DNA from: Acidimicrobiales bacterium
Lineage (GTDB): Bacteria; Actinomycetota; Acidimicrobiia; Acidimicrobiales; SZUA-35
Direction of reading: 5' to 3'
DNA: 54,358 bases
Assembly (NCBI GenBank): GCA_038212405.1
Contig: JBBQUN010000003.1
Coordinates: 1-54,358 of the forward strand
Part shown: positions 1 to 54,358 of the stretch, piece by piece
Layout of the letters: every line of letters starts with the position of its first letter
Position numbering within the stretch: position 1 is the first letter of the stretch
The notes under the pieces: model-generated
The model's input: the letters and a program-made list of their open reading frames with translations, nothing else
The model's database searches: none
What the model was told of the DNA's origin: nothing
Translations under genes and position numbers: made by a program

Positions 1-122
1 GGCAACAGGAACGACTGGCCCTGGTCATAAGACCGGAACACCTTCGCCGCGCCCGCCGTCACCCTCACACCACCAGCAGACTCATCAACCTCGAACAACC
101 GGGCATCACCACCATCCGACAC
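1..122 (-). CDS. IS1182-family transposase, N-terminal 40 aa (truncated by window edge)
   Basis: Manual translation: MSDGGDARLFEVDESAGGVRVTAGAAKVFRSYDQGQSFLL. Not in the ORF track. Confidence 0.6.
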   Translation of the reverse strand, partial: MSDGGDARLFEVDESAGGVRVTAGAAKVFRSYDQGQSFLL

Positions 123-175
123 CCACGAAGTTTTTCACACCACACCCGACCACGAGCGGATACCGACCCACGCTC
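1..175 (-). mobile_element. IS1182-family insertion sequence, left end only (partial)
   Basis: A minus-strand frame opening at GTG 122 runs off the window and reads ...AKVFRSYDQGQSFLL, resembling the IS1182 transposase N-terminus. The putative end GAGCGTGGG abuts CTAG at 176-179. Confidence 0.6.
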
Positions 176-1243
176 CTAGACTCCCGGGGATCGCTCGGGC
201 GTTGTCGCGTCTGCGCTGATCGACGCCAAGACGTCGGCTGCTCCGATGATGCGATCATCGAGAGGCGGGCGAGTGGCCACTGCACCACCCAGTCCGAAGG
301 TGGCGACGACGTCGACCGAGGTCAGCATCTCGCGCAGATTGCGGGGCGGTGGGAAGTACTCGTCTTCTTCCGTGATGGTGATCTCTTCCACGCCTTGAGA
401 CGGATTGAGCACGGCGATGACGGCCTGCACGAGTTCTTCGGGTGCGCTTGCGCCGGCGGTGACGGCAACGATGCCAGTGAGGTCGCTTGGCAATTCGTCG
501 GGACCGTTGACTCGAAACACTCGCTTGCAGCCGGCCTCTTCGGCCAGTTTGGCGAGCGCATTGGTGTTGGAGGAGTTGGCCGATCCAATGACGACGACGG
601 CGTCACAACGATCGGCGACCGACATGAGCGCCGATTGACGGTTGGTGGTGGCGAAGCAGAGATCGGATCGACCCGGTTGCCACAGATCGGGAAACCGCTC
701 GCGTGCTGCGATCGCCACGTCGGTCCAGTCCCGGTGGGAGAGCGTGGTTTGGGCCAGCAGCGCGGTCGGCTCGTCGAAATCTGGCAGGGCGGCAACATCT
801 TCGATGGATTCGACTCGGCTGATCGCCGACGGAGCAACGGCCATCGTGCCGACCGCCTCTTCGTGCCCTTCGTGCCCGACGTAGATGATGCGATAGCCCT
901 TCTTCGCCCGGACCTTCACCTCATGGTGGACCTTGGTGACCAGCGGACAAACGGCATCGACGACGTAGCTGCCCCTGGATTTCGCTGCTGCTACGACTTC
1001 GGGCGCCGACCCGTGTGCTGACAACATGATCGGTCGTCCTTCGGGAACCTCGTCGATGTGATCGATGAAGATCACACCCTGGGCTTCGAAACGGTCGACG
1101 ACGAGCTTGTTGTGGACGATTTCGTGATAGCAGTAGACCGGCGCCTCGAATGCTCGGACCATCCACGAGAGTGCCTTGATTGCCATTTCGACCCCGGCGC
1201 AAAAGCCTCGCGGAGCACAAAGCAGAACTCGGTCGACACTCAT
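176..1243 (-). CDS. ispH: 4-hydroxy-3-methylbut-2-enyl diphosphate reductase
   Basis: PRGFCAGV, HEIVHN, SAHG, DAVCPLVTKVH, CFATTNRQ, GSANSSN and TAGASAPE motifs. Start re-called at MSVDRV (1243). Confidence 0.97.
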   Translation of the reverse strand: MSVDRVLLCAPRGFCAGVEMAIKALSWMVRAFEAPVYCYHEIVHNKLVVDRFEAQGVIFIDHIDEVPEGRPIMLSAHGSAPEVVAAAKSRGSYVVDAVCPLVTKVHHEVKVRAKKGYRIIYVGHEGHEEAVGTMAVAPSAISRVESIEDVAALPDFDEPTALLAQTTLSHRDWTDVAIAARERFPDLWQPGRSDLCFATTNRQSALMSVADRCDAVVVIGSANSSNTNALAKLAEEAGCKRVFRVNGPDELPSDLTGIVAVTAGASAPEELVQAVIAVLNPSQGVEEITITEEDEYFPPPRNLREMLTSVDVVATFGLGGAVATRPPLDDRIIGAADVLASISADATTPERSPGV

Positions 1244-1307
1244 GGCGTCGAGCGTAGTTGGTTGGGTCGGCAAACGAGTGTGACCACGCTGTGTGCTCGG
1301 TGGCTGG

Positions 1308-2621
1308 TCAAGGGCGAAGCTCGAGCCCGTTCGGTCGCCAGTCTCGTCCAGCCAGCACGAACTGATTGACCGTGCAGTGGCGCTCGAGGAATCCTGCTTC
1401 GCAGTAGGCGAGGTAGAACCGCCAAAGACGAACGAACCGATCATCGAGCCCGAGATCTCTCACCTCGTCGAGTCGTGTGTCGAACTCCTCTCGCCAGCGA
1501 CGCAGCGTTTCGGCGTAGTGCGCAGTGAGATCCTCGACGTCGAGCATCTGCATCCGAGTCGATGAGGAGACCGAGCGAGTCACTGCGCCGATCGAAGGAA
1601 GGAATCCGCCTGGGAACACGAAGCGACGGATGTAGTCCTCGGTGTTCTTCGTGCGCTCATACCGTCGATCAGGAACGCAGATCGCCTGAAGGCCAACGAG
1701 TCCGTCTGGAGCGAGGCAGCGCTCGATCGTCGAGAAGAACTGGTCGTAGTCGCGCCAATCAACGGCCTCGATCATCTCGATGGAGACGATGCGGTCGAAC
1801 GAGCCGGAGAGGTCGCGCCAGTCGGCGTCGAGCAAGGTCACGTTGTCGCCGTGCCCCGCTTCGTGCACACGACGCCGCGCTTCGCTGAGCTGCTCGTCGG
1901 AAATCGTGGTCGTTGTGATGTTGCAGCCGACCCGTTCTGACGCCTGAAGGGCCATGCCTCCCCATCCGGTGCCGATCTCGAGCAGTCGATGGTCGGGCAG
2001 GAGACCGAGCTTGTCGATCAGCCGGTCGTATTTTGCTCTGCTGGCTGCGGCGAGGGGGATACCTGGTTCGGTGAACACGCCGGCTGAGTAGGTGAGGGTC
2101 TCGTCGAGGAAGATCGAGAAGAAGTCGTTGCCGACGTCGTAGTGGCTGGCAATGTCTTCCTTGTTGTGGTTCTTGTTCCGGCGTGGCAAGACCGAGCGAA
2201 TGGGATCAGCGAACCAGCCTGTTGCGTGGTGTAGCCGATTTCGTTGCTCGTCGAGTTGTTCGATGTTGTTGATGATGATGCGAACGACCGTGACCGGATC
2301 ATTGGAGTGCCACCAACCTTCGATGTAGCCGCGGCCGAGTCCGATCGAGCCTTCGGTGACGAGGCTGCTCCAGGCGCGATCATCACGAATCTCGATCTCG
2401 GCGCTGAGGCCGCCACCAGGTCCAAAGAGATGAACCCCCTCGGTGTCGATCACGGTCAGACGGTCAGTGTCCATGCGGTCCATGAGTACGTGGGCAAGAC
2501 GGCGAGCTACTTGTTGCACGCCCGGAACCACTCGACGCCGAGCGGCACGCTCGAGGAGGCGTTCGGGGCGAACGAGTGGCGGCTGGTCGTGGGTGGCAGC
2601 TTCGTCTACTGGCGCCGTCAT
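1308..2621 (-). CDS. Cyclopropane-fatty-acyl-phospholipid synthase family SAM methyltransferase
   Basis: IASHYDVGNDFF, LEIGTGWG, SIEMIEAV, FVFPGG, HYAETLRRW and YLAYCEAGF motifs. Confidence 0.93.
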   Translation of the reverse strand: MTAPVDEAATHDQPPLVRPERLLERAARRRVVPGVQQVARRLAHVLMDRMDTDRLTVIDTEGVHLFGPGGGLSAEIEIRDDRAWSSLVTEGSIGLGRGYIEGWWHSNDPVTVVRIIINNIEQLDEQRNRLHHATGWFADPIRSVLPRRNKNHNKEDIASHYDVGNDFFSIFLDETLTYSAGVFTEPGIPLAAASRAKYDRLIDKLGLLPDHRLLEIGTGWGGMALQASERVGCNITTTTISDEQLSEARRRVHEAGHGDNVTLLDADWRDLSGSFDRIVSIEMIEAVDWRDYDQFFSTIERCLAPDGLVGLQAICVPDRRYERTKNTEDYIRRFVFPGGFLPSIGAVTRSVSSSTRMQMLDVEDLTAHYAETLRRWREEFDTRLDEVRDLGLDDRFVRLWRFYLAYCEAGFLERHCTVNQFVLAGRDWRPNGLELRP

Positions 2622-3445
2622 GAAGAGGCCTTTCCTACGAGTTTGTTTGGATGTCGGACGAATGGCACACGCTTGGCCGCGAGCCGAGCAGCCTGTGCAT
2701 GAATGCCGCCGCTCACTCGGTAGGTCGACAGTGGTGCTGACCAGAGATTTCTTGCCAACGCCTTGCGAGACGCTGCGGTCCGCACGAGCTGGAGCGAGGT
2801 GTCGAGGGCCAGGCTGTTGGTCTCGCGGTCGACGAGCTGAAGATCGATCCGGAGGTTCTCACCAGTGCCGACCCCGAGGAGGTAGTCGAAGTCCTGGCCG
2901 AAGAACGGTGAGACGTGGAGAGCCTTTGGGAATCGTGCGGTCACCATCATCGGCGAGTCCTTCCCGGCCGGGGACCCGATCAAACGAGGCCCCGTGCCGT
3001 CAGGTGCGGCCGTGTTGAGCGCAACAGGGTAACGGTGGCGTTCGTGCCACGGGGTGTTGGTGACTTCGAGGACCGCCCCCACCGGCTCATCGCCGTTGGC
3101 GTCCCAGGCGAGAAAGACGGTGATGGGATTGAACAACCAACCGAAGCGCCGCAGTTGGGTGAGCATGCGGATCGGGCCATCGGGTCGATGACCAAGCACC
3201 GGTTCGAGATCGTCGCGAACGAGCAGCCCGAGCGGAGGTGTTCGCTCGTCGCCGTAGTCGCTGCGACGAAACCTCGCTGGTGCCGGTTCGGCGGGGGAGT
3301 ACAGTCGGTGGTGGTGACACAGCTCGTTCGGATGGTCAGGGTCGATCCAAACCATCGACATCGGATACTCAAATGCGTGCGACGCAGTCTGCAAGCGTCG
3401 GTGGTACACGGTTCCCGCACAGACCGACGCAACACCCGGAGTCAC
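2618..3445 (-). CDS. DUF1365 family protein
   Basis: VYHRR, FNPITVF, EVTNTPW.ERH and KALHVSPF motifs. Typical position between oxidoreductase and cfa; 4-bp overlaps on both sides. Confidence 0.88.
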   Translation of the reverse strand: MTPGVASVCAGTVYHRRLQTASHAFEYPMSMVWIDPDHPNELCHHHRLYSPAEPAPARFRRSDYGDERTPPLGLLVRDDLEPVLGHRPDGPIRMLTQLRRFGWLFNPITVFLAWDANGDEPVGAVLEVTNTPWHERHRYPVALNTAAPDGTGPRLIGSPAGKDSPMMVTARFPKALHVSPFFGQDFDYLLGVGTGENLRIDLQLVDRETNSLALDTSLQLVRTAASRKALARNLWSAPLSTYRVSGGIHAQAARLAAKRVPFVRHPNKLVGKASS

Positions 3446-4746
3446 TGGGTTTCCTCGAGATGGTGGACTTCCGCCAGAAGCTGGGCCTGTAGAGCTCGTG
3501 CGACGCGAAGCCCGGAGGCGATGCCGTCCTCATGGAAGCCGAAGCCCCAGTAGGCGCCACAGAAATGAGTGTGGTTGACGCCGCTGATCTCGCCGTGGCG
3601 AGCTTGAGCTTCGATCGCGGGACGGTCAAAGACTGGGTGGGCGTAGTCGGCGGAATACAGCACGGTCGAAGGATCGATTCGCTGGTCGGCATTCAGACTG
3701 ACCAGGTAACGACGAGAGCCGTTGAGGCGTTGAAGCGTGGTGAGGTCGTAGGTGACCGCAGGCAACGACTCGTCACCGACGCTGCATTCGTAGTTCCAGG
3801 CGGCCCACGCCGTTTCCGAAGGCGCCATGAGCGAGGTGTCGGTATGGAGCGTCGCTCGGTTCGGTTGGAAGCCGATCGCGCCCAGAATCTCCTTCTCGGC
3901 GGGACTCGCATCGCTGAGCATCGCCAGAGCTTGGTCGCTGTGACACGCCAGTACGACCTCATCGAAGTGGTCGGTCAGGTCGCCCGAGGTCACTGAGCAG
4001 CTGCCGGTGTCGACTGCGGCATCGACGGTCGTTCGACACACTTGACTGACCGGTGACCCCAATCGAATCTCGCCGGGAAAGGCGTCGGCGATGGCTTGGA
4101 CATACACACGCGACCCACCGACGACGGTTCGCCACTGTGGCCGGTCGCCAACACCGAGCAGGCCATGGTTGCGCAGGAATGACAGCAAGCTGGCTGCGGG
4201 GAAACGGTCGAAGGTGGTCGGATCTGCCGACCAAACAGCTGCGCCCATGGGGATCAGGTGGAGGTCGACGAAACTGTCGTGGTAACGGCCGGTTTGGAGG
4301 AATTCGGCGATGCTCTGATCGGTGCGGCCGCTGTCGAGGTAGCGGTTGGCGCTGCGGTAGAACCGCATGATGTCGATCAGCATTCGCCACATCGTGGGGC
4401 TGAACAGGTTCTTTCGGTCGGCGAAGAGAGTGTTGAGATTGGTGGCTCGGTAGTGAAAGCCATTCGCACGATCCGTGACGGCGAAGCTCATCTCGGTGTC
4501 TTGCACCGGTACGCCCAGTTCGTCGAAGAGAGCAACCAGCGAAGGGTAGTTGCGGTCGTTGTGAACGATGAAGCCGGTATCGACGCCGATCGAGCCGGCG
4601 ACCGGATCGTTGACCGTCACGGTGTTCGCGTGACCACCGAGACGGTCGTCGGCCTCATAGATGACGACCTCGTTTTGCGGATCCTTCGCCAGTTCGTGAG
4701 CAGCGCTCAGCCCGGCGATGCCGCTACCGATGACAGCGATTTTCAT
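3442..4746 (-). CDS. FAD/NAD-binding oxidoreductase (amine oxidase-like, COG2907 type)
   Basis: KIAVIGSGIAGL Rossmann motif, LGGHANT, VDTGFIVHN, GAYWGFGFHEDG. Start re-called at MKIAVIG (4746). Confidence 0.92.
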   Translation of the reverse strand: MKIAVIGSGIAGLSAAHELAKDPQNEVVIYEADDRLGGHANTVTVNDPVAGSIGVDTGFIVHNDRNYPSLVALFDELGVPVQDTEMSFAVTDRANGFHYRATNLNTLFADRKNLFSPTMWRMLIDIMRFYRSANRYLDSGRTDQSIAEFLQTGRYHDSFVDLHLIPMGAAVWSADPTTFDRFPAASLLSFLRNHGLLGVGDRPQWRTVVGGSRVYVQAIADAFPGEIRLGSPVSQVCRTTVDAAVDTGSCSVTSGDLTDHFDEVVLACHSDQALAMLSDASPAEKEILGAIGFQPNRATLHTDTSLMAPSETAWAAWNYECSVGDESLPAVTYDLTTLQRLNGSRRYLVSLNADQRIDPSTVLYSADYAHPVFDRPAIEAQARHGEISGVNHTHFCGAYWGFGFHEDGIASGLRVARALQAQLLAEVHHLEETQ

Positions 4747-4822
4747 GAAACTGTTTCGTCCTTCATTGCTGGTTGTTCGGAGCGGAGTCCATTCTGGATG
4801 CCGTTCCGTAGACTTTTTCGTA

Positions 4823-6244
4823 ATGATCGCCCAGACCGCCCAGCTTCCCCGCGTCCTCGCGGTGACCACCGACTCGCCCGCTGACAGAGCCGGTGTCGTC
4901 GTTGGTGACGTATTGCTGAGCGTCAACGGTGAGGCGCCACGCGATGTGATTCAGTACCGGATGCTGGTCGATGAGCCCGAGGTGAGTCTGGAAATCGATC
5001 GGGGCGGACTCACCCGTCAGATCGAGATCGAGAAGGCCGACGGGGAGTTGCTCGGCATCGAAGTGCAGTCATCGCTGTTCGATCAGGTACGGACGTGCGA
5101 CAACCACTGCTCGTTCTGCTTCATCTACCAGTTGCCTCCAGGAATGCGAAAGAGCCTTTACCTGAAAGACGACGACTTTCGTCTCTCGTTTCTCTACGGC
5201 AATTTCACCACGCTCACCCGTTTCACCGAGGCGGATCTCGAACGGGTGATCACCGAAGGCCTTTCGCCGCTCTATGTCAGCATCCACAGCACCGAAGGCG
5301 ATGTCCGCACGGCGCTGCTGCGCAACAAGCGGGGAGCGACCAGTCTGCGGTGGCTGCGGGCGCTGCTCGACCACGGCGTGGGCGTGCATGGTCAGGTCGT
5401 GGTGTGTCCGGGGATCAACGATGCCGATGCGCTCGAGCGCACGCTCGCCGGTGTGCTCGACGACTACAGCGAGCTGACTTCGCTGGCGATCGTGCCACTC
5501 GGGATCAGCGACCATTCCAACGAAGTGGAGATGCGCCCGCACACCCAGGCCGAGGCCGTCAGGGTCATCGAGCTCGTCGAGCAATGGCAAGACATCTACC
5601 TCGATCTGCTCGGACATCGTCTGGTTTTTGCCGCCGACGAGTACTACCTCCTCGCCGGTCGGCCGTTCCCCGACGCCGAGACGTACGAGGGGTTCGCGAT
5701 GCACGAGGACGGGATCGGCATGGCCCGGACCTTCGAGATGGAGTTTCGCGGTGAGACCGACGAGGCGACTGGCACCAAATCGGGGTTCTTCGCTTGGGTC
5801 GAAGGAGCGCCGGCCGAGGGCTATCGAGCGCCGCGGCTCGCTTCGTCCAAGACCGATGAGACGGGTGCAGCCATCGTGCAGCTCCTGCCACGGGCGTCAG
5901 CCCCCATCGCACTGCTCACCGGGCACTACGGCAAGCAGGTCCTCCAGCCGCTCGTTGACGAACTCGATCGACCTGACGTTCGCATCGTCGAAGTAGAAAA
6001 TCGCTTTTTTGGTGGCAACATCGGCGTTGCCGGTCTCATGGTTGGGGAGGACGTTGCCCGAGTGCTGGCCGAACAGCCAGCAGGGCACCGCTACCTCCTG
6101 CCCGATGTGTGCCTTTCCGGCAGCGTGTTCCTCGACGGCATGAGCCTCGACGATCTGCCCCGACCAGTCGAAGTGGTGCCAACTGATGGCATCGCTCTCC
6201 GTCGAGCCCTCGGGCTCGACACCACAGAAGCGAGATCGGCATGA
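4823..6244 (+). CDS. PDZ + radical SAM + DUF512 Fe-S protein
   Basis: N-terminal PDZ-like segment (SPADRAGV..GD.LLSVNG), CDNHCSFC CxxxCxxC motif, DDDFRLSFLYGNFTTLT. Lies upstream of der, a common context. Confidence 0.88.
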   Translation: MIAQTAQLPRVLAVTTDSPADRAGVVVGDVLLSVNGEAPRDVIQYRMLVDEPEVSLEIDRGGLTRQIEIEKADGELLGIEVQSSLFDQVRTCDNHCSFCFIYQLPPGMRKSLYLKDDDFRLSFLYGNFTTLTRFTEADLERVITEGLSPLYVSIHSTEGDVRTALLRNKRGATSLRWLRALLDHGVGVHGQVVVCPGINDADALERTLAGVLDDYSELTSLAIVPLGISDHSNEVEMRPHTQAEAVRVIELVEQWQDIYLDLLGHRLVFAADEYYLLAGRPFPDAETYEGFAMHEDGIGMARTFEMEFRGETDEATGTKSGFFAWVEGAPAEGYRAPRLASSKTDETGAAIVQLLPRASAPIALLTGHYGKQVLQPLVDELDRPDVRIVEVENRFFGGNIGVAGLMVGEDVARVLAEQPAGHRYLLPDVCLSGSVFLDGMSLDDLPRPVEVVPTDGIALRRALGLDTTEARSA

Positions 6245-7572
6245 CCGAATCAACTCCAGGAACCTCATCCACCCCAACCGTGGCGATCGTCGGCCGCCCG
6301 AACGTCGGCAAGTCGACACTGCTCAACCGGATCATCGGTCGCCGTGAGGCCATCGTCGAAGAGAAGCCAGGCGTTACCCGAGACCGCAAAGTGGTCGATG
6401 CCGAATGGCAGGGAACGACGTTCAAGTTGGTCGACACCGGCGGTTGGATGGCCTCGGGTACCGAGATCGACATGAAGGTCTCGCGCCAATCAGAGAAGGC
6501 GATCGCTGATTCTGACGCGCTGTTGTTCGTGGTCGATGCCACGATCGGTATTTCCGAAGAAGACGCCCAAATGGCTCGCTCTATTCGTGGCTATGACAAG
6601 CCGGTCTTCGTCGTTGCCAACAAGATCGACGATTCACGGCACAACGATCAGGTCTGGGAACTCGTTCGGCTCGGGCTGGGCAACCCCTACGGCGTCAGTG
6701 CCTTGCACGGTCGAGGTGTTGGTGACCTTCTCGATGATCTCGTCGCTGCTCTGCCGGAGCAGGCCGAGATCGACCCCGACGCGGTCGTTCCCGAAGAAGA
6801 ACGCATCTTCTCGATCGTGCTCGTTGGGCGCCCGAATGTTGGAAAGTCAACGCTGTTCAACCGTCTGATCGGCGAGGACCGATCGGTGGTTCACGACATG
6901 GCAGGCACCACTCGCGACACCGTCGACACCGTCGTCGAAACCGCCAGCGGTCCAATCCGCTTCCTTGACACTGCGGGTATGCGGCGCCGCAGCCGGATCG
7001 ACGAGAACACCGAGTACTACTCGACGATTCGAGCGCTGCACTCGGTCGATACCGCCGACGTTGCGCTGCTGCTGATCGATTCGACCGAGGGCGTCACCAG
7101 CCAAGATCAGCGTCTGGCTGAGCGAGTCGACGGGGCTGGTTGCCCGATCGTCATCGTCCTCAACAAGTGGGACCTCCTCGACACCGAAGGTCGCGAGAAA
7201 ATCGCCGATCAGATCGAACGCAAGCTGAGCTTCTTGCCGAACGTGGCCGTGCATCGGATCTCTGCGCTGTCGGGGTCGGGCACGCACAAACTGCTGCCAT
7301 CGCTCGACTTGGCCCTCGATGCCTACTCGGCTCGCGTGCCCACTCGCAAGGTCAACGACGTGATTCGGCGGGCGCAGCAGTCAACGCCGGCGCCCCACGG
7401 TGCCCGAGTGCTCTATGCCACTCAGGGCGCTACCGATCCGCCAACGTTCACCCTGTTCGCCAACCGTGATATCCCGCAGTCGTACCTTCGCTACCTCGAG
7501 CGAAGTCTGCGCGAGGCGTTCGACATGGGTCCGACACCGATCAAGATGCGGGTTCGTCGCAGGAGCGAATAG
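6241..7572 (+). CDS. der: Ribosome biogenesis GTPase Der (EngA)
   Basis: Two GRPNVGKST P-loops, DTGG/DTAG, NKID/NKWD and a C-terminal KH-like domain. Confidence 0.98.
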   Translation: MTESTPGTSSTPTVAIVGRPNVGKSTLLNRIIGRREAIVEEKPGVTRDRKVVDAEWQGTTFKLVDTGGWMASGTEIDMKVSRQSEKAIADSDALLFVVDATIGISEEDAQMARSIRGYDKPVFVVANKIDDSRHNDQVWELVRLGLGNPYGVSALHGRGVGDLLDDLVAALPEQAEIDPDAVVPEEERIFSIVLVGRPNVGKSTLFNRLIGEDRSVVHDMAGTTRDTVDTVVETASGPIRFLDTAGMRRRSRIDENTEYYSTIRALHSVDTADVALLLIDSTEGVTSQDQRLAERVDGAGCPIVIVLNKWDLLDTEGREKIADQIERKLSFLPNVAVHRISALSGSGTHKLLPSLDLALDAYSARVPTRKVNDVIRRAQQSTPAPHGARVLYATQGATDPPTFTLFANRDIPQSYLRYLERSLREAFDMGPTPIKMRVRRRSE

Positions 7573-7611
7573 TCGAGCCGATCGGTCTGGAGAAGGAAGC
7601 CCAGTTCAGAC

Positions 7612-7638
7612 CGGTCTGGCGAGCGCCAGGCCAGACCG
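7612..7638 (+). terminator. Possible hairpin downstream of der
   Basis: CGGTCTGGC / GCCAGACCG 9-bp inverted repeat; no U tract. Confidence 0.3.
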
Positions 7639-7699
7639 AAACGTGACGAGAGGTTGCACAACCTCCGCTCTCGATGACCTGAGGGAGTAGCCTCGAAGC

Positions 7700-8779
7700 A
7701 TGGAACGCCTCGTGCCAGCGATCGCCGCCGCGATCTGTGTTGCCGCCGCGGTGTTCTGGATTCGCCAGACCATCGTTCAGCGACGGTTGGCGTCGCGTCT
7801 GTCGACCGAGCAGATCGATCCTGATCTTTGGCGTCTTGCCGATGCTGACTACCGACGCGATTTCCTCTCTGCGGTCGCTGCGGCAAGCGCCGCCTCTGTT
7901 GCCATCGTTCTGGCTGCGGTCGAGGTCCCCAGGGGCGTCGCGCTGACCTCGTTTGGTCTAGCCCTGCCCTCGGTGATCACGCTGTTTCGTCGGCCTCGAC
8001 TCGAGGAGATCGCTCGGGTTGCCGCCGGGCGGTCCGAGGTCGAGAAACGAGCGCGCGAAGTGCTGACGCAAGAGGAGCTTGCGCCACTGCAATGGGCGGC
8101 TCGACTGGCGCCGTCCACGTTGCCAAAGCTCAAGGGCTTCGAAATCGGTTCCCACTACCAAGCATCGAGCGGCGCGATGGCCGGCGATTTCTACGATGTC
8201 TTCCGCGTCGACAGGCACCGGGTGGCGGCTGTCATCGGTGATGTCACCGGTCATGGCATCGAGCCATCGATCACGGCGTTGCAGGCCAAGTACCTTCTGC
8301 GAGCCTTTCTCCTTCAGTATCGAGACCCGGGGCAGGCCGTCGAGGTACTCAACGCGCAGATGTCGGTACTCGAGCGCGGTGAGGAATTCATCTCGCTCAT
8401 CGTCATGGTGTTCGACAACGACGCTGAGACGCTCCGCTATTCATCCGCAGGTCATCCTGCCGCCTTCGTGTGGCATGGATCCGAGGTCCATCCGCTAGGG
8501 GCGACGGGCCCGCTCCTGATGCTGGATCCCAAAGCGCTCTATCACTCGCGTGAAATCACCTGGACGACCGAGGACGTGGCAGTCATGTACACCGATGGCC
8601 TCGCTGAGGCGCGCAACGGCGATGCACTGTTCGGCGAAGAGGGTGTGGCCAGTATGATCCGCCGAGACCCGACGGCTTCGCCTGATGTTCTCACCAAGGT
8701 GTTGGTCGAAGCGGCCCGAGACTTCTCGGGTGGACCCATCAACGATGACGTTGCGGTGCTGGTCATTCGACGAGTCTGA
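7700..8779 (+). CDS. Membrane-anchored PP2C/SpoIIE-family Ser/Thr phosphatase
   Basis: N-terminal hydrophobic helices; GDFYD, IGDVTGHG, SAGHP, YTDGLAE and DDVAVL motifs. Confidence 0.9.
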   Translation: MERLVPAIAAAICVAAAVFWIRQTIVQRRLASRLSTEQIDPDLWRLADADYRRDFLSAVAAASAASVAIVLAAVEVPRGVALTSFGLALPSVITLFRRPRLEEIARVAAGRSEVEKRAREVLTQEELAPLQWAARLAPSTLPKLKGFEIGSHYQASSGAMAGDFYDVFRVDRHRVAAVIGDVTGHGIEPSITALQAKYLLRAFLLQYRDPGQAVEVLNAQMSVLERGEEFISLIVMVFDNDAETLRYSSAGHPAAFVWHGSEVHPLGATGPLLMLDPKALYHSREITWTTEDVAVMYTDGLAEARNGDALFGEEGVASMIRRDPTASPDVLTKVLVEAARDFSGGPINDDVAVLVIRRV

Positions 8780-8795
8780 AAGCAATGAGTAGCCG

Positions 8796-9014
8796 ATGCC
8801 GTGGTGTGACGCGTGTGATGAGTATCGGGCGCCCAATGCGCTGACCGAGTCGGGTGCGTGTTCGGTGTGCGATGGCAAGGTCGACACTGCCGACATGAAG
8901 CACCCGCCCTCGACCAAGGCACCCTGGCATTTCTGGTTGATGGTGATCGCGCTCGTGCTGTACCTCGGTTGGCGACTCATTCAGTTCGCCCTCTGGATCG
9001 TGCAGAGATTGTGA
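8796..9014 (+). CDS. Small zinc-ribbon + transmembrane hypothetical protein
   Basis: CDAC...CSVC followed by a hydrophobic helix (PWHFWLMVIALVLYLGWR). Confidence 0.7.
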   Translation: MPWCDACDEYRAPNALTESGACSVCDGKVDTADMKHPPSTKAPWHFWLMVIALVLYLGWRLIQFALWIVQRL

Positions 9015-9076
9015 ACCAGATTGGTGCGTTCGACAGGTGGGGGAGACCACTTGGAGCGGTACCATCCGTGCGGCCA

Positions 9077-9151
9077 CGGGCTGTGGCGCAGCTTGGTTAG
9101 CGCGCCTGACTGGGGGTCAGGAGGTCGGGAGTTCGAATCTCCCCAGCCCGA
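9077..9151 (+). tRNA. tRNA-Pro(GGG)
   Basis: Acceptor stem CGGGCTG/CAGCCCG, anticodon arm CCTGA-CTGGGGG-TCAGG (GGG at 9112-9114), T-loop TTCGAAT. CCA not encoded. Confidence 0.97.
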
Positions 9152-9168
9152 CGGTAAAACAGCAGGTC

Positions 9169-9204
9169 AGAGCCGGTCCGCAAGGGCCGGCTCTCCTCGT
9201 TTTC
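9169..9204 (+). terminator. Intrinsic terminator-like hairpin after tRNA
   Basis: AGAGCCGGTCC-GCAA-GGGCCGGCTCT (11-bp stem with one G-T pair, GNRA loop), then CCTCGTTTTC. Confidence 0.7.
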
Positions 9205-9263
9205 CAACCCTGCGAAACCAAAAGCATGAGAAATGTATGAATTTTCTGAACTAGCGTGCCCAT

Positions 9264-10403
9264 ATGGCGTGGATTTCAGAGGGGAAACCGGCGGTTCATA
9301 AGCACCGTGGGCGTTGGGTGGTACGAGAGCCTGGCTACGACACGGTGACCGGCAAGGTCCGCCCGAAGCAGCACGGTACGTTCTCGACGAAACGTGACGC
9401 GCTTGCGCTCGCTCGCAAGGCGGGCGAAGGTCGGATCAGCACATCGGATCAGACGCTCGAGGACTTTCTGTACAAGGTCTGGATTCCGTCGAAGGAGTCT
9501 CGGGTCGAGCAGTCGACGCTGAACCAGTACCTCTGGGCCGTGGACGGACACATCGTGCCGCTCCTCGGCGCAGTGAAGCTGAAGGACATAAGTCCGGAGC
9601 TCATCGACGGCTGGATCCACGACCTCTCACGGGCACCTGCCAGCGGGGGCAAGCCTCGTATCGGCGTGACCTCGACGAGACTCGCCCGCAAGATCCTCTC
9701 GATGGCTCTCCAAGAGGCGGTCCAACGTGATCTGATCGCTAAGAACCCGGTCGCTGCAACCCAGCCGCCCCGTCCGGTCCGTGATGGAGGCCGTCAGAGC
9801 TGGACGGTGGTCGAAGCGCAGACCTTCCTCCGGGCGAGCCGAGATCACCGCCTCTACGGCGTGTTCCACCTGGCGCTGGTCACCGGTATGCGTCGAGGCG
9901 AGCTTCTCGGACTGCGCTGGCGGGATATCGACATGGCAAATGGCCTGATCTCTGTTGAGCAACAGCTCGCCGTGGTTGGAGGGCGCCCGGTGCTCAAGTC
10001 GCTGAAGACGTTGGCCAGCGAACGGTTGCTGACGATCGGTCCTCGAACCGTCGAGCTGCTCAGGGAACGACGAGACCAGCAAACCGAGGAGTATCTGTTC
10101 GCTGGACTCGATCCCCGTGACGCCGACCTCGTGTTCACGAACGAGGTCGGGGGGCTGCTCGATCCGAACAACCTGGGCCGCATCCTGACCCGCCTCGCCG
10201 CCGACGCCGGCGTGCCTCGGATTACGCCGAAGGGTCTGCGGCATACTGCTCAGTCGATCGGCCGAGTCGTCGTCGGCGACGACAAGGTGATGCAGGAACG
10301 ACTCGGCCACGCTGACATCGGCGTCACCCTGAATACGTACACCCACACCGAGACTGAGCAACACCGCCGAGCCGGCGACCTGATTGACGGAGTATTCGAT
10401 TGA
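9264..10403 (+). CDS. Tyrosine recombinase/integrase (ICE integrase)
   Basis: N-terminal arm-binding-like domain, TGMRRGELLGL, PKGLRHT, LGHAD and TYTH catalytic Tyr. Confidence 0.93.
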   Translation: MAWISEGKPAVHKHRGRWVVREPGYDTVTGKVRPKQHGTFSTKRDALALARKAGEGRISTSDQTLEDFLYKVWIPSKESRVEQSTLNQYLWAVDGHIVPLLGAVKLKDISPELIDGWIHDLSRAPASGGKPRIGVTSTRLARKILSMALQEAVQRDLIAKNPVAATQPPRPVRDGGRQSWTVVEAQTFLRASRDHRLYGVFHLALVTGMRRGELLGLRWRDIDMANGLISVEQQLAVVGGRPVLKSLKTLASERLLTIGPRTVELLRERRDQQTEEYLFAGLDPRDADLVFTNEVGGLLDPNNLGRILTRLAADAGVPRITPKGLRHTAQSIGRVVVGDDKVMQERLGHADIGVTLNTYTHTETEQHRRAGDLIDGVFD

Positions 10404-10449
10404 GCGCAAACCCGACAGGACCTTGCTCGAGTTCGTGGATAAGGTCTCG

Positions 10450-12567
10450 ATGACTGGATCGGACTTCATTGGCCAAGCGTCATTCCGGATAGGCGTCAGA
10501 CCTGGCAGAGCGGCCTATCTGGTCGCTGCCGGGAGTGTTCAGGGTGTGAAGCGAGCTGTACAGGAGGCCTGCAGTCGATGGGGCGGCGGGACGGAACCAA
10601 TTATTCCCGTTCGAAAGTCGGGTGTCATCGATCCGATATGGAAGCGAGTCGTCGCACTGTCGGGCGTCGAGGGGGCCGTCAATGTTGATGTAGAAGCCGC
10701 GGTTGCAGACGCTGCTGCCAACAACCTCGGTCTCCCTCTGACAGACCTGCAGTTCATAGACGATTCTGGGATAACCCGATTCTCTCCGCACCCGGCGTCG
10801 GTACGGGCGGAGGGCTCGAGTGCCGAGGTCCATCTGCTCGCCGGGGAGGCTCGAGAGCTATGGGAGGTCGTTGCCGCAGGCGACCTGACCGAGGAGCGGG
10901 TGGCCGAACTCAACGGGAGCGATTTCGTTCTGCGCCGAGCTGCTACCCGCGATGAAATCGGTCGGCAGCAGCTCAGGGGAATGACGCTGGTTCATCGAAC
11001 GCTCAGTCAATTTGCTGAGCGATCAGCGCATGGTTGGACTGGACCATATCCTTCGGTCGTCTGGGTCACGAAGCCCAATGGGCTTCGTGATTGCCTCTTG
11101 TTCTGGAACCTGCGAGCTCTCCGACCTCTGCGGTTTGAAGATACTCCGATGTTGCTTCTGCCTCACGGTGGAACGGAAAGCTGGGTTGACTTCGATCAAT
11201 CCGTTGGTGGTTGGCTGGGTCGTTCAGAGGAGATCACGCCGGATGTCGTGATCGCCACAGCCGCTGTGTCGGACCAGCAAGTCCGGTCGGTTGCAGCAAG
11301 CCTTGGCCTACAGGAAACGACGGCTGACTACTCGTCGAAAAGGCGCTTCTTCAAGCCGATCGCACCGAGAACACCACCCTTCACGTATCGGACGGACCTG
11401 GACGTCCGGTCCTTTGTGAGCTTCGACCGTACGTACGGCACCGTCGCGGAAGTGACTGCGCAGCTCTTCAGGAACGGGACGCGCATCGAGGTTGAGTCGC
11501 CAGTTCATTTCGTTCACACATGCAGGTTTTTGGTGGACGTCTCGGGTACGCCATTCGACAACATCCCACGTCGGAGCGAGACCGCATTACTCGTGTCACC
11601 TGACGCAGTCTGGTCCGACGATCGGCTCCAGTTGGCGATATCTGGAGGGAAGAAGATCTCGCTACAACTAAGGTTGCCGTCCCTTGAGGATGCCGCCCGA
11701 GCAACGCTCGACGCTGCGGTACTGGATTGGTCGCTTTCCGACAAGGGGCAGATCGCTCAAAGGTTGAGAGACAAGACATCCGATCGCCACCTTCTGGAAG
11801 GTGAATCTCAGCGTCTTCTGGCGAAGCTCACAACGCCTCGCTCGAAGGGGTTCACACGAGAGCTGACTCGAATGCGAGAGAACGGTCACCCTGACTTGGA
11901 CCTCGCAGAAATCGCATCAGAGTGGGGTGGGCGCGCCGAACGACGTCATCTGTCCGTCGCTCAGCTGGTGGGTAGCGCCAATTCTGACACTGTACGGCTT
12001 CTAGAGCGACTCACTTCAGCTGGCTGGATCGAGCGCGGTTTCCAGATTCGGTGTGAGCTCTGTGGCCTAAAGTCATTCGTCCCGTTGGCTGAAACGGCAG
12101 CCCAACCGGCATGTCCAGCGTGTGGAGCGCCTGAGCAATACGTGACGAATGGTGGTGGCCCCGAAGTTCGCTATCGCCTCAACGCAATAGTTGACCGAGC
12201 ATCTGACCAGGGTGTGATGTCACACCTTGCCGCCGACTTTGTGCTCCAGAATTCGGACAGACCGGGCTTTCTCTTTCTCGGCGTCGACGTTCGCCTGGCT
12301 GATGGGTCCAGGCACGAGGTCGACCTGTTTGGTGTCCACGGTGGGCTAGTCGTTGCGGGTGAGGCAAAGTCGTCCCCTCAGGAGTTCGACTCAGCGCAGC
12401 TGAGGAGAGATGTCGGCCTGTCGAAGGCGCTAGGAGCGGATGCACACTTGCTGGTGTGCTCGCGAGCGATTGAGCAACAGAAGGTTGTGGAAGCCTGGGA
12501 GTTGTGTCAGCAGAACGAGATTCAGCTGGCAGTCGTGGAGCAGGACACCGTGCGGTGGATCGACTGA
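10450..12567 (+). CDS. Large hypothetical protein with C-terminal Zn ribbon and PD-(D/E)xK-like nuclease domain
   Basis: CELC...CPAC and EVDLFG...GEAKS. Start re-called at MTGSDF after GGATAAGG. Confidence 0.65.
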   Translation: MTGSDFIGQASFRIGVRPGRAAYLVAAGSVQGVKRAVQEACSRWGGGTEPIIPVRKSGVIDPIWKRVVALSGVEGAVNVDVEAAVADAAANNLGLPLTDLQFIDDSGITRFSPHPASVRAEGSSAEVHLLAGEARELWEVVAAGDLTEERVAELNGSDFVLRRAATRDEIGRQQLRGMTLVHRTLSQFAERSAHGWTGPYPSVVWVTKPNGLRDCLLFWNLRALRPLRFEDTPMLLLPHGGTESWVDFDQSVGGWLGRSEEITPDVVIATAAVSDQQVRSVAASLGLQETTADYSSKRRFFKPIAPRTPPFTYRTDLDVRSFVSFDRTYGTVAEVTAQLFRNGTRIEVESPVHFVHTCRFLVDVSGTPFDNIPRRSETALLVSPDAVWSDDRLQLAISGGKKISLQLRLPSLEDAARATLDAAVLDWSLSDKGQIAQRLRDKTSDRHLLEGESQRLLAKLTTPRSKGFTRELTRMRENGHPDLDLAEIASEWGGRAERRHLSVAQLVGSANSDTVRLLERLTSAGWIERGFQIRCELCGLKSFVPLAETAAQPACPACGAPEQYVTNGGGPEVRYRLNAIVDRASDQGVMSHLAADFVLQNSDRPGFLFLGVDVRLADGSRHEVDLFGVHGGLVVAGEAKSSPQEFDSAQLRRDVGLSKALGADAHLLVCSRAIEQQKVVEAWELCQQNEIQLAVVEQDTVRWID

Positions 12568-12719
12568 CTTTCCAGTCAGACCTGTCGAGTTGCGAGTGCA
12601 CTCGCGGAAGGTGCCTCGGTGGCAGTGGGGGGCGTGCGTCGGTCAGATCATCGTCGCCCGAGCGGCCTTTCCGGTGGAGTAACCCCGTTTCGATGCGCAT
12701 CGAAACGCCGGATCGAGGC

Positions 12720-14420
12720 TCAGCCGTCTGTAACCAGCCGTTGGAAGCGTACGCAGCGCCCCGGCGTGGTTAGGACATGCACGATTCTGTCGTTCTTGGG
12801 AATCTGCTGGTGAAGTATCGGGCTGTCAAGAACGATGCCCACTCGGCCGAGGTCTAGAGTTTCTCCGGCGATGTCGACGGTCAACGGCACCGTGATTGTC
12901 AACATGCCCGAGAGGTCCGACTCTGACAGCTCCTGGTCGAGGTCAATGAGCAGCTGATGCCCTTCAGGGTAGGTGCGGGTCACGTCCTCATTGCGCAGGA
13001 TGCTCGCAACCAACCTCCACTGCTCAACTTGCCGATCATCGATTTCATCGATATCGGGGACCCGCACAACCGTTGAAGTGTGCTGTTGAATCGTCAGGAG
13101 GTCTTCGGTGAGCTGGAACACCGCAGCAAGGTGGCTAGCTGCTTCATCTGGCCAATCGATGCCAAGACCGGGGTCGAGGACTCCGCGTTCTGGAGGCGTG
13201 TGCCTGGTGCTGAGCCTGCCAACATTCGGAGCGTGGCAGTGAGTGAGAAACCCTAGTGCCGAGTGGACTGCTGCAACCGGCGATCCGGCGAAGTCGCCGT
13301 AGCGGATGTTGCGGGAGCCGCTCCGTTCTTCGAGGTTGTATCGATCCTCCAGAACGAAGATGCCGCCGACCTCTTGCAGCACGACTCGGACGCCAGACCT
13401 GCCTTCACTTCGTTCGATTCGCACGACATCGGCCGATGCGAGGACGGCGCCATCTGGATTGAGAACCTCGATGTGAATCTCGGGATTATCGCCCAGACCT
13501 GCGGCGGCAGTGAACGATGTGACGCTGGCGCCGTCTACTCGACCACCGAGCCCGGCTGGTGCGTCAATCTCTCCGTGAAAGACCCCTCCGGGACTTTTGA
13601 ACGGCGCTCCAAACGAGATGAAGGCGCAGAGATCCTCAGTGAAAGCGTCGTTGCGGTTCACAACGAACTTGCCCGTGATCGTGATGGGTCGGACTGTCGT
13701 GGACGCAGCACAACGCGCAATGATGTCGACCGCTGCCCAGCGCCCGAGTTCGCCCTGCCCCACTATTGTGGTCATAACTAGCCCGGGTCGCTGCGTCCCC
13801 GCCGGAAGCGGGCCTTCTCCGAAGCGGAGCTCGTAGCGGTAGTGAGGATCGGTATCGAGGCTTGGTAGCGCCTTCTGGATTCGATCGACGATCTCAGGAA
13901 CTGCGAGGGCCGTGCCTTTGCTGTCGACTCGGTCAAGCGCCATGACGGTCTGGTAGGCCTCTTCTATTCGGGTTGCGCCCCCGTGGAGGTAGTAGTCGAT
14001 GACATCGGGGTATTTAGCGGCGAGCTGCTCGACGTAGGTGAACCCGCGCCAGATCGCACGGATCCTGAGCCGATCTGCAAGTTCTGCAAGCCAGTTGTAC
14101 GCCTCCGGCGTGGGGTCCCAAGGTGTCACGAGGTACCAGGCCCCAACCCGCAGATCGGCCCAACGCGGATCAGAGTTGAGAGTGCTCATCGAACTCTCAA
14201 CTTCGGACTTCTGTCGGGAGGTGAGCGGGCCTGTGTACCTCTTTACCTGGTAGACCACGTCAGTGCCTTCCGGGCCTGCGTCGCGGTCGAGGATGTCGAC
14301 TCCCCCGTCACCGGCGGATGGAGTGATGCGCACAGAATTCGGTTGCTCTCGGTTGACGAACATCGCTACGACCGCTTCAACGTCGTTGCCCTCTAATCGC
14401 GTCCACTCCACCCGAGACAT
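12720..14420 (-). CDS. Mrr/restriction-endonuclease-like N-terminal domain protein
   Basis: E..V..M...GDGGVDI...YQVKRY (D...QxK-type PD-(D/E)xK). C-terminal ~400 aa unrecognised. Confidence 0.7.
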   Translation of the reverse strand: MSRVEWTRLEGNDVEAVVAMFVNREQPNSVRITPSAGDGGVDILDRDAGPEGTDVVYQVKRYTGPLTSRQKSEVESSMSTLNSDPRWADLRVGAWYLVTPWDPTPEAYNWLAELADRLRIRAIWRGFTYVEQLAAKYPDVIDYYLHGGATRIEEAYQTVMALDRVDSKGTALAVPEIVDRIQKALPSLDTDPHYRYELRFGEGPLPAGTQRPGLVMTTIVGQGELGRWAAVDIIARCAASTTVRPITITGKFVVNRNDAFTEDLCAFISFGAPFKSPGGVFHGEIDAPAGLGGRVDGASVTSFTAAAGLGDNPEIHIEVLNPDGAVLASADVVRIERSEGRSGVRVVLQEVGGIFVLEDRYNLEERSGSRNIRYGDFAGSPVAAVHSALGFLTHCHAPNVGRLSTRHTPPERGVLDPGLGIDWPDEAASHLAAVFQLTEDLLTIQQHTSTVVRVPDIDEIDDRQVEQWRLVASILRNEDVTRTYPEGHQLLIDLDQELSESDLSGMLTITVPLTVDIAGETLDLGRVGIVLDSPILHQQIPKNDRIVHVLTTPGRCVRFQRLVTDG

Positions 14421-14525
14421 GGCCACCAGCATGCCCCAAAAGCCGGCTCCTCATCGGAGCCCGACTAGTGTGAGTGTGTTCTGGAGCGCCCGTGGGCTTT
14501 GTGTCTCGGAAATCGGCCTCGCGCA

Positions 14526-14732
14526 TTATGCCGACTCTGCCTGCGGTTGCTCGAGCATCCGAAGCAGCGACGTGAGTGGGATCACGATTCGTCGACCGAG
14601 ACGGACGGACGGTATGCGGCCTTGGCGGACAAGCTCGTACGCCGTCGATCTCGAGATGCCGAGAATATCGGCAGCTTCGACCACCGTGAGGGTTCGAGGG
14701 TCCTTGCGGGATCGGTCTTGAGAGATGAGCAT
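14526..14732 (-). CDS. Excisionase-like helix-turn-helix protein
   Basis: LTVVEAADILGISRSTAYELVRQGRIPSVRLGRRIVIP; GGAGG RBS upstream. Confidence 0.88.
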   Translation of the reverse strand: MLISQDRSRKDPRTLTVVEAADILGISRSTAYELVRQGRIPSVRLGRRIVIPLTSLLRMLEQPQAESA

Positions 14733-14758
14733 GAGTTCCTCCGTTGATAGTCAGGTGT

Positions 14759-15934
14759 TCAGTGCAAGGTCGAGGTCAGCCATGCCGACCAGTCGGTGTC
14801 GACTTGGCCGCCGATGCAGCCGCTGCTCGGTGACGACAGCGGGTTGATCGGTCGGCTCCGGATGATCGACAGCAGCACGGGCTGCGGGCAGAGCGCTCGG
14901 CCCTGACCTCGAAGACTCAGATGCAGGTGAGGTCCGGTCGTGTTGCCTGCGCCGGGCGCACCTGGCTGGCCGCCTGTGGCACCGATCGGCTGACCGGCTG
15001 TCACTTGATCGCCAGCGGCGATCGACACCGCCGAGAGGTGGCAGTAGGTGTAGCGGACCGAGTCGACTCCCTCGATTGTGATCGTGCTTCCGCAACGACC
15101 GTCGGCGCTGCCGGGCACGAAGACAGCGGCGGACTTGAGTGCAGTCGTGACGACTCCGTCCACCATTGCGAAAACCGGCGTTCCGACGGGGAGTCCGATG
15201 TCGATTGCGGCGTAGTCGTGGTGGGGCCGAATCGCCTGGGCCTCGGTTAGACCAATGACTGGCAGCGCGTAGCCAGCGATCGGCACGGCGGTCACGGCGC
15301 CGGTGTAGGTCTCGGCCCACTCGAGCACGAGATCGACATACGCAGTCGAGTGGTTGTAGCTGAAGACGGTCGCCTCGATGTCGGTGATCGTTCCAGTTGG
15401 GCAGAGATGGCGGACGGCTGCCGGGACTGCGTCAAAGACGTTGTGCGGGTCCCTCACCCCGTCGCCATTGCCGTCCACGCCGAAGGTGCGCCACGAACTC
15501 GGGATGAACTGGAACGGACCGACCGCTCGATCCCACACGGTGTCGCCATCGAGCCGACCCTCGTCGGTGTCGCGGATCACCGCAGTGTTGTTGGAGCCGT
15601 TGAGGGCGATGCCGATGATTGGCGGCATGATCCGCCCGTCGATGCCGATCGTTGCGCCGTCGTACCGGCCGTGGTTCGACTCGACCTTGCCGATCCCAGC
15701 GATCACCGTCCACGGCAAGCCGACGCAACTCCTTGCTGCCTCGATGTAGATCGGTAGGAGGATGGCTGGGATGTCGGCAATCGCATCTTCAGACGGGCTG
15801 ACGCCGATCACGCCGGCAGCGGCGCGTTCTGCCTCGGTGGCGGCCGAGATCGTCGGGACGAGCACGAGGATCGCCAGCATCATTGCGACCACGACAGCGA
15901 AGGTGGCGCCAAAGATGATCTTGACCACGATCAT
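14759..15934 (-). CDS. Conjugative peptidoglycan hydrolase: lytic transglycosylase + M23 peptidase
   Basis: IGKVESNHG, AVGPFQFIPSSW and YNHS (SLT-like); HHDYAAID, YCHL and GPHLH (M23); N-terminal TM. ATGA overlap with the upstream gene. Confidence 0.9.
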   Translation of the reverse strand: MIVVKIIFGATFAVVVAMMLAILVLVPTISAATEAERAAAGVIGVSPSEDAIADIPAILLPIYIEAARSCVGLPWTVIAGIGKVESNHGRYDGATIGIDGRIMPPIIGIALNGSNNTAVIRDTDEGRLDGDTVWDRAVGPFQFIPSSWRTFGVDGNGDGVRDPHNVFDAVPAAVRHLCPTGTITDIEATVFSYNHSTAYVDLVLEWAETYTGAVTAVPIAGYALPVIGLTEAQAIRPHHDYAAIDIGLPVGTPVFAMVDGVVTTALKSAAVFVPGSADGRCGSTITIEGVDSVRYTYCHLSAVSIAAGDQVTAGQPIGATGGQPGAPGAGNTTGPHLHLSLRGQGRALCPQPVLLSIIRSRPINPLSSPSSGCIGGQVDTDWSAWLTSTLH

Positions 15935-16530
15935 CGGGTGGCGATTGAGATGCCGACGACCTGCCAACCCGATGACATCTCGACCAGTACGAGATCGAAC
16001 CTCAAACGCTGAGGCTCGAGGGTGGAGCTAGGTTCGAGGTCGATCGACACTTCGGCAATCGCGCTGCCACCCGCTACCTCGATCGAACTGCCGATGACCA
16101 TGGCCGAATTGAAAGCCGACGACTGCCCGCTCGTTGCTCGAGTCAGCTCGCCAAGGCAGTCAGGGCTGACGTAGCCCTCGAGCTCCGATGCGCTGTTTCC
16201 GCCAGCGACAACAGTGATCGCTACCCACTCGGCCACGTCGAGCGGCGCTGCTCCCATCGGTGGTGGTTGCGGCATCGTCCACGCAGCCCTTGGGGCATCG
16301 AACGCGTCGTGGAACTCCTCAGCGATCGACATCTCGTCCGGCCCGGCCGTCACAACGAGTGAGGTCGACGGAAACGTCGAGATCAGCTTGAAGTCCGCTA
16401 TTTGGGCGGCTTCCCGCTCATTGGCCTCACGCTGCGCGGACGGCGCGAAGGTTTGTGGGACCCCAATCTCGGCCGGGCCAGAACATGCGGTGAGGCAGAT
16501 CGTGAATACCGCGAAGGTGTTGAGCTTCAT
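15931..16530 (-). CDS. Putative lipoprotein with C-terminal NTF2/TcpC-like ending
   Basis: Signal peptide with lipobox LTAC; ends ...LVLVEMSSGWQV. Start follows the promoter motif by 5 nt. Confidence 0.6.
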   Translation of the reverse strand: MKLNTFAVFTICLTACSGPAEIGVPQTFAPSAQREANEREAAQIADFKLISTFPSTSLVVTAGPDEMSIAEEFHDAFDAPRAAWTMPQPPPMGAAPLDVAEWVAITVVAGGNSASELEGYVSPDCLGELTRATSGQSSAFNSAMVIGSSIEVAGGSAIAEVSIDLEPSSTLEPQRLRFDLVLVEMSSGWQVVGISIATR

Positions 16531-16533
16531 GGC

Positions 16534-16568
16534 CAAACGAGGGACACCGGAAGCGGTCTCGTCGGACA
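16534..16568 (-). promoter_or_regulatory. Element promoter motif copy 1 (lipoprotein-hydrolase-xis operon)
   Basis: TGTCCGAC-N15-GTCCCTCGTTTG; ATG 5 nt after CGTT. Confidence 0.8.
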
Positions 16569-16572
16569 AGTC

Positions 16573-16592
16573 GTCGGAGAGAAATCTCCGAC
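16573..16592. repeat. Inverted repeat between divergent promoters
   Basis: GTCGGAGA-GAAA-TCTCCGAC. The half-site differs from the TGTCCGAC box by one base. Confidence 0.6.
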
Positions 16593-16595
16593 CGC

Positions 16596-16630
16596 TGTCC
16601 GATCACGGGGGTGCGATGGTCCCTCGTTGG
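16596..16630 (+). promoter_or_regulatory. Element promoter motif copy 2 (Tad operon)
   Basis: TGTCCGAT-N15-GTCCCTCGTTGG; ATG 6 nt after CGTT. Confidence 0.8.
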
Positions 16631-16634
16631 GTTG

Positions 16635-16901
16635 ATGACGACCTTCAAACGATCCACAGAATCACCCGTTGCCCGTCAGCGAGATGACCACTTACCGTGG
16701 CATCTTGTGACAGTCGACACCTCGTGGGTCGAAGTCTTTCGCAATAGCTCGGTGGCGGCTCACCCTTCCAGCAATCCGACTGACGGCGGTAGCCTCGGCG
16801 GTAGATCACCGCTCGAAGACGCGGCCCGGCCGACACCGCCCCTGGCGATCGGCAACAGTCTTCCTCTCGGCTCCTGCCTTCTCGAGAGGAAGCACTCATG
16901 A
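16635..16901 (+). CDS. Putative leaderless small protein (88 aa) heading the Tad operon
   Basis: ATG sits at the predicted transcription start; stop overlaps the next gene as ATGA. Confidence 0.45.
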   Translation: MTTFKRSTESPVARQRDDHLPWHLVTVDTSWVEVFRNSSVAAHPSSNPTDGGSLGGRSPLEDAARPTPPLAIGNSLPLGSCLLERKHS

Positions 16902-17491
16902 TCTCCCGCCCCCGCATTGCCCTTCTGTTCGGCACGCTCCTCGTCGCCTCGGCTTGTACCTCAGGCTCTGACTCGGTCGAAGAAACTACGACGACCACAG
17001 TGGCCGTCACCGCCACATCGGTCGCAACCACCGTGGCCACAACGACGACTTCGACGACGGCCGCAGCTGCCACCGACAATGAGTCTCTGGTGGCCGACGC
17101 TCACACCCGTTTCCTGACCGAGGTCTTCGCCGTTGACGAACGGACCGACGGTGTCGAATCCACGCTGGATCTGGTCCGCCAGCTCACGACTGGGGCGCAG
17201 CTCACACGGATGGAACAATCGGCCGCCGATCGGATTGCTAGCGGCGAAGCTCTGGTCGGTCCTGGCTACGACTCGCACATCGTTTCGATCGAGGTTGCCG
17301 GGGATCGGGCCACCGTCGTCGATTGTTCGCAGGACCGGACGGCTCTCTTCGATGCGGCCGGAGTCGAGACGATCGCCGCCGACGACTTCTACAAGCTCCG
17401 CGAGACCCGCCTGATCAACGTCGATGGCACCTGGCTGATCGAGGAGTTCATTACTGGAGGGGACAGCAGATGCGATCCCGCCGACGGATAG
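16898..17491 (+). CDS. Secreted lipoprotein (Tad-locus associated)
   Basis: Lipobox ASAC, Thr-rich linker, ATVVDC...GTWLIEE domain. Confidence 0.8.
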   Translation: MISRPRIALLFGTLLVASACTSGSDSVEETTTTTVAVTATSVATTVATTTTSTTAAAATDNESLVADAHTRFLTEVFAVDERTDGVESTLDLVRQLTTGAQLTRMEQSAADRIASGEALVGPGYDSHIVSIEVAGDRATVVDCSQDRTALFDAAGVETIAADDFYKLRETRLINVDGTWLIEEFITGGDSRCDPADG

Positions 17492-18423
17492 TCCGAGTCG
17501 CCATAGCGAGCGGCCTGGCGGTGTTGGCCGTTCTGGGCCCTTCGGCTCCGGCATCGGCTGGCGCAGGCGATGGTGAGGGCAACGTCTTCATCACCGCAGG
17601 GAATGGGCCATCCGGACCCGAGGTGTTCGTGACCGGCGTCGAGGGCACGACGAGTGTCATCGGAGCCGAGATGCCCGCATGGCTTCGGCAGTGCACATGG
17701 CGGACGTTCACTCGAATCGACATCGATGCCACGTACGCCCAGTACACCGGTGCAAGTCCCCGAAGCGCAGATGAGTACCTTGCTGCCGGTGAGTCCCCCG
17801 ACGAGGAGTGGGCCGCCGTGCTCTGCAACCCAGGCTCCGGGGCGATCGGCGTCAACCCGGGTGTGATCCTCACCGGAATTCTCGATGCGTGGCCGCTCGG
17901 CACTCAGCCCCCGCAGATCATCCTCGACTGGATCATCGCCCGCTCCTATGCGGCCGTCGAGATCCCGGTGCCTGCTGCTCAGACTGCTCCGTTTGGTGAC
18001 GATGCAGCGCCGATGATCGCTCAGCTCGCTACCTGGGGCTGGATCGAAGCAGACGTCTGGCAACCGGTCAGCGCAACACCGGCACCGGTGTTCGGCGTGA
18101 CCGCAACGGCCACGGCAACGCCGTACGACCTGGTGTTCCAGGGATCTGATGGGCAGGTCGTCAACTGCGGCGCCAACGGCGGACCGGCATACGACTTCAC
18201 CCGCTCCGACGACAACCAATCGAGCGACTGCACGCTCACTTTCGAGCATTCCAGCGCCGTTGCCGATCACGAAGTGCGAGCAACGATTCGTTGGTCGGTC
18301 GCCTACGTCTGCAGCCAGTACTGCGGCTCGGGGACCCTGCCCGACTACGTGATCACCAGCGTTCGCTCGGTTCGCGTCGCCGAGCTCCAAGCCATTGCGA
18401 CCTCCATAGGAAATGGGACATGA
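17470..18423 (+). CDS. Secreted Cys-containing protein (actinobacterial Tad-locus, PKD-like C-terminus)
   Basis: Signal peptide ending ASA; TATATP...C..G.PAY...SDC...W.V.Y...V.VAELQAI pattern. ATGA overlap with next gene. Confidence 0.7.
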   Translation: MRSRRRIVRVAIASGLAVLAVLGPSAPASAGAGDGEGNVFITAGNGPSGPEVFVTGVEGTTSVIGAEMPAWLRQCTWRTFTRIDIDATYAQYTGASPRSADEYLAAGESPDEEWAAVLCNPGSGAIGVNPGVILTGILDAWPLGTQPPQIILDWIIARSYAAVEIPVPAAQTAPFGDDAAPMIAQLATWGWIEADVWQPVSATPAPVFGVTATATATPYDLVFQGSDGQVVNCGANGGPAYDFTRSDDNQSSDCTLTFEHSSAVADHEVRATIRWSVAYVCSQYCGSGTLPDYVITSVRSVRVAELQAIATSIGNGT

Positions 18424-19103
18424 CCTCCACGATCGAGCGCACGAAACCGACCCGGCCGAACGGCACCAGCCGACCGGCAGGTCTTTCCACAACGGGGACG
18501 CCGCAGCGCCGCAAGCAGATGCCCTGGGCCATCCTGGGCGTGCTCATGGTCGCGAGTGCGATCCTCGGGTTCTTCCTTTGGACGACTCAACAAGCCGAAC
18601 GTGTGCCAGTGCTCGTTGCCGCTACCGACATCGACGCTGGAGCAACGATCAGCGCAGGTGACCTGAAGCTCGTATCGATCGGTTCCGATCCGGGTGTCGT
18701 CCTTCTCGAGCAGGGGCAAGAGGCGTTGGTCGTCGGGCAGGTTGCTCGAGGACCGATCCCGACAGGGACGCCGCTCTCGGCGCTGTTGGTCGTGGCGTCC
18801 GACGCAGTCCCAGAAGGCTCGGCGGTCGTTGGCGCGTCGCTTTCGGCGGGGGAGTTCCCGACCTCGGCCCTTCGTGCCGGCGATCGCGTTGCTCTGGTCG
18901 CCGTTGTTGCTAACACTGGAGTGGTTGACGGAAGCCTTGACGATCTTGGCTCCGCCACCATCTGGACGATCGAGGATCTCACATCGTCGTCCGAGCCCCG
19001 GCTGTTCGTTTCGCTCCTCGTCGACGAAGCGAACAGTGCGGCGATCGTGAACGCAATCAGCCAGAATCGGCTCCGGCTCGTCCTTATCGGAGCGGGCTCA
19101 TGA
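18420..19103 (+). CDS. SAF-domain protein (RcpC/CpaB-like)
   Basis: TM helix, then VLVAATDIDAGATISAGDL SAF motif and LRAGDRVALV. Confidence 0.85.
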   Translation: MTSTIERTKPTRPNGTSRPAGLSTTGTPQRRKQMPWAILGVLMVASAILGFFLWTTQQAERVPVLVAATDIDAGATISAGDLKLVSIGSDPGVVLLEQGQEALVVGQVARGPIPTGTPLSALLVVASDAVPEGSAVVGASLSAGEFPTSALRAGDRVALVAVVANTGVVDGSLDDLGSATIWTIEDLTSSSEPRLFVSLLVDEANSAAIVNAISQNRLRLVLIGAGS

Positions 19104-19966
19104 TCGTCGCCTTCGGATCACGCAAAGCAAGTCCCGGTGTCACGACGTTCACGGCACTGGTCGCTGCGTTCTGGGACGAACCGGGAACGACCCGGCTGAT
19201 CATGGAAGCCGACCCCTCGGGCGGAACGTTGGCTGCTCGCTGGCAGTCAGCCCACTCGCTCACATGGAACCCGGGACTACTGGCCCTGTCCGCCCATCGG
19301 GGCACCCTCAACGCCGACACGATCCCATCCCTCGCCCAGCCTCTGGCCGACGGCCTCTTCCTGGCTGCGGCACCACCGTCGCCTCATCAGATTGGTGCGG
19401 CGCTCAAGGGACTCGGCGATCAAGGCGCTACCGATCTCGCCGGTGCTGCCGGGCTGCGGGTCTTCGCCGATTGCGGTCGGCTCAACGCCGGATCGTCAGC
19501 GCTCCCGGTCGTCCGAAGGGCCGCCCTGAACGTTCTCGTCTGTCGCCCACTTCTGGAGGAGGTCCACACCCTTCTTCCCGCTGTTGATGAGCTTCGCGAC
19601 GCCGGTTGCGTCGTTGGGTTGGTGTGTGTCGGCGACGGCCCGTACAGCGCTGGCGAAATCGCCGATCATGTTGGAATCGAGCTGCTCGGTGCCATCCCAA
19701 ACGACCCGAAGGGTGCCGGTGCGTTCGCACGAGCTGGACTGGCCGCCGGACGGTCGTTCGATCGCAGCATCCTCGGTCGAACGATGGGTGAGGTCGCAGC
19801 AGCGATCCAATCCCGGTGCCTGGCCGAGGCCACTCCCGATGCCACAACCGACGCGGTTCCCACTTCGGACAGCCCAGCCATGCACGCAAGCAGCCCCGGC
19901 CCGGTCGGATTCGCTGCGCTCGTCGGCGGCGATCAACGACCATCAACCAACGGGAGCCGACGATGA
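19100..19966 (+). CDS. MinD/ParA-like TadZ/CpaE protein
   Basis: Deviant Walker A SRKASPGVTT, EADPSGG, ADCGR, LLGAIPND. Confidence 0.85.
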   Translation: MIVAFGSRKASPGVTTFTALVAAFWDEPGTTRLIMEADPSGGTLAARWQSAHSLTWNPGLLALSAHRGTLNADTIPSLAQPLADGLFLAAAPPSPHQIGAALKGLGDQGATDLAGAAGLRVFADCGRLNAGSSALPVVRRAALNVLVCRPLLEEVHTLLPAVDELRDAGCVVGLVCVGDGPYSAGEIADHVGIELLGAIPNDPKGAGAFARAGLAAGRSFDRSILGRTMGEVAAAIQSRCLAEATPDATTDAVPTSDSPAMHASSPGPVGFAALVGGDQRPSTNGSRR

Positions 19967-21282
19967 CAGCGATGAACGAACTGGTCCAGGAGATCTGCCG
20001 GAACGTCACTCGCATGGTCTCGGACTGGGAGAATCGCCAACAAGCGGAGACCGGACGAGCGCCGTCCACCGAGGCCTCAGCTGCATGGGGAGAGCAGGCG
20101 ATCATCCGGGCCGTGGAAATGGCGAGCCAGGTTCGCATGGTCGACGGACGGTCACCATTGACCCCGATTGAGGAGGACCAAGCAATCGACGAAGTTCGAT
20201 CGCAAGTCTTCGGCCTCGGTGTTCTCGATCGCCTGATGGCCGACCCCGGCAACGAGAACATTCTTGCCAACGGACACGACAACGTCACCCTCGTCAAGGT
20301 TGGCGGTAGGCGCGTGCCCGGTCCGCCGCTTGCTTCCAGCGCTCAGGCGCTCGACGACCTCGTTCGCAGGCTTGCCGCCATGGCAGGGCGCACCGAACGC
20401 CGCTTCGACGATGCTCAGCCATACGTCGATCTCCGACTCCCCGATGGGAGCCGGATGCATGCGATCAAGACGGTTACCAATCGGCTGTACCTGTCGATCC
20501 GGATCCACCGCCACATGACGATCACGCTCGATGAGCTCATTGGGCTTGGAACCATCGACCCGACGCTCGCCCACGTACTCGAGTGTGCCGTACGGCCTCC
20601 TCTGCCTTGTTCGATCCTTATCGCCGGAGGCACCGACACGGGTAAGACAACCTTCGCTCGGGGCCTGATCTCGGCGATCCCACCCGACGAGCGGCTGGTC
20701 GTGATCGAGGACAACAGCGAACTCGGTCTCGAACTCGACCCGAAGCGCGCACCGCATGTGGTGGAGATGGAGGTTCGTCAACCGAACATCGAAGGTGTCG
20801 GGGGGATCGGCATGGATGTACTCGGCCGTCAGGCGTTGCGCATGCGACCCGATCGGGTGATCGTCGGCGAGACGCGGACAGGCGACGAGGTTCGCACGAT
20901 GCTCGATGCAATGAACTCGGGCCACGAGGGATCGATGACCACGATCCACGCCGACTCCTCACTCTCGGCGCTCACAAAGATGCAGACGCTGGCCCTTACC
21001 GGTTCCGATGCGCTCAGCATGGAGGCGTCCGCCCACCTGATCAGCCTCGTGCTGCACCTGGTGATCCACGTAACCAAGCTGCCCGACGGACGGCGAGCGG
21101 TGACCTCTGTTCGAGAGATCACCGGTGCCCACGGTTCGCAGATCCAATCCATCGAAGTGTTCGCGGCTGGACCGGATGGCGTCGCCCGACCGACCAACTC
21201 CGGATTCAGCCAACGGTTGCTCGACCGACTCCGGGCATCGGGCTACGACCACGTTCGCGCCCTCGGAGACGAAGCGGCATGA
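19963..21282 (+). CDS. tadA: Tad pilus ATPase TadA/CpaF
   Basis: GGTDTGKT, VIEDNSEL, ALRMRPDRVIVGE, GHEGSMTTIHA. Confidence 0.95.
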   Translation: MTAMNELVQEICRNVTRMVSDWENRQQAETGRAPSTEASAAWGEQAIIRAVEMASQVRMVDGRSPLTPIEEDQAIDEVRSQVFGLGVLDRLMADPGNENILANGHDNVTLVKVGGRRVPGPPLASSAQALDDLVRRLAAMAGRTERRFDDAQPYVDLRLPDGSRMHAIKTVTNRLYLSIRIHRHMTITLDELIGLGTIDPTLAHVLECAVRPPLPCSILIAGGTDTGKTTFARGLISAIPPDERLVVIEDNSELGLELDPKRAPHVVEMEVRQPNIEGVGGIGMDVLGRQALRMRPDRVIVGETRTGDEVRTMLDAMNSGHEGSMTTIHADSSLSALTKMQTLALTGSDALSMEASAHLISLVLHLVIHVTKLPDGRRAVTSVREITGAHGSQIQSIEVFAAGPDGVARPTNSGFSQRLLDRLRASGYDHVRALGDEAA

Positions 21283-22142
21283 GCCTCATCGTCTCGATCA
21301 TGGCCGGCACTGGGGTCGGCATCGGCCTCCTGCTGATCATCCTCGGGCTACGAGGTATCGAGGAAACTGACGGGGCCTCGCAGCCGAGCCGATCGATCTT
21401 CGACAGGTTTGCCGACTTCGACCGAGTCCGTCTTCGGATCGGTCTGGCCGTCGGTGGTTCGTTGGCGGTCGGCTTGGTGACCGGCTGGCCGGTCGCCGTG
21501 CTCCTCACCTTCGGAGGAGGGCTCGCGGCACCGACCATTGCCGGAGCACAGAAGCGGCGTGAGCACGCTGTGGCGCTCACCGAAGCAGTGGCCACGTGGG
21601 CCGAGCAACTGCGCGACACGATCAGTTCGGCGGCGGGCCTTCAGGAAGCGATTGCGGTGACAGCCAAGGTCGCTCCGAAGGAAATCCGAGCCGAGGTGAA
21701 CGACCTGGCCCTCGCGATGCGTCGAACGCCGTTGCCGATCTTGCTGCGACAGTTCGCCAACGCCGTCGATGATCCAGCAGCCGACCAGGTAGCCATCGCA
21801 CTGATCCTCGCGTCCGAACGTCGAGGACAGAATCTCGTCGGCCTTCTCACCGACGTCGCTGAAGCAGCACGCGAGGAAGCGACCATGCGGATGCGGACCG
21901 AGACGTCTCGGGCCCAGACCTACTCAGACGCACGTGCCGTCACCTACATCGTGCTGGGCATGTTCGGGGTGCTGCTGGTGATGAGCCGCGGCTACCTCGA
22001 TCCGTTCGACTCGTTGACCGGACAGGTCGTGCTCGCAGTCGTCGGGTCGCTGTGGGTCGGCGCCTTCTACGGACTCGCGCAGCTCTCGAGAGTGCGGCGG
22101 TCACCTCGCATCCTGAAGCTCGATGTACTGGAGGTTGTCTGA
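21279..22142 (+). CDS. tadB: TadB (T2SSF family) membrane protein
   Basis: Multi-TM, WAEQLRDTISSAAGL, YLDPFDS..GQ. Immediately after tadA. Confidence 0.88.
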   Translation: MSLIVSIMAGTGVGIGLLLIILGLRGIEETDGASQPSRSIFDRFADFDRVRLRIGLAVGGSLAVGLVTGWPVAVLLTFGGGLAAPTIAGAQKRREHAVALTEAVATWAEQLRDTISSAAGLQEAIAVTAKVAPKEIRAEVNDLALAMRRTPLPILLRQFANAVDDPAADQVAIALILASERRGQNLVGLLTDVAEAAREEATMRMRTETSRAQTYSDARAVTYIVLGMFGVLLVMSRGYLDPFDSLTGQVVLAVVGSLWVGAFYGLAQLSRVRRSPRILKLDVLEVV

Positions 22143-23032
22143 TGATCGTTCCAATGCTGCTGGGAGCAGTCCTCGGGTTCGGATTGTGGTGTCTCCTCCG
22201 ATCACTCGTCGTTCCCACCCCGATGCTCGGACCGGCCCTTGCCTCGCTCTCCGTGCCTCGCCACGATCGATCGTCGAGTGCTGCGAGCACGTTCGACGGT
22301 CACGCACAGCGATTCGGTGCATGGATCCTCGCCGTCACCGGGACCGACATGAGCGGGCTGCAATGCGACCTCGCCGTTGTCGATCGATCCGAGGCGGAGC
22401 AACTGGTCCAGCGGATCAAGACCGCCGTGGTTTATGCAGCGCTGCCAACGCTGCTCCACCTCTCCCCGTTGCTGCTCACCGGTTCGACGGTGTTCCCAAC
22501 TGGCGTGATCTTGGTTGCGGTGCTGGGCGGGCTCGCTGGCGGGTGGTACGGCACCGACGCGCAGATTCGTTCACGAGCCAAGGTTCGCCGAACCGAGTTC
22601 GAATCCACTCTCACGACCTATCTCGGGTTGGTCTCGATCCTCCTCGCCGCCGGAGCCGGAACCCAGCAAGCACTTCAGGATGCAGTCGAGCAAGGAGACG
22701 GCTGGGCGTTCGGTGTACTCCGTCGCACCCTCGCCGACGCCCGGATTCGTGGAATCTCACCGTGGGAGGCGATGGGGGAGCAGGGCGAACGGCTCAACCT
22801 CGATGCGCTACGGGATCTGTCATCGACGATGGAGCTGGCAGGCAACTCCGGCGCCCATATCCGTGAGTCGCTTCTCACCAAGGCTCGAGCGCTCCGCAAT
22901 CACCACCTCGCCGACATCGAACGCGAAGCGTCGAGCCGGACCACCGCCATGGCCGGTCCGACCGGCCTGCTGATGGCCGGGTTCGTCGTCCTCTTGCTCT
23001 ATCCAGCTCTCGCCGCCGTACTCGCTATCTGA
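22142..23032 (+). CDS. tadC: TadC (T2SSF family) membrane protein
   Basis: TM helices, LAAGAG..QAL, L..KARALR, C-terminal LLYPAL. Confidence 0.88.
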   Translation: MIVPMLLGAVLGFGLWCLLRSLVVPTPMLGPALASLSVPRHDRSSSAASTFDGHAQRFGAWILAVTGTDMSGLQCDLAVVDRSEAEQLVQRIKTAVVYAALPTLLHLSPLLLTGSTVFPTGVILVAVLGGLAGGWYGTDAQIRSRAKVRRTEFESTLTTYLGLVSILLAAGAGTQQALQDAVEQGDGWAFGVLRRTLADARIRGISPWEAMGEQGERLNLDALRDLSSTMELAGNSGAHIRESLLTKARALRNHHLADIEREASSRTTAMAGPTGLLMAGFVVLLLYPALAAVLAI

Positions 23033-23087
23033 GACGACGCAACCTCTGGCCCCGGCCGGAAACCAACAATCCAATCAGGGAGACATC

Positions 23088-23321
23088 ATGCACAACAGCG
23101 ATCGAATTCAACAGACCAGCGTCCGGGCTCATGTCCACACGCACCTACTCGGGGAACGTTGTCGGGAGGCACTCGCCGCCCGCCTCGACGTGAAGGACGA
23201 ACGGGGCGACGTCGCTCCACTGACGATCGGCATTGGAGTCATGGCCGCCCTTGCACTCGCAGTCGGGGCAATCATCACAGCGAAGGTCGTCGGCAAGGCC
23301 AACGCAATCAGCCTCGACTGA
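23088..23321 (+). CDS. Flp-type major pilin
   Basis: DERG cleavage site, then a hydrophobic helix; GGGAG RBS. No Glu at +5. Confidence 0.75.
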   Translation: MHNSDRIQQTSVRAHVHTHLLGERCREALAARLDVKDERGDVAPLTIGIGVMAALALAVGAIITAKVVGKANAISLD

Positions 23322-23359
23322 TCACGCAGCTCGCAGCGAGGAGAAAGGAGCCGACGACT

Positions 23360-23824
23360 ATGGAGCCGTTAGCCGAACCGGAAATGGCCGTTCCCGGCTT
23401 CACCGCCCATCGCGCGTTCATCGGCCCAGCACCGAGGGACCGTCGGCTTCGTGGCGACGACGGCAGCGTTGCGCCGCTGGTGATTCTCACCCCGATCATT
23501 GTCTTTCTGGTGACGTGGGTCGTGCAGATTGGCCTCTACTTCCACGCTCGTTCGATCGTCGAAGCGGCGGCACAAGACGGCGCTCGTGCGGCACAGATCG
23601 AGAACGGAACGTCGGCAGACGCTGCTGCGGCTGCCGGCCAAATCCTGTCTGGCAGCCGAAATCTGATCACCGAGACTTCGATCGATGTCGACGCCAAGGT
23701 CGACACCGTGACCGTCACGGTCAGCGGCAATGTCCAGAACGTCCTGCCCTTCTGGGGCGGAGGTTCGATCAAAGCAACCGCATCTGGTCCGGTGGAACGA
23801 TTCCGCTCCGAAAGTGAACGATGA
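23360..23824 (+). CDS. TadE-like pseudopilin
   Basis: DDG-SVAPLVIL.P, AAAQDGARAA; AAGGAG RBS. Confidence 0.85.
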   Translation: MEPLAEPEMAVPGFTAHRAFIGPAPRDRRLRGDDGSVAPLVILTPIIVFLVTWVVQIGLYFHARSIVEAAAQDGARAAQIENGTSADAAAAAGQILSGSRNLITETSIDVDAKVDTVTVTVSGNVQNVLPFWGGGSIKATASGPVERFRSESER

Positions 23825-24234
23825 ACCGGCGGAGCGAACGAGGGTCGGCGACGGCAGAGGTCGCCATCCTGGTGCCGACGGTCGTGCTTCTCGTCGGATT
23901 CGTGGTCCTCGTCGGACGATTGTCCACCACCCAACAAGGCGTCAACTCCGCCTCGGCCGACGCTGCACGAGCCGCATCGATTCGGCAGGATCCATGGGCC
24001 GCTCAAGCTGACGGCGTCGCAGCGGCAGCCGAAACGCTCGGCGACCAAAGGGTGTCGTGCGCCGTGCTCGACACTTCCATCGACACCGCCCGGCTCGAAC
24101 CCGGCGGCATCGTGACCGCAACCGTGACCTGCACGGTCGGACTCGGCGACCTGCTCGGCCTTGGCATCCCGGGCTCCCGACAGGTCACCAGCAGTTCGTC
24201 GTCGACCGTCGACCGCTACCGAGGCGGATCATGA
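23821..24234 (+). CDS. TadE-like pseudopilin
   Basis: ERG-SATAEVAILVP, ADAARAAS, VTC.V...DL, VDRYR. Confidence 0.88.
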   Translation: MNRRSERGSATAEVAILVPTVVLLVGFVVLVGRLSTTQQGVNSASADAARAASIRQDPWAAQADGVAAAAETLGDQRVSCAVLDTSIDTARLEPGGIVTATVTCTVGLGDLLGLGIPGSRQVTSSSSSTVDRYRGGS

Positions 24235-24653
24235 CTACGGCAGCTCGGGCGGGTGAACGCGGGTCGGTCACGGTGTGGATCGTCGTCATGGCGATGCCGC
24301 TCATGATCGTTGCCGGACTCGTATTCGATGGCGGTCGGATTCTGGCCGAGCGACGCGAAGCGCTCGACGTCGCACAGAATGCGGCACGCGCCGGGGCTCA
24401 GGCCGTCGATGTAAGTGCAGTTCGCAGCGGTGACCTCCGGCTCGACCCGCAACTGGTCCAACTCGCAGCCCAGGACTATCTGACAGCGACCGGCCACACC
24501 GGGGCAGTCTCGATCGACGGCGCGAGCGTGACCGTGACGGTGACCAACACCGTCGACATGCAACTTCTCAGTGCCATCGGCATCGGTGAGAAGACCGTCA
24601 CCGGAACCTCAACAGCCCGCCTGGTGCGCGGCGTCGAAGGAGCAGACGAATGA
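24231..24653 (+). CDS. TadG-like pseudopilin
   Basis: ERG-SVTVW, GLVFDGG, AQNAARAGAQ. Confidence 0.85.
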   Translation: MTTAARAGERGSVTVWIVVMAMPLMIVAGLVFDGGRILAERREALDVAQNAARAGAQAVDVSAVRSGDLRLDPQLVQLAAQDYLTATGHTGAVSIDGASVTVTVTNTVDMQLLSAIGIGEKTVTGTSTARLVRGVEGADE

Positions 24654-27600
24654 ACAGGGCAATCTCTGCCATCAGGCCGACCACCATCAGCGCGGCGGCA
24701 ATCGCCGTGTTGGGCGGCGTTCCGTATTGCCTTCTGGCCTACGTCGGGAACCCGCTGCCCACGATCGTCCCGAGCGCCGCCGACATCGGCAACGCGCTCA
24801 GCAACGGGCAGATCGATCCGCAGACTTGGATCAAGGCGCTCGCGTGCGTCGTCTGGGTGGCATGGGCACTGCTCACGCTCAGCCTTGTCGTCGAGGTCGC
24901 CGCCGTCGTCCGTGGCGGAACGGCTGCCGCCGTCCGCGGTCTGGGATCAACGCAATGGCTCGCCTCCCGTCTCGTTGGACAGATCAGCTTGGTCGCTGCT
25001 GTCGTCTTCCAGTCGTCGGCTGGGGTCGCTTCGGCTCTGCCGGCGCCACCACTGGCCTCGATCCACCACGATTCCTCACCCGACGCTCGTGCTGCAGCGT
25101 CAACATCGACTCCGGCGTCTTCGGATGACGATGCTGCAGTCCACCAACCAAGCGCCGTCGACATCGAAGTGGGTCGACACGAATCCCTCTGGGGTTTGGC
25201 CGAGACGCACCTGGGCGACGGTGATCGCTGGAGCGAGATCCGTGACGCAAACATCGGCCGGATCATGCCCGACGGAGTCGAGCTCAAAGCAGGCTTCACG
25301 ACCATCCAAGAAGGTTGGACGCTGAGAATTCCCGGTGGGGACATGGCGCCATCGTCGGAAGGCGATAGCGGGACCTCGAACGCACCCGACCGGATCGGGA
25401 CATGGAAGGTCGAACCGGGCGACCACTTCTGGCAGATCGCCGACACGGTACTGACCGCCTCTTGGGGGAGAGCGGTGACCGACGCCGAGATCCACCCGTA
25501 CTGGGTCGAGATTGTCAACGCGAACATCCGCCACCTCACCAGTCCCGGTTCCAACCCCGACCTGATCTACCCAGAGGAGGACTTTGACATCTTCCTTCCA
25601 CCGCTTCCTTCGGATACCCGCGCCGGTGGTGACGCTGCGGCCACGACCACCCTGCACCCGCTCGACGACCTCGATCAGTTCACTTCGTCTGTCACGCTCG
25701 ACACATCCACCGCATCACAGTTGCCACCCGCTCCTGTCGTCGAAGTGCCCGCCGATGCCGATCGCTCGGACGAAGACACCATCCCGGGCATCACGGTCGT
25801 TCCGACGACGGCCGTCCCAACCACGGCCGCCCCCGTAGTGACCGCCGTCGTCGTCGAAGTGCCAGAAGCTTCTCCAGAATCAAGAAGAACCGAGCGTGAC
25901 CTCCGGCCGATCGCGCTCGGCATCTTCGGGACAGCCATCGGCGGCGGCGCATTGATGGCAGCACTCCGGTCACGGCGGCGGCAACAGGCCGCCAGGCGTC
26001 GACCTGGAACGACGATCACGGATCCGCCGATCGAAGCATCAGATTTCGAGAAGCGGATCCGGCCAGTTGGCAGCACCGATGGGGTCAGGTGGCTCACTGC
26101 AACCAATCAGTTCCTCTCGCATCGCCTTGCCCTCCATCCGGAGAGCCGGTTGCCTGCCGTGGTCGCCATGCGAGCGGGGCACTTCGGCGTGGAGCTCTTG
26201 CTCGACGATGCTTGCCCACCAGTGCAGGGATTCATCGACGGGGGAGAGAAGGGCATGGCCTGGCGTCTTCACCCCGACCTCGATCTGCGGATGCTCGAGT
26301 CCGAAGCAGCGCACGCGCACTCCTATTGTCCGGGTCTACTTACCGTTGGCAGCACTGATGCCGGCGACCTGCTCCTGGACTTCGAGCAACTCGGTTCGGT
26401 CTCAGTCACCGGCGACGAGGAGACGATCATCGGCTGGATGCGATCCATCGCCGCAGGCGTCACGTCCGTCTCCTGGGCGCAGCGATGCCGGGTCGTCGCC
26501 ATTGGTGTTGACGATTCGCTGGCCGGTATCGAGCAGGTAGTGGTTCCAGCCGACCCGCATGCGTGGTCGCAGGAGATCAAGGCGTCGATGACGGCGACCG
26601 CACAACGGCTCGACGCATCTCCGTACGAGCAGCGGGTGAAGCCGGGTGAGCTGCACTACCCGACGCTCGTGCTGATTGGTCCTGGAAACGAGGGCATCGC
26701 CCAATTCCTGGCACCGATCGGCGACCTGGCGTATTCGCCGTTCGCCGTCATAGCCGCCGCGCCGCTGACCGGCGAGGCCCGGATCGAGATGTTCCCAGGG
26801 CGGGCGACGATCGAGCCGCTCGGCATCGAATTCGTTCCGGTGACGACCGAGTCCGCTGCAATTGGGCTCGCGGTCGACCTGCTCGCCGCAACCGGCGACA
26901 CGATCACTGTCCCCTCCGAGCTGCTCGACGATCCCGGACCGCCCGAACTGCTGGAGGGACCGGCATGGCTCTACGACGGCACGTTTGACGAACCGGTCGA
27001 CTTCAACAACGGAGTCGATGACCTGTTCCTTGAGCCTCCGCTGCAGCAGCCCGAAGCGACAGAACTCCCTGACGCAACCGTGGATTTGATCGTTGAGGAT
27101 TCAGAACACCAATCCGCAGCTCGTTCGACGGAGAGAGATCTACCTGCCGGTCTTGAGTCAACTCCTTTGGTCGACATCGACTTGGCCAAGCCGGTTGACG
27201 TGCCACCGCAGGTCGCAGGTGTCGATGATTCGTCCGATCTCGAGACAGCAGCAACTCCTCCCGGATCGACCGTGATTGAAGGCGGCGCTCCTGAATCGCC
27301 CGACGTCGACGAAGCTCCGGCCGAGCTCGACGACAAGGTCGATGAAATCGACGTTCGTCAAGATGTAGTGCCATCAGCGCTGACGCCCAGTCAGCCCATC
27401 GGGGAGTTCATCTCGTCGGTGCTCGCTGGGCACCGAGTCGAAGTGAGGATTCTTCAATCGGTGCCAGAGGTCATCGGGCTCGACGAGTCGCCTCAAGCCA
27501 AGCTCGAAGCGGTCATCGTGTACCTCGCTTACCACCGAACAGTGTCCTCGGATCGGTTGCGGCAAGCGTTCTGGCCGACGGCGGCAAACCGTAAGTCGTG

Positions 27601-28222
27601 CGACAACGCCATGGCGACCATTCGCAGCCTGCTTGGCACCGCGATGAATGGCGATCAGCTGCTTTCGGTTGCGACCAACACCGGCCGGTTTGCGGTGGAT
27701 GACGAGCTTGGCTGTGACTGGTCCCGAGTCGAGGTGCTAGTCAATCGAGCGAAGTCAGTGAGCGAAGCGACGGACAAGATGGCGCTGCTCGAGGCCGCTG
27801 TTGGTCTCATCACCGGCAGGCCCGCCGCAGACGCTGCGCCAAGGCACTACTCCTGGATTCTCGATGACGAGGAGGTCTACACCCGGATCGAGACGATGCT
27901 CACCGACGCGAGCTACCAGCTTGGTCGGCTGGCGATCGACGCCAGTTTGCCTGACCTCGCATGGTGGGCCGCCGAACAGGCATTGCGAGTGGTCCACGGT
28001 CAGGAAGCGCTGTACCGCATCCAGATGGAAGCAGCCGATATGGGCGGAAACCGGCAAGGAGTTGATGACGCCTATCGTGCCGCCGTTCGCTCGGCCCAGG
28101 CCCTCTCCGAATGGGAGGAAGTCCAACCCGAGACCGAGGAGCTCTACAACAAGCTCACCCGCAAGCTCTCCGCGGGATCTGCTCGAGCGGGCGTTGTCCA
28201 GAATGGCGACGCTAGTCGGTGA
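24650..28222 (+). CDS. Membrane protein with two LysM-like domains and C-terminal BTAD (SARP-type activator) domain
   Basis: N-terminal TMs; ESLWGLAETHLGDG.RW.EI...N and PGDHFWQIA...PDLIYP (LysM); internal TM; CDW...LEAAVGLITGRP...EALYR..M (BTAD). Confidence 0.82.
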   Translation: MNRAISAIRPTTISAAAIAVLGGVPYCLLAYVGNPLPTIVPSAADIGNALSNGQIDPQTWIKALACVVWVAWALLTLSLVVEVAAVVRGGTAAAVRGLGSTQWLASRLVGQISLVAAVVFQSSAGVASALPAPPLASIHHDSSPDARAAASTSTPASSDDDAAVHQPSAVDIEVGRHESLWGLAETHLGDGDRWSEIRDANIGRIMPDGVELKAGFTTIQEGWTLRIPGGDMAPSSEGDSGTSNAPDRIGTWKVEPGDHFWQIADTVLTASWGRAVTDAEIHPYWVEIVNANIRHLTSPGSNPDLIYPEEDFDIFLPPLPSDTRAGGDAAATTTLHPLDDLDQFTSSVTLDTSTASQLPPAPVVEVPADADRSDEDTIPGITVVPTTAVPTTAAPVVTAVVVEVPEASPESRRTERDLRPIALGIFGTAIGGGALMAALRSRRRQQAARRRPGTTITDPPIEASDFEKRIRPVGSTDGVRWLTATNQFLSHRLALHPESRLPAVVAMRAGHFGVELLLDDACPPVQGFIDGGEKGMAWRLHPDLDLRMLESEAAHAHSYCPGLLTVGSTDAGDLLLDFEQLGSVSVTGDEETIIGWMRSIAAGVTSVSWAQRCRVVAIGVDDSLAGIEQVVVPADPHAWSQEIKASMTATAQRLDASPYEQRVKPGELHYPTLVLIGPGNEGIAQFLAPIGDLAYSPFAVIAAAPLTGEARIEMFPGRATIEPLGIEFVPVTTESAAIGLAVDLLAATGDTITVPSELLDDPGPPELLEGPAWLYDGTFDEPVDFNNGVDDLFLEPPLQQPEATELPDATVDLIVEDSEHQSAARSTERDLPAGLESTPLVDIDLAKPVDVPPQVAGVDDSSDLETAATPPGSTVIEGGAPESPDVDEAPAELDDKVDEIDVRQDVVPSALTPSQPIGEFISSVLAGHRVEVRILQSVPEVIGLDESPQAKLEAVIVYLAYHRTVSSDRLRQAFWPTAANRKSCDNAMATIRSLLGTAMNGDQLLSVATNTGRFAVDDELGCDWSRVEVLVNRAKSVSEATDKMALLEAAVGLITGRPAADAAPRHYSWILDDEEVYTRIETMLTDASYQLGRLAIDASLPDLAWWAAEQALRVVHGQEALYRIQMEAADMGGNRQGVDDAYRAAVRSAQALSEWEEVQPETEELYNKLTRKLSAGSARAGVVQNGDASR

Positions 28223-28255
28223 GGTGGACCTGGCCAGGAAGGCGTGGGTGACCCC

Positions 28256-28666
28256 TCAACCCAGTCGTCGGCCGGAACGCTCGTCAGCTACTGGATCAGG
28301 CGGGTGCCCGAGGCATCTCAGCCAAGTGGCGGGTTGAGCGGCTCGAATTCTCCAGAGTGATGCAGCCTTCCATCTCAAGGCATTCGGATCAGAACTCCCA
28401 CCAAGTGTGCTGACCAGCGAGATTGACATCGCTCCTGCAGCATCTGTTGCCAGTAGAGCTTGGTCAGGCTTGACGACGTGGCGGAAGGTCCGATCCTCGT
28501 GCAATCGCCAAACAAGGCGCCGAGACCTTGACTCGTCGAACGCTTCTTGCTGTCGCCCTGATTGCTGGCCAGACCGCCACAGGTAGTCGTAGACAGCCGG
28601 AACCACATTGGCCGCGTTGACAGATATCGCCTTACCCGCATCCTTCTCGCCCGCCTCGTCTGTCAT
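28256..28666 (-). CDS. Hypothetical protein or gene remnant
   Basis: 136-aa ORF filling the intergenic gap; no recognised motif. Confidence 0.25.
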   Translation of the reverse strand: MTDEAGEKDAGKAISVNAANVVPAVYDYLWRSGQQSGRQQEAFDESRSRRLVWRLHEDRTFRHVVKPDQALLATDAAGAMSISLVSTLGGSSDPNALRWKAASLWRIRAAQPATWLRCLGHPPDPVADERSGRRLG

Positions 28667-28704
28667 CGACGGAAGGATTCTCTCGGAACAGGTCGTGCAG
28701 ACCG

Positions 28705-29010
28705 ATGTCGGTGAGCTGCGTCGCAGTTCTCCAGGAATCGCCAGCCCGTCGACTCGAAGCCCGACGACTGCCGGTGTTCCATGTCGTTCTCACTTGTGAT
28801 GAGGATGAGCTGAAGCGAAGAATCGAAGGTGACGAAGTCGAAGCGCAAGCGAGGGACTGGCGGATCGATCACATCGCCAAGTTCCAAGAAGCCCGTGTTT
28901 GGATGGCCCGCTCCGCAGACCTCGTCATCGACACGACCAGTACGGCTCCTTCTGCCGTGGCAAGGCAGATCGTCGCTGCAGCCAAGGTCACGCACGGTCG
29001 AACCCGCTGA
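28705..29010 (+). pseudogene. C-terminal fragment of a TmrB-like P-loop kinase/AAA protein
   Basis: VFHVVL.CDEDELKRRIEGDEVE..AR.WR.DH...ADLVIDTT. No Walker A seen upstream. Confidence 0.55.
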
Positions 29011-29128
29011 TATCTGACGTCAAGACCATTCCGGCGATCTCGTGCCCACCCCGAGAGGGGGAGATGCCAGCCCAACCGGCGGATAGTCGGGCGGAGTCAA
29101 GGTGGAGCGGACCCATCCCCGGCGGGGA

Positions 29129-29809
29129 TCAGGAGAACACCTTGACTGCGTGGCCCGCCGATCCGGCAGCGGTCTCGTCAGAAGCACCGGACCTCGGTGC
29201 GAGTGAAGCGAGCGAGTAGGCGCTTAGCGAGTAGCCGCCGACCTTCTCGCCGTTCTCGTCTGCACGGAACCGATAGCTGAGGCGTCCGCCGAAGGCGACG
29301 ACCTGACCCTTGCGGAGGTCGGTCGCTGTATCGGCGGTTCGACCCCAGGCATCGACCGGAAGCCAGAGGCGGCCGGTCTTCGTTCCGGCCTGTCCGCTGG
29401 CAATGGTGAACGTCACTCGGGCCTTGGAGCCGGCTCGATCGATGGTCGGGGCCGATTCAAGCTTGCCCGTTCCCAGCACATGATTGGCCACATCGATCTC
29501 AGCGGCGTCGAGCGACGGGTCGAGGAAGTCGAAGTCAGTGGCTGTCGCAACGAGCCGCTCACGCTGCTCGCCTGTCTGTCGGTCGCGCCACGACTTGTGC
29601 GTCAGGCGCCCGGCGATGGCGATGCCACGTCCGGTCGAGCCGTGAGCGTTGAGCACCCCGGCAGTGTTGCCCCACGCTTCGACATCGATCCAGAGTCGGC
29701 CGTGACCGAACTGGCCTGTCGCGAGTCGGAAGGTGGCGAGTACGCCGTTGGTGGTCTCTCGTCGAATGATGTCGCTGGCGATGACGCCAACGCTGTGAAA
29801 GCTGGTCAT
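29129..29809 (-). CDS. ssb: Single-stranded DNA-binding protein with two tandem OB folds
   Basis: Two repeats: FRLAT...WIDVEAWG...G..IAIAGRL...W and FTIAS...WLPVDAWG...LRKGQVVAFGGRL. AGGAG RBS. Confidence 0.85.
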   Translation of the reverse strand: MTSFHSVGVIASDIIRRETTNGVLATFRLATGQFGHGRLWIDVEAWGNTAGVLNAHGSTGRGIAIAGRLTHKSWRDRQTGEQRERLVATATDFDFLDPSLDAAEIDVANHVLGTGKLESAPTIDRAGSKARVTFTIASGQAGTKTGRLWLPVDAWGRTADTATDLRKGQVVAFGGRLSYRFRADENGEKVGGYSLSAYSLASLAPRSGASDETAAGSAGHAVKVFS

Positions 29810-29822
29810 GGCTTCTCCTGAT

Positions 29823-30230
29823 CTATTGGGACATGCCGGGCAGAGGGTCCTGCAACGGACGATTTCTGGGCTTGGGCCGTGGTCGCTTTGTGCGGTCGCC
29901 GTTCATGGCCGGCGCTGCGGTTACCGGGTCGGGGTCCATCGCTGCGATCTGGCGGAGGCGCTCGAGCGCTCCGACGATCTCGGTCCGGTCGGAGGTGTCG
30001 CCTCCGTTGGCGATGAGGAGGATGTCGCGGCCGAGCCTTCCGGGCACTGCCGGGATGTTGCGAATGCGCGCCACCGCAGCATCGAGCTGAGCGATCGGGG
30101 GGTCGGACCCCGCCAGTAGCTCGTCGTAGAAGCTGAGCAAAGCACGGACGGGACCGATGATCGACGCCAGGTCGATGACCGTTGCATCTCCATCAGTGGG
30201 AGTGTTCGCCGTAGCAGGTTCGGGTCTCAT
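29823..30230 (-). CDS. Hypothetical protein ending in QDPLPG (possible clamp-binding motif)
   Basis: ATG 6 nt after the promoter motif; ends 13 bp upstream of ssb. Confidence 0.65.
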   Translation of the reverse strand: MRPEPATANTPTDGDATVIDLASIIGPVRALLSFYDELLAGSDPPIAQLDAAVARIRNIPAVPGRLGRDILLIANGGDTSDRTEIVGALERLRQIAAMDPDPVTAAPAMNGDRTKRPRPKPRNRPLQDPLPGMSQ

Positions 30231-30234
30231 CAAC

Positions 30235-30269
30235 CCAACGAGGGACTCCGACTGGCGTCGAATCGGACA
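30235..30269 (-). promoter_or_regulatory. Element promoter motif copy 3 (hypothetical-ssb operon)
   Basis: TGTCCGAT-N15-GTCCCTCGTTGG. Shares 20 identical bp (GTCCCTCGTTGGGTTGATGA) with copy 2. Confidence 0.8.
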
Positions 30270-30801
30270 CTGATACTCAATTGGCCGAGTTCGGTGAGCT
30301 TCAACGAGCGGGCGGCGCTCTCGCCCAAAATCGCGATCGGAGCCTTGCCCGATACAGGCCCTCCGCATGACTGAGCCCTCAACGATCAGCGCTCGCGAAG
30401 CGGGCTGCCGGAAGCGGTGGGATAGGGAACCTACGAGCGAGAACTATCGTCAGTGGGGCCATGAGAATCCAATTTCCAGCTATGGCTGCAGCGCTTCTCT
30501 TCGGCTCATGCAGCGATGGGCCGGAACAGCAGACGCGAATCAGCGACGACGAAGCATCATCCAGCTCGACGACGGAGCCCGGCGACGGGGAGCGCGGTGG
30601 CGATGTCGTCCATCGGAACGTCCAAATTGATGAGTCTTTGAGCTCCTTCCCAATCATGTTCGCGGAACGCGTCTGCGCTGGTGGCACCCGTGCCGTGGCT
30701 GAACGATCTGCCTCCGGGCCCGCATGCTGGCGGCAGCAACCGATCGACAGACGGCAGAATCGGGGAATCTCTCCGATCGGCCCAAGAGTCACGACCGATC
30801 T

Positions 30802-31149
30802 ATGACGAATCCAGACGCTGCCACTGGCCCGGAACGGCGTTTCAGTTGGATTCGCCGCACTGTCTCGATGATGGTGGTTGTCTCGGTCAGCTTCTTTGTC
30901 CTGGTTGTCGTGGGCTTCGGAGCGAAGACCTCATGCACCAACGATGCCTCGGTCAACGGGCTCGATGAGACGCCGTGCGCTGTCATCGACACGTGGGCGT
31001 GGGGAGGCCTGATCCTCACGGTCACACTTGCCGTCCTTGGCTATGGAGTGTTGGTACCGAAGCGGATCCGTGAGTGGGTTCTCATCGCCATGATGGTTGT
31101 CGTGCTATTCGCTGCATCCGCCGGAATGGCCGCTGTCCATCCTGGGTGA
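30802..31149 (+). CDS. Small membrane protein (about 3 TM)
   Basis: Three hydrophobic stretches with a Cys pair in the loop. Confidence 0.5.
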   Translation: MTNPDAATGPERRFSWIRRTVSMMVVVSVSFFVLVVVGFGAKTSCTNDASVNGLDETPCAVIDTWAWGGLILTVTLAVLGYGVLVPKRIREWVLIAMMVVVLFAASAGMAAVHPG

Positions 31150-31296
31150 CGCCGGTGAGAGTTCTGACGGCGCCGATCGAGCTGATCGCTGACGCCGCTG
31201 TCGCTCTACATGCGTTGGTCCTCCCAACCTTTGTCAGCTTGGCCCATCGGCCATAGCGGTGTAGGGCACTCGCGGCTCGAGATTTCTGGTTGGACG

Positions 31297-31331
31297 TGTC
31301 CGACACGTCGAGTCGGCGCGTCCCTCGTTTG
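31297..31331 (+). promoter_or_regulatory. Element promoter motif copy 4 (T4SS operon)
   Basis: TGTCCGAC-N15-GTCCCTCGTTTG. The upstream box is embedded in the palindrome GACGTGTC-C-GACACGTC (31293-31309). Confidence 0.8.
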
Positions 31332-31372
31332 GTCTGACGGGCGGTAGTCGCCCGGATCTCAAGGAGACCAAC

Positions 31373-31687
31373 GTGTTGCACCTCGCTCGCATCAATGCCC
31401 GGCTCGCCATGGGCGGCATCCTCGCCCAGATCGCCGATCCTGCTGCCGACCCGTCCTTCCCCGGGAACGAACTGGCCGTGAGCATTCTCGGTTGGCTGAA
31501 ATGGATCGGCCTCGCGGGATGCCTCGCCAGTCTCTTCATCGGCGGAGCTGTCTGGGGCCTGTCGCAGCAGGGCGGCAACACGGTGTCTGCATCTCGCGGA
31601 CGGGTCTACGCCCTCGGCGGGGCGGCGGGCGCCGTCGTCATTGGACTGGGCGCAACGATCGTGAATCAGCTTTCGGGCCTGTCATGA
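31373..31687 (+). CDS. VirB2/TrbC-like conjugative pilin (DUF6112-like)
   Basis: Two TM helices flanking WGLSQQGGN...SRGR; AAGGAG RBS before GTG. First gene of the T4SS operon. Confidence 0.75.
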   Translation: MLHLARINARLAMGGILAQIADPAADPSFPGNELAVSILGWLKWIGLAGCLASLFIGGAVWGLSQQGGNTVSASRGRVYALGGAAGAVVIGLGATIVNQLSGLS

Positions 31688-32373
31688 GGGGGCGCATCCT
31701 TGTCCTCTCGGTCGTCACTGTTGCCGCAGTCGCCGGGCTGATCCTGACCCGCGAGGGTGGGAACGCCGCTGAATCTGGATCCAAGACGGTGAGTCCCTCG
31801 GAGCCAGCAACTCAGGGTGTCGAAGCTCCGCCAACGACGGTAAGCGACCCGACGATTCAAGTAGTCGTCGAGGTTGAGCCTCCCGAGCCGAGCGCCGAAC
31901 AAACTGAGGCGGGCGCACGGGTGGCAGCAGTTCGACTACTCGAAGCAACCGAGTCGATCGTGCTGCTCAGCCCGGCCGATGCCGCCGCCGCGCAACGCTC
32001 GCTGTCGACACAACGATCTGGCGATCGGCTTGCCGCCGAAGTCGAGGAGCAGATGATCGATCTCGTTGCGTCCGCACCCGGCGGGATCACACTTTGGGTC
32101 ACACCACTGAGCGCTCGGTCCGTTGCATCCGACGAGGGCTTCGAGGTGTCGATCTGGTACGCCGAAGTGCTGGCGATCGACTCGACCACCGTGGTCGACA
32201 ACTGGCGCACCGTCACCTACTCCCTCGCATGGGAGGACGGCGGCTGGAAGGTCGACGACATGGTCTCGCTTTCTGGACCCGTACCAACCCGTTCGGCATC
32301 GCTCCTGCCGACACGCGCCAGCGCGGTCGACGCGATGCTCACTGGCTACTCCGACGACGGGCTCACTCCGTGA
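31684..32373 (+). CDS. Bitopic conjugation protein, VirB8/TcpC-like
   Basis: N-terminal TM, WRTVTYSLAWEDGGWKV NTF2-like ending; operon position. Confidence 0.65.
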   Translation: MRGRILVLSVVTVAAVAGLILTREGGNAAESGSKTVSPSEPATQGVEAPPTTVSDPTIQVVVEVEPPEPSAEQTEAGARVAAVRLLEATESIVLLSPADAAAAQRSLSTQRSGDRLAAEVEEQMIDLVASAPGGITLWVTPLSARSVASDEGFEVSIWYAEVLAIDSTTVVDNWRTVTYSLAWEDGGWKVDDMVSLSGPVPTRSASLLPTRASAVDAMLTGYSDDGLTP

Positions 32374-33725
32374 CGCTGCTCGCAGTCGACATTCCGATCG
32401 TCGACGACCTGATCGGCGGGGTCGTTGAGGACGCTGCGACCGCTGTGCTCGACAACGTCGTCGGGGTCCTGTTCGGTCTGGTTGGTGGAGCCATCGAGGC
32501 GACGACCACCGCGCTGATCGGAGCGATGGAGGCAACCTCGTCGCTGAGCCTCACTTCGGCCGAGTTCGAAGGCTTGTCCGGCATCCGGTCGCAGGTGCTG
32601 GGCATCTCGATGGTTCTTCTCGTCGGGTTCTTGTTCATGAATGTCATGAAGTCGGTAGCCGCCGGTGAGCCCGGCAACGTCGTTCGGGCGGCTCTGGTCG
32701 ATCTGCCATCGGCGATGTTGTGGACGGCGCTCTTCACTTCGGTGGTCGACAAGGTCATCGAGGTCGTCGATCTCGCCTCGGCGGCGGTACTCGGTGATGT
32801 CGGCGAGTCGATCGGGCAGGTTGGGTCCGTCCTTGCCGCAGGGGTGGCGATCCCCACACCGGGTGCCGTGGGGGCTGGGTTGCTCGGCATCATCTTCGGA
32901 CTGCTGTATGTCTTCGCCGCTCTTCTTGTATGGGCCGAGCTGCTTGTCCGATCGGCTCTGGTCTACATCATCATCGTGATCGCACCGCTCGGGTACGCAG
33001 CGAGAGCGAGTGCCGGTGCCCGTCAGATCGCCCGGCGAATCACCGAGATGACAGCGGGGGTGATCCTGGCCAAGTTCGGCATCGCCCTCGCCTTTGGGAT
33101 CGGGGCATCCCTGATCGACAGCGGGAACACGATCGGAGATGAGTCCGGCGGTGTCGTGCCCGACTTCGACATCTCGGCCATGTTCATCGGGACCACCGTG
33201 ATCATGCTCGCCGCCTTCATGCCGTGGATGATCCTCAAGCTGATTCCAGTGCTCGAGACCGCTACCGCAATGGGCGGGGCCGAACGCAGTCCTCTCAAAG
33301 CCGCCGGCACAGCGGCAGGTATCGGCGTCGCAGCCATCACCGCCGGTCGGCTCTCGGGCACGGGCGCCGGAAGCGGTGCCGGGACTTTGAGTTCGGGAGG
33401 GTCTTCTGGTCCTGCCGGCAGCAGCCGCGGAGGAGGGTCGGATGGATCCCCGGGCTCGTCGGGTGGCGGTCCGTCCTCGTCGCCATTGGGCGGTGGGTCA
33501 TCAGCTGGGACTGCCTCAGCGGCCAGTTCGCGGAGGACGGGGCAATCGAAGGGTGGCGACACACTTGTCGGCTCAGATGACCGGGGGAGTGCGTCGAGCG
33601 TCGAGGTCGTCGATGTGGGCACGCCTCGTCCCGGAATGATCGCCGTGACGCCGCCTGCCAACCCGACTCAGCCAGGCCCGACACCGCTCGGATCGTCGAC
33701 TCGAACGAACGGAACCAACCGATGA
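32370..33725 (+). CDS. VirB6/TrbL-like polytopic membrane protein
   Basis: Multiple TMs, WAELLVRSA..Y....APL, ILAKF, Gly/Ser-rich tail; GTGA overlap. Confidence 0.8.
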   Translation: MTLLAVDIPIVDDLIGGVVEDAATAVLDNVVGVLFGLVGGAIEATTTALIGAMEATSSLSLTSAEFEGLSGIRSQVLGISMVLLVGFLFMNVMKSVAAGEPGNVVRAALVDLPSAMLWTALFTSVVDKVIEVVDLASAAVLGDVGESIGQVGSVLAAGVAIPTPGAVGAGLLGIIFGLLYVFAALLVWAELLVRSALVYIIIVIAPLGYAARASAGARQIARRITEMTAGVILAKFGIALAFGIGASLIDSGNTIGDESGGVVPDFDISAMFIGTTVIMLAAFMPWMILKLIPVLETATAMGGAERSPLKAAGTAAGIGVAAITAGRLSGTGAGSGAGTLSSGGSSGPAGSSRGGGSDGSPGSSGGGPSSSPLGGGSSAGTASAASSRRTGQSKGGDTLVGSDDRGSASSVEVVDVGTPRPGMIAVTPPANPTQPGPTPLGSSTRTNGTNR

Positions 33726-35236
33726 CGACAGGCTTCCCCGGTTCGACGGGCCGCACCTACCGGCTCAGCCCGCCCGACCGAACGGGTTGGATGTTCGGGC
33801 TTGGTCCAATCCAGCTCCTCATCTGCGCCATCGGTGTCTTCGTGGGCGTGTTCGTGATGACGATGTTCGGTCCGATCGCCGGGTGTGTGGTGATCGTCTC
33901 GTTCATCGGACTGGGAGTCGCCAAGGTCGGCGACATGTCGCTGGTGCAAGCGGTCCCGCACGCGCTGCGCTGGGCCAAGACCACGACCCGAGGACCCTCG
34001 GTCTGGTTCGCTGTCGTCCCACTTGTCGGAGGTGACGCCGAGCGGACAGCACCGAGCGTGCTGGCCGACCACGAACTACTCATCGTCGATGCCGGGCACA
34101 TCGGTGTCGGGGCAGCGGGGGCGAAGATCGCCGTCAGTCGTGATCGGCGCAACAACACCTATGCCGCCACGTTGCGGGTGGCGGGCAAACAGTTCTCACT
34201 GGTCGAGCGGGGCGAGCAGGACCATCTCGTCAACCAATGGGGAATCGCTCTCCAGGCATTCATCGCCGAACGTTCTCCGGTGGTGTCGATTCGGTGGTCG
34301 GAATGGGCCGCTCCGGCCGGGCTCGACGAGCATCGCCAATGGCTCAACGAACACCTCGCGGCTGACCCACTGTCTGATGTCCGCATGGCGTATGAACGTC
34401 TCCTCCAGGAAGCCGGATCACAGGCCACTCGCCACGAGACGTTGGTGACCGTCACCATCAACGCCGGGAAGATGTCGCTGCGCCGAACGCAAAGGGACGA
34501 CACCACCCGTGCCGCAGTCGACCTGTTGCTCACCGAGATGCGGCTCTTCGCCCAACGGCTCGAAGGCGCCGACCTTGCGGTGTCGCCACCGCTGAATCCC
34601 GGCGAGTGGGCACGGGCGATGCGGCTTCGGCTCGACCCGTCATCGCGGCTTGCCCTCGACGGTCGAGCCCGATCGCTTGGGGAGACGGCGGGGGAGTGTT
34701 CACCCGACAACGCCGGTCCGCTGGCGGCGGTTGCGAACTGGACGTCGTGGCAGACCGACGGCGCCTACCACCGTGCGTTGTACGTGTCGGACTGGCCCCG
34801 GCTCGACGTCCCGGCTGCGTGGATGGCCGACCTCATGCTCTACAACGGAGCAGTCCGAACGGTGAGCGTGTTCTTCGAACCGATCCCACGATCGAAGTCG
34901 CAGCGCTCGATCACTCGTGACGCTGCCAAGATCCAGTCCGATGCCGAGCACCGATCCGAGAAGGGCTTTCGTGTCGGAGCGCACCACCGGCGGGCGGCAC
35001 AGGCGGTCGAGGAGCGCGAGGAGGAGTTGGTCGCCGGGTATGGCGAGTTCAACTACGCCGGCGTCATCACCATCACCGCCCGGACCACCGAAGAGCTCGA
35101 CGAGGCGACCGATGAAGTGACCCAGGTTGCTGCCGCAATCGGGCTCGAGGTCCGGCCACTCAACGGTCGGCACGATCTGGCCGTGTGCGCAACGTTGCCC
35201 TTGGCTCGCGGTCTGGTCCCGAAGGAGCACATGTGA
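33722..35236 (+). CDS. SCO6880/PrgI-like conjugation protein (VirB3-like TMs + cytoplasmic domain)
   Basis: TY......R.G.MFGL...Q, two TMs, TDGAYH...YV..WPR, REEELVAG.GE, ATLPLARG. Confidence 0.8.
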   Translation: MTTGFPGSTGRTYRLSPPDRTGWMFGLGPIQLLICAIGVFVGVFVMTMFGPIAGCVVIVSFIGLGVAKVGDMSLVQAVPHALRWAKTTTRGPSVWFAVVPLVGGDAERTAPSVLADHELLIVDAGHIGVGAAGAKIAVSRDRRNNTYAATLRVAGKQFSLVERGEQDHLVNQWGIALQAFIAERSPVVSIRWSEWAAPAGLDEHRQWLNEHLAADPLSDVRMAYERLLQEAGSQATRHETLVTVTINAGKMSLRRTQRDDTTRAAVDLLLTEMRLFAQRLEGADLAVSPPLNPGEWARAMRLRLDPSSRLALDGRARSLGETAGECSPDNAGPLAAVANWTSWQTDGAYHRALYVSDWPRLDVPAAWMADLMLYNGAVRTVSVFFEPIPRSKSQRSITRDAAKIQSDAEHRSEKGFRVGAHHRRAAQAVEEREEELVAGYGEFNYAGVITITARTTEELDEATDEVTQVAAAIGLEVRPLNGRHDLAVCATLPLARGLVPKEHM

Positions 35237-36576
35237 TGACACGACTCCTGCCAAGCAGACTGCGGCTGCCCGGTTGGATGACTGCGCCCGGACTTCGTCT
35301 TCCGAGGCATCGTGCCACCACCGCACACGCGAGTGCTCTCTATCCGTTCCATACGGACTCCGGTCTGGGGACTCGGGGCGTGTACATCGGCGAGGACATC
35401 TCCGCCGGAGGTTCCTCGTGGTGCTACGACCCGTTCCAGCTCTACACCGACAAGGTCATCACCAGTCCCAACATCATCGTGCTCGGCATGGTCGGGTCCG
35501 GGAAGTCGTCGGCGGTCAAGACCTATCTGTACCGCTCGATCGGCCTCCTTGGCTCTGGCGATGGCAATCCGCGCTGGTGCGGAATCCTCGACCCGAAGGG
35601 TGAGTACGGGCCACTCGCCGAGGCTCTGGGTTTGAGCCGGCTCGCCCTCGCCCCCGGTGGGCGGATCCGGCTCAACCCAATGGACCCTGGCCCCTACAGC
35701 GAGTCGCTCGACGAGCTTCGCTCTCGACGGTCGCAGATGGTCGGCGCCATGGCTGCAGCAGTGCTCCACCGTGAGCTTCGGCCGATTGAGGACGCAGCGC
35801 TCGGCTGGGTGATCGACATCATCACACTCACCCCCAACACCAACAGCGTTCCCACGTTGCACGACGTGGTCGACCTTCTGATGCATCCGACCGACGCCAT
35901 GGTCGACAAGGCCCAGCTCGACTCGGCCAGGGAACTAGCACGCGAGATCTCCGACGTGCGACACGCACTCGGCAAACTCCTCGACGGTCACCTCCGAGGC
36001 ATGTTCGATGGCCCGACGACCGAGCACATCGACTGGGGCGGCAGGGGAGTGGTCATCGACCTGTCGTCGGTCCACACCGACCCCGATGCGCTGACCGTGG
36101 TGATGATCGCAGCCATGGGCTGGTTTCAATCGCTCCTCGCCGCCCCCGACTCCGAACACGTTCCCCGCCGGGTCCAGGTGTGGGAGGAGATCTGGGCGCT
36201 ACTCGGCCAGGAGCGCACTGCCAAGTATTTCCAGTCCTGCCAGAAGCTGTCTCGTGACTACGGCGTTGTGAACATCTCGGTCGCCCACCGCATTGCAGAT
36301 TTGCGTGCCCAATCCGACGACGGCTCGGCCGCGGCCAAGGTCGCCACGGGCTTGCTCGCCGACACTCAGACCCGAATCCTGTTCCGGCAATCAGCGGACC
36401 AAGTCCCCGAGGCCGTGCAGATGCTTGGACTGACCGGCGTCGAAGCGCAGATCCTGCCCCGTCTCGCTCGGGGGCGAGCGCTCTGGCAAGTCGCCGACCA
36501 CAAGGCCGTGGTGCAGCACCGCATCGGCTCGACCGAGTGGCCCATCACCTTGACCGACGCCAACTTGAACGTCTGA
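35236..36576 (+). CDS. VirB4-like conjugative ATPase (short form)
   Basis: HRATTAH...LYPF, GMVGSGKS Walker A, DPKGEY, RLNPMD, KLSRDYG, LARGRALW. Confidence 0.9.
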   Translation: MTRLLPSRLRLPGWMTAPGLRLPRHRATTAHASALYPFHTDSGLGTRGVYIGEDISAGGSSWCYDPFQLYTDKVITSPNIIVLGMVGSGKSSAVKTYLYRSIGLLGSGDGNPRWCGILDPKGEYGPLAEALGLSRLALAPGGRIRLNPMDPGPYSESLDELRSRRSQMVGAMAAAVLHRELRPIEDAALGWVIDIITLTPNTNSVPTLHDVVDLLMHPTDAMVDKAQLDSARELAREISDVRHALGKLLDGHLRGMFDGPTTEHIDWGGRGVVIDLSSVHTDPDALTVVMIAAMGWFQSLLAAPDSEHVPRRVQVWEEIWALLGQERTAKYFQSCQKLSRDYGVVNISVAHRIADLRAQSDDGSAAAKVATGLLADTQTRILFRQSADQVPEAVQMLGLTGVEAQILPRLARGRALWQVADHKAVVQHRIGSTEWPITLTDANLNV

Positions 36577-36653
36577 TTCGCTCATCTCACCCGGCTGATC
36601 TCACAGCACTGATCTCGACCATGGACGCCTCGTCCGGAATCAAGGAGAATACC

Positions 36654-37484
36654 ATGCACCCAGAAACCTGGAACCGACCCGAACTGGTCCCGCTGCCGTA
36701 TCCGACCAGGATCCGGTACGCGAACCCACCGTCGCATCCCGATGCGCTCAGCGGCCTGCTGACCCGATTCCCCGAGCTGTTCGTCGATCTCGAACTCGTT
36801 CCCAACCTCGAAGCCATCGAGAAGATCGCTCGTCTTGGCGACGATATCGACTGCACAACTGATCCTCACTGGCGGTGGGGGCTGCCCACCCCGTCGCTCC
36901 TCCGCTTCCAACGGCGACTCTACGAACGGTTCGCCGTGTCGATCATGGACACCGATTTCGACCTGCTCGTCGACAACATCTTGCGAACCATGTTCCGGCG
37001 TGAGGCGTCGCTCGAAGTGCTTCGGCTGCTCGCTTCGCTCCGAACCGTCGAGGCGTTGACGCTCGGACACGATGTGCCCGGCGGCTTCTACCAACTCGAA
37101 CTCCTCCAATCGGTCCGCCCCGTCTGGCTGGTCGAAATCATCGAACGAATGGCCGCTCTTCTTTCTGTTCCCGTGCCCGCCTACAGCGCAGGGACCGTGC
37201 CCGGCGTCTTCGGCTTCCTGGTCGGCATCAACGGCCGCCGAACGGGAGCCATCATCACCATCACCGAAACAGGTGATGGGGGGCGGAGGGTCTGGTGCGA
37301 GCACCTCGATCACGGAGCCGAGTCGTGGTCAGTCGACGAACTCAGCAACGACGACCGCCGCTGTCTGCTCGACATGGTCGCCGAAGTCATCAAAACCGAT
37401 GTGGCCGAACCCTTCTGCCTGCCCGCTCCAACTGCTCGAGTGATTTCGGCGAGAGATTCCGCGGAGGTGCGCGAAGCTCTGTAG
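36654..37484 (+). CDS. Hypothetical protein
   Basis: AAGGAG RBS, GC-rich codon pattern; no motif recognised. Confidence 0.65.
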   Translation: MHPETWNRPELVPLPYPTRIRYANPPSHPDALSGLLTRFPELFVDLELVPNLEAIEKIARLGDDIDCTTDPHWRWGLPTPSLLRFQRRLYERFAVSIMDTDFDLLVDNILRTMFRREASLEVLRLLASLRTVEALTLGHDVPGGFYQLELLQSVRPVWLVEIIERMAALLSVPVPAYSAGTVPGVFGFLVGINGRRTGAIITITETGDGGRRVWCEHLDHGAESWSVDELSNDDRRCLLDMVAEVIKTDVAEPFCLPAPTARVISARDSAEVREAL

Positions 37485-37628
37485 GAAGCGGTTGCTGGCG
37501 GTACCGATCCTCATCGTCGTCGATATGTGCGCCCCCGATCGGCACTTGTCTCCAGTGGGGCGTGCCCCATCTGGATATCGACCGCGCGTTAGGGGGCGGT
37601 CGGCGTTGAGCGAACGTTGGGGGCATCG

Positions 37629-38897
37629 CTAGTGGTCGTCGGGGTACTCGATCTGGAACCACTCAGTTTCACGGACAAATCGAAACAGCGGCCAAAACTG
37701 AAGCTGTCGAAGATAGATGATCTCGCCCTCAAGACATCGAGCGATCAGTTCTCTCGTCTCGCTACCGTTGGGATCCAGAATCGCGCATTTGGCGAGCTGG
37801 AATGCGTCGCCCAGATTCGACGTGTCCCACTTCTCCACTTCGTCGAGTACAGCCTCGTTGGATAGGCGATCCCGACCGAGCCTGGCGAGCCACAGGTTGA
37901 CCTGGACGATTCGAGGACTGTCGCCTTCTGGATCGCTCCTCCTGACCCAATCGTTGAGCTGAATCAGCAGTGGCGTCGCCACCGCATAGCGCTCGTAGAG
38001 CAACGCCTGGAACGACGAGTCGATGCCGAACGAGATCCACGCGTCTCTACCTGCAGGATTCACCTTCCACCCAAGGGAGAAGAGCAGCAAATTTCCTGCG
38101 GCCTCCACTACCGCTACCGCGCGTTCAGCAGATTCAATCGTTAGACGGTCGAACGCATCTGGATCGTTCACATTTCTTGAACTTGCATCCCCATGAACTA
38201 TCCGATTTCTGACGTCCAGACATGATCGAAAGTCATTCATCAGTTCCTGCAACACTGGCAGACGCGGGTACCCAACGTTCTTCTCGAACCAGTTGAAGCG
38301 TTCAGGATATTTGAACCTCATCACTTCGGAGACCTGCGCGGCCACTGCCTCGTTGCGAATGGCCCCGATTTCACCCAACCGTTGAAAGTCAGAAATGGTG
38401 AATGTCTGCTTGGACTCCAGGGTGCGCCGGGCTGGGGTGTGCTCCTCAAAGTAGATGCGAACTATACGTTCGAACAACCACTCAAAGCGAGTGAATGCAT
38501 AGACGAACTGAGCCTCAAGAAATGTTCGCTCGCGACTCGACGCCCTCATCATTCGCTCCATGTGGCGGGCTGCCTCGATGGCGTCTGGAGGGGCATCGGG
38601 AAAGTTGCTCATGACGAAGGAAGCGAAGTCCCAGTAGAAGCCGTCCTCGCCAACGCCTATACGGGATGTGGCCTGGAAATCGCGCACCGCACCAAGCATG
38701 AAGTCAGCGAACACAACGTCGCCTCGGGGGAACGCTAGGAAGAGTGTCGCTGACGCCGCATTTCGATCGGGCCGGTCGAGTTCCGCAGCTTCAACGGCCA
38801 GCCCGGTCAATGCCGAGTGGACCGCTTCCATGTCTTCGCGAAACAGGTCTGCCGTCAGCATCGCCTTCCAGTTCGATGGTTCGTGATCGTCGCTCAT
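37629..38897 (-). CDS. HEPN-domain protein (putative RNase / abortive-infection effector)
   Basis: F.RFEW.F upstream helix and VRNRIVHG RxxxxH motif; helical C-terminus. Confidence 0.7.
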   Translation of the reverse strand: MSDDHEPSNWKAMLTADLFREDMEAVHSALTGLAVEAAELDRPDRNAASATLFLAFPRGDVVFADFMLGAVRDFQATSRIGVGEDGFYWDFASFVMSNFPDAPPDAIEAARHMERMMRASSRERTFLEAQFVYAFTRFEWLFERIVRIYFEEHTPARRTLESKQTFTISDFQRLGEIGAIRNEAVAAQVSEVMRFKYPERFNWFEKNVGYPRLPVLQELMNDFRSCLDVRNRIVHGDASSRNVNDPDAFDRLTIESAERAVAVVEAAGNLLLFSLGWKVNPAGRDAWISFGIDSSFQALLYERYAVATPLLIQLNDWVRRSDPEGDSPRIVQVNLWLARLGRDRLSNEAVLDEVEKWDTSNLGDAFQLAKCAILDPNGSETRELIARCLEGEIIYLRQLQFWPLFRFVRETEWFQIEYPDDH

Positions 38898-39190
38898 CTG
38901 CGCCGTTCGCTTTCTGGACACCGTCGCTCGGTTGACTCGCAATCGAACCTACATCAGAGTAGTGACATCACCTCGAGAGGAAACATGGACGACGCGGAGA
39001 TCGTGACGCTCATACGAAGTGACGACGCTCGGGTGAATATCCCCGGTTCTGCCGAGGGCAACTGAGGTGGCCCGCACTCCCTGCCGACCCACGCCTAGTG
39101 GCCGATGGCGACAAGTGGACTTGAGTGAATGCTCCGGCGCTGGCGGACCACCAGCCGGAGACTGTCGACGAACTGGTATCGCCGGAGTCG

Positions 39191-39652
39191 TCAGAGAACG
39201 AGCGCGAGCAGTATCGCGAGCGCCCACCCGACAAGTAGGTGGGGACCGAAGGGCCAGCGTTGTTCATGCATCCGGCCCCGACTGAGTAGGTGTGCGACGG
39301 TGAAGCTGGCCGATGCAGCGAAGAACCCGATCACTGCGAGGATCGGGCTGAGCCAGCCGAGGTAGAGGCCGAGCGCTGCGGAGAACTTGATGTCGCCGAA
39401 GCCGATCGAAGCCGGCGAGATGAGGTGACTGATCAGCCACGGTCCGGCGAAGACAGCCGTCCCGATCATCATCGACGGTAGTGGCATTGCTTCATCGCCT
39501 TGTCGTGCAGCAAGCGCGAATCCGCCCAAGCCCGTTAGCACGATGAGCGCGACGTGTACGTTCGGGAGCCTGCGGCGGCGGGCGTCCTCGGTCGCAGCGG
39601 CAGCTGCGACGGCGCCGCCGAGCAGGAAGGTGGCAACGACGATGGTCTGCAC
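39191..39652 (-). CDS. Prepilin peptidase, A24 family (TadV/CpaA-like, no methylase domain)
   Basis: EDARRRRLPN, IGFGDIKF, PFGPHL; GTG start 7 nt after AGAAGGA. Confidence 0.88.
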   Translation of the reverse strand: MQTIVVATFLLGGAVAAAAATEDARRRRLPNVHVALIVLTGLGGFALAARQGDEAMPLPSMMIGTAVFAGPWLISHLISPASIGFGDIKFSAALGLYLGWLSPILAVIGFFAASASFTVAHLLSRGRMHEQRWPFGPHLLVGWALAILLALVL

Positions 39653-39681
39653 GATGTCGTCCTTCTGATTGGCTGCGTCTC

Positions 39682-40131
39682 CTATCGGCCGACCTGTGCC
39701 GTAACGGAGTCCTGCGCCCTTGCGCACCCACCAGCTGCTTCGATGACGAATTGGGTCCAGCGGACACCGTTCCACCAGCGCCATGCCCTGACGCCGGTGG
39801 GATCGGGGTACCAACGCGGCTGAAGCTTCTTGAGTCGGCGAGCGCTGCAGTGCTGGGCCTTGTCGTTTTGCAGGATCGTTCGGACATTGAAGCCAGCAGC
39901 CATCAACTGACGTTGGTAGATCCGAATCAGCACGACGGCGTCGTGGCGCTCGCTCGCAGTCCAACCGACTCGTGCTCGTTGGGTCAGATGATGGCCGATG
40001 GCGACGTGGTCGCTGCTGAAGCCGTGTCCGTCTCGGCGTATCGCCCCGTCGCAGACCGAGGCGAGGTACTCGATCGCATCGGCTTTGCTCGCGTAACCCG
40101 GCCAGATCGCACGTCGGCGTCCAATTCGCAT
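39682..40131 (-). CDS. CDGA-motif domain + DUF2510 protein
   Basis: LASVCDGA..RDGHGFS...Y.RQL, then WYPDPTG...RWWNGVRWT; AAGGGG RBS. Confidence 0.7.
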   Translation of the reverse strand: MRIGRRRAIWPGYASKADAIEYLASVCDGAIRRDGHGFSSDHVAIGHHLTQRARVGWTASERHDAVVLIRIYQRQLMAAGFNVRTILQNDKAQHCSARRLKKLQPRWYPDPTGVRAWRWWNGVRWTQFVIEAAGGCARAQDSVTAQVGR

Positions 40132-40249
40132 GTCGTTGTCCCCTTGATCGAGTGATTGTCGATGGGGGAGAACTGGCCGGTCTCCAAGGTGGCTCCTCAT
40201 CATGCCACACGTGTGTGACTGACCGGATCGAGCCTTCGGAGTCAACGCA

Positions 40250-41125
40250 TCACGGCTGGTCGTAGGGGTGGCGCGTTTCCGAGTGAATCGAGTCGTATCG
40301 CATGACGGTCCAGAAGACCTCGTCGTTGTAGACAGGTACGTTGATCTCGATGTCGAGAACCACCCGGGGATCATGCTCGACGTTCCATTCGAAATAGTAC
40401 TCGTTGGGCTGAAGCGTGATCGGCCCCGTCCCCGGAGCCGATCCGACGGGCCAGTAGTCGATCTCGAACGTGATGGCTTCCGCCGAGTCGTTCCAGACCG
40501 CCACATCGGCATACCGCATGTCGTTCGTCGGTACGCGGACTTGGCTGGTGCCGCACGCAAACATCTTGGGCCGGCTGTACCACGTGAGGTATCCAGCGAG
40601 CGGCGGCCACGTGTTGGTCTTGACGACGTACTCTTCCGATTCGCTGAACGCGATCATGACGGCCCCACGGCCGTAGCCGCTGTTCAAGGCGTTCGTCCAG
40701 TGGTCCCATCCAGCGGGATCGGGATCTCGATCCATCACGTTTCGGTAGACGAGACGCACGAACTCTCGGTTGTCGAGCCGCCCGTAGGTCTGCACGAATT
40801 CGTCGGAGACTTCGAAGCTCGCTGAAATCGTCTCGAGGTTCGTCGACCGGTCTTCGTAGGTTCTGAGCCAGTAGTCCCATCCGTCGGAGTCGGGCTCTCG
40901 CCCGAAATAGGCGGCGTAGAGCCGGTAGACGGAATCGGTGAGCTCTGGACATGCGGACACGTAGAGCGCCGAGGAATTCGGATCTTGGCTGACGGCAAGC
41001 GCTATTTGGCTCGTCGAGGTTGCACTCGTGGAGTCGGCGGGTTCGGCCCCACTCGTGCCTTGGCTCAGAATCAATACGAACAGAACGAAGGCAAAGAGTG
41101 TCTGGGCGACCTGTCGGTGTCTCAT
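40250..41125 (-). CDS. Secreted DUF4214-domain protein
   Basis: Signal peptide; VYRLY.AYFGREPD..G.DYW and FV..VY.NV..R.PD..G...W...F.ES.EY. Confidence 0.85.
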   Translation of the reverse strand: MRHRQVAQTLFAFVLFVLILSQGTSGAEPADSTSATSTSQIALAVSQDPNSSALYVSACPELTDSVYRLYAAYFGREPDSDGWDYWLRTYEDRSTNLETISASFEVSDEFVQTYGRLDNREFVRLVYRNVMDRDPDPAGWDHWTNALNSGYGRGAVMIAFSESEEYVVKTNTWPPLAGYLTWYSRPKMFACGTSQVRVPTNDMRYADVAVWNDSAEAITFEIDYWPVGSAPGTGPITLQPNEYYFEWNVEHDPRVVLDIEINVPVYNDEVFWTVMRYDSIHSETRHPYDQP

Positions 41126-41306
41126 GTGCCCATGGTGGCAGGTGGCAGGTCTCGAACTGGCAACGTCCTCATCTCAATTCGTTAGAAGCCATGGTCTCCG
41201 CGATCGACTCACTGTCGGTCGCCAGGAGACCGGCGGGTTGCTGCGAGTCACAGGTGCGGAACTGATAAAGGCGTCACCGGCTCGTTGACCTGCAGCTACA
41301 CGCCCA

Positions 41307-41348
41307 AATGTGAGATGACTTCAGGAATGTGAGATGGAATGGGAGATG
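41307..41348 (+). repeat. Three tandem AATG(T/G)GAGATG boxes upstream of the sigma-like/virD4 operon
   Basis: Copies at 41307-41317, 41326-41336 and 41338-41348. Confidence 0.8.
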
Positions 41349-41379
41349 GCGTTGGAGGTGCCTGGTCGACCGTTCGGCC

Positions 41380-42135
41380 ATGCCAAAGGATCTCTTGCGG
41401 ATGTTCGATGAGGAGTGGGCCGTGGTCGGGTCGTCGGTCGTGTCACGGCGGCGATTGGCCGCCTGGCAGGATGGTGACCCTCGGTTGCGTGGGTGTCGCT
41501 CACCCGCCGATCTGATCGCTCGCATCAGACATGGCGACCTGTTCGACTCTCGTGAGCTGTGCCACGGCTTGCTGGCCCTGGTCGGTCACGACGAGTTCGC
41601 CGTCCGAGTTCTGCTGCAGGCGATGATGCCGTCCCTGACGAATGAACTGGTGCGGTTGCTGGTGCCGGTCAGGGCGTCGTCATCGACCAGTTTCACAGCC
41701 GACGACGGTGAGGTCGATCAGATCCTCGTCTGTGCTGCGAATCAGGCAGTCCACGAGCATGCCGGATCGATCTCGATGTGGCCGATGTCGGATCTCGTGC
41801 ATCGCACGCACCGATTGGTCGTACAACGAATCCGTCACGAGCGCCGCTGGATGTCGGCGAACTGCGTGACCGACGAGGTCTTGTTCGGGACTGTCGCCCC
41901 GCCGCCTGGTGAGGAACCTGACTCGTCGGTCGAGGCGCTGGCGGTATTGCTTCGTGACGTTGCTCGCGAAGGTCGGGTGGCGAAGGCGGATGTTGCGTTG
42001 GTGTGGAAGTCGCGCCTTGCCGGGTTCGATTCGGCCGAGATGGCTGGCGAGCTTGGTGTCAGCACCGACACGTTTCTTCGCCGACGTCATCGGGCCGAAT
42101 CCAGAATTGTCGAGGCGATGCGGGAGGTTGCCTGA
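41380..42135 (+). CDS. Divergent sigma70/ECF-like factor
   Basis: Region-2-like D.FAVRVLLQAMMP.L helix and C-terminal region-4-like HTH (SAEMAGELGVSTDTFLRRRHRAESRI). TGATG overlap with virD4. Start uncertain. Confidence 0.65.
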   Translation: MPKDLLRMFDEEWAVVGSSVVSRRRLAAWQDGDPRLRGCRSPADLIARIRHGDLFDSRELCHGLLALVGHDEFAVRVLLQAMMPSLTNELVRLLVPVRASSSTSFTADDGEVDQILVCAANQAVHEHAGSISMWPMSDLVHRTHRLVVQRIRHERRWMSANCVTDEVLFGTVAPPPGEEPDSSVEALAVLLRDVAREGRVAKADVALVWKSRLAGFDSAEMAGELGVSTDTFLRRRHRAESRIVEAMREVA

Positions 42136-44255
42136 TGGCGAGCGACACCCGGTCGACCGCCGGTTCCGGTCCCGACGAGTGGGCGGCGTTCGTCATGCTC
42201 GGCGTCGGCGTGTTGGTTGTTGCTGTCTGGTCGGGTGCTCAGATGGCGACGTTATTGGCAACCGGTCACTGGTTGGCAGCAACGATTGGTGATGGCCTCG
42301 GGGCAATGCTCCGGCTTCCGTCGAACGCATCGAAACCGGCGCTTGCTTGGCCGTCGACGGTGCAGTCCGATCTGCCGGGGCCAATCGTCTACTGGTCGGT
42401 CACGGCTGTCGTGGTCGTGGTCCAGGCTGCTGTGTGCACCTGGCTCGGAGTGCGAATGTTCAGTTGGCGGGTCGGGACCGACAAGCGTGAACGCCTCGGC
42501 GTCAACGCGAACGCTCGGTTCGCCACGGCCAAGGATCTGCGAACGATCATCGTCACAGGTCCACAGCCTGGCCGGTTCATCATGGGCAGGGTTGGTGGAA
42601 ACCTCGTAGCCACCGAGAACCGTGCGGGTGCGCCGACCCGTCGACGTCGCAAGGGCGAACCGGTCGATCGCCAGGGTGACCGGTCGGCCGTTGCGGTCAT
42701 CGGGCCACAGCGTTCGGGCAAGACGGTGAATGTGATCTCGGGGATCCTCGAGTGGGAGGGTCCGGCGATTCTCAGCTCGGTTCGTGACGATCTGTTCGAG
42801 CGGACGATCACCCGTCGGTCGCAGCTCGGTCAAGTGTTCGTGTTCGATCCGCTCGAATCGCTTGGTGAGCTTCCCGAGGGCGTTCACCGTGTGGGTTGGT
42901 CGCCGTTGCATGTGGCCGGGACGGTTTCGGGGGCAATGGAGGCGGCGAGCGTTCTGCTCGAGGCTGCGCCGTTGGAGGGGACGACCAACGCCAACTATTG
43001 GAACAAGAAGGGTGAGGCGTTGCTGTGGCCGATCCTGTTCACCGCAGTGATCTCGGGGAAGTCGATGGCCGATGTGGTGCGTTGGCTGGCGTTGCAGGAC
43101 GGCAACCAGACCAAGGACGTCGAGGAAGACGACGGGGCTGCGGTGAAGCCAAAGCCCGGCGACGTCGTTGGGGAGGAGCCGAAGAAGCAAGAGCCTGCCG
43201 GTGAGATCCGGGCGTTGTTGAATCTGGCGATCGCCGACACGAAGCGGCCAGCCGTGCAGGCGCAGGCTCGTCACGCTCTGGCCCAGTTCGATGGGTTCTG
43301 GCTGTTGGACCATCGAACGAGGTCGGACATCTTCTCCACCTCGCAGACGTTGGTGCAGCCGTGGGAGGACCCGTATGTTTCGTTCGCTTCGTCGCCGGGG
43401 ATCGGCTCGGTGGTGGATCTCGGGATGCTGCTGGATGGGAACAACACGTTGTATGTCGTGCAGCCGCTGAAGTCGACGCAGCGGTTCTCGGTGGTGTTCG
43501 GCGGTCTGCTCGGTGCGCTGCTGAAGGATCAGGCGTACGAGGCCGCTCACCGCTTCGGCGGGCCGTTGCCTGATCTGCTGGTGGTGATCGACGAGGCGGG
43601 AAACACGCCGTTGCAGTGGTTGCCTCAGGTGGCGTCGACATGTTCGGGGATCGGTGTGCTGTTGGTGACGGTGTGGCAGTCCAAGGCGCAGATCGATGCG
43701 ATCTATCAGAAGCAGGCCGATCCGCTGCTGACGAATCACGGGTCAAAGATCTTCTTCGCCGGGGTGAGCGACGAGTCCACGCTTCGGTACGTGTCGTACC
43801 TGGGAGGGGAGGAGGAGGTACACCAGCGATCTTCGAGCTCGGATGTCCATGCGTCGTCGACCCGCCGGTCGATTGGCGACACGACGACTCACAAGCGGTT
43901 GTTGCCAGCTGAGCTGCTGCGCCAAGTCATGCCGGGTGAAGGTTTGCTCGTGCACGGGACGCTGCCTCCGGCGCACATCAAGAGCCGTCGATATTGGGCC
44001 GATCCGAAACTGCGGGCGCTTGCTGCTGGCGAGGGTGAGGCACCGCCAGCGGTTGAGTCCCCCTCGGCGCTGAAAGCTGCCTTGCGCTTCGATCGGACTC
44101 CCCGCCAGGAGATCCTCGATCACTTGCCGGACCACGAGACGAAGTCTCGACCTCGACCGTTGGGCGATGACCCCGTCACTGACCACTCACGACCGAGCGG
44201 ACCCAAGCCGCTCGGACAAAGCCGCGATGACCACGAGGGCGGCATCGAGCGGTGA
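42135..44255 (+). CDS. virD4: Type IV coupling protein (VirD4/TraG family)
   Basis: Two N-terminal TMs, GPQRSGKT, FVFDP, IDEAGN, WQSKAQI. Confidence 0.93.
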   Translation: MASDTRSTAGSGPDEWAAFVMLGVGVLVVAVWSGAQMATLLATGHWLAATIGDGLGAMLRLPSNASKPALAWPSTVQSDLPGPIVYWSVTAVVVVVQAAVCTWLGVRMFSWRVGTDKRERLGVNANARFATAKDLRTIIVTGPQPGRFIMGRVGGNLVATENRAGAPTRRRRKGEPVDRQGDRSAVAVIGPQRSGKTVNVISGILEWEGPAILSSVRDDLFERTITRRSQLGQVFVFDPLESLGELPEGVHRVGWSPLHVAGTVSGAMEAASVLLEAAPLEGTTNANYWNKKGEALLWPILFTAVISGKSMADVVRWLALQDGNQTKDVEEDDGAAVKPKPGDVVGEEPKKQEPAGEIRALLNLAIADTKRPAVQAQARHALAQFDGFWLLDHRTRSDIFSTSQTLVQPWEDPYVSFASSPGIGSVVDLGMLLDGNNTLYVVQPLKSTQRFSVVFGGLLGALLKDQAYEAAHRFGGPLPDLLVVIDEAGNTPLQWLPQVASTCSGIGVLLVTVWQSKAQIDAIYQKQADPLLTNHGSKIFFAGVSDESTLRYVSYLGGEEEVHQRSSSSDVHASSTRRSIGDTTTHKRLLPAELLRQVMPGEGLLVHGTLPPAHIKSRRYWADPKLRALAAGEGEAPPAVESPSALKAALRFDRTPRQEILDHLPDHETKSRPRPLGDDPVTDHSRPSGPKPLGQSRDDHEGGIER

Positions 44256-44327
44256 TCTGGAAAGCCGGCTGCAAGGCGGCCGCCTCGGAAGCGGTTGGGC
44301 CGATGTGAGAACGGCTAGGTTCTGTCC

Positions 44328-45059
44328 GTGAGTGACTCCATATCCGAGGCCCGATTCTTGGCCACTTTCAGATTCGAAGACGGAGCGCCAGTCACTTTGA
44401 AGCCGGCACAGCGCCTGGTAAACGCGTTCCTCGAACTGCGTGAGCAGCCGCTCGTCACACCGCTCGGGTTGGTTGCTGGGGCCGGCACCGACACTCAGAA
44501 ATTCCCCGCCCGTCATACTCTCTGGATCACCATCGCAGGCGAGGTAGACGGCGGAGCCACCATACTCTTCTACAACGATGAGACTGGCTATGAGAAGCAA
44601 CTGCTGTTCGAGAAGTCGAGGTCTATCGAGTCAACTGTCGAGCTCCTGGAGACCGTGGCCAACGAGTTCGCCGAGAGAGTCGGGCTCCTAGAAAACCAAG
44701 AATCGCTGTTACTGACCGAGATCCAGCGACGTTTCGAGGTGATTGCCTCAAAGCTGGACGATCTTCGAAGCAACGACCGGTACCTTCGCGAGACACTGGC
44801 TCTGCGGGATGAAGAGATCTTCGAGCTCAAGGGCCGGCTTGAGGCGTTGTCGAAGCTGTGTTCGTCTCAGTCGCGCGAGCTACAAGAAAAGCGGGCCCAG
44901 CGATCGTTGCTGGCACTGGTGACATTCACATTGGGGGCATTTCTCAACATCGGCCAGGGTTTGGTAGTCAACGAGCTCGACGAGCGCTATCAGCCTCTGC
45001 GAGGTGTGTTCGACTACGTGGACGCCACCCTTGACCTCGTCGACGGGATCGAGGGTTGA
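44328..45059 (+). CDS. Hypothetical coiled-coil protein with C-terminal hydrophobic helix
   Basis: E/L/R-rich heptad region, then SLLALVTFTLGAFL. Confidence 0.6.
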   Translation: MSDSISEARFLATFRFEDGAPVTLKPAQRLVNAFLELREQPLVTPLGLVAGAGTDTQKFPARHTLWITIAGEVDGGATILFYNDETGYEKQLLFEKSRSIESTVELLETVANEFAERVGLLENQESLLLTEIQRRFEVIASKLDDLRSNDRYLRETLALRDEEIFELKGRLEALSKLCSSQSRELQEKRAQRSLLALVTFTLGAFLNIGQGLVVNELDERYQPLRGVFDYVDATLDLVDGIEG

Positions 45060-45120
45060 ACGCAGGCAGTTCGAGTTGGCGGTGCTACCTCCCGAACATT
45101 GGCTCGCTCGTCGCGGCAAC

Positions 45121-46149
45121 TCACATCGCTGCTGAGGCGACGAGAAACAAGACGACCACAATGACCAGCATCGCTGCTGCGGCTGCGATGAGGGCGTGCC
45201 TTTCTCGCCGCTTCGACTGTTGCTGGGCGGCGGTGGCCGCAAGGGTCTCGCGTGCCGCGGTCGCTTCCGCTGCAGCGGCTCTCGCCTGAGCTGCCTTGGT
45301 GACGAGTGCTTCGGCCTGTTGGAGGGCTGTGCTGCGTCGTTCGTTGAGCCAGGCCGCTGCGGCCGATGGAGTGGGGAGGCTCGTGTGGGCGACGAGATCG
45401 ACGATGTGGTTGTCGGTTGCATGGCCGACAGCGACGATCACCGGGGTCGTTGCGGCGACGATGACCTGTGCGACTTCGCTGGAGTCGAACGCCACGAGGT
45501 CTGTGGCAGCACCTCCGCCTCGGCAGATCACGATGGCCTGGCAACCCGGCTGTTGGGCACGGGCAACGGCTTCGCTGATTGCTGCGATGGCGCCGGTGCC
45601 CGACATCGGTACCTCGATGGTGTCGATACTCCAGCGGTGCCCACCGACCCGCAGCCGGTCGAGGAAGTCAGCACCCCCGGCCCCGCCGCCAGTCGGGCAG
45701 ATGAGCGTGAGCGTGTCGGCGCTGTATGGCAACCGCAGCCGCTTGTTGATCTTGTCGAGGCTGTCGGCTTCGATCCTTCGCCGAAGGACTGTCGTGGCTC
45801 TGGCGGCGGACGACTCCTGGCCGACGACGGTTAGCCGATACACACAAAATTGGAGCGGTCCGTAGAGACGATGAATCGTGAGTTTGCCGAACACGATCAC
45901 CTCGGTGCCGTCGAGATCGAGCCGTCCATTCGGAAGCGATCGTGGAAGGAACACCAGGCGAATCCTCGACTCGATTCGATCGGTTTCGTTGTGGGCGACC
46001 AGTTCGCCGTAGCTCCAGTGTTTGCGCTGCTGAAAGCCGGAGATGGTGCCGGTGACCTTCATGTAGTCGGTGCTCGCGACCAGGACATCGCTGACGAGGC
46101 CGAGTATCTCCGTCACCGTCGCTGGAATCTGGAACGGCTCCGCTGTCAT
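45121..46149 (-). CDS. Exonuclease VII large subunit (XseA)-like nuclease with C-terminal TM anchor
   Basis: N-terminal OB fold (VTGTISG...H.SY.EL), RGGG..TDL..FD, PVIVAVGHATD, D.VA....TPSAAA; ends LIAAAAAMLVIVVVLFLVA. ATGA overlap with the relaxase stop. Confidence 0.85.
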   Translation of the reverse strand: MTAEPFQIPATVTEILGLVSDVLVASTDYMKVTGTISGFQQRKHWSYGELVAHNETDRIESRIRLVFLPRSLPNGRLDLDGTEVIVFGKLTIHRLYGPLQFCVYRLTVVGQESSAARATTVLRRRIEADSLDKINKRLRLPYSADTLTLICPTGGGAGGADFLDRLRVGGHRWSIDTIEVPMSGTGAIAAISEAVARAQQPGCQAIVICRGGGAATDLVAFDSSEVAQVIVAATTPVIVAVGHATDNHIVDLVAHTSLPTPSAAAAWLNERRSTALQQAEALVTKAAQARAAAAEATAARETLAATAAQQQSKRRERHALIAAAAAMLVIVVVLFLVASAAM

Positions 46150-49100
46150 CGGCTGATTCGTAGGGCTCGTGCGGGGTCAGGTCCTGGCGTTTGGATGATG
46201 GCGTTCACGGTTTGCCGGGTCTGTTCCCATCGGCGTGCCTGCAGCGGCTCGTCGGGTTGGGTCCCGATGGCGTGTGCGAGCCCACCACGATCAGAGGCGA
46301 CGGCTCCGGTGTGGTGGGTACGGCCGAGCTGGCCGATCCGGTAGCGCTCGATCTCCGTTGCGGCTTGGTCCCATCGTTTGCCGGCTTCCGGGTCGGTCGG
46401 GCGTTCGCCGAGTGTCTGGGTCCGGTAGGGTCGGGGTTCGGCGAGTGCTGTTTCGACATGTCGATCGATCAGGGTGTCAACCACTGCGAGTTCGACGCTG
46501 GCCCGGTCTCGTTGCGCCGCGATCTGCGGGGCTCGTTGTTGGGTGGCGGCAATGTCGGCGAGGTGTGCCCGAGCGACATCGAGTTGCCAGTCGGTGTCGG
46601 CGATGAAACGCCTTGCGACCTCTGGGCCGTCCGGGTCTTTCTTGAGTGCCTTCTTCTTCGACAACGCGGGGAGGGATCGTTCGATCTGATCACGGTCCTT
46701 GGCGAGCAGCGCGATCCGTTGTTCGAGTTGGCGGGCGACACCGTTCTGGTAGCCGAGGCCGTCAGACCGCAAACCTTGGAGGTCGTCGACGATCTGGCGG
46801 CGTGTGCGGGCGAGGTCGGGTGCGCTGAGTTGCCGGTTGTTGTCGGCACGGGCGTCGACGATCGCGCCGAGGAGCTGTTTGTGGTCGTCCCGCTGTCGGG
46901 CCGGACTCGTGTCGGTGAGGGCTGGGGCGATTTGGCCGTCGGTGGGCTCGATGTTCCAGCGCAGGTTGTAGGTGGCGTACTGCCCGGCGGCTTTGTCCCA
47001 CAGCTCGGCTCGTTGCCGGTCGCGTTCGCCGAGGACCGCGACGAGCGGTGCCGGCGGATCGGTGATGGTGTCGGCCACGGCTCGTTTGGTGAGGAGTTCG
47101 GCGGCACGCCTGGTGTTGGGCGTGTTGAGCGCCTCGAGTTCGACGAGCAGCTTTCTGGTGTGGGCGAGGACGTCGGCGATGTCGAAGTCGGCGACGGTCG
47201 CGAGATCGACGGGTTTGGCCCGGGTGAGTTGGGCTTCGACTCGTTCCTGGAGTTCACGGGTGTCGGTGACGATGGGGAGCTGGTGTTCGGCGGCCGGTGT
47301 CGGCTCGGCGAACGCTGCGGCGTCAACCGCGTAGAACCGGACGTCGAGTTGTCCGCGGGTGAGAGCGACGTATTGACCCTCGGTGCTGGAACGGTCGGTC
47401 AGCAACGAATGCGACGTCGAGTAGGTGTCGCCTTGGGCGGCGTGCGTGGTCATGGCGTAGGCCGGTGTGAGGCCGCCGTTGATGCCATCACGGAGGCGGG
47501 TGGTGAGCCAGTCGTGGGGAACAACGATTGGTCCGCGTTGTTCGAAGTCGACAATCAGCGACGGTTCTGAACCTTCACCGATCGAGATGACGGTTCCTTT
47601 CGTGCCGTTGTGGATATAGGAGTTCCGGTCGCCACGGTCGGGTCTGAGTTCACGGTTCTGGGCACGGGCCATGACCCGGTCGCCGACGTGGAAGGTCGAA
47701 TCGCCGAGCGTCACTCCGGGCCCGGTGATGATGCCGTCGGCGTGGAGGAGTGCTTGGGCTCGGGTGTTGAGTTCACGGCGTGCCGAGTGTGTTTCGGCCA
47801 GCATTCTTGAGGGATTGATGATGTCGGGGTCGGCGAGGTGTCGTTGCCAGGCGACGTACCAATCGGCGGTGAGGGTGTCGAGGAGTTCGGGTGAGGTGGC
47901 GGCGGTGATGATGCGTTGGTTCGTGTCGAGCCGTTCGAGCGCCTCGGCGATCCGTCCGCTTCGGTAGTCGGCAGCTGCGAGCCGAATGTCGGCCATCTCG
48001 GGTGCCCGTTGGCGACGGTTCTCGCTGAGCGCGGGCGTGCGGTCCGGATGAAGTCGGGTCAGGTGTGCCCACATGCCACCCGCTTCGACCGAGGCGTGCT
48101 GGGCCGGGTCGCCGATGGTGCGCATCGTCGATCCCGCTCGTTCGACGTGGCGGACCAACGCTGCGTGGGCACGGTTTCCGAGCGTTGATGCCTCGTCGAC
48201 GATGACGACACTTCGTGCGTCGAGCAGCTGCGGGTTGTGGTCGAGGCGGCGCACGAATCCGGCGACGGTTGTTGCAGGGATTCCAGTCGAGGCTTGGAGG
48301 ACTTCGGCTGCGGTGCCGTTCACTGCTGCGCCGTAGAGGGTGTAGCCATCGCCTTCCCAAGCTCGTGCAGCGACCTCGAGGGCGGCGGTCTTGCCCGACC
48401 CGGCAGGACCGATGACGGCTTGGAACCGATCGCCGGAAGAGGTGATGGCGTGGACCATGGCGGCTTGGTCGGTGCCCAGCGTGTGGCCGGTGAGGGTCTG
48501 CCAACGGTCGATGGCCGCCTGTGTGGTCGTCGGGTCGACGACTCCGGCGCCGACGTTGTGACCTCTCGGGTATGCGAGGGCGATGGTCTGTTCGGTGTGG
48601 ATGATGTCGGGCGTGGTGTAACGGATCATGCCCGGGGTGAGGGTGACCTTGCCGGCATCGCCGATCAGATCGGCGGCGACACCATCTTGGGAGCGGATCT
48701 CGATGACCTGTTCGGTGTTCAACCATCGGTCGGCCAGGTCGGTCACCTCGTCGGCGTTGAGCCGTCCGCCGGAGAAGTCGGTCGTCGCCTCTATGACGTG
48801 GCGTCGGTCGAAGATCGCTGTCTGCTCGGTGACGCCCTGCGGGGATGAGAGGTGTTGGTGGAGGCTTGCGGTGTCGTCGGGTGTCCACAGCAGGGGAGCG
48901 TCGTGGGCGGTGAGTGCCCGGATTTCGCTTGGGCCGAGTCCGGTGTCGGCGAGGCGCTGGTCCCAGAGTGATTGGAGTTGGTCCCGGTTGACAGAGGTGT
49001 CTTTGGCGGCCCTCGTTGCGTAGGCGGCGAGCTGGCGAGCAGCAGGGGAGTCGGTGCCGATCTGCCGGACCTCAGCCATGATCTGCGCCTTGCGGGTCGA

Positions 49101-50162
49101 CATCGCGTCCACCGTGGTCGATGGGACGTCGACGAGGTGGGCGATGCCTCGGCGGGTCTCGGTGAATGCGTACCCCTGCCGGTTGAGGATTGATTGGATC
49201 TCGGCCTCTGCGATGTGGCCTGAAGTAGAGGCGTGAGCGTAGGGACCTCGACCGTCGAGGGCCTGGACTCGACCGTCGGGACTCGTGGCCATGTTTGCGA
49301 CGACAACATGGACGTGAAGCTGCGGCTCGAGTTCGCGGCTGGTGTCGTGCAGGAACGATGCTGCGATCATCCCGTCGCCGGGTTCCTGGCCGCGTCCACG
49401 CCGGACAGCGATGGCGTTGTCCTCGATGTAGCCGAGCGCCTTGCCGACAGATTGGTGCAGCGCGTCCTCGATGATCGCTTTGCCCTCATCGTCGGCGGCG
49501 GCCCAAGCGATGGAGATCGACTTCGGCACCGAGTAGGTCAGGTCGTACCCAAGTACCACCTGCGGCTCCTTTCGCTCGGCCTTGAAGCGCTCGACCTCGG
49601 CCCGACTGAATCGCCACTCGCTGTGGCCTCGAGTGCCGACTTCCCGCACACCGTCGATGTATGTCTTGAGAGGAATCGCTGAGTCCTTCTCGCTTGCGAG
49701 CCTGCTAGCGGCGGTGCGCTGGGCAAGGTCGGTGAGGTACTGCCGTTTCACCCCGATGAGGGCCGCTGCCTCCTGTGCCGTCAGGAGCTGATCTGGCTCA
49801 GTTAAGGGGACCACGGCCGCAGCGTGGGTTGCTCGACCCGCTGATCCAATTGCCCCAACGAGTTGCTCACCGGTCTCTGGGTGTTGTCCAAGCAGCACTC
49901 GTCCGAGCATCGCCGGATCAACGAAATGCTGTGCGTCGATCGGAACCATCGCTCGTGCTCCGGCTCCGTGCCATCGCCCCGGCTCTTGCGCTGAGTCGGC
50001 GTAGTAACTCCCCTGTCCGCTGGCGGCGACCAACTCGGGTCCCGAAGTGGCGCGTTGGCCAGCCTCACGATTCTGGTTGCCGGTCAGGTACTCGACTACT
50101 GCGTTCGCCGCTCCGGCGGCCTCGGCACCGGCGGAGCCAAGCTTGCTGACACTGACGTGCAT
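46146..50162 (-). CDS. MOB_F (TrwC/TraI-like) relaxase-helicase
   Basis: EYL/SYYAD tyrosines, PGRWHG.G, GYDLTYSVPKS.S, HDTSR..EPQLHVH; RecD-like helicase motifs GPAGSGKT, VDEAS, GDPAQ, YAMTTHAAQG. Confidence 0.96.
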   Translation of the reverse strand: MHVSVSKLGSAGAEAAGAANAVVEYLTGNQNREAGQRATSGPELVAASGQGSYYADSAQEPGRWHGAGARAMVPIDAQHFVDPAMLGRVLLGQHPETGEQLVGAIGSAGRATHAAAVVPLTEPDQLLTAQEAAALIGVKRQYLTDLAQRTAASRLASEKDSAIPLKTYIDGVREVGTRGHSEWRFSRAEVERFKAERKEPQVVLGYDLTYSVPKSISIAWAAADDEGKAIIEDALHQSVGKALGYIEDNAIAVRRGRGQEPGDGMIAASFLHDTSRELEPQLHVHVVVANMATSPDGRVQALDGRGPYAHASTSGHIAEAEIQSILNRQGYAFTETRRGIAHLVDVPSTTVDAMSTRKAQIMAEVRQIGTDSPAARQLAAYATRAAKDTSVNRDQLQSLWDQRLADTGLGPSEIRALTAHDAPLLWTPDDTASLHQHLSSPQGVTEQTAIFDRRHVIEATTDFSGGRLNADEVTDLADRWLNTEQVIEIRSQDGVAADLIGDAGKVTLTPGMIRYTTPDIIHTEQTIALAYPRGHNVGAGVVDPTTTQAAIDRWQTLTGHTLGTDQAAMVHAITSSGDRFQAVIGPAGSGKTAALEVAARAWEGDGYTLYGAAVNGTAAEVLQASTGIPATTVAGFVRRLDHNPQLLDARSVVIVDEASTLGNRAHAALVRHVERAGSTMRTIGDPAQHASVEAGGMWAHLTRLHPDRTPALSENRRQRAPEMADIRLAAADYRSGRIAEALERLDTNQRIITAATSPELLDTLTADWYVAWQRHLADPDIINPSRMLAETHSARRELNTRAQALLHADGIITGPGVTLGDSTFHVGDRVMARAQNRELRPDRGDRNSYIHNGTKGTVISIGEGSEPSLIVDFEQRGPIVVPHDWLTTRLRDGINGGLTPAYAMTTHAAQGDTYSTSHSLLTDRSSTEGQYVALTRGQLDVRFYAVDAAAFAEPTPAAEHQLPIVTDTRELQERVEAQLTRAKPVDLATVADFDIADVLAHTRKLLVELEALNTPNTRRAAELLTKRAVADTITDPPAPLVAVLGERDRQRAELWDKAAGQYATYNLRWNIEPTDGQIAPALTDTSPARQRDDHKQLLGAIVDARADNNRQLSAPDLARTRRQIVDDLQGLRSDGLGYQNGVARQLEQRIALLAKDRDQIERSLPALSKKKALKKDPDGPEVARRFIADTDWQLDVARAHLADIAATQQRAPQIAAQRDRASVELAVVDTLIDRHVETALAEPRPYRTQTLGERPTDPEAGKRWDQAATEIERYRIGQLGRTHHTGAVASDRGGLAHAIGTQPDEPLQARRWEQTRQTVNAIIQTPGPDPARALRISR

Positions 50163-50197
50163 TTCAGTGGTCGAGGTGATCGAGCGAGGCCATCAGG

Positions 50198-50232
50198 CAA
50201 ACGAGGGACACCCCGAGGCTGGTGGTCGGACA
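50198..50232 (-). promoter_or_regulatory. Element promoter motif copy 5 (relaxase-xseA operon)
   Basis: TGTCCGAC-N15-GTCCCTCGTTTG. Shares 15 identical bp with copy 1. Confidence 0.8.
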
Positions 50233-50289
50233 GTGACGGTCGTATTGGGTCAGCGTCGAACACGGTGGCGAGGCGCTGCTCTCCACCGT

Positions 50290-50331
50290 GGCCATCTCAC
50301 ATTCTCGGCGAGGGCCATCTCACATTCCTGA
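50290..50331 (-). repeat. Two GAATGTGAGATGGCC boxes next to candidate oriT
   Basis: GGCCATCTCACATTC at 50290-50304 and 50313-50327. 50315-50331 is the exact reverse complement of 41321-41337. Confidence 0.8.
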
Positions 50332-50335
50332 GCAG

Positions 50336-50378
50336 TGGAGCTTGCCAACGGCAAGCTCCAGTTGTGTCATGCCTTTTC
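50336..50378 (+). other. Candidate oriT: hairpin followed by putative nic region
   Basis: TGGAGCTTGCC-AAC-GGCAAGCTCCA perfect 11-bp stem followed by GTTGTGTCAT, upstream of a MOB_F relaxase gene. Confidence 0.55.
50359..50378 (+). repeat. att core, left copy
   Basis: CAGTTGTGTCATGCCTTTTC, identical to 54095-54114. Confidence 0.85.
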
Positions 50379-50480
50379 CCGTAGCCAAAGTAGTAGTTGG
50401 GATGGGATAACGCCTTCGCCCCGCAAGCCAGCGGTTTGAGCTGCCGAAGGCAGCGATTCGGGTGAGCGAAAATCAGCGCT

Positions 50481-50500
50481 GTGTCAAACCTATGTCAAAC
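50481..50500 (+). repeat. Integrase arm-type site pair, left
   Basis: GTGTCAAACCTATGTCAAAC; 19/20 match to 53977-53996. Confidence 0.75.
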
Positions 50501-50651
50501 GAGATCGGAGCACAGCGGCCGGTCCGAGACCTGGTGAACCGTGCTCCCCAGGTTCGGGGACAGCGGCGGCCGCCAGTGCGCGATATGGAGCAGTTGACCG
50601 CTCTCGTCCGTGCCGCTATCGGACGCCTGCCGGAGCATTCCGAGGCGGTCA

Positions 50652-51293
50652 TTATGTAGCGCCCTCGCAACGGTCTGACCTCTCACAGTGCGCCGGTGGC
50701 GCAGTGCAACAGCCGCGCTCGGTGGCTCGGGATTGTGCGCCGGGTCGTTCGCTGCTCGGGCCTCCCTCTCTCATGTCCCGAAATGGGTGAATCAGGGAGT
50801 GGCGGATTGATCGAGCAGGGCCGCTTCTTGAATCGTGGCTGTGGTTCGCATGGGTGGCTGGTGTCGGCCAGATCGTGAGGACAGCCAAGAGTGTGGCGCC
50901 GGTGGTGATGTAGACGTCGGCGACGTTGAACGTGGGCCACCAGCCGAGGTGCAACAAGTCGACGACGCTGCCGGACTCGAGGCGATCGATGCTGTTCGCG
51001 ATGGCGCCGGCCACGACCATCGAGGTCGGGACCATCGGCGCCTGGCCTGCGAGCAAGGCTCCGACGAGAAGTGCGGCGATCAGCAGGCCTGCTGCGACGA
51101 GTACGACTGCGGGCAGCCGGTTGAAGAGGCCGAATGCGATTCCGTCGTTGTAGCTGAGTTGCAGGTCGAGTGGCCCCGGAAGCTCGATCGGCCCGTTGTC
51201 GAGTGCTTGCACCGCCCAGGCTTTGGAGGCGAGGTCAATGACGATCAGCGCTGCTGTCACGATGGCGAAGCTCCCGTGGCGTCGCAGTGTCAT
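50652..51293 (-). CDS. lspA: Lipoprotein signal peptidase II
   Basis: D.ASK, YNDGIAFG, GAIANSIDR, VVD, PTFNVAD; long low-similarity C-terminal tail. Confidence 0.9.
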   Translation of the reverse strand: MTLRRHGSFAIVTAALIVIDLASKAWAVQALDNGPIELPGPLDLQLSYNDGIAFGLFNRLPAVVLVAAGLLIAALLVGALLAGQAPMVPTSMVVAGAIANSIDRLESGSVVDLLHLGWWPTFNVADVYITTGATLLAVLTIWPTPATHANHSHDSRSGPARSIRHSLIHPFRDMREGGPSSERPGAQSRATERGCCTAPPAHCERSDRCEGAT

Positions 51294-52078
51294 CGGCTCA
51301 TGCCGAGGATGCGGCGAGCACCGTTGGCGACGACGGCGAAGATGAACCCACCGGCGATCAAGTCCGGGATCGCAGAGTCGAAGGCGATGACTCCGATGGC
51401 TGCGGCGATGACGAGGGCGTTGACCTTGATGTCGTTCGCGGTGAAGATCCAGCTGGCTTGGAGGTGGACCTCACCGGACCGAACCTGGTTCAAGATGACG
51501 AGAGTGACGAGGTTGCCGGCGAGTGCGAGTGCGGACAGCACGATCATCGACGTCGGGTCGGGGAGTTCGGTGTCGACGACGAATCGGCGGATCACCTCGA
51601 CGAGACCGACCGCGGCGAGGCCGAGCTGGACATAGCCGCTGGCCCGTGCGAGGCGCTTCTTGTGGGCCGCCGCGGTGCCGACGGCTGCGAGGCTGAGTGC
51701 GTACACGCTGGCATCGGCGCCCATGTCCAGCGCGTCGGCTACCAACCCCATCGAGCGACTGATGACCCCGACGGTGAGCTCACCGATGAAGAACCCGGCA
51801 TTGATGATCAAGGCGATGAGCAGCGCCCGTTGCTCTCGCACCGAGTCGCCCTCGGTGCCCATGTCACTGGTGTCGTCGACGTGGCGGGCACCTAGGCCAA
51901 GCGGTTCGAGCACATCGCCGATCGCTCCAGCGTTCGAGCGATGCTCGATGAGGACGTCGCGCTGTTGGCTGTCGAACTCGACCCGCTCGACGTCGTCGCG
52001 GTCGTCGAGTGCCATGCGAATGAGTTGTTCTTCTGCGGCGCAGTCCATCGCCGGCACGTGGAACCGACTGACCGTCAT
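51290..52078 (-). CDS. HMA-like domain + cation diffusion facilitator family transporter
   Basis: VPAMDCAAEE N-terminal domain; SMGLVADALDMGADA, HLQASWIFTAND, PDL; about 6 TMs. Confidence 0.88.
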   Translation of the reverse strand: MTVSRFHVPAMDCAAEEQLIRMALDDRDDVERVEFDSQQRDVLIEHRSNAGAIGDVLEPLGLGARHVDDTSDMGTEGDSVREQRALLIALIINAGFFIGELTVGVISRSMGLVADALDMGADASVYALSLAAVGTAAAHKKRLARASGYVQLGLAAVGLVEVIRRFVVDTELPDPTSMIVLSALALAGNLVTLVILNQVRSGEVHLQASWIFTANDIKVNALVIAAAIGVIAFDSAIPDLIAGGFIFAVVANGARRILGMSR

Positions 52079-52425
52079 GACGTCTCCGTTTCGGGCTCGT
52101 AGTTGGGGCACAGCTCGATGCCGGTACCGGTGACAGCGAGGAGCTGCTCAGCGGATCGCAGCACGTCGACGACCTCGGAGTGGGCGATGCGGTAGAAGGC
52201 CTCGCGCCCGCTTCGGCGATCGACGACAAGCCCGCAGTCCCTCAAGCACCTCAGATGCCCGGAGATGTTGGCCTGTGACGCGTCGAGGGTTTCGACGATG
52301 TCAGTCACGCGACGTTCACCACCAGCGAGCAGACTCAGGATGGACAGGCGTGTTCGATCACCGAAACCGCAGAACAGCTTCGCTGCCACGGCGACATCGC
52401 CCGAACGCTCAATGGTCGCACTCAT
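52075..52425 (-). CDS. ArsR/SmtB-family metal-sensing repressor (CmtR/CadC-like)
   Basis: GDRTRLSIL..L..GE..V, SQANISGHLRCLRDCGLV, C-terminal Cys (LCPNY). Confidence 0.92.
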   Translation of the reverse strand: MSATIERSGDVAVAAKLFCGFGDRTRLSILSLLAGGERRVTDIVETLDASQANISGHLRCLRDCGLVVDRRSGREAFYRIAHSEVVDVLRSAEQLLAVTGTGIELCPNYEPETETS

Positions 52426-52431
52426 GGGACC

Positions 52432-52479
52432 CAATCGTATCAGTCATGACCGATACATCGGTGTTGAGCGATACGATTG
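52432..52479 (-). promoter_or_regulatory. ArsR-type operator/promoter
   Basis: Nested inverted repeats: CAATCGTATC/GATACGATTG and GTATCAGTCA/TGACCGATAC (one mismatch). TACGAT -10-like hexamer 8 nt before the ATG. Confidence 0.75.
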
Positions 52480-52761
52480 TGTTGGCAACAACCCCGACCG
52501 CCGCTTCCTCGTGCGCAACCGGCCACCACACCCAACCTGCACGTCCCACGCATATCGACGGCGCAGAATCACCGCCCTCGAGCGCAGACCACCACTCGGT
52601 ATCGACCCCAGTGCAGTGCTCGATAGTCACCACCGCGCGAGGCACCTCTCGGCGATCAGATCCGGCAATATGCAATCGCGCGTGTCCGAGGGCATTCGAT
52701 AACGATCGGCGACTGGAGGTGGCAGGGGTCATACGATCCGGCGCTCCCACCGTCCGGGCGA

Positions 52762-53952
52762 TCAGCCGGCTCGACTATGTGGGACCCCGCTTGCTTCGTT
52801 TGCGGCTGATGCTGTGAGGAGGTTTGCGATTTGCCGGGCTGCGGTGGCTTGTTGGCCGGGCATGACGTGGGCGTAGACGGCGAGGGTCATCGAAGCGTTC
52901 GCGTGGCCGAGTCTTTGGGCGACGACGTGGACGGGAACGCCCGCCCTCAGTGCGATCGTGGCGTGCGTGTGCCGTAGGTCGTGGAATCGGATCCTGGGAA
53001 GGTCAGTCTTCGCGGCGAGCCGAAGAAACCGCTCGCTAAGGTAGTCGGGCCGCAACGGCCGACCGTCGGGGTAGACGAACACGTGCCCGTCGAGGCTGGC
53101 CAAGCTTTGGCGTCGACGGTGGCGTTTCATGATTTCGACGGTGCCGGGGTCGAGGTCGACGGTTCTTGCGGTGCCGTTCTTGGGTGTTGAGGTGATGGTT
53201 TCGGTCCCGACTCGGGTTCGTGACTCGGCGACTGCGATTCGTGATTGTGTGAGGTCGAGATTTCGCCAGCGGAGCGCTGCGATTTCGCCTCGTCGCATCC
53301 CGGTGAGCGCTGCGAGATGCCATAGCGCTTGGAGGTGATCGGCGGCGACACTTCCGAGGAAGTGAGCGAGTTCGTTGGTGTCCCAAGCTCGGATCGGCTG
53401 CTTGGCGGCTCGGGTTCGTCTTGGCGGGTGGGCGTCTTCGGCAACGTTGCGCTTGATGATCCCGGCAGCACACGCGTCAGCGAGCGCGAGGTGCACGAGC
53501 ATGTGGACGTTGCCAACGGTGCGAGGGCGCAGCCCGCCAGATCCGTTGATGCGTCCGTTGCGGAGAAGGTCGGCGTACAGCGCGTCGAGGTGTGCTCCGG
53601 TGAGTTCGTGGAGGCGGAGACCACCGATGGTTGGTAGGACGTGATGCCGAAGATTCGCCATGTAGGAGGCGATCGTCGTTGGTTTGGCGCGGGCTGCGAT
53701 GCTGGCGAGCCACTGGTCGGTGATCCACCCGCCGAGGGTGAGCCCGGTGGGTTCGACGTAGGTGCGGGCGTAGATGCGGCTCACGAGCTCCGCCCGGGCT
53801 TGTTCTGCGTCGCCCCGGCTGGGGTATCCGCCGTGCCATTTCTGGCGGCGCTTTCCTTCGAGTGTCTTGCCGATGTCGACCACGACGTACCAGCGGACGG
53901 TCTTCTTGCCGGTCTTGGTGGTGTGGGTGCGCTTACGGATGTGTCCCTGCAT
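52762..53952 (-). CDS. Tyrosine integrase of the mini-element
   Basis: Arm-binding N-terminus (GHIRKR...RRQKWHGGY), TGMRRGEI, TPKNG, RFHDLRHTHAT, LGHA, VYAH; GGAGG RBS. Confidence 0.95.
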   Translation of the reverse strand: MQGHIRKRTHTTKTGKKTVRWYVVVDIGKTLEGKRRQKWHGGYPSRGDAEQARAELVSRIYARTYVEPTGLTLGGWITDQWLASIAARAKPTTIASYMANLRHHVLPTIGGLRLHELTGAHLDALYADLLRNGRINGSGGLRPRTVGNVHMLVHLALADACAAGIIKRNVAEDAHPPRRTRAAKQPIRAWDTNELAHFLGSVAADHLQALWHLAALTGMRRGEIAALRWRNLDLTQSRIAVAESRTRVGTETITSTPKNGTARTVDLDPGTVEIMKRHRRRQSLASLDGHVFVYPDGRPLRPDYLSERFLRLAAKTDLPRIRFHDLRHTHATIALRAGVPVHVVAQRLGHANASMTLAVYAHVMPGQQATAARQIANLLTASAANEASGVPHSRAG

Positions 53953-53976
53953 GGGTCACCTCCGACGGGGTTACTG

Positions 53977-53996
53977 GTGTCAAACCTGTGTCAAAC
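53977..53996 (+). repeat. Integrase arm-type site pair, right
   Basis: GTGTCAAACCTGTGTCAAAC. Confidence 0.75.
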
Positions 53997-54094
53997 ATGA
54001 ACGCCGTTTCCGGCTCGGTTCAAGGGATGACCCCGCTGCTGCGATCGGCGTATGCCCTGTTGAGGGCCGCTTCGGAGCCAGCCGATCGAAGCCG

Positions 54095-54114
54095 CAGTTG
54101 TGTCATGCCTTTTC
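54095..54114 (+). repeat. att core, right copy
   Basis: CAGTTGTGTCATGCCTTTTC, identical to 50359-50378. Confidence 0.85.
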
Positions 54115-54358
54115 TCCGTCCTGGATCGTGAGATGAGGTGGCCGGGCCTATCGACAGAGCAGGAAGTGGAGCTCCTTCCGTGCAGATCAATCGGTGGAGG
54201 CGGCGTATCGGTTAGCAAGCCACGTGCCGAGCCCGGAGTGGGAATGGTGCGAGAACAGCTTCGGTGAGACCTTGCGTGGGCTGGCGGCCCGATCAAGCAT
54301 GGCTGCGACGAGGAGGAGTTGCCCAGCGGTAGCGAGCCGTTGGATCACAGCGATGTCC

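What the first reader, a model, noticed from the sequence alone, without database searches (positions are those of the whole stretch)
45121..46149. Membrane-anchored exonuclease VII homologue translationally coupled to the relaxase
Seen: an XseA OB fold and catalytic motifs (RGGG..DL, GH.TD), but the long XseB-binding helical region is replaced by a short Ala-rich coil and a C-terminal TM. No xseB is in the window, and the start overlaps the relaxase stop (ATGA). Known: ExoVII degrades ssDNA, and the E. coli enzyme can remove 5'-tyrosyl DNA adducts; MOB_F relaxases form 5'-phosphotyrosyl links to ssDNA. Inference: a dedicated conjugation nuclease at the membrane that clears stalled relaxase-T-strand adducts or destroys incoming T-strands (nuclease-based exclusion or anti-plasmid defence).
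Basis: partly seen in the sequence, partly recalled or inferred. Interest (0 to 1): 0.8.

Follow-up and report, generated by a model that had tools for sequence, protein, structure and literature searches.

The report
Membrane-tethered ExoVII-like nuclease beside relaxase
A shortened, membrane-anchored relative of the DNA-repair nuclease exonuclease VII is built into the DNA-transfer operon of a mobile element, which points to a nuclease step in bacterial conjugation that has not been described.

Summary
ORF 45121-46149 (-) encodes a 342-aa XseA homologue: OB fold, ExoVII catalytic domain, one 58-residue Ala-rich helix and a 24-residue C-terminal membrane anchor. It lacks the tail helices and the beta-barrel of canonical XseA. 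Its ATG overlaps the TGA of a 1338-aa TrwC-type relaxase (ATGA).

It belongs to a distinct clade. 50 of the 150 best representatives in an exhaustive search have the same short, tail-anchored build, and they fall on one side of a tree branch. In 62 full-length members the four ExoVII catalytic residues are kept 62/62, 62/62, 62/62 and 60/62.

Of 16 other loci with this protein, 11 have a relaxase gene directly upstream. Two show weak signs of one at a contig edge, one cannot be judged, and two are exceptions: a truncated remnant, and a paralogue at the end of a Tad-pilus operon. None of 148 other XseA loci has a relaxase or coupling protein nearby.

The host genome keeps an ordinary xseA-xseB pair elsewhere.

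Best reading: an accessory, conjugation-dedicated ssDNA nuclease held at the cytoplasmic membrane face by the transfer apparatus. Its exact role is untested (clearing stalled relaxase-DNA intermediates, or exclusion/fertility inhibition). I found no description in print.

The parts
45121..46149 (-). Gene for the tail-anchored XseA-like nuclease (342 aa, P0001); stop codon at 45121-45123
45820..46119 (-). N-terminal OB fold (about residues 11-110)
   Evidence: Pfam tRNA_anti_2 at 26.7 bits (cut-off 27), residues 11-105; strands 30-110 in the model; the profile alignment to 8txr_A starts at its residue 5
45370..45744 (-). ExoVII catalytic domain (about residues 136-260) with D161, R210, H243, D246
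   Evidence: Pfam Exonuc_VII_L; these residues are kept in 62/62, 62/62, 62/62 and 60/62 clade members. Their equivalence to E. coli D155/R205/H238/D241 follows from the alignment and the residues named in PMC10835039
45196..45369 (-). Ala-rich helical tether (residues 261-318; 21 Ala in 58), in the position of the E. coli XseA 'neck'
   Evidence: Across the clade the linker is 26-67 residues long and Pro-rich in 13 of 62 members
45124..45195 (-). C-terminal transmembrane anchor (residues 319-342), preceded by KRRERH
   Evidence: hydropathy; helix in the model; conserved in the clade
46146..46149 (-). ATGA overlap: relaxase stop TGA and XseA-like start ATG
   Evidence: The same overlap with a tracked relaxase stop occurs in L005, L007, L087, L088, L091 and in L205, L208
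46146..50162 (-). TrwC-type (MOB_F) relaxase-helicase, 1338 aa
   Evidence: Pfam TrwC E 3.4e-65, AAA_30 E 2.4e-46; Y25, Y53 and Y54 are invariant in 6 relaxases
42003..44255 (+). Type IV coupling protein (VirD4/TraG type), convergent with the nuclease gene
   Evidence: Pfam T4SS-DNA_transf E 5e-24, TraG-D_C E 2.6e-20. It lies convergently downstream of the nuclease gene in L005, L007, L085, L088, L089, L091 and L092
44328..45059 (+). Variable 243-aa ORF between the coupling protein and the nuclease gene; not part of the conserved module
   Evidence: No Pfam, NCBIfam or PADLOC family; no match in any related locus
9077..10403 (+). tRNA-Pro followed by a tyrosine integrase: likely left end of the integrative conjugative element that carries the module

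Best explanation
SHOWN. The gene encodes a member of a distinct clade of exonuclease VII large-subunit homologues. The clade keeps the OB fold and the catalytic domain with the four catalytic residues. It has lost the long XseB-decorated tail helices and the dimerising beta-barrel, and ends in a 26-67-residue tether plus a single C-terminal membrane helix. In most sequenced cases the gene starts inside the stop codon of a TrwC-type relaxase gene, next to the coupling protein, within an integrative conjugative element that also carries Tad-pilus and VirB4-like genes.

INFERRED. The protein is made by termination-reinitiation after the relaxase, so it appears when and where the relaxase does. 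It is tail-anchored, with its nuclease head in the cytoplasm a few nanometres from the membrane, at the level of the coupling protein. There it cuts single-stranded T-strand DNA that has a free end or a 5'-tyrosyl-linked, unfolded relaxase.

My preferred role is donor-side quality control. It would free the coupling protein and channel, and the element's nicked copy, from aborted or stalled relaxase-T-strand intermediates. It is an accessory to conjugation, not a core part. It probably works without a stiff XseB rod, because part of the clade has a Pro-rich linker that could not carry one.
For: Identity: Pfam Exonuc_VII_L E 7.1e-35; subfamily profile against 8txr_A E 2.4e-37; model pLDDT 91.4, with top Foldseek hit E. 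coli ExoVII at E 7.5e-22.

Active site under selection: D161 62/62, R210 62/62, H243 62/62, D246 60/62 across proteins down to about 30% identity.

Distinct clade: 50 of the 150 best representatives are short with a C-terminal TM. 41 of 41 in the tree lie on one side of a branch. P0001 scores 163.7 bits, under the TIGR00237 equivalog cut-off of 180, while the host's own XseA scores 297. P0001 is only 32% identical to the host XseA.

Linkage: a relaxase lies directly upstream in 11 of 16 other loci, with weak signs in 2 more. The ATGA overlap was verified in the window and 7 loci. No relaxase or coupling-protein hit in any of 148 other XseA loci, 1.7 Mb in all. The one well-assembled exception sits in a Tad-pilus operon like the one in this element.

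No promoter-like site lies between the relaxase and the nuclease gene.

Topology: KRRERH precedes the TM and nothing follows it.

Substrate logic: ExoVII removes 5'-tyrosyl adducts from ssDNA and releases whole gyrase only when the protein is denatured (PMC7929499, passages). Relaxases must be unfolded to cross the channel (abstract of PMC10359608 in the listing). ExoVII has endonuclease as well as exonuclease activity on ssDNA (section heading and passages of PMC10835039).

Tether not a conserved XseB rod: the linker is Pro-rich (3 or more Pro) in 13 of 62 members, including relaxase-coupled L208.
Against: There are no expression, localisation or activity data.

In E. coli, purified XseA alone is reported inactive, and one XseB strand completes the catalytic fold (PMC10835039, passages). 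Activity without XseB is therefore unproven. The window's own protein keeps a neck-length helix that could still hold host XseB.

The gene is dispensable for this relaxase type. In one related genome only 2 of 9 TrwC genes over the cut-off are followed by it, and in the window's genome 1 of 3.

One paralogue is not relaxase-linked (L206).

Nothing here separates a donor-side role from a recipient-side one.

Contexts are known for only 16 loci, all from metagenome-assembled genomes or metagenome contigs of related actinobacteria, so they are not independent. The contexts of most of the 62 clade proteins could not be fetched.
Confidence: 0.45

Rival explanations
1. Nuclease-based entry exclusion or fertility inhibition. 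The membrane-held nuclease destroys T-strands that enter a cell already carrying the element, or T-strands of rival co-resident elements trying to use the coupling protein. It would do so by cutting the DNA just behind the unfolded, tyrosyl-linked relaxase and then degrading the strand.
For: The membrane location and the position inside transfer operons fit known exclusion genes (recalled). The genome with three copies of the clade also has 10 TrwC matches, which gives scope for conflict between elements. Host ExoVII is reported to attenuate installation of T4SS-delivered plasmid DNA in recipients (Kiyokawa et al. 2020; only the title was seen, in the reference list shown). A plasmid nuclease acting against rival transfer has a precedent in Osa (Maindola et al. 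2014; title seen, content recalled, paper not held). The gene is accessory, as exclusion and inhibition genes are.
Against: Translation is tied to the relaxase, which in most elements is made only in transfer-competent donors (general knowledge). Exclusion needs standing expression. No mechanism is visible that would spare the element's own T-strand. There is no similarity to known exclusion or inhibition proteins.
Confidence: 0.25
2. A second exonuclease VII that still uses host XseB on its neck helix and serves general repair of DNA-protein crosslinks or ssDNA turnover. The element carries it as cargo, or to cope with the ssDNA it generates by rolling-circle replication. It would have no direct part in transfer.
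For: The window's protein keeps a 58-residue helix where E. coli XseA has its neck, which binds two XseB (PMC10835039). The host has xseB, and 28 of 31 related genomes searched do too.
Against: Cargo would not keep an ATGA overlap with the relaxase from 69% down to 31% identity. The membrane anchor is conserved across the clade, and a general repair enzyme has no obvious need for one. The linker is Pro-rich in 13 of 62 members.
Confidence: 0.12
3. A non-catalytic adaptor. The OB fold and an inactive nuclease fold tether ssDNA or the relaxase to the membrane near the coupling protein without cutting.
For: XseA alone is reported inactive in E. coli (PMC10835039). OB folds bind ssDNA.
Against: Near-invariance of all four catalytic residues in 62 diverged proteins is what is expected of an active enzyme, not of a scaffold.
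Confidence: 0.06

Closest known systems
Escherichia coli exonuclease VII, XseA4.XseB24 (PDB 8TXR; PMC10835039)
   Same: N-terminal OB fold. Catalytic domain with the Asp/Arg/His/Asp set. A helix leaving the catalytic domain in the position of the neck. Sequence and fold matches at E 2.4e-37 and 7.5e-22.
   Different: [quoted passage not shown] A transmembrane anchor takes their place. No adjacent xseB. Below the NCBIfam xseA equivalog cut-off. GH[A/S]TD in place of GHExD. Encoded in a conjugation operon, not a housekeeping one.
ExoVII as a tyrosyl-DNA nuclease for trapped gyrase (PMC7929499)
   Same: A relaxase-T-strand complex is a 5'-phosphotyrosyl protein-ssDNA adduct. It is unfolded during transfer, which is the kind of substrate ExoVII can process.
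   Different: That work concerns the chromosomal, soluble XseA-XseB enzyme and topoisomerase adducts. Nothing has been shown for relaxase adducts or for this clade.
Osa of plasmid pSa (ParB/Srx-fold nuclease; fertility inhibition at the coupling protein)
   Same: A mobile-element protein with DNase activity that interferes with T-strand transfer at the coupling protein (recalled; title seen).
   Different: Unrelated fold. Osa is not coupled to its own relaxase gene. No homology to it was detected here.
Membrane nucleases of natural transformation (EndA, NucA)
   Same: A nuclease held at the membrane beside a DNA-translocating machine that uses type IV-like pili (recalled).
   Different: Those face outward and cut incoming duplex DNA. 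This one is predicted to face the cytoplasm and belongs to a different fold.

Membership tests
Exonuclease VII large subunit (XseA; Pfam PF02601, NCBIfam TIGR00237) | Catalytic domain recognised by the Pfam model above its gathering score | tested here: met
   121.4 bits against a cut-off of 35.9, but only profile positions 6-179 of 315 are matched
Exonuclease VII large subunit (XseA; Pfam PF02601, NCBIfam TIGR00237) | Catalytic residues equivalent to E. coli D155, R205, H238, D241 | tested here: met
   D161, R210, H243, D246 are invariant in A1 and kept in 62/62, 62/62, 62/62 and 60/62 clade members. The residue list comes from PMC10835039
Exonuclease VII large subunit (XseA; Pfam PF02601, NCBIfam TIGR00237) | N-terminal OB fold | tested here: met
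   PF13742 at 26.7 bits, just under its cut-off of 27. The alignment to 8txr_A starts at its residue 5. The model has a beta-barrel over 30-110, and the secondary Foldseek hits are OB-bearing Lys/Asp-tRNA synthetases
Exonuclease VII large subunit (XseA; Pfam PF02601, NCBIfam TIGR00237) | Score above the NCBIfam equivalog cut-off (same function as XseA) | tested here: not met
   163.7 bits against a cut-off of 180, profile positions 1-298 of 389. The host's own XseA scores 297
Exonuclease VII large subunit (XseA; Pfam PF02601, NCBIfam TIGR00237) | [quoted passage not shown] | tested here: not met
   The protein ends 81 residues after the catalytic domain, in one helix whose last 24 residues are a membrane anchor
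Exonuclease VII holoenzyme (XseA + XseB) | An xseB gene beside xseA | tested here: not met
   The only PF02609 match in the genome is on contig C72, next to the canonical xseA
Exonuclease VII holoenzyme (XseA + XseB) | Physical dependence on XseB for folding and activity | not testable with these tools
   Needs biochemistry. Indirect hint only: the linker is Pro-rich in 13 of 62 clade members
Exonuclease VII holoenzyme (XseA + XseB) | ssDNA-specific exonuclease activity from both ends | not testable with these tools
DNA-transfer (relaxase / coupling protein) module of a MOB_F conjugative element | Conserved adjacency and co-orientation with the relaxase gene | tested here: met
   11 of 16 other loci, 2 more weak, 1 untestable, 2 exceptions. 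None of 148 other XseA loci
DNA-transfer (relaxase / coupling protein) module of a MOB_F conjugative element | Translational coupling (overlapping stop and start) | tested here: met
   ATGA with a tracked relaxase stop in the window and 7 loci. ATGA is also at the inferred start in L085, L086 and L089. L006 and L008 have other junctions
DNA-transfer (relaxase / coupling protein) module of a MOB_F conjugative element | Required for, or modulates, conjugative transfer | not testable with these tools
   Genetics needed. It is not universal among TrwC genes of the same genomes
Entry-exclusion / fertility-inhibition proteins | Sequence relationship to a known exclusion or inhibition protein | tested here: not met
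   Only ExoVII and OB families pass in Pfam; NCBIfam gives xseA only
Entry-exclusion / fertility-inhibition proteins | Exclusion or inhibition phenotype | not testable with these tools
   Mating assays needed
Known anti-phage / anti-plasmid defence systems (PADLOC) | Match to a defence-system protein model | tested here: not met
   No family for P0001 or three neighbouring ORFs

The most novel reading that the evidence does not exclude
The clade is a conjugation-specific 'de-relaxase'. It would be a membrane-tethered ExoVII head that recognises the unfolded relaxase covalently joined to the 5' end of the T-strand at the coupling protein or entry site, cuts the DNA just behind the phosphotyrosyl link and degrades the strand. 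That would make it the first mobile-element enzyme dedicated to resolving relaxase-DNA adducts. It could serve to rescue jammed transfer channels in donors, or act as a relaxase-specific nuclease weapon for exclusion and competition between the many co-resident elements of these genomes.
Probability: 0.2. Interest if true: 0.85.

Novelty: new variant of a known kind. Interest (0 to 1): 0.6.

Why it matters
Conjugation models have no dedicated nuclease for the relaxase-T-strand complex. It is an open question how aborted transfers are cleared and how covalent relaxase-DNA adducts are removed. A conserved, membrane-anchored ExoVII head co-translated with the relaxase gives a concrete candidate that can be tested with simple assays.

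It would also show that the ExoVII catalytic core can work, or has been re-engineered to work, without the 50-nm XseA-XseB rod. That bears on what the rod is for.

If the role is exclusion or inter-element conflict, it would be a new, nuclease-based way of controlling gene flow.

Tried and rejected
1. Complex prediction of the soluble part (residues 1-318, alignment A1) with the host XseB (alignment A3 of 22 XseB from related genomes): verdict 'no answer', score 0.00, controls not run. It says nothing either way.

2. The look-up of sequencing runs: no RNA holder listed, and five DNA holders with at most 0.47 of the sampled words.

3. PLSDB plasmids searched with the protein: 14 records, all canonical xseA in chromosome-sized or mislabelled records, none tail-anchored.

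5. Class-level sample: 0 of 400 other genomes at E <= 1e-30 with the single protein. This threshold misses diverged members, so it is only a lower bound on rarity.

7. Looked for a repeat of the tRNA-Pro region to mark the element's other end: no match of 14 nt or more elsewhere in the window.

8. Considered whether the nuclease replaces the relaxase's second cleavage at termination. Rejected, because Y25 and Y53/Y54 are invariant in the six aligned relaxases. Their equivalence to TrwC Y18/Y26 is recalled, not tested.

9. L038, L093 and L094, which looked intermediate, are canonical full-length XseA.

10. Promoter and terminator scan of 44-51 kb: nothing above the shuffled expectation.

11. 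Literature: 'exonuclease VII' + relaxase gave 5 papers, none relevant. 'exodeoxyribonuclease VII' + 'integrative and conjugative' gave 1, irrelevant. XseA + TrwC gave 0. Supplements of PMC10835039 (its survey of XseA lengths, SI Fig. S5) could not be seen and might mention short forms.
Full report
THE OBSERVATION

The ORF at 45121-46149 on the minus strand encodes 342 residues. Its ATG shares two bases with the TGA of the preceding 1338-aa ORF: the + strand reads tcat at 46146-46149. That ORF is a TrwC-type relaxase fused to a RecD-like helicase (Pfam TrwC E 3.4e-65, AAA_30 E 2.4e-46).

The 342-aa protein matches Pfam Exonuc_VII_L at E 7.1e-35, but only over profile positions 6-179 of 315. It also has a borderline OB-fold match (26.7 bits, cut-off 27). 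The last 24 residues are strongly hydrophobic and follow the basic stretch KRRERH.

No xseB lies in the window. The genome's only PF02609 match is on contig C72, directly after a canonical 442-aa xseA. The window's protein is only 32% identical to that XseA over 237 residues.

ANATOMY

A profile of the protein and 23 close relatives (alignment A1) matches E. coli XseA in PDB entry 8TXR at E 2.4e-37. The match covers E. coli residues 5-313: the OB fold, the catalytic domain and the 'neck'.

The AlphaFold model (pLDDT 91.4, pTM 0.78) shows three parts: an OB barrel, an alpha/beta catalytic domain, and one uninterrupted helix from residue 261 to 341. Its best structural match is 8TXR (E 7.5e-22).

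I read the outline and passages of the structure paper (PMC10835039). Canonical XseA continues after the neck (residues 267-308, two XseB sites) into tail helices (309-395, four XseB sites) and a domain-swapped beta-barrel that is the main dimeriser. One XseB adds a strand to the catalytic domain. The paper also cites earlier work that XseA alone is inactive.

The protein here keeps a neck-length helix of 58 residues, 21 of them Ala. In place of the tail and barrel it has a membrane anchor. With no signal peptide, a basic cluster before the anchor and nothing after it, the nuclease head should face the cytoplasm (inference from the positive-inside rule).

A DISTINCT CLADE

The word-indexed search found 24 short relatives of 194-373 aa (137-491 bits). 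After them the scores drop to 91 bits or less for ordinary XseA.

The exhaustive profile search found 21,288 proteins at E <= 0.001. Of the 150 best representatives, 50 have a hydrophobic C-terminal segment and are 194-382 aa long. The other 100 are 161-670 aa long and lack it.

I built a FastTree tree from the shared OB and catalytic part only, with 150 rows:
- 41 tail-anchored and 109 canonical rows, including the host XseA and 24 more distant XseA.
- Left out were rows under 300 aa and 16 rows lacking the motif I used for trimming, 6 of them tail-anchored.
- All 41 tail-anchored rows lie on one side of a branch (local support 68). Together with three full-length sisters the support is 97.

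One origin by loss of tail and barrel and gain of an anchor is the simplest reading.

Across 62 full-length tail-anchored proteins, the equivalents of the E. coli catalytic residues are kept as follows: D161 62/62, R210 62/62, H243 62/62, D246 60/62. The stretch between the catalytic domain and the anchor is 26-67 residues long. It is Ala-rich and free of proline in the window's subgroup, but Pro-rich (3 or more Pro) in 13 of 62 members. It therefore behaves as a tether, not as a conserved XseB-binding rod.

NCBI's xseA equivalog model scores the protein at 163.7 bits, under its cut-off of 180. The host XseA scores 297.

GENOMIC CONTEXT ELSEWHERE

Sixteen other loci with a tail-anchored homologue could be read:
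- Four from the scan of species genomes (L005-L008). Their record titles name Acidimicrobiaceae, Candidatus Aldehydirespiratoraceae and 'Actinomycetes' genomes assembled from metagenomes.
- Nine from metagenome contigs (L085-L092, and L104, recognised later).
- Three more from a search of 88 genomes of the window's own family (L205, L206, L208). That search also re-found L005 and L006, which I counted once.

Using tblastn with the window's proteins, the loci sort as follows:

| Relaxase directly upstream, same strand | Loci |
|---|---|
| Yes (11) | L005, L007, L008, L085, L086, L087, L088, L089, L091, L205, L208 |
| Weak sign at a contig edge (2) | L006, L104 |
| Cannot be judged (1) | L092 |
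| No (2) | L090, L206 |

- L006 and L104 have fewer than 370 nt upstream and give only weak hits to the relaxase C-terminus (E 1e-3 and 5e-4). For L006, another contig end of the same genome holds relaxase residues 1-1280 (L210).
- L092 has too little upstream DNA.
- L090 is a 5'-truncated 199-aa remnant beside a 984-aa ORF that I took, from memory and without a family search, for a Tn3-family transposase.
- L206 is a diverged paralogue (29% identity) at the end of a Tad-pilus operon (TadA-type ATPase, T2SSF protein, Tad pseudopilin). It lies directly before an ORF with weak similarity to the window's prepilin peptidase (tblastn E 9.7e-06; no Pfam family), and there is no relaxase in the 8 kb upstream.

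The ATGA overlap, with the relaxase stop tracked in its own frame, is present in the window and in L005, L007, L087, L088, L091, L205 and L208. This holds down to 31% identity of the nuclease. ATGA is also at the inferred start in L085, L086 and L089.

A coupling-protein gene lies convergently just downstream in seven loci.

As a control, I searched the 148 remaining XseA loci fetched in the same scans (1.7 Mb; 147 of them taken as canonical XseA from their weaker scores, of which only L038, L093 and L094 were read directly; the 148th is L104). None gave a relaxase or coupling-protein hit at E <= 1e-3.

The linkage is thus specific to the tail-anchored clade.

The gene is also accessory:
- In one related genome the clade profile finds three tail-anchored copies. 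The TrwC model finds ten matches there, nine over the cut-off, and only two are followed by the nuclease gene. Four others were inspected and have no such gene downstream.
- The window's genome has three TrwC matches and one nuclease gene.
- Only 3 of the 87 other genomes of the family carry the clade.

THE ELEMENT IN THE WINDOW

To the left lie housekeeping genes (Der GTPase, a SpoIIE-type phosphatase). Then come tRNA-Pro (9077-9152) and a tyrosine integrase (9264-10403). After these follow, in order:
- an Mrr-like protein;
- an M23/SLT cell-wall hydrolase;
- a Tad-pilus operon (SAF-domain protein, TadA-type ATPase, two T2SSF proteins, TadE/TadG-like pseudopilins);
- an SSB;
- a VirB4/TraG-like ATPase;
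- a prepilin peptidase;
- the coupling protein, the nuclease and the relaxase;
- a lipoprotein signal peptidase;
- a cation-efflux protein;
- a second integrase (52762-53952).

This is an integrative conjugative element of at least 43 kb. Its right end was not found.

HOW IT MOST LIKELY WORKS

Shown: the architecture, the conserved active site, the conserved anchor, and the conserved coupling to the relaxase.

Inferred, step by step:
- The protein is made by reinitiation after the relaxase. There is no promoter-like site between the genes, and I saw no obvious Shine-Dalgarno sequence before the ATG.
- It inserts as a tail-anchored protein with its head in the cytoplasm.
- It cuts single-stranded DNA near the transfer apparatus.

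Three published facts make relaxase-T-strand intermediates the natural substrate:
- ExoVII removes a 5'-tyrosyl adduct from ssDNA, leaving a 5'-phosphate one nucleotede in. It needs a single-stranded overhang of 4 nt or more, and it releases whole gyrase only when the protein is denatured (PMC7929499, passages).
- ExoVII has endonuclease as well as exonuclease activity on ssDNA, provided a free end exists (PMC10835039).
- A relaxase stays covalently bound to the T-strand and must be unfolded to pass the channel (abstract of PMC10359608 as shown).

I favour a donor-side clearing role because expression is tied to the relaxase. The main rival is exclusion or fertility inhibition. It is supported by the accessory distribution, by the crowding of relaxase-bearing elements in these genomes, and by a reported effect of host ExoVII on T4SS-delivered DNA in recipients (title only). 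I could not separate the two.

Whether host XseB is needed is open.

COMPARISON AND NOVELTY

This is a homologue of XseA, but not an equivalog. It fails the equivalog cut-off, and it lacks the tail, the barrel and an adjacent xseB.

It resembles Osa-type plasmid nucleases and the membrane nucleases of transformation only in concept.

Three full-text searches found no paper linking ExoVII or XseA with relaxases or conjugative elements. Supplements could not be read.

I rate it a new variant of a known kind: a known nuclease core in a new architecture and a new, conserved genetic setting.

CAVEATS

- All contexts come from metagenome-derived assemblies of related actinobacteria, so they are not independent.
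- The contexts of most clade representatives are unknown.
- There are no expression data.
- All functional statements beyond homology are inference.

Noticed in passing
window 18291-24653, 35185-36576, 39191-40210, 42003-44255: The element combines a Tad-type pilus operon and a prepilin peptidase with a VirB4/TraG-like ATPase, a coupling protein and a MOB_F relaxase. This is an unusual mix for a conjugation apparatus. I did not find it described for Acidimicrobiia; the one search returned nothing specific.
   Followed up: partly
L206 7989-9062 (+), with neighbours at 18-7730 and 9059-9526: A diverged tail-anchored XseA paralogue sits at the end of a Tad-pilus operon, directly before a prepilin-peptidase-like ORF. 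No relaxase lies in the 8 kb upstream. Part of the ORF is withheld and reads N.
   Followed up: partly
genome handle G491: One related genome has ten TrwC relaxase matches (nine over the cut-off) and three tail-anchored XseA-like genes beside its canonical xseA. That is a very high load of conjugative elements.
   Followed up: partly
window 9264-10403 and 52762-53952: Two tyrosine integrases. One lies next to tRNA-Pro at the left end and one near the right end of the contig. No repeat of the tRNA region (14 nt or more) occurs elsewhere in the window, so the element's right border, or a tandem second element, is unresolved.
   Followed up: partly
window 44328-45059 (+): A 243-aa ORF with a coiled-coil-like middle and a hydrophobic stretch near the C-terminus lies between the coupling protein and the nuclease gene. 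It has no family match and no counterpart in any related locus.
   Followed up: partly
window 24650-28222 (+): A 1190-aa ORF after the Tad pseudopilin genes has no Pfam family. A 66-residue stretch is 36% identical to DNA at the far end of L006.
   Followed up: no
window 50652-52111 (-): A lipoprotein signal peptidase and a cation-efflux protein with a heavy-metal-associated domain lie upstream of the relaxase on the same strand, as apparent cargo of the element.
   Followed up: no
window 48945-50102 (-), relaxase residues 21-406: The TrwC domain spans 386 residues on a 286-position profile, so it holds an insertion of about 100 residues with a weak HTH_17 match (E 0.016, residues 126-197). 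Relaxases with and without the nuclease partner both show long and short versions.
   Followed up: no
L090 1451-2050 and 3882-6836: A 5'-truncated copy of the tail-anchored nuclease gene (199 aa, anchor intact) lies near a 984-aa ORF that I took, from memory and without a family search, for a Tn3-family transposase. It is probably a decayed element.
   Followed up: yes
L093 86-1588 and 2517-3209: A full-length XseA lies about 1 kb from an integrase-like gene. Its C-terminal residues resemble those of P0140, one of the three canonical sisters of the tail-anchored clade. It might be a mobile, still canonical relative.
   Followed up: no

What the first reader, a model, noticed from the sequence alone, without database searches (positions are those of the whole stretch)
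50359..54114. Minimal integrative metal-resistance element that targets the ICE's putative nic site
Seen: perfect 20-bp direct repeats, tandem TGTCAAAC arm sites symmetrically about 100 bp inside each end, an integrase plus ArsR-CDF-LspA, and no relaxase, rep or xis of its own. The att core overlaps the hairpin base and the predicted nic. Known: oriT-targeting mobilisable elements exist in streptococcal ICEs. Inference: a hitchhiker that uses the conserved nic as attB, lands at the very front of the transferred strand, and carries a nic copy in its excised circle, possibly allowing mobilisation by the host relaxase or modulating ICE transfer.
Basis: partly seen in the sequence, partly recalled or inferred. 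Interest (0 to 1): 0.85.

Follow-up and report, generated by a model that had tools for sequence, protein, structure and literature searches.

The report
Small integrase element inserted in ICE oriT
A 3.7-kb gene cassette with its own integrase but no transfer genes sits exactly in the DNA site where a neighbouring conjugative element is most likely nicked to start transfer, a lifestyle so far described only in streptococci and their relatives, where the elements carry their own relaxase.

Summary
Perfect 20-bp direct repeats (50359-50378, 54095-54114) and tandem TGTCAAAC arm sites about 100 bp inside each end bracket integrase, ArsR, CDF and LspA genes. Each motif occurs only twice in the 5-Mb genome. 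No relaxase, rep or xis was detected.

The target is very probably the ICE's oriT. The same hairpin plus A(G/A)NTGTGT(C/A)T motif, in the same orientation, lies upstream of 13 of 29 homologous MobF relaxase genes, against about 0.5 expected.

The element is mobile. Integrases 94-95% identical carry two other cargo sets, and one contig shows an attP-like int-arm-core-arm junction. An identical copy has a different right flank in another sequencing run. Crossover maps to TGTGTCA, which includes the nick predicted from R388.

The integrase clade that sits beside this core is small. Homologues at 50% identity or less sit beside tRNA or xis genes.

Not shown: the nick itself, an empty allele of this ICE, a circle, or mobilisation by the host relaxase.

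Verdict: new variant of a known kind, a relaxase-less MOB_F/Acidimicrobiia counterpart of streptococcal IME_oriT. Interest 0.62.

The parts
9077..9152 (+). tRNA-Pro (GGG), the likely integration site and left border of the host ICE
   Evidence: ARAGORN. Housekeeping-type genes lie to its left.
9264..10403 (+). Host ICE tyrosine integrase, a different protein about 30% identical to the small element's integrase
   Evidence: Pfam PF00589; tblastn hit.
42003..44255 (+). Type IV coupling protein (VirD4/TraG-like) of the host ICE
   Evidence: PF02534 85.4 bits and PF12696 73 bits.
46146..50162 (-). MobF/TrwC relaxase-helicase of the host ICE, 1338 aa, intact frame
   Evidence: PF08751 220.9 bits and AAA_30. 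NCBIfam MobF equivalog 192.3 bits against a cut-off of 100.
50290..50327 (+). Two direct 15-nt boxes GGCCATCTCACATTC to the left of the hairpin. Inferred to be accessory-protein or regulator sites of the oriT.
   Evidence: Family D14. Comparable boxes flank the site in relatives.
50337..50359 (+). oriT inverted repeat: 10-bp stem, 3-nt loop. The proximal arm is 50350-50359.
   Evidence: DNA fold z = -3.67. The stem is kept with different sequences in 13 relaxase-linked sites.
50359..50378 (+). Left 20-bp direct repeat (attL core), identical to the conserved single-stranded nic region of the oriT
   Evidence: The invariant GTGT is 50364-50367 (alignment A1).
50363..50369 (+). Inferred 7-bp strand-exchange (overlap) region TGTGTCA. 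The nick predicted by R388 geometry falls between 50368 and 50369.
   Evidence: L133 attL and attR differ at core position 4. The flank in run X2 diverges after core position 11. R388 geometry comes from PMC4176350. This part is inference.
50379..50410 (+). Element-borne degenerate copy of the oriT right half (spacer plus inverted box)
   Evidence: It resembles the right half of the G014:C5 site. The box is intact in the sister element L133.
50481..50500 (+). Arm-type sites P': tandem TGTCAAAC
   Evidence: D5; only two such sites in the genome; conserved in L133 and L132.
50652..51293 (-). Cargo: lipoprotein signal peptidase II paralogue (LspA)
   Evidence: PF01252 93.1 bits. TIGR00077 70.1 bits is just below its cut-off.
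51290..52111 (-). Cargo: CDF-family divalent-cation efflux protein with a weak N-terminal HMA-like stretch
   Evidence: PF01545 42.8 bits; HMA 19.3 bits is below cut-off.
52075..52434 (-). Cargo: ArsR/SmtB metalloregulator
   Evidence: PF01022 57.5 bits; NF033788 83.8 bits against 55.
52429..52482 (.). 26-nt inverted repeat just upstream of arsR, inferred to be the operator
   Evidence: Inverted repeat I1, 81% complementary.
52762..53952 (-). Element tyrosine integrase, 396 aa, with arm-binding, SAM-like and catalytic domains
   Evidence: The R...HxxR...H...Y residues are read from the translation. Copies 94-95% identical occur on metagenome contigs.
53977..53996 (+). Arm-type sites P (tandem TGTCAAAC), 25 nt upstream of the int start codon
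54095..54114 (+). Right 20-bp direct repeat (attR core)
54128..54143 (+). Inverted box GTGAGATGAGGTGGCC, the ICE's own oriT right half, now 3.7 kb away from the hairpin
   Evidence: Equivalent inverted boxes lie to the right of the core in relatives.

Best explanation
A 3,736-bp site-specific integrative element has recombined, through its own lambda-type tyrosine integrase, into the nic region of the origin of transfer of a T4SS-type ICE integrated at tRNA-Pro.

The element consists of an integrase, P and P' arm sites and an ArsR-CDF-LspA cargo. It has no relaxase, coupling protein, replication or excisionase gene.

Its attP core copies the conserved 20 nt that follow the oriT hairpin. Strand exchange occurs within TGTGTCA, which includes the position where a MobF relaxase is expected to nick.

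Integration leaves the ICE's hairpin, proximal arm and nick sequence intact at attL. It moves the ICE's right-hand box 3.7 kb away and places the element immediately 3' of the nick. If the ICE transfers, the element would therefore enter the recipient first.

What is shown: the anatomy, the conservation of the site upstream of relaxases, the mobility of the element family, its site preference and its variable cargo.

What is inferred: the identity of the site as oriT, the nick position, the 7-bp overlap, and co-transfer with the ICE.
For: Anatomy:
- Repeats and arm sites are each unique pairs in the genome.
- The integrase has an arm-binding domain.
- No mobilisation gene was detected.

oriT:
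- A hairpin (stem 7-12 bp) followed by A(G/A)NTGTGT(C/A)T lies 60-566 nt upstream of 13 of 29 relaxase-homologue loci, and of 12 of the 17 best-scoring ones. It always has the window's orientation.
- The same detector gives 311 hits in 10.1 Mb of the own genome, about 0.02 per 600 nt, so about 0.5 would be expected in 29 loci.
- Stem sequences differ while pairing is kept. GTGT and three proximal-arm bases are invariant in 21 of 21 aligned sites.
- The geometry matches R388: inverted repeat, 9-nt single-stranded stretch, then the nick (PMC4176350 passages).

Mobility:
- L133 carries an integrase 95% identical with a 5.7-kb element of different cargo between the same core repeats.
- L132 has int-P-core-P' in an attP arrangement with a third cargo set.
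- Run X2 holds a copy with 0 mismatches over 1,746 nt whose flank diverges inside the core. Run X4 has another oriT-like right flank.
- 18 runs from 10 studies hold the stretch or part of it.

Clade:
- The six integrases beside the core form one clade with SH-aLRT 100 (quick tree).
Against: - No nick has been mapped.
- In most relatives the base after the predicted nick is T, whereas R388 needs a purine there. The exact position is therefore uncertain by a base or two.
- Hairpin-core sites also occur away from any TrwC gene: G079:C8, G078:C1, G014:C5, G330:C3 and G120:C209. The motif is therefore not exclusive to relaxase neighbourhoods.
- The sister copy L133 has chromosomal-type genes and no hairpin on its left.
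- 5 of the 17 best relaxase loci lack the motif within 600 nt.
- No empty-site allele of this ICE and no circle junction were seen. All laid runs are contigs, which drop rare forms.
- The ICE's right end is not on the contig.
Confidence: 0.75

Rival explanations
1. The element is more than a passenger. Its attP is a working oriT mimic, so the helper relaxase can nick it. Either the excised circle is mobilised in trans, or transfer starts at attL and ends at attR. The second route would deliver exactly the circular attP form without any excisionase. This is an iOriT/MGI-like lifestyle combined with oriT targeting.
For: - attR and attP keep the 20-nt nic region and the three invariant proximal-arm bases (A1).
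- In L133 and L132 the eight bases before the core (GAAGCTGC) equal the proximal arm of the G078 oriT-like site.
- In R388 only the proximal arm and the 9-nt stretch are essential in the donor (PMC4176350).
- No xis gene was found.
- Relaxase-less integrative elements with oriT mimics are known (PMC5397120 passages; bioRxiv 10.64898/2026.01.13.699239 abstract).
Against: - The element's own left arm forms no significant hairpin (z = +0.85, 162 of 200 shuffles fold as well).
- Its proximal arm differs from this ICE's arm at positions close to the core (AAGCCGC against AAGCTCC). R388 tolerated only the wild-type arm.
- The similarity next to the overlap is also what integrase core-binding sites would require.
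- In streptococcal IME_oriT no cis-mobilisation was found (PMC7563843).
Confidence: 0.3
2. The insertion was made by the relaxase rather than the integrase. TrwC-type relaxases catalyse site-specific integration between two nic copies, which would also leave the nic region duplicated at both ends.
For: - TrwC integrates transferred DNA into an oriT copy (PMC3264647, abstract start seen in the listing; PMC4176350 introduction).
- The repeat contains the predicted nick.
Against: - Symmetric arm-type sites and an arm-binding integrase are the signature of lambda-type attP.
- The association with the core is a property of one integrase clade.
- One sister copy sits where no relaxase gene is within reach: 5.6 kb to the left and 6.7 kb to the right on L133.
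Confidence: 0.07
3. The hairpin-core is not an oriT. It is a conserved attachment or regulatory site, or a hot spot of a family of islands, and its position next to relaxase genes is incidental.
For: - Five loci have the site without a TrwC gene nearby.
- G078, 94% complete, has no TrwC match at all.
- The site is also hit by an IS110-family element.
Against: - 13 relaxase-linked occurrences come from several families of the order (family labels). They share a fixed orientation and lie at short distances, and no integrase of the core-associated clade was found in those genomes at 53% identity or more.
- The architecture equals that of MOB_F nic regions.
- Orphan oriT copies on islands are a known phenomenon.
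Confidence: 0.1
4. Assembly artefact, or a fixed and dead insertion.
For: The genome is a 532-contig assembly, and the contig ends 244 bp beyond the element.
Against: - Contigs of run X1 cover both junctions with 0 differences, though X1 may be the source sample.
- L133 independently shows the same architecture.
- The integrase frame is intact.
- Identical copies have other flanks.
Confidence: 0.03

Closest known systems
IME_oriT of streptococci and Staphylococcus aureus (Libante et al. 2020, PMC7563843; abstract and sections 3.1 and 4 read)
   Same: - Small integrative elements (2.7-10.9 kb there) with a tyrosine integrase and direct repeats.
- They integrate in the stem-loop or nic part of the oriT just upstream of an ICE relaxase gene.
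- Some copies lie inside other IMEs or at secondary chromosomal sites.
- Cargo is variable and includes metal resistance.
   Different: - Those elements encode their own Rep_trans/MobT-type relaxase and need it for transfer. This element has none.
- Their targets are MobT oriTs of Firmicutes. This target is a MobF/TrwC oriT, and by the record titles the relatives are Acidimicrobiia.
- Integrase relatedness to them was not tested.
Relaxase-less integrative hitchers with an oriT mimic: SXT/R391-dependent MGIs (PMC5397120, passages) and 'iOriT' islands (bioRxiv 10.64898/2026.01.13.699239, abstract and passages)
   Same: - An integrase plus att sites plus a copy of a helper-like oriT sequence, with no relaxase or mating-pore genes.
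- Unrelated to the helper apart from the oriT.
   Different: - Those elements integrate at chromosomal sites such as yicC or trmE, and their oriT is separate from their att site.
- Here the oriT-like sequence is the att core itself and the target is the helper's oriT.
- At 3.7 kb this element is below the 4 kb given there as the lower size of integrative elements (one exception is mentioned there).
- Function of the mimic is not shown here.
R388 oriT and TrwC (PMC4176350 passages; PMC3264647 listing only)
   Same: - An inverted repeat directly 5' of a conserved single-stranded stretch and the nick.
- The relaxase gene lies next to it and would be transferred last.
- The relaxase belongs to the MobF family.
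   Different: - The stem is 10 bp with a 3-nt loop, against 5 bp with a 4-nt loop in R388.
- The conserved stretch is A(G/A)NTGTGT(C/A)T.
- Nothing has been tested biochemically.
tRNA- and xis-associated tyrosine integrases of the same protein family
   Same: 33-50% identical over the full length, with the same three-domain layout.
   Different: - 19 of 69 such rows have a tRNA gene (mostly Arg) within 600 nt upstream of int. Others have an xis-like gene there.
- None has the hairpin-TGTGTC site.

Membership tests
IME_oriT (Firmicutes oriT-targeting IMEs) | Integrated in the stem-loop or nic part of the oriT upstream of an ICE relaxase gene | tested here: met
   The repeat begins at the last stem base, 197 nt upstream of the relaxase start. 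The site is conserved upstream of 13 of 29 relaxase homologues. Its identity as oriT is inferred, not assayed.
IME_oriT (Firmicutes oriT-targeting IMEs) | Own relaxase of the Rep_trans/MobT family | tested here: not met
   No relaxase or Rep domain in any element ORF, nor in the cargo of L133 and L132.
IME_oriT (Firmicutes oriT-targeting IMEs) | Target oriT belongs to a MobT-relaxase ICE | tested here: not met
   The host relaxase is MobF/TrwC.
IME_oriT (Firmicutes oriT-targeting IMEs) | Integrase closely related to that of IME_SagLMG15084_oriT | not tested
   No reference sequence was fetched.
Relaxase-less oriT-bearing integrative elements (MGI / iOriT) | Integrase and att sites, with no relaxase or MPF genes | tested here: met
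Relaxase-less oriT-bearing integrative elements (MGI / iOriT) | Carries an oriT resembling that of a helper | tested here: inconclusive
   attR and attP keep the 20-nt nic region and the invariant arm bases but form no significant hairpin.
Relaxase-less oriT-bearing integrative elements (MGI / iOriT) | Mobilised in trans by the helper's relaxosome | not testable with these tools
   Needs mating or nicking assays.
Lambda-type tyrosine-recombinase integrative element | Catalytic domain and arm-binding domain | tested here: met
   PF00589 93.7 bits, PF14657 32.7 bits and PF14659 28.6 bits, all above cut-off.
Lambda-type tyrosine-recombinase integrative element | Core repeats at both ends and arm-type repeats on both sides of the core in attP | tested here: met
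   The attP-like order int-P-core-P' is seen on L132.
Lambda-type tyrosine-recombinase integrative element | Recombination directionality factor (Xis) | tested here: not met
   None was detected by Pfam or NCBIfam in ORFs of 30 aa or more. A small divergent RDF cannot be excluded.
MOB_F-type oriT | Inverted repeat immediately 5' of a conserved single-stranded stretch, next to the relaxase gene and oriented so that the gene enters last | tested here: met
   Geometry compared with PMC4176350.
MOB_F-type oriT | Site-specific nicking by the cognate relaxase | not testable with these tools
   Biochemistry is needed.
T4SS-type ICE (host element) | Integrase at a tRNA gene, a relaxase, a coupling protein and a VirB4-type ATPase | tested here: inconclusive
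   tRNA-Pro plus integrase, relaxase and T4CP are clear. The VirB4-like hit is below cut-off (22.7 against 25.8 bits). The right end of the ICE is off the contig.

The most novel reading that the evidence does not exclude
One 7-bp sequence (TGTGTCA) serves two enzymes. It is the strand-exchange region of the element's integrase and the nick site of the helper's MobF relaxase. Because the integrated element is flanked by two nic copies in direct order, the relaxase could start at attL and finish at attR. That would deliver the circular attP form to a recipient with no excisionase, after which the integrase would insert it into the next oriT. This would be a relaxase-excised, oriT-homing cassette.
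Probability: 0.25. Interest if true: 0.85.

Novelty: new variant of a known kind. Interest (0 to 1): 0.62.

Why it matters
Integration into a helper's oriT has so far been documented for one family of Firmicutes IMEs, which bring their own relaxase. That statement rests on PMC7563843 and the literature searches, which gave no case in Actinomycetota or in MOB_F oriTs.

A second, unrelated lineage doing the same would show that oriT homing evolved more than once. This lineage has a different relaxase family and phylum, and consists of nothing but an integrase and a copy of the nic region.

It would also link two known strategies in one 3.7-kb element: integrating in the helper, and carrying only an oriT.

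The finding gives a testable oriT consensus for an uncultured group's MobF elements. It also gives a simple system for asking whether insertion at the nick helps, harms or is neutral to ICE transfer.

Tried and rejected
- **Plasmid database:** megablast of 48500-54358 found no match.
- **Family-level DNA search with 50100-50378:** 8 of 88 genomes matched, G000 included. Only three short hits covered the hairpin and core. No close relative of this ICE was found, so no empty allele of this very oriT.
not seen as a joint in the four runs laid. No skip from 50378 to 54115 and no back-joint for a circle appeared in table 5. All four runs are contigs, which drop rare forms, so this says nothing either way. 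The two joints listed there (49784>50945 and 51739>52008) have short sides and are unrelated.
- **Orphan sites next to relaxases?** I first expected the three relatives' sites to lie next to relaxases. They do not. That made me consider that the motif was an att feature only. The relaxase-centred search reversed this.
- **Other relaxases in the own genome:** the two other TrwC genes (C8, C216) have no such site upstream.
- **Integrase near relaxase elsewhere:** G213:C8 and G320:C188 have an integrase 1-3.5 kb upstream of a more distant relaxase. No hairpin-core was found there, and I did not pursue them.
- **GTDB-wide scan with the integrase:** 47 loci, the best 48% identical, none with the site.
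- **Conserved ATG on the minus strand of the core:** it opens only 16-20-codon frames that differ between genomes (read). I rejected it as a gene.
- **Second core copy for the B-type element on L133:** none found on the contig.
- **Tree:** this is the quick method, because the careful search did not finish in 288 s. Before building I dropped the duplicate loci L021 and L022, identical sequences, and rows under 340 or over 480 aa. The 'oriTcore' label was set by identity of 53% or more and then checked by eye for the core, so the clustering test is partly circular.
- **Unpublished genomes:** G128, G228, G298, G151, G338 and G253 were flagged unpublished. They enter only the tallies. L034 (G128) is one tree row and L073 (G298) is one of the 16 motif-less loci. 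No positive evidence rests on them.
- **Supplementary tables of the papers:** these were closed. Table S2 of PMC7563843 may hold relaxase-less or truncated IME_oriT variants that bear on the novelty claim.

Full report
**What is there.** The window is one whole contig of a 532-contig genome.

Bases 1-8800 carry housekeeping-type genes (IspH, a CMAS-type methyltransferase, Der GTPase). A tRNA-Pro lies at 9077-9152 and is followed by a tyrosine integrase (9264-10403).

Transfer-type genes follow:
- an M23/SLT cell-wall hydrolase;
- Tad-like ATPase and platform proteins;
- a prepilin peptidase;
- SSB;
- a weak VirB4-like hit;
- a clear type IV coupling protein (42003-44255).

A 1338-aa MobF/TrwC relaxase-helicase lies at 46146-50162 on the minus strand. 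This is the anatomy of a T4SS-type ICE at a tRNA gene. Its right end lies beyond the contig.

**The observation.** The finding's details all hold.
- The perfect 20-bp repeat CAGTTGTGTCATGCCTTTTC is at 50359-50378 and 54095-54114.
- Its 10-mer TGTGTCATGC occurs nowhere else in 5.05 Mb.
- The tandem TGTCAAAC sites lie 102 and 98 nt inside the repeats, and again only there in the genome.
- Between the repeats are LspA, a CDF transporter, an ArsR/SmtB regulator with a 26-nt inverted repeat in front of it, and a 396-aa tyrosine integrase with an arm-binding domain.
- Nothing resembling a relaxase, Rep or Xis was detected.

To the left of the left repeat are two 15-nt direct boxes (50290-50327) and a 10-bp hairpin (50337-50359; z = -3.67). 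To the right of the right repeat is an inverted copy of the box (54128-54143).

**Is the target an oriT?**

A DNA search in the family first found hairpin-core sites in three relatives. Read out, they have the expected uninterrupted architecture: boxes, hairpin, CAG(T/A)TGTGTCAT, a spacer, then an inverted box. None is within the 16-20 kb fetched of a TrwC gene, and one of these genomes has no TrwC at all. That counted against the oriT reading.

I therefore searched from the relaxase side. The N-terminal 450 aa found homologues in 41 of 401 genomes of the order, the window's own genome G000 included. In the 29 loci returned, I scanned only the strand and side that correspond to the window.
- 13 loci have a hairpin with a 7-12-bp stem followed by A(G/A)NTGTGT(C/A)T, 60-566 nt upstream of the relaxase start.
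- 12 of the 17 best-scoring loci have it, and 1 of the other 12.
- The same detector finds 311 sites in 10.1 Mb of the own genome, so about 0.5 would be expected in 29 upstream regions.
- In the alignment of 21 sites the stem sequences differ while pairing is kept. GTGT (50364-50367) and three proximal-arm bases are invariant.

The layout is that of the R388 nic region as described in PMC4176350:
- an inverted repeat;
- a proximal arm and a 9-nt single-stranded stretch that are essential;
- then the nick;
- positions 2-7 beyond the nick (nt 27-32 in R388) are free; only the base just 3' of the nick is restricted, to a purine.

By that geometry the nick would fall between 50368 and 50369, inside the repeat. 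The element, which lies 3' of it, would be the first DNA to enter a recipient, and the relaxase gene the last. The exact base is uncertain because most relatives have T after that position, where R388 requires a purine.

**Is the element mobile and site-specific?**

A metagenome scan with the integrase gave 61 loci, three of them 94-95% identical.

*L133 (and L131, the same region).* It has the same left end (269 nt, 87%), the same integrase end, the same arm sites and the same core repeats. The element is 5.7 kb and carries an alpha/beta hydrolase, two short-chain dehydrogenases and an MmyB-type regulator. Its left flank is chromosomal-type genes without a hairpin. Its right flank is core, spacer and box, followed by a second integrase 54% identical to the window's (B-type, as opposed to the window's A-type) and two more tyrosine recombinases.

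*L132.* It shows int, P arm, core and, 93 nt further on, a P'-like arm, followed by a CobW-like GTPase and two hydrolases. That is the attP order expected of a circle or a tandem array.

*Sequencing runs.* 18 runs from 10 studies hold the stretch or part of it. Contigs of four runs were laid.
- X1 has both junctions exactly as in the window. It may be the source sample.
- X2 has a copy with no mismatch over 1,746 nt whose flank departs after CAGTTGTGTCA.
- X4 continues after the full core into a different spacer-plus-box.

**Where the crossover lies.** In L133 the fourth core base is T at attL and C at attR, and it is C in the L132 attP. The flank in X2 changes after the eleventh base. Together these confine strand exchange to TGTGTCA (50363-50369), a typical overlap length. 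This stretch also contains the invariant GTGT and the predicted nick. The mapping rests on two polymorphisms and is inference.

**The integrase clade.**
- In the order-level search 89 of 401 genomes, the window's own genome G000 included, have homologues at E of 1e-60 or better.
- Only two reach 55-57% identity, G120:C209 and G330:C3. Both have a complete hairpin-core-spacer-box about 200 nt upstream of int, with their own arm repeats (TCTAAC) and, in G330, another integrase beyond it.
- Of 69 rows at 50% identity or less, 19 have a tRNA gene within 600 nt upstream, others have an xis-like gene, and none has the site.
- In a quick maximum-likelihood tree of 68 rows, the six core-associated integrases form one clade (SH-aLRT 100) with A-type and B-type halves. 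The label was assigned by identity and then checked by eye.

**Mechanism.**

The best-supported reading is integrase-mediated insertion of a minimal element into the nic region of an oriT. The element's attP copies the oriT from the proximal arm rightwards. In L133 it even carries an intact inverted box, whereas the window's copy of the box is degenerate (50379-50410).

By the R388 rules everything needed for nicking survives at attL, so the ICE should still initiate there and carry the element in front.

Whether the element's own copy can be nicked is open. For this:
- it keeps the invariant bases, and in L133 and L132 an arm identical to that of a relative's site.

Against it:
- it forms no significant hairpin (z = +0.85);
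- its arm differs from this ICE's arm next to the core.

**Comparison with the known.** The closest described system is IME_oriT of streptococci (PMC7563843; abstract and sections 3.1 and 4 read).

Shared features:
- the same target logic;
- secondary sites and insertion in other IMEs;
- variable cargo.

Differences:
- a Rep_trans relaxase of its own that is required for transfer;
- no cis-mobilisation;
- MobT oriTs as targets.

Relaxase-less islands with oriT mimics are known as MGIs (PMC5397120, passages) and 'iOriT' (bioRxiv 10.64898/2026.01.13.699239, abstract and passages). Those integrate elsewhere, and their oriT is not their att site.

My searches returned no report of oriT-targeting elements for MOB_F oriTs or Actinomycetota. 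The library covers only open-access papers, and supplements were closed.

I file this as a new variant of a known kind.

Noticed in passing
L018 (G079:C8) 2885-4440: An IS110-family element of about 1.45 kb (transposase 3150-4400, Pfam DEDD_Tnp_IS110 plus Transposase_20) is inserted exactly between hairpin-CAGA and TGTGTCATGCC of an oriT-like site. This is the left edge of the same 7-bp stretch used by the tyrosine integrases, so a second recombinase family homes to this core.
   Followed up: partly
L018 (G079:C8) 2885-6967: Two oriT-like sites in opposite orientation, one of them disrupted by the IS. They flank 2.5 kb holding a MazEF-like pair, an Xis-like HTH, a CsbD-like gene and a small membrane-protein gene (read from the sequence only).
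   Followed up: no
L020 (G014:C5) 10002-10175: Two hairpin-core sites lie back to back, about 110 nt apart and facing outwards. A 20-aa remnant of an integrase N-terminus (65% identical) lies 240 nt away. This looks like the scar of decayed elements at an orphan site.
   Followed up: partly
G000:C46 about 1030-1215 (own genome, another contig): A further oriT-like site (CAGGTCCGCAGGACCTG followed by TAGCTGTGTCT) lies about 140 nt upstream of a relic that keeps only about 40 residues of a relaxase N-terminus (MHLSVTTLG...). The TrwC HMM search did not report it.
   Followed up: partly
G000:C8 1566-24900 (own genome, another contig): A second conjugative gene set: a TrwC relaxase, a T4CP (32% identical), a VirB4-like protein (55% identical) and a large protein. 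It has no hairpin-core site upstream of its relaxase.
   Followed up: partly
window 41310-41337: Two more copies of the box motif ((A/G)TGAGATG, 19 nt apart) lie in the intergenic region in front of the operon that holds the coupling protein. This suggests that one protein binds both the oriT boxes and this promoter. Genome-wide, the 9-mer is not enriched (50 copies against about 39 expected).
   Followed up: no
L133 (reverse complement) 11330-15181: The B-type integrase is followed by two more tyrosine-recombinase genes in the same orientation. The layout resembles 'recombinase in trio' elements; that name is recalled, not tested.
   Followed up: no
window 51282-52091: In three of the four runs laid (X2, X3, and X1 at its peak), summed contig depth over the CDF gene is roughly five- to more than ten-fold that of the rest of the element, with many variant letters. 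Related CDF genes are therefore common in other organisms of the same samples.
   Followed up: no
window 40250-41125 and L019 (G078:C1): A DUF4214 protein of the ICE has several paralogues around the orphan site of G078, including one fused in frame to a broken integrase (L019 4038-6053).
   Followed up: no
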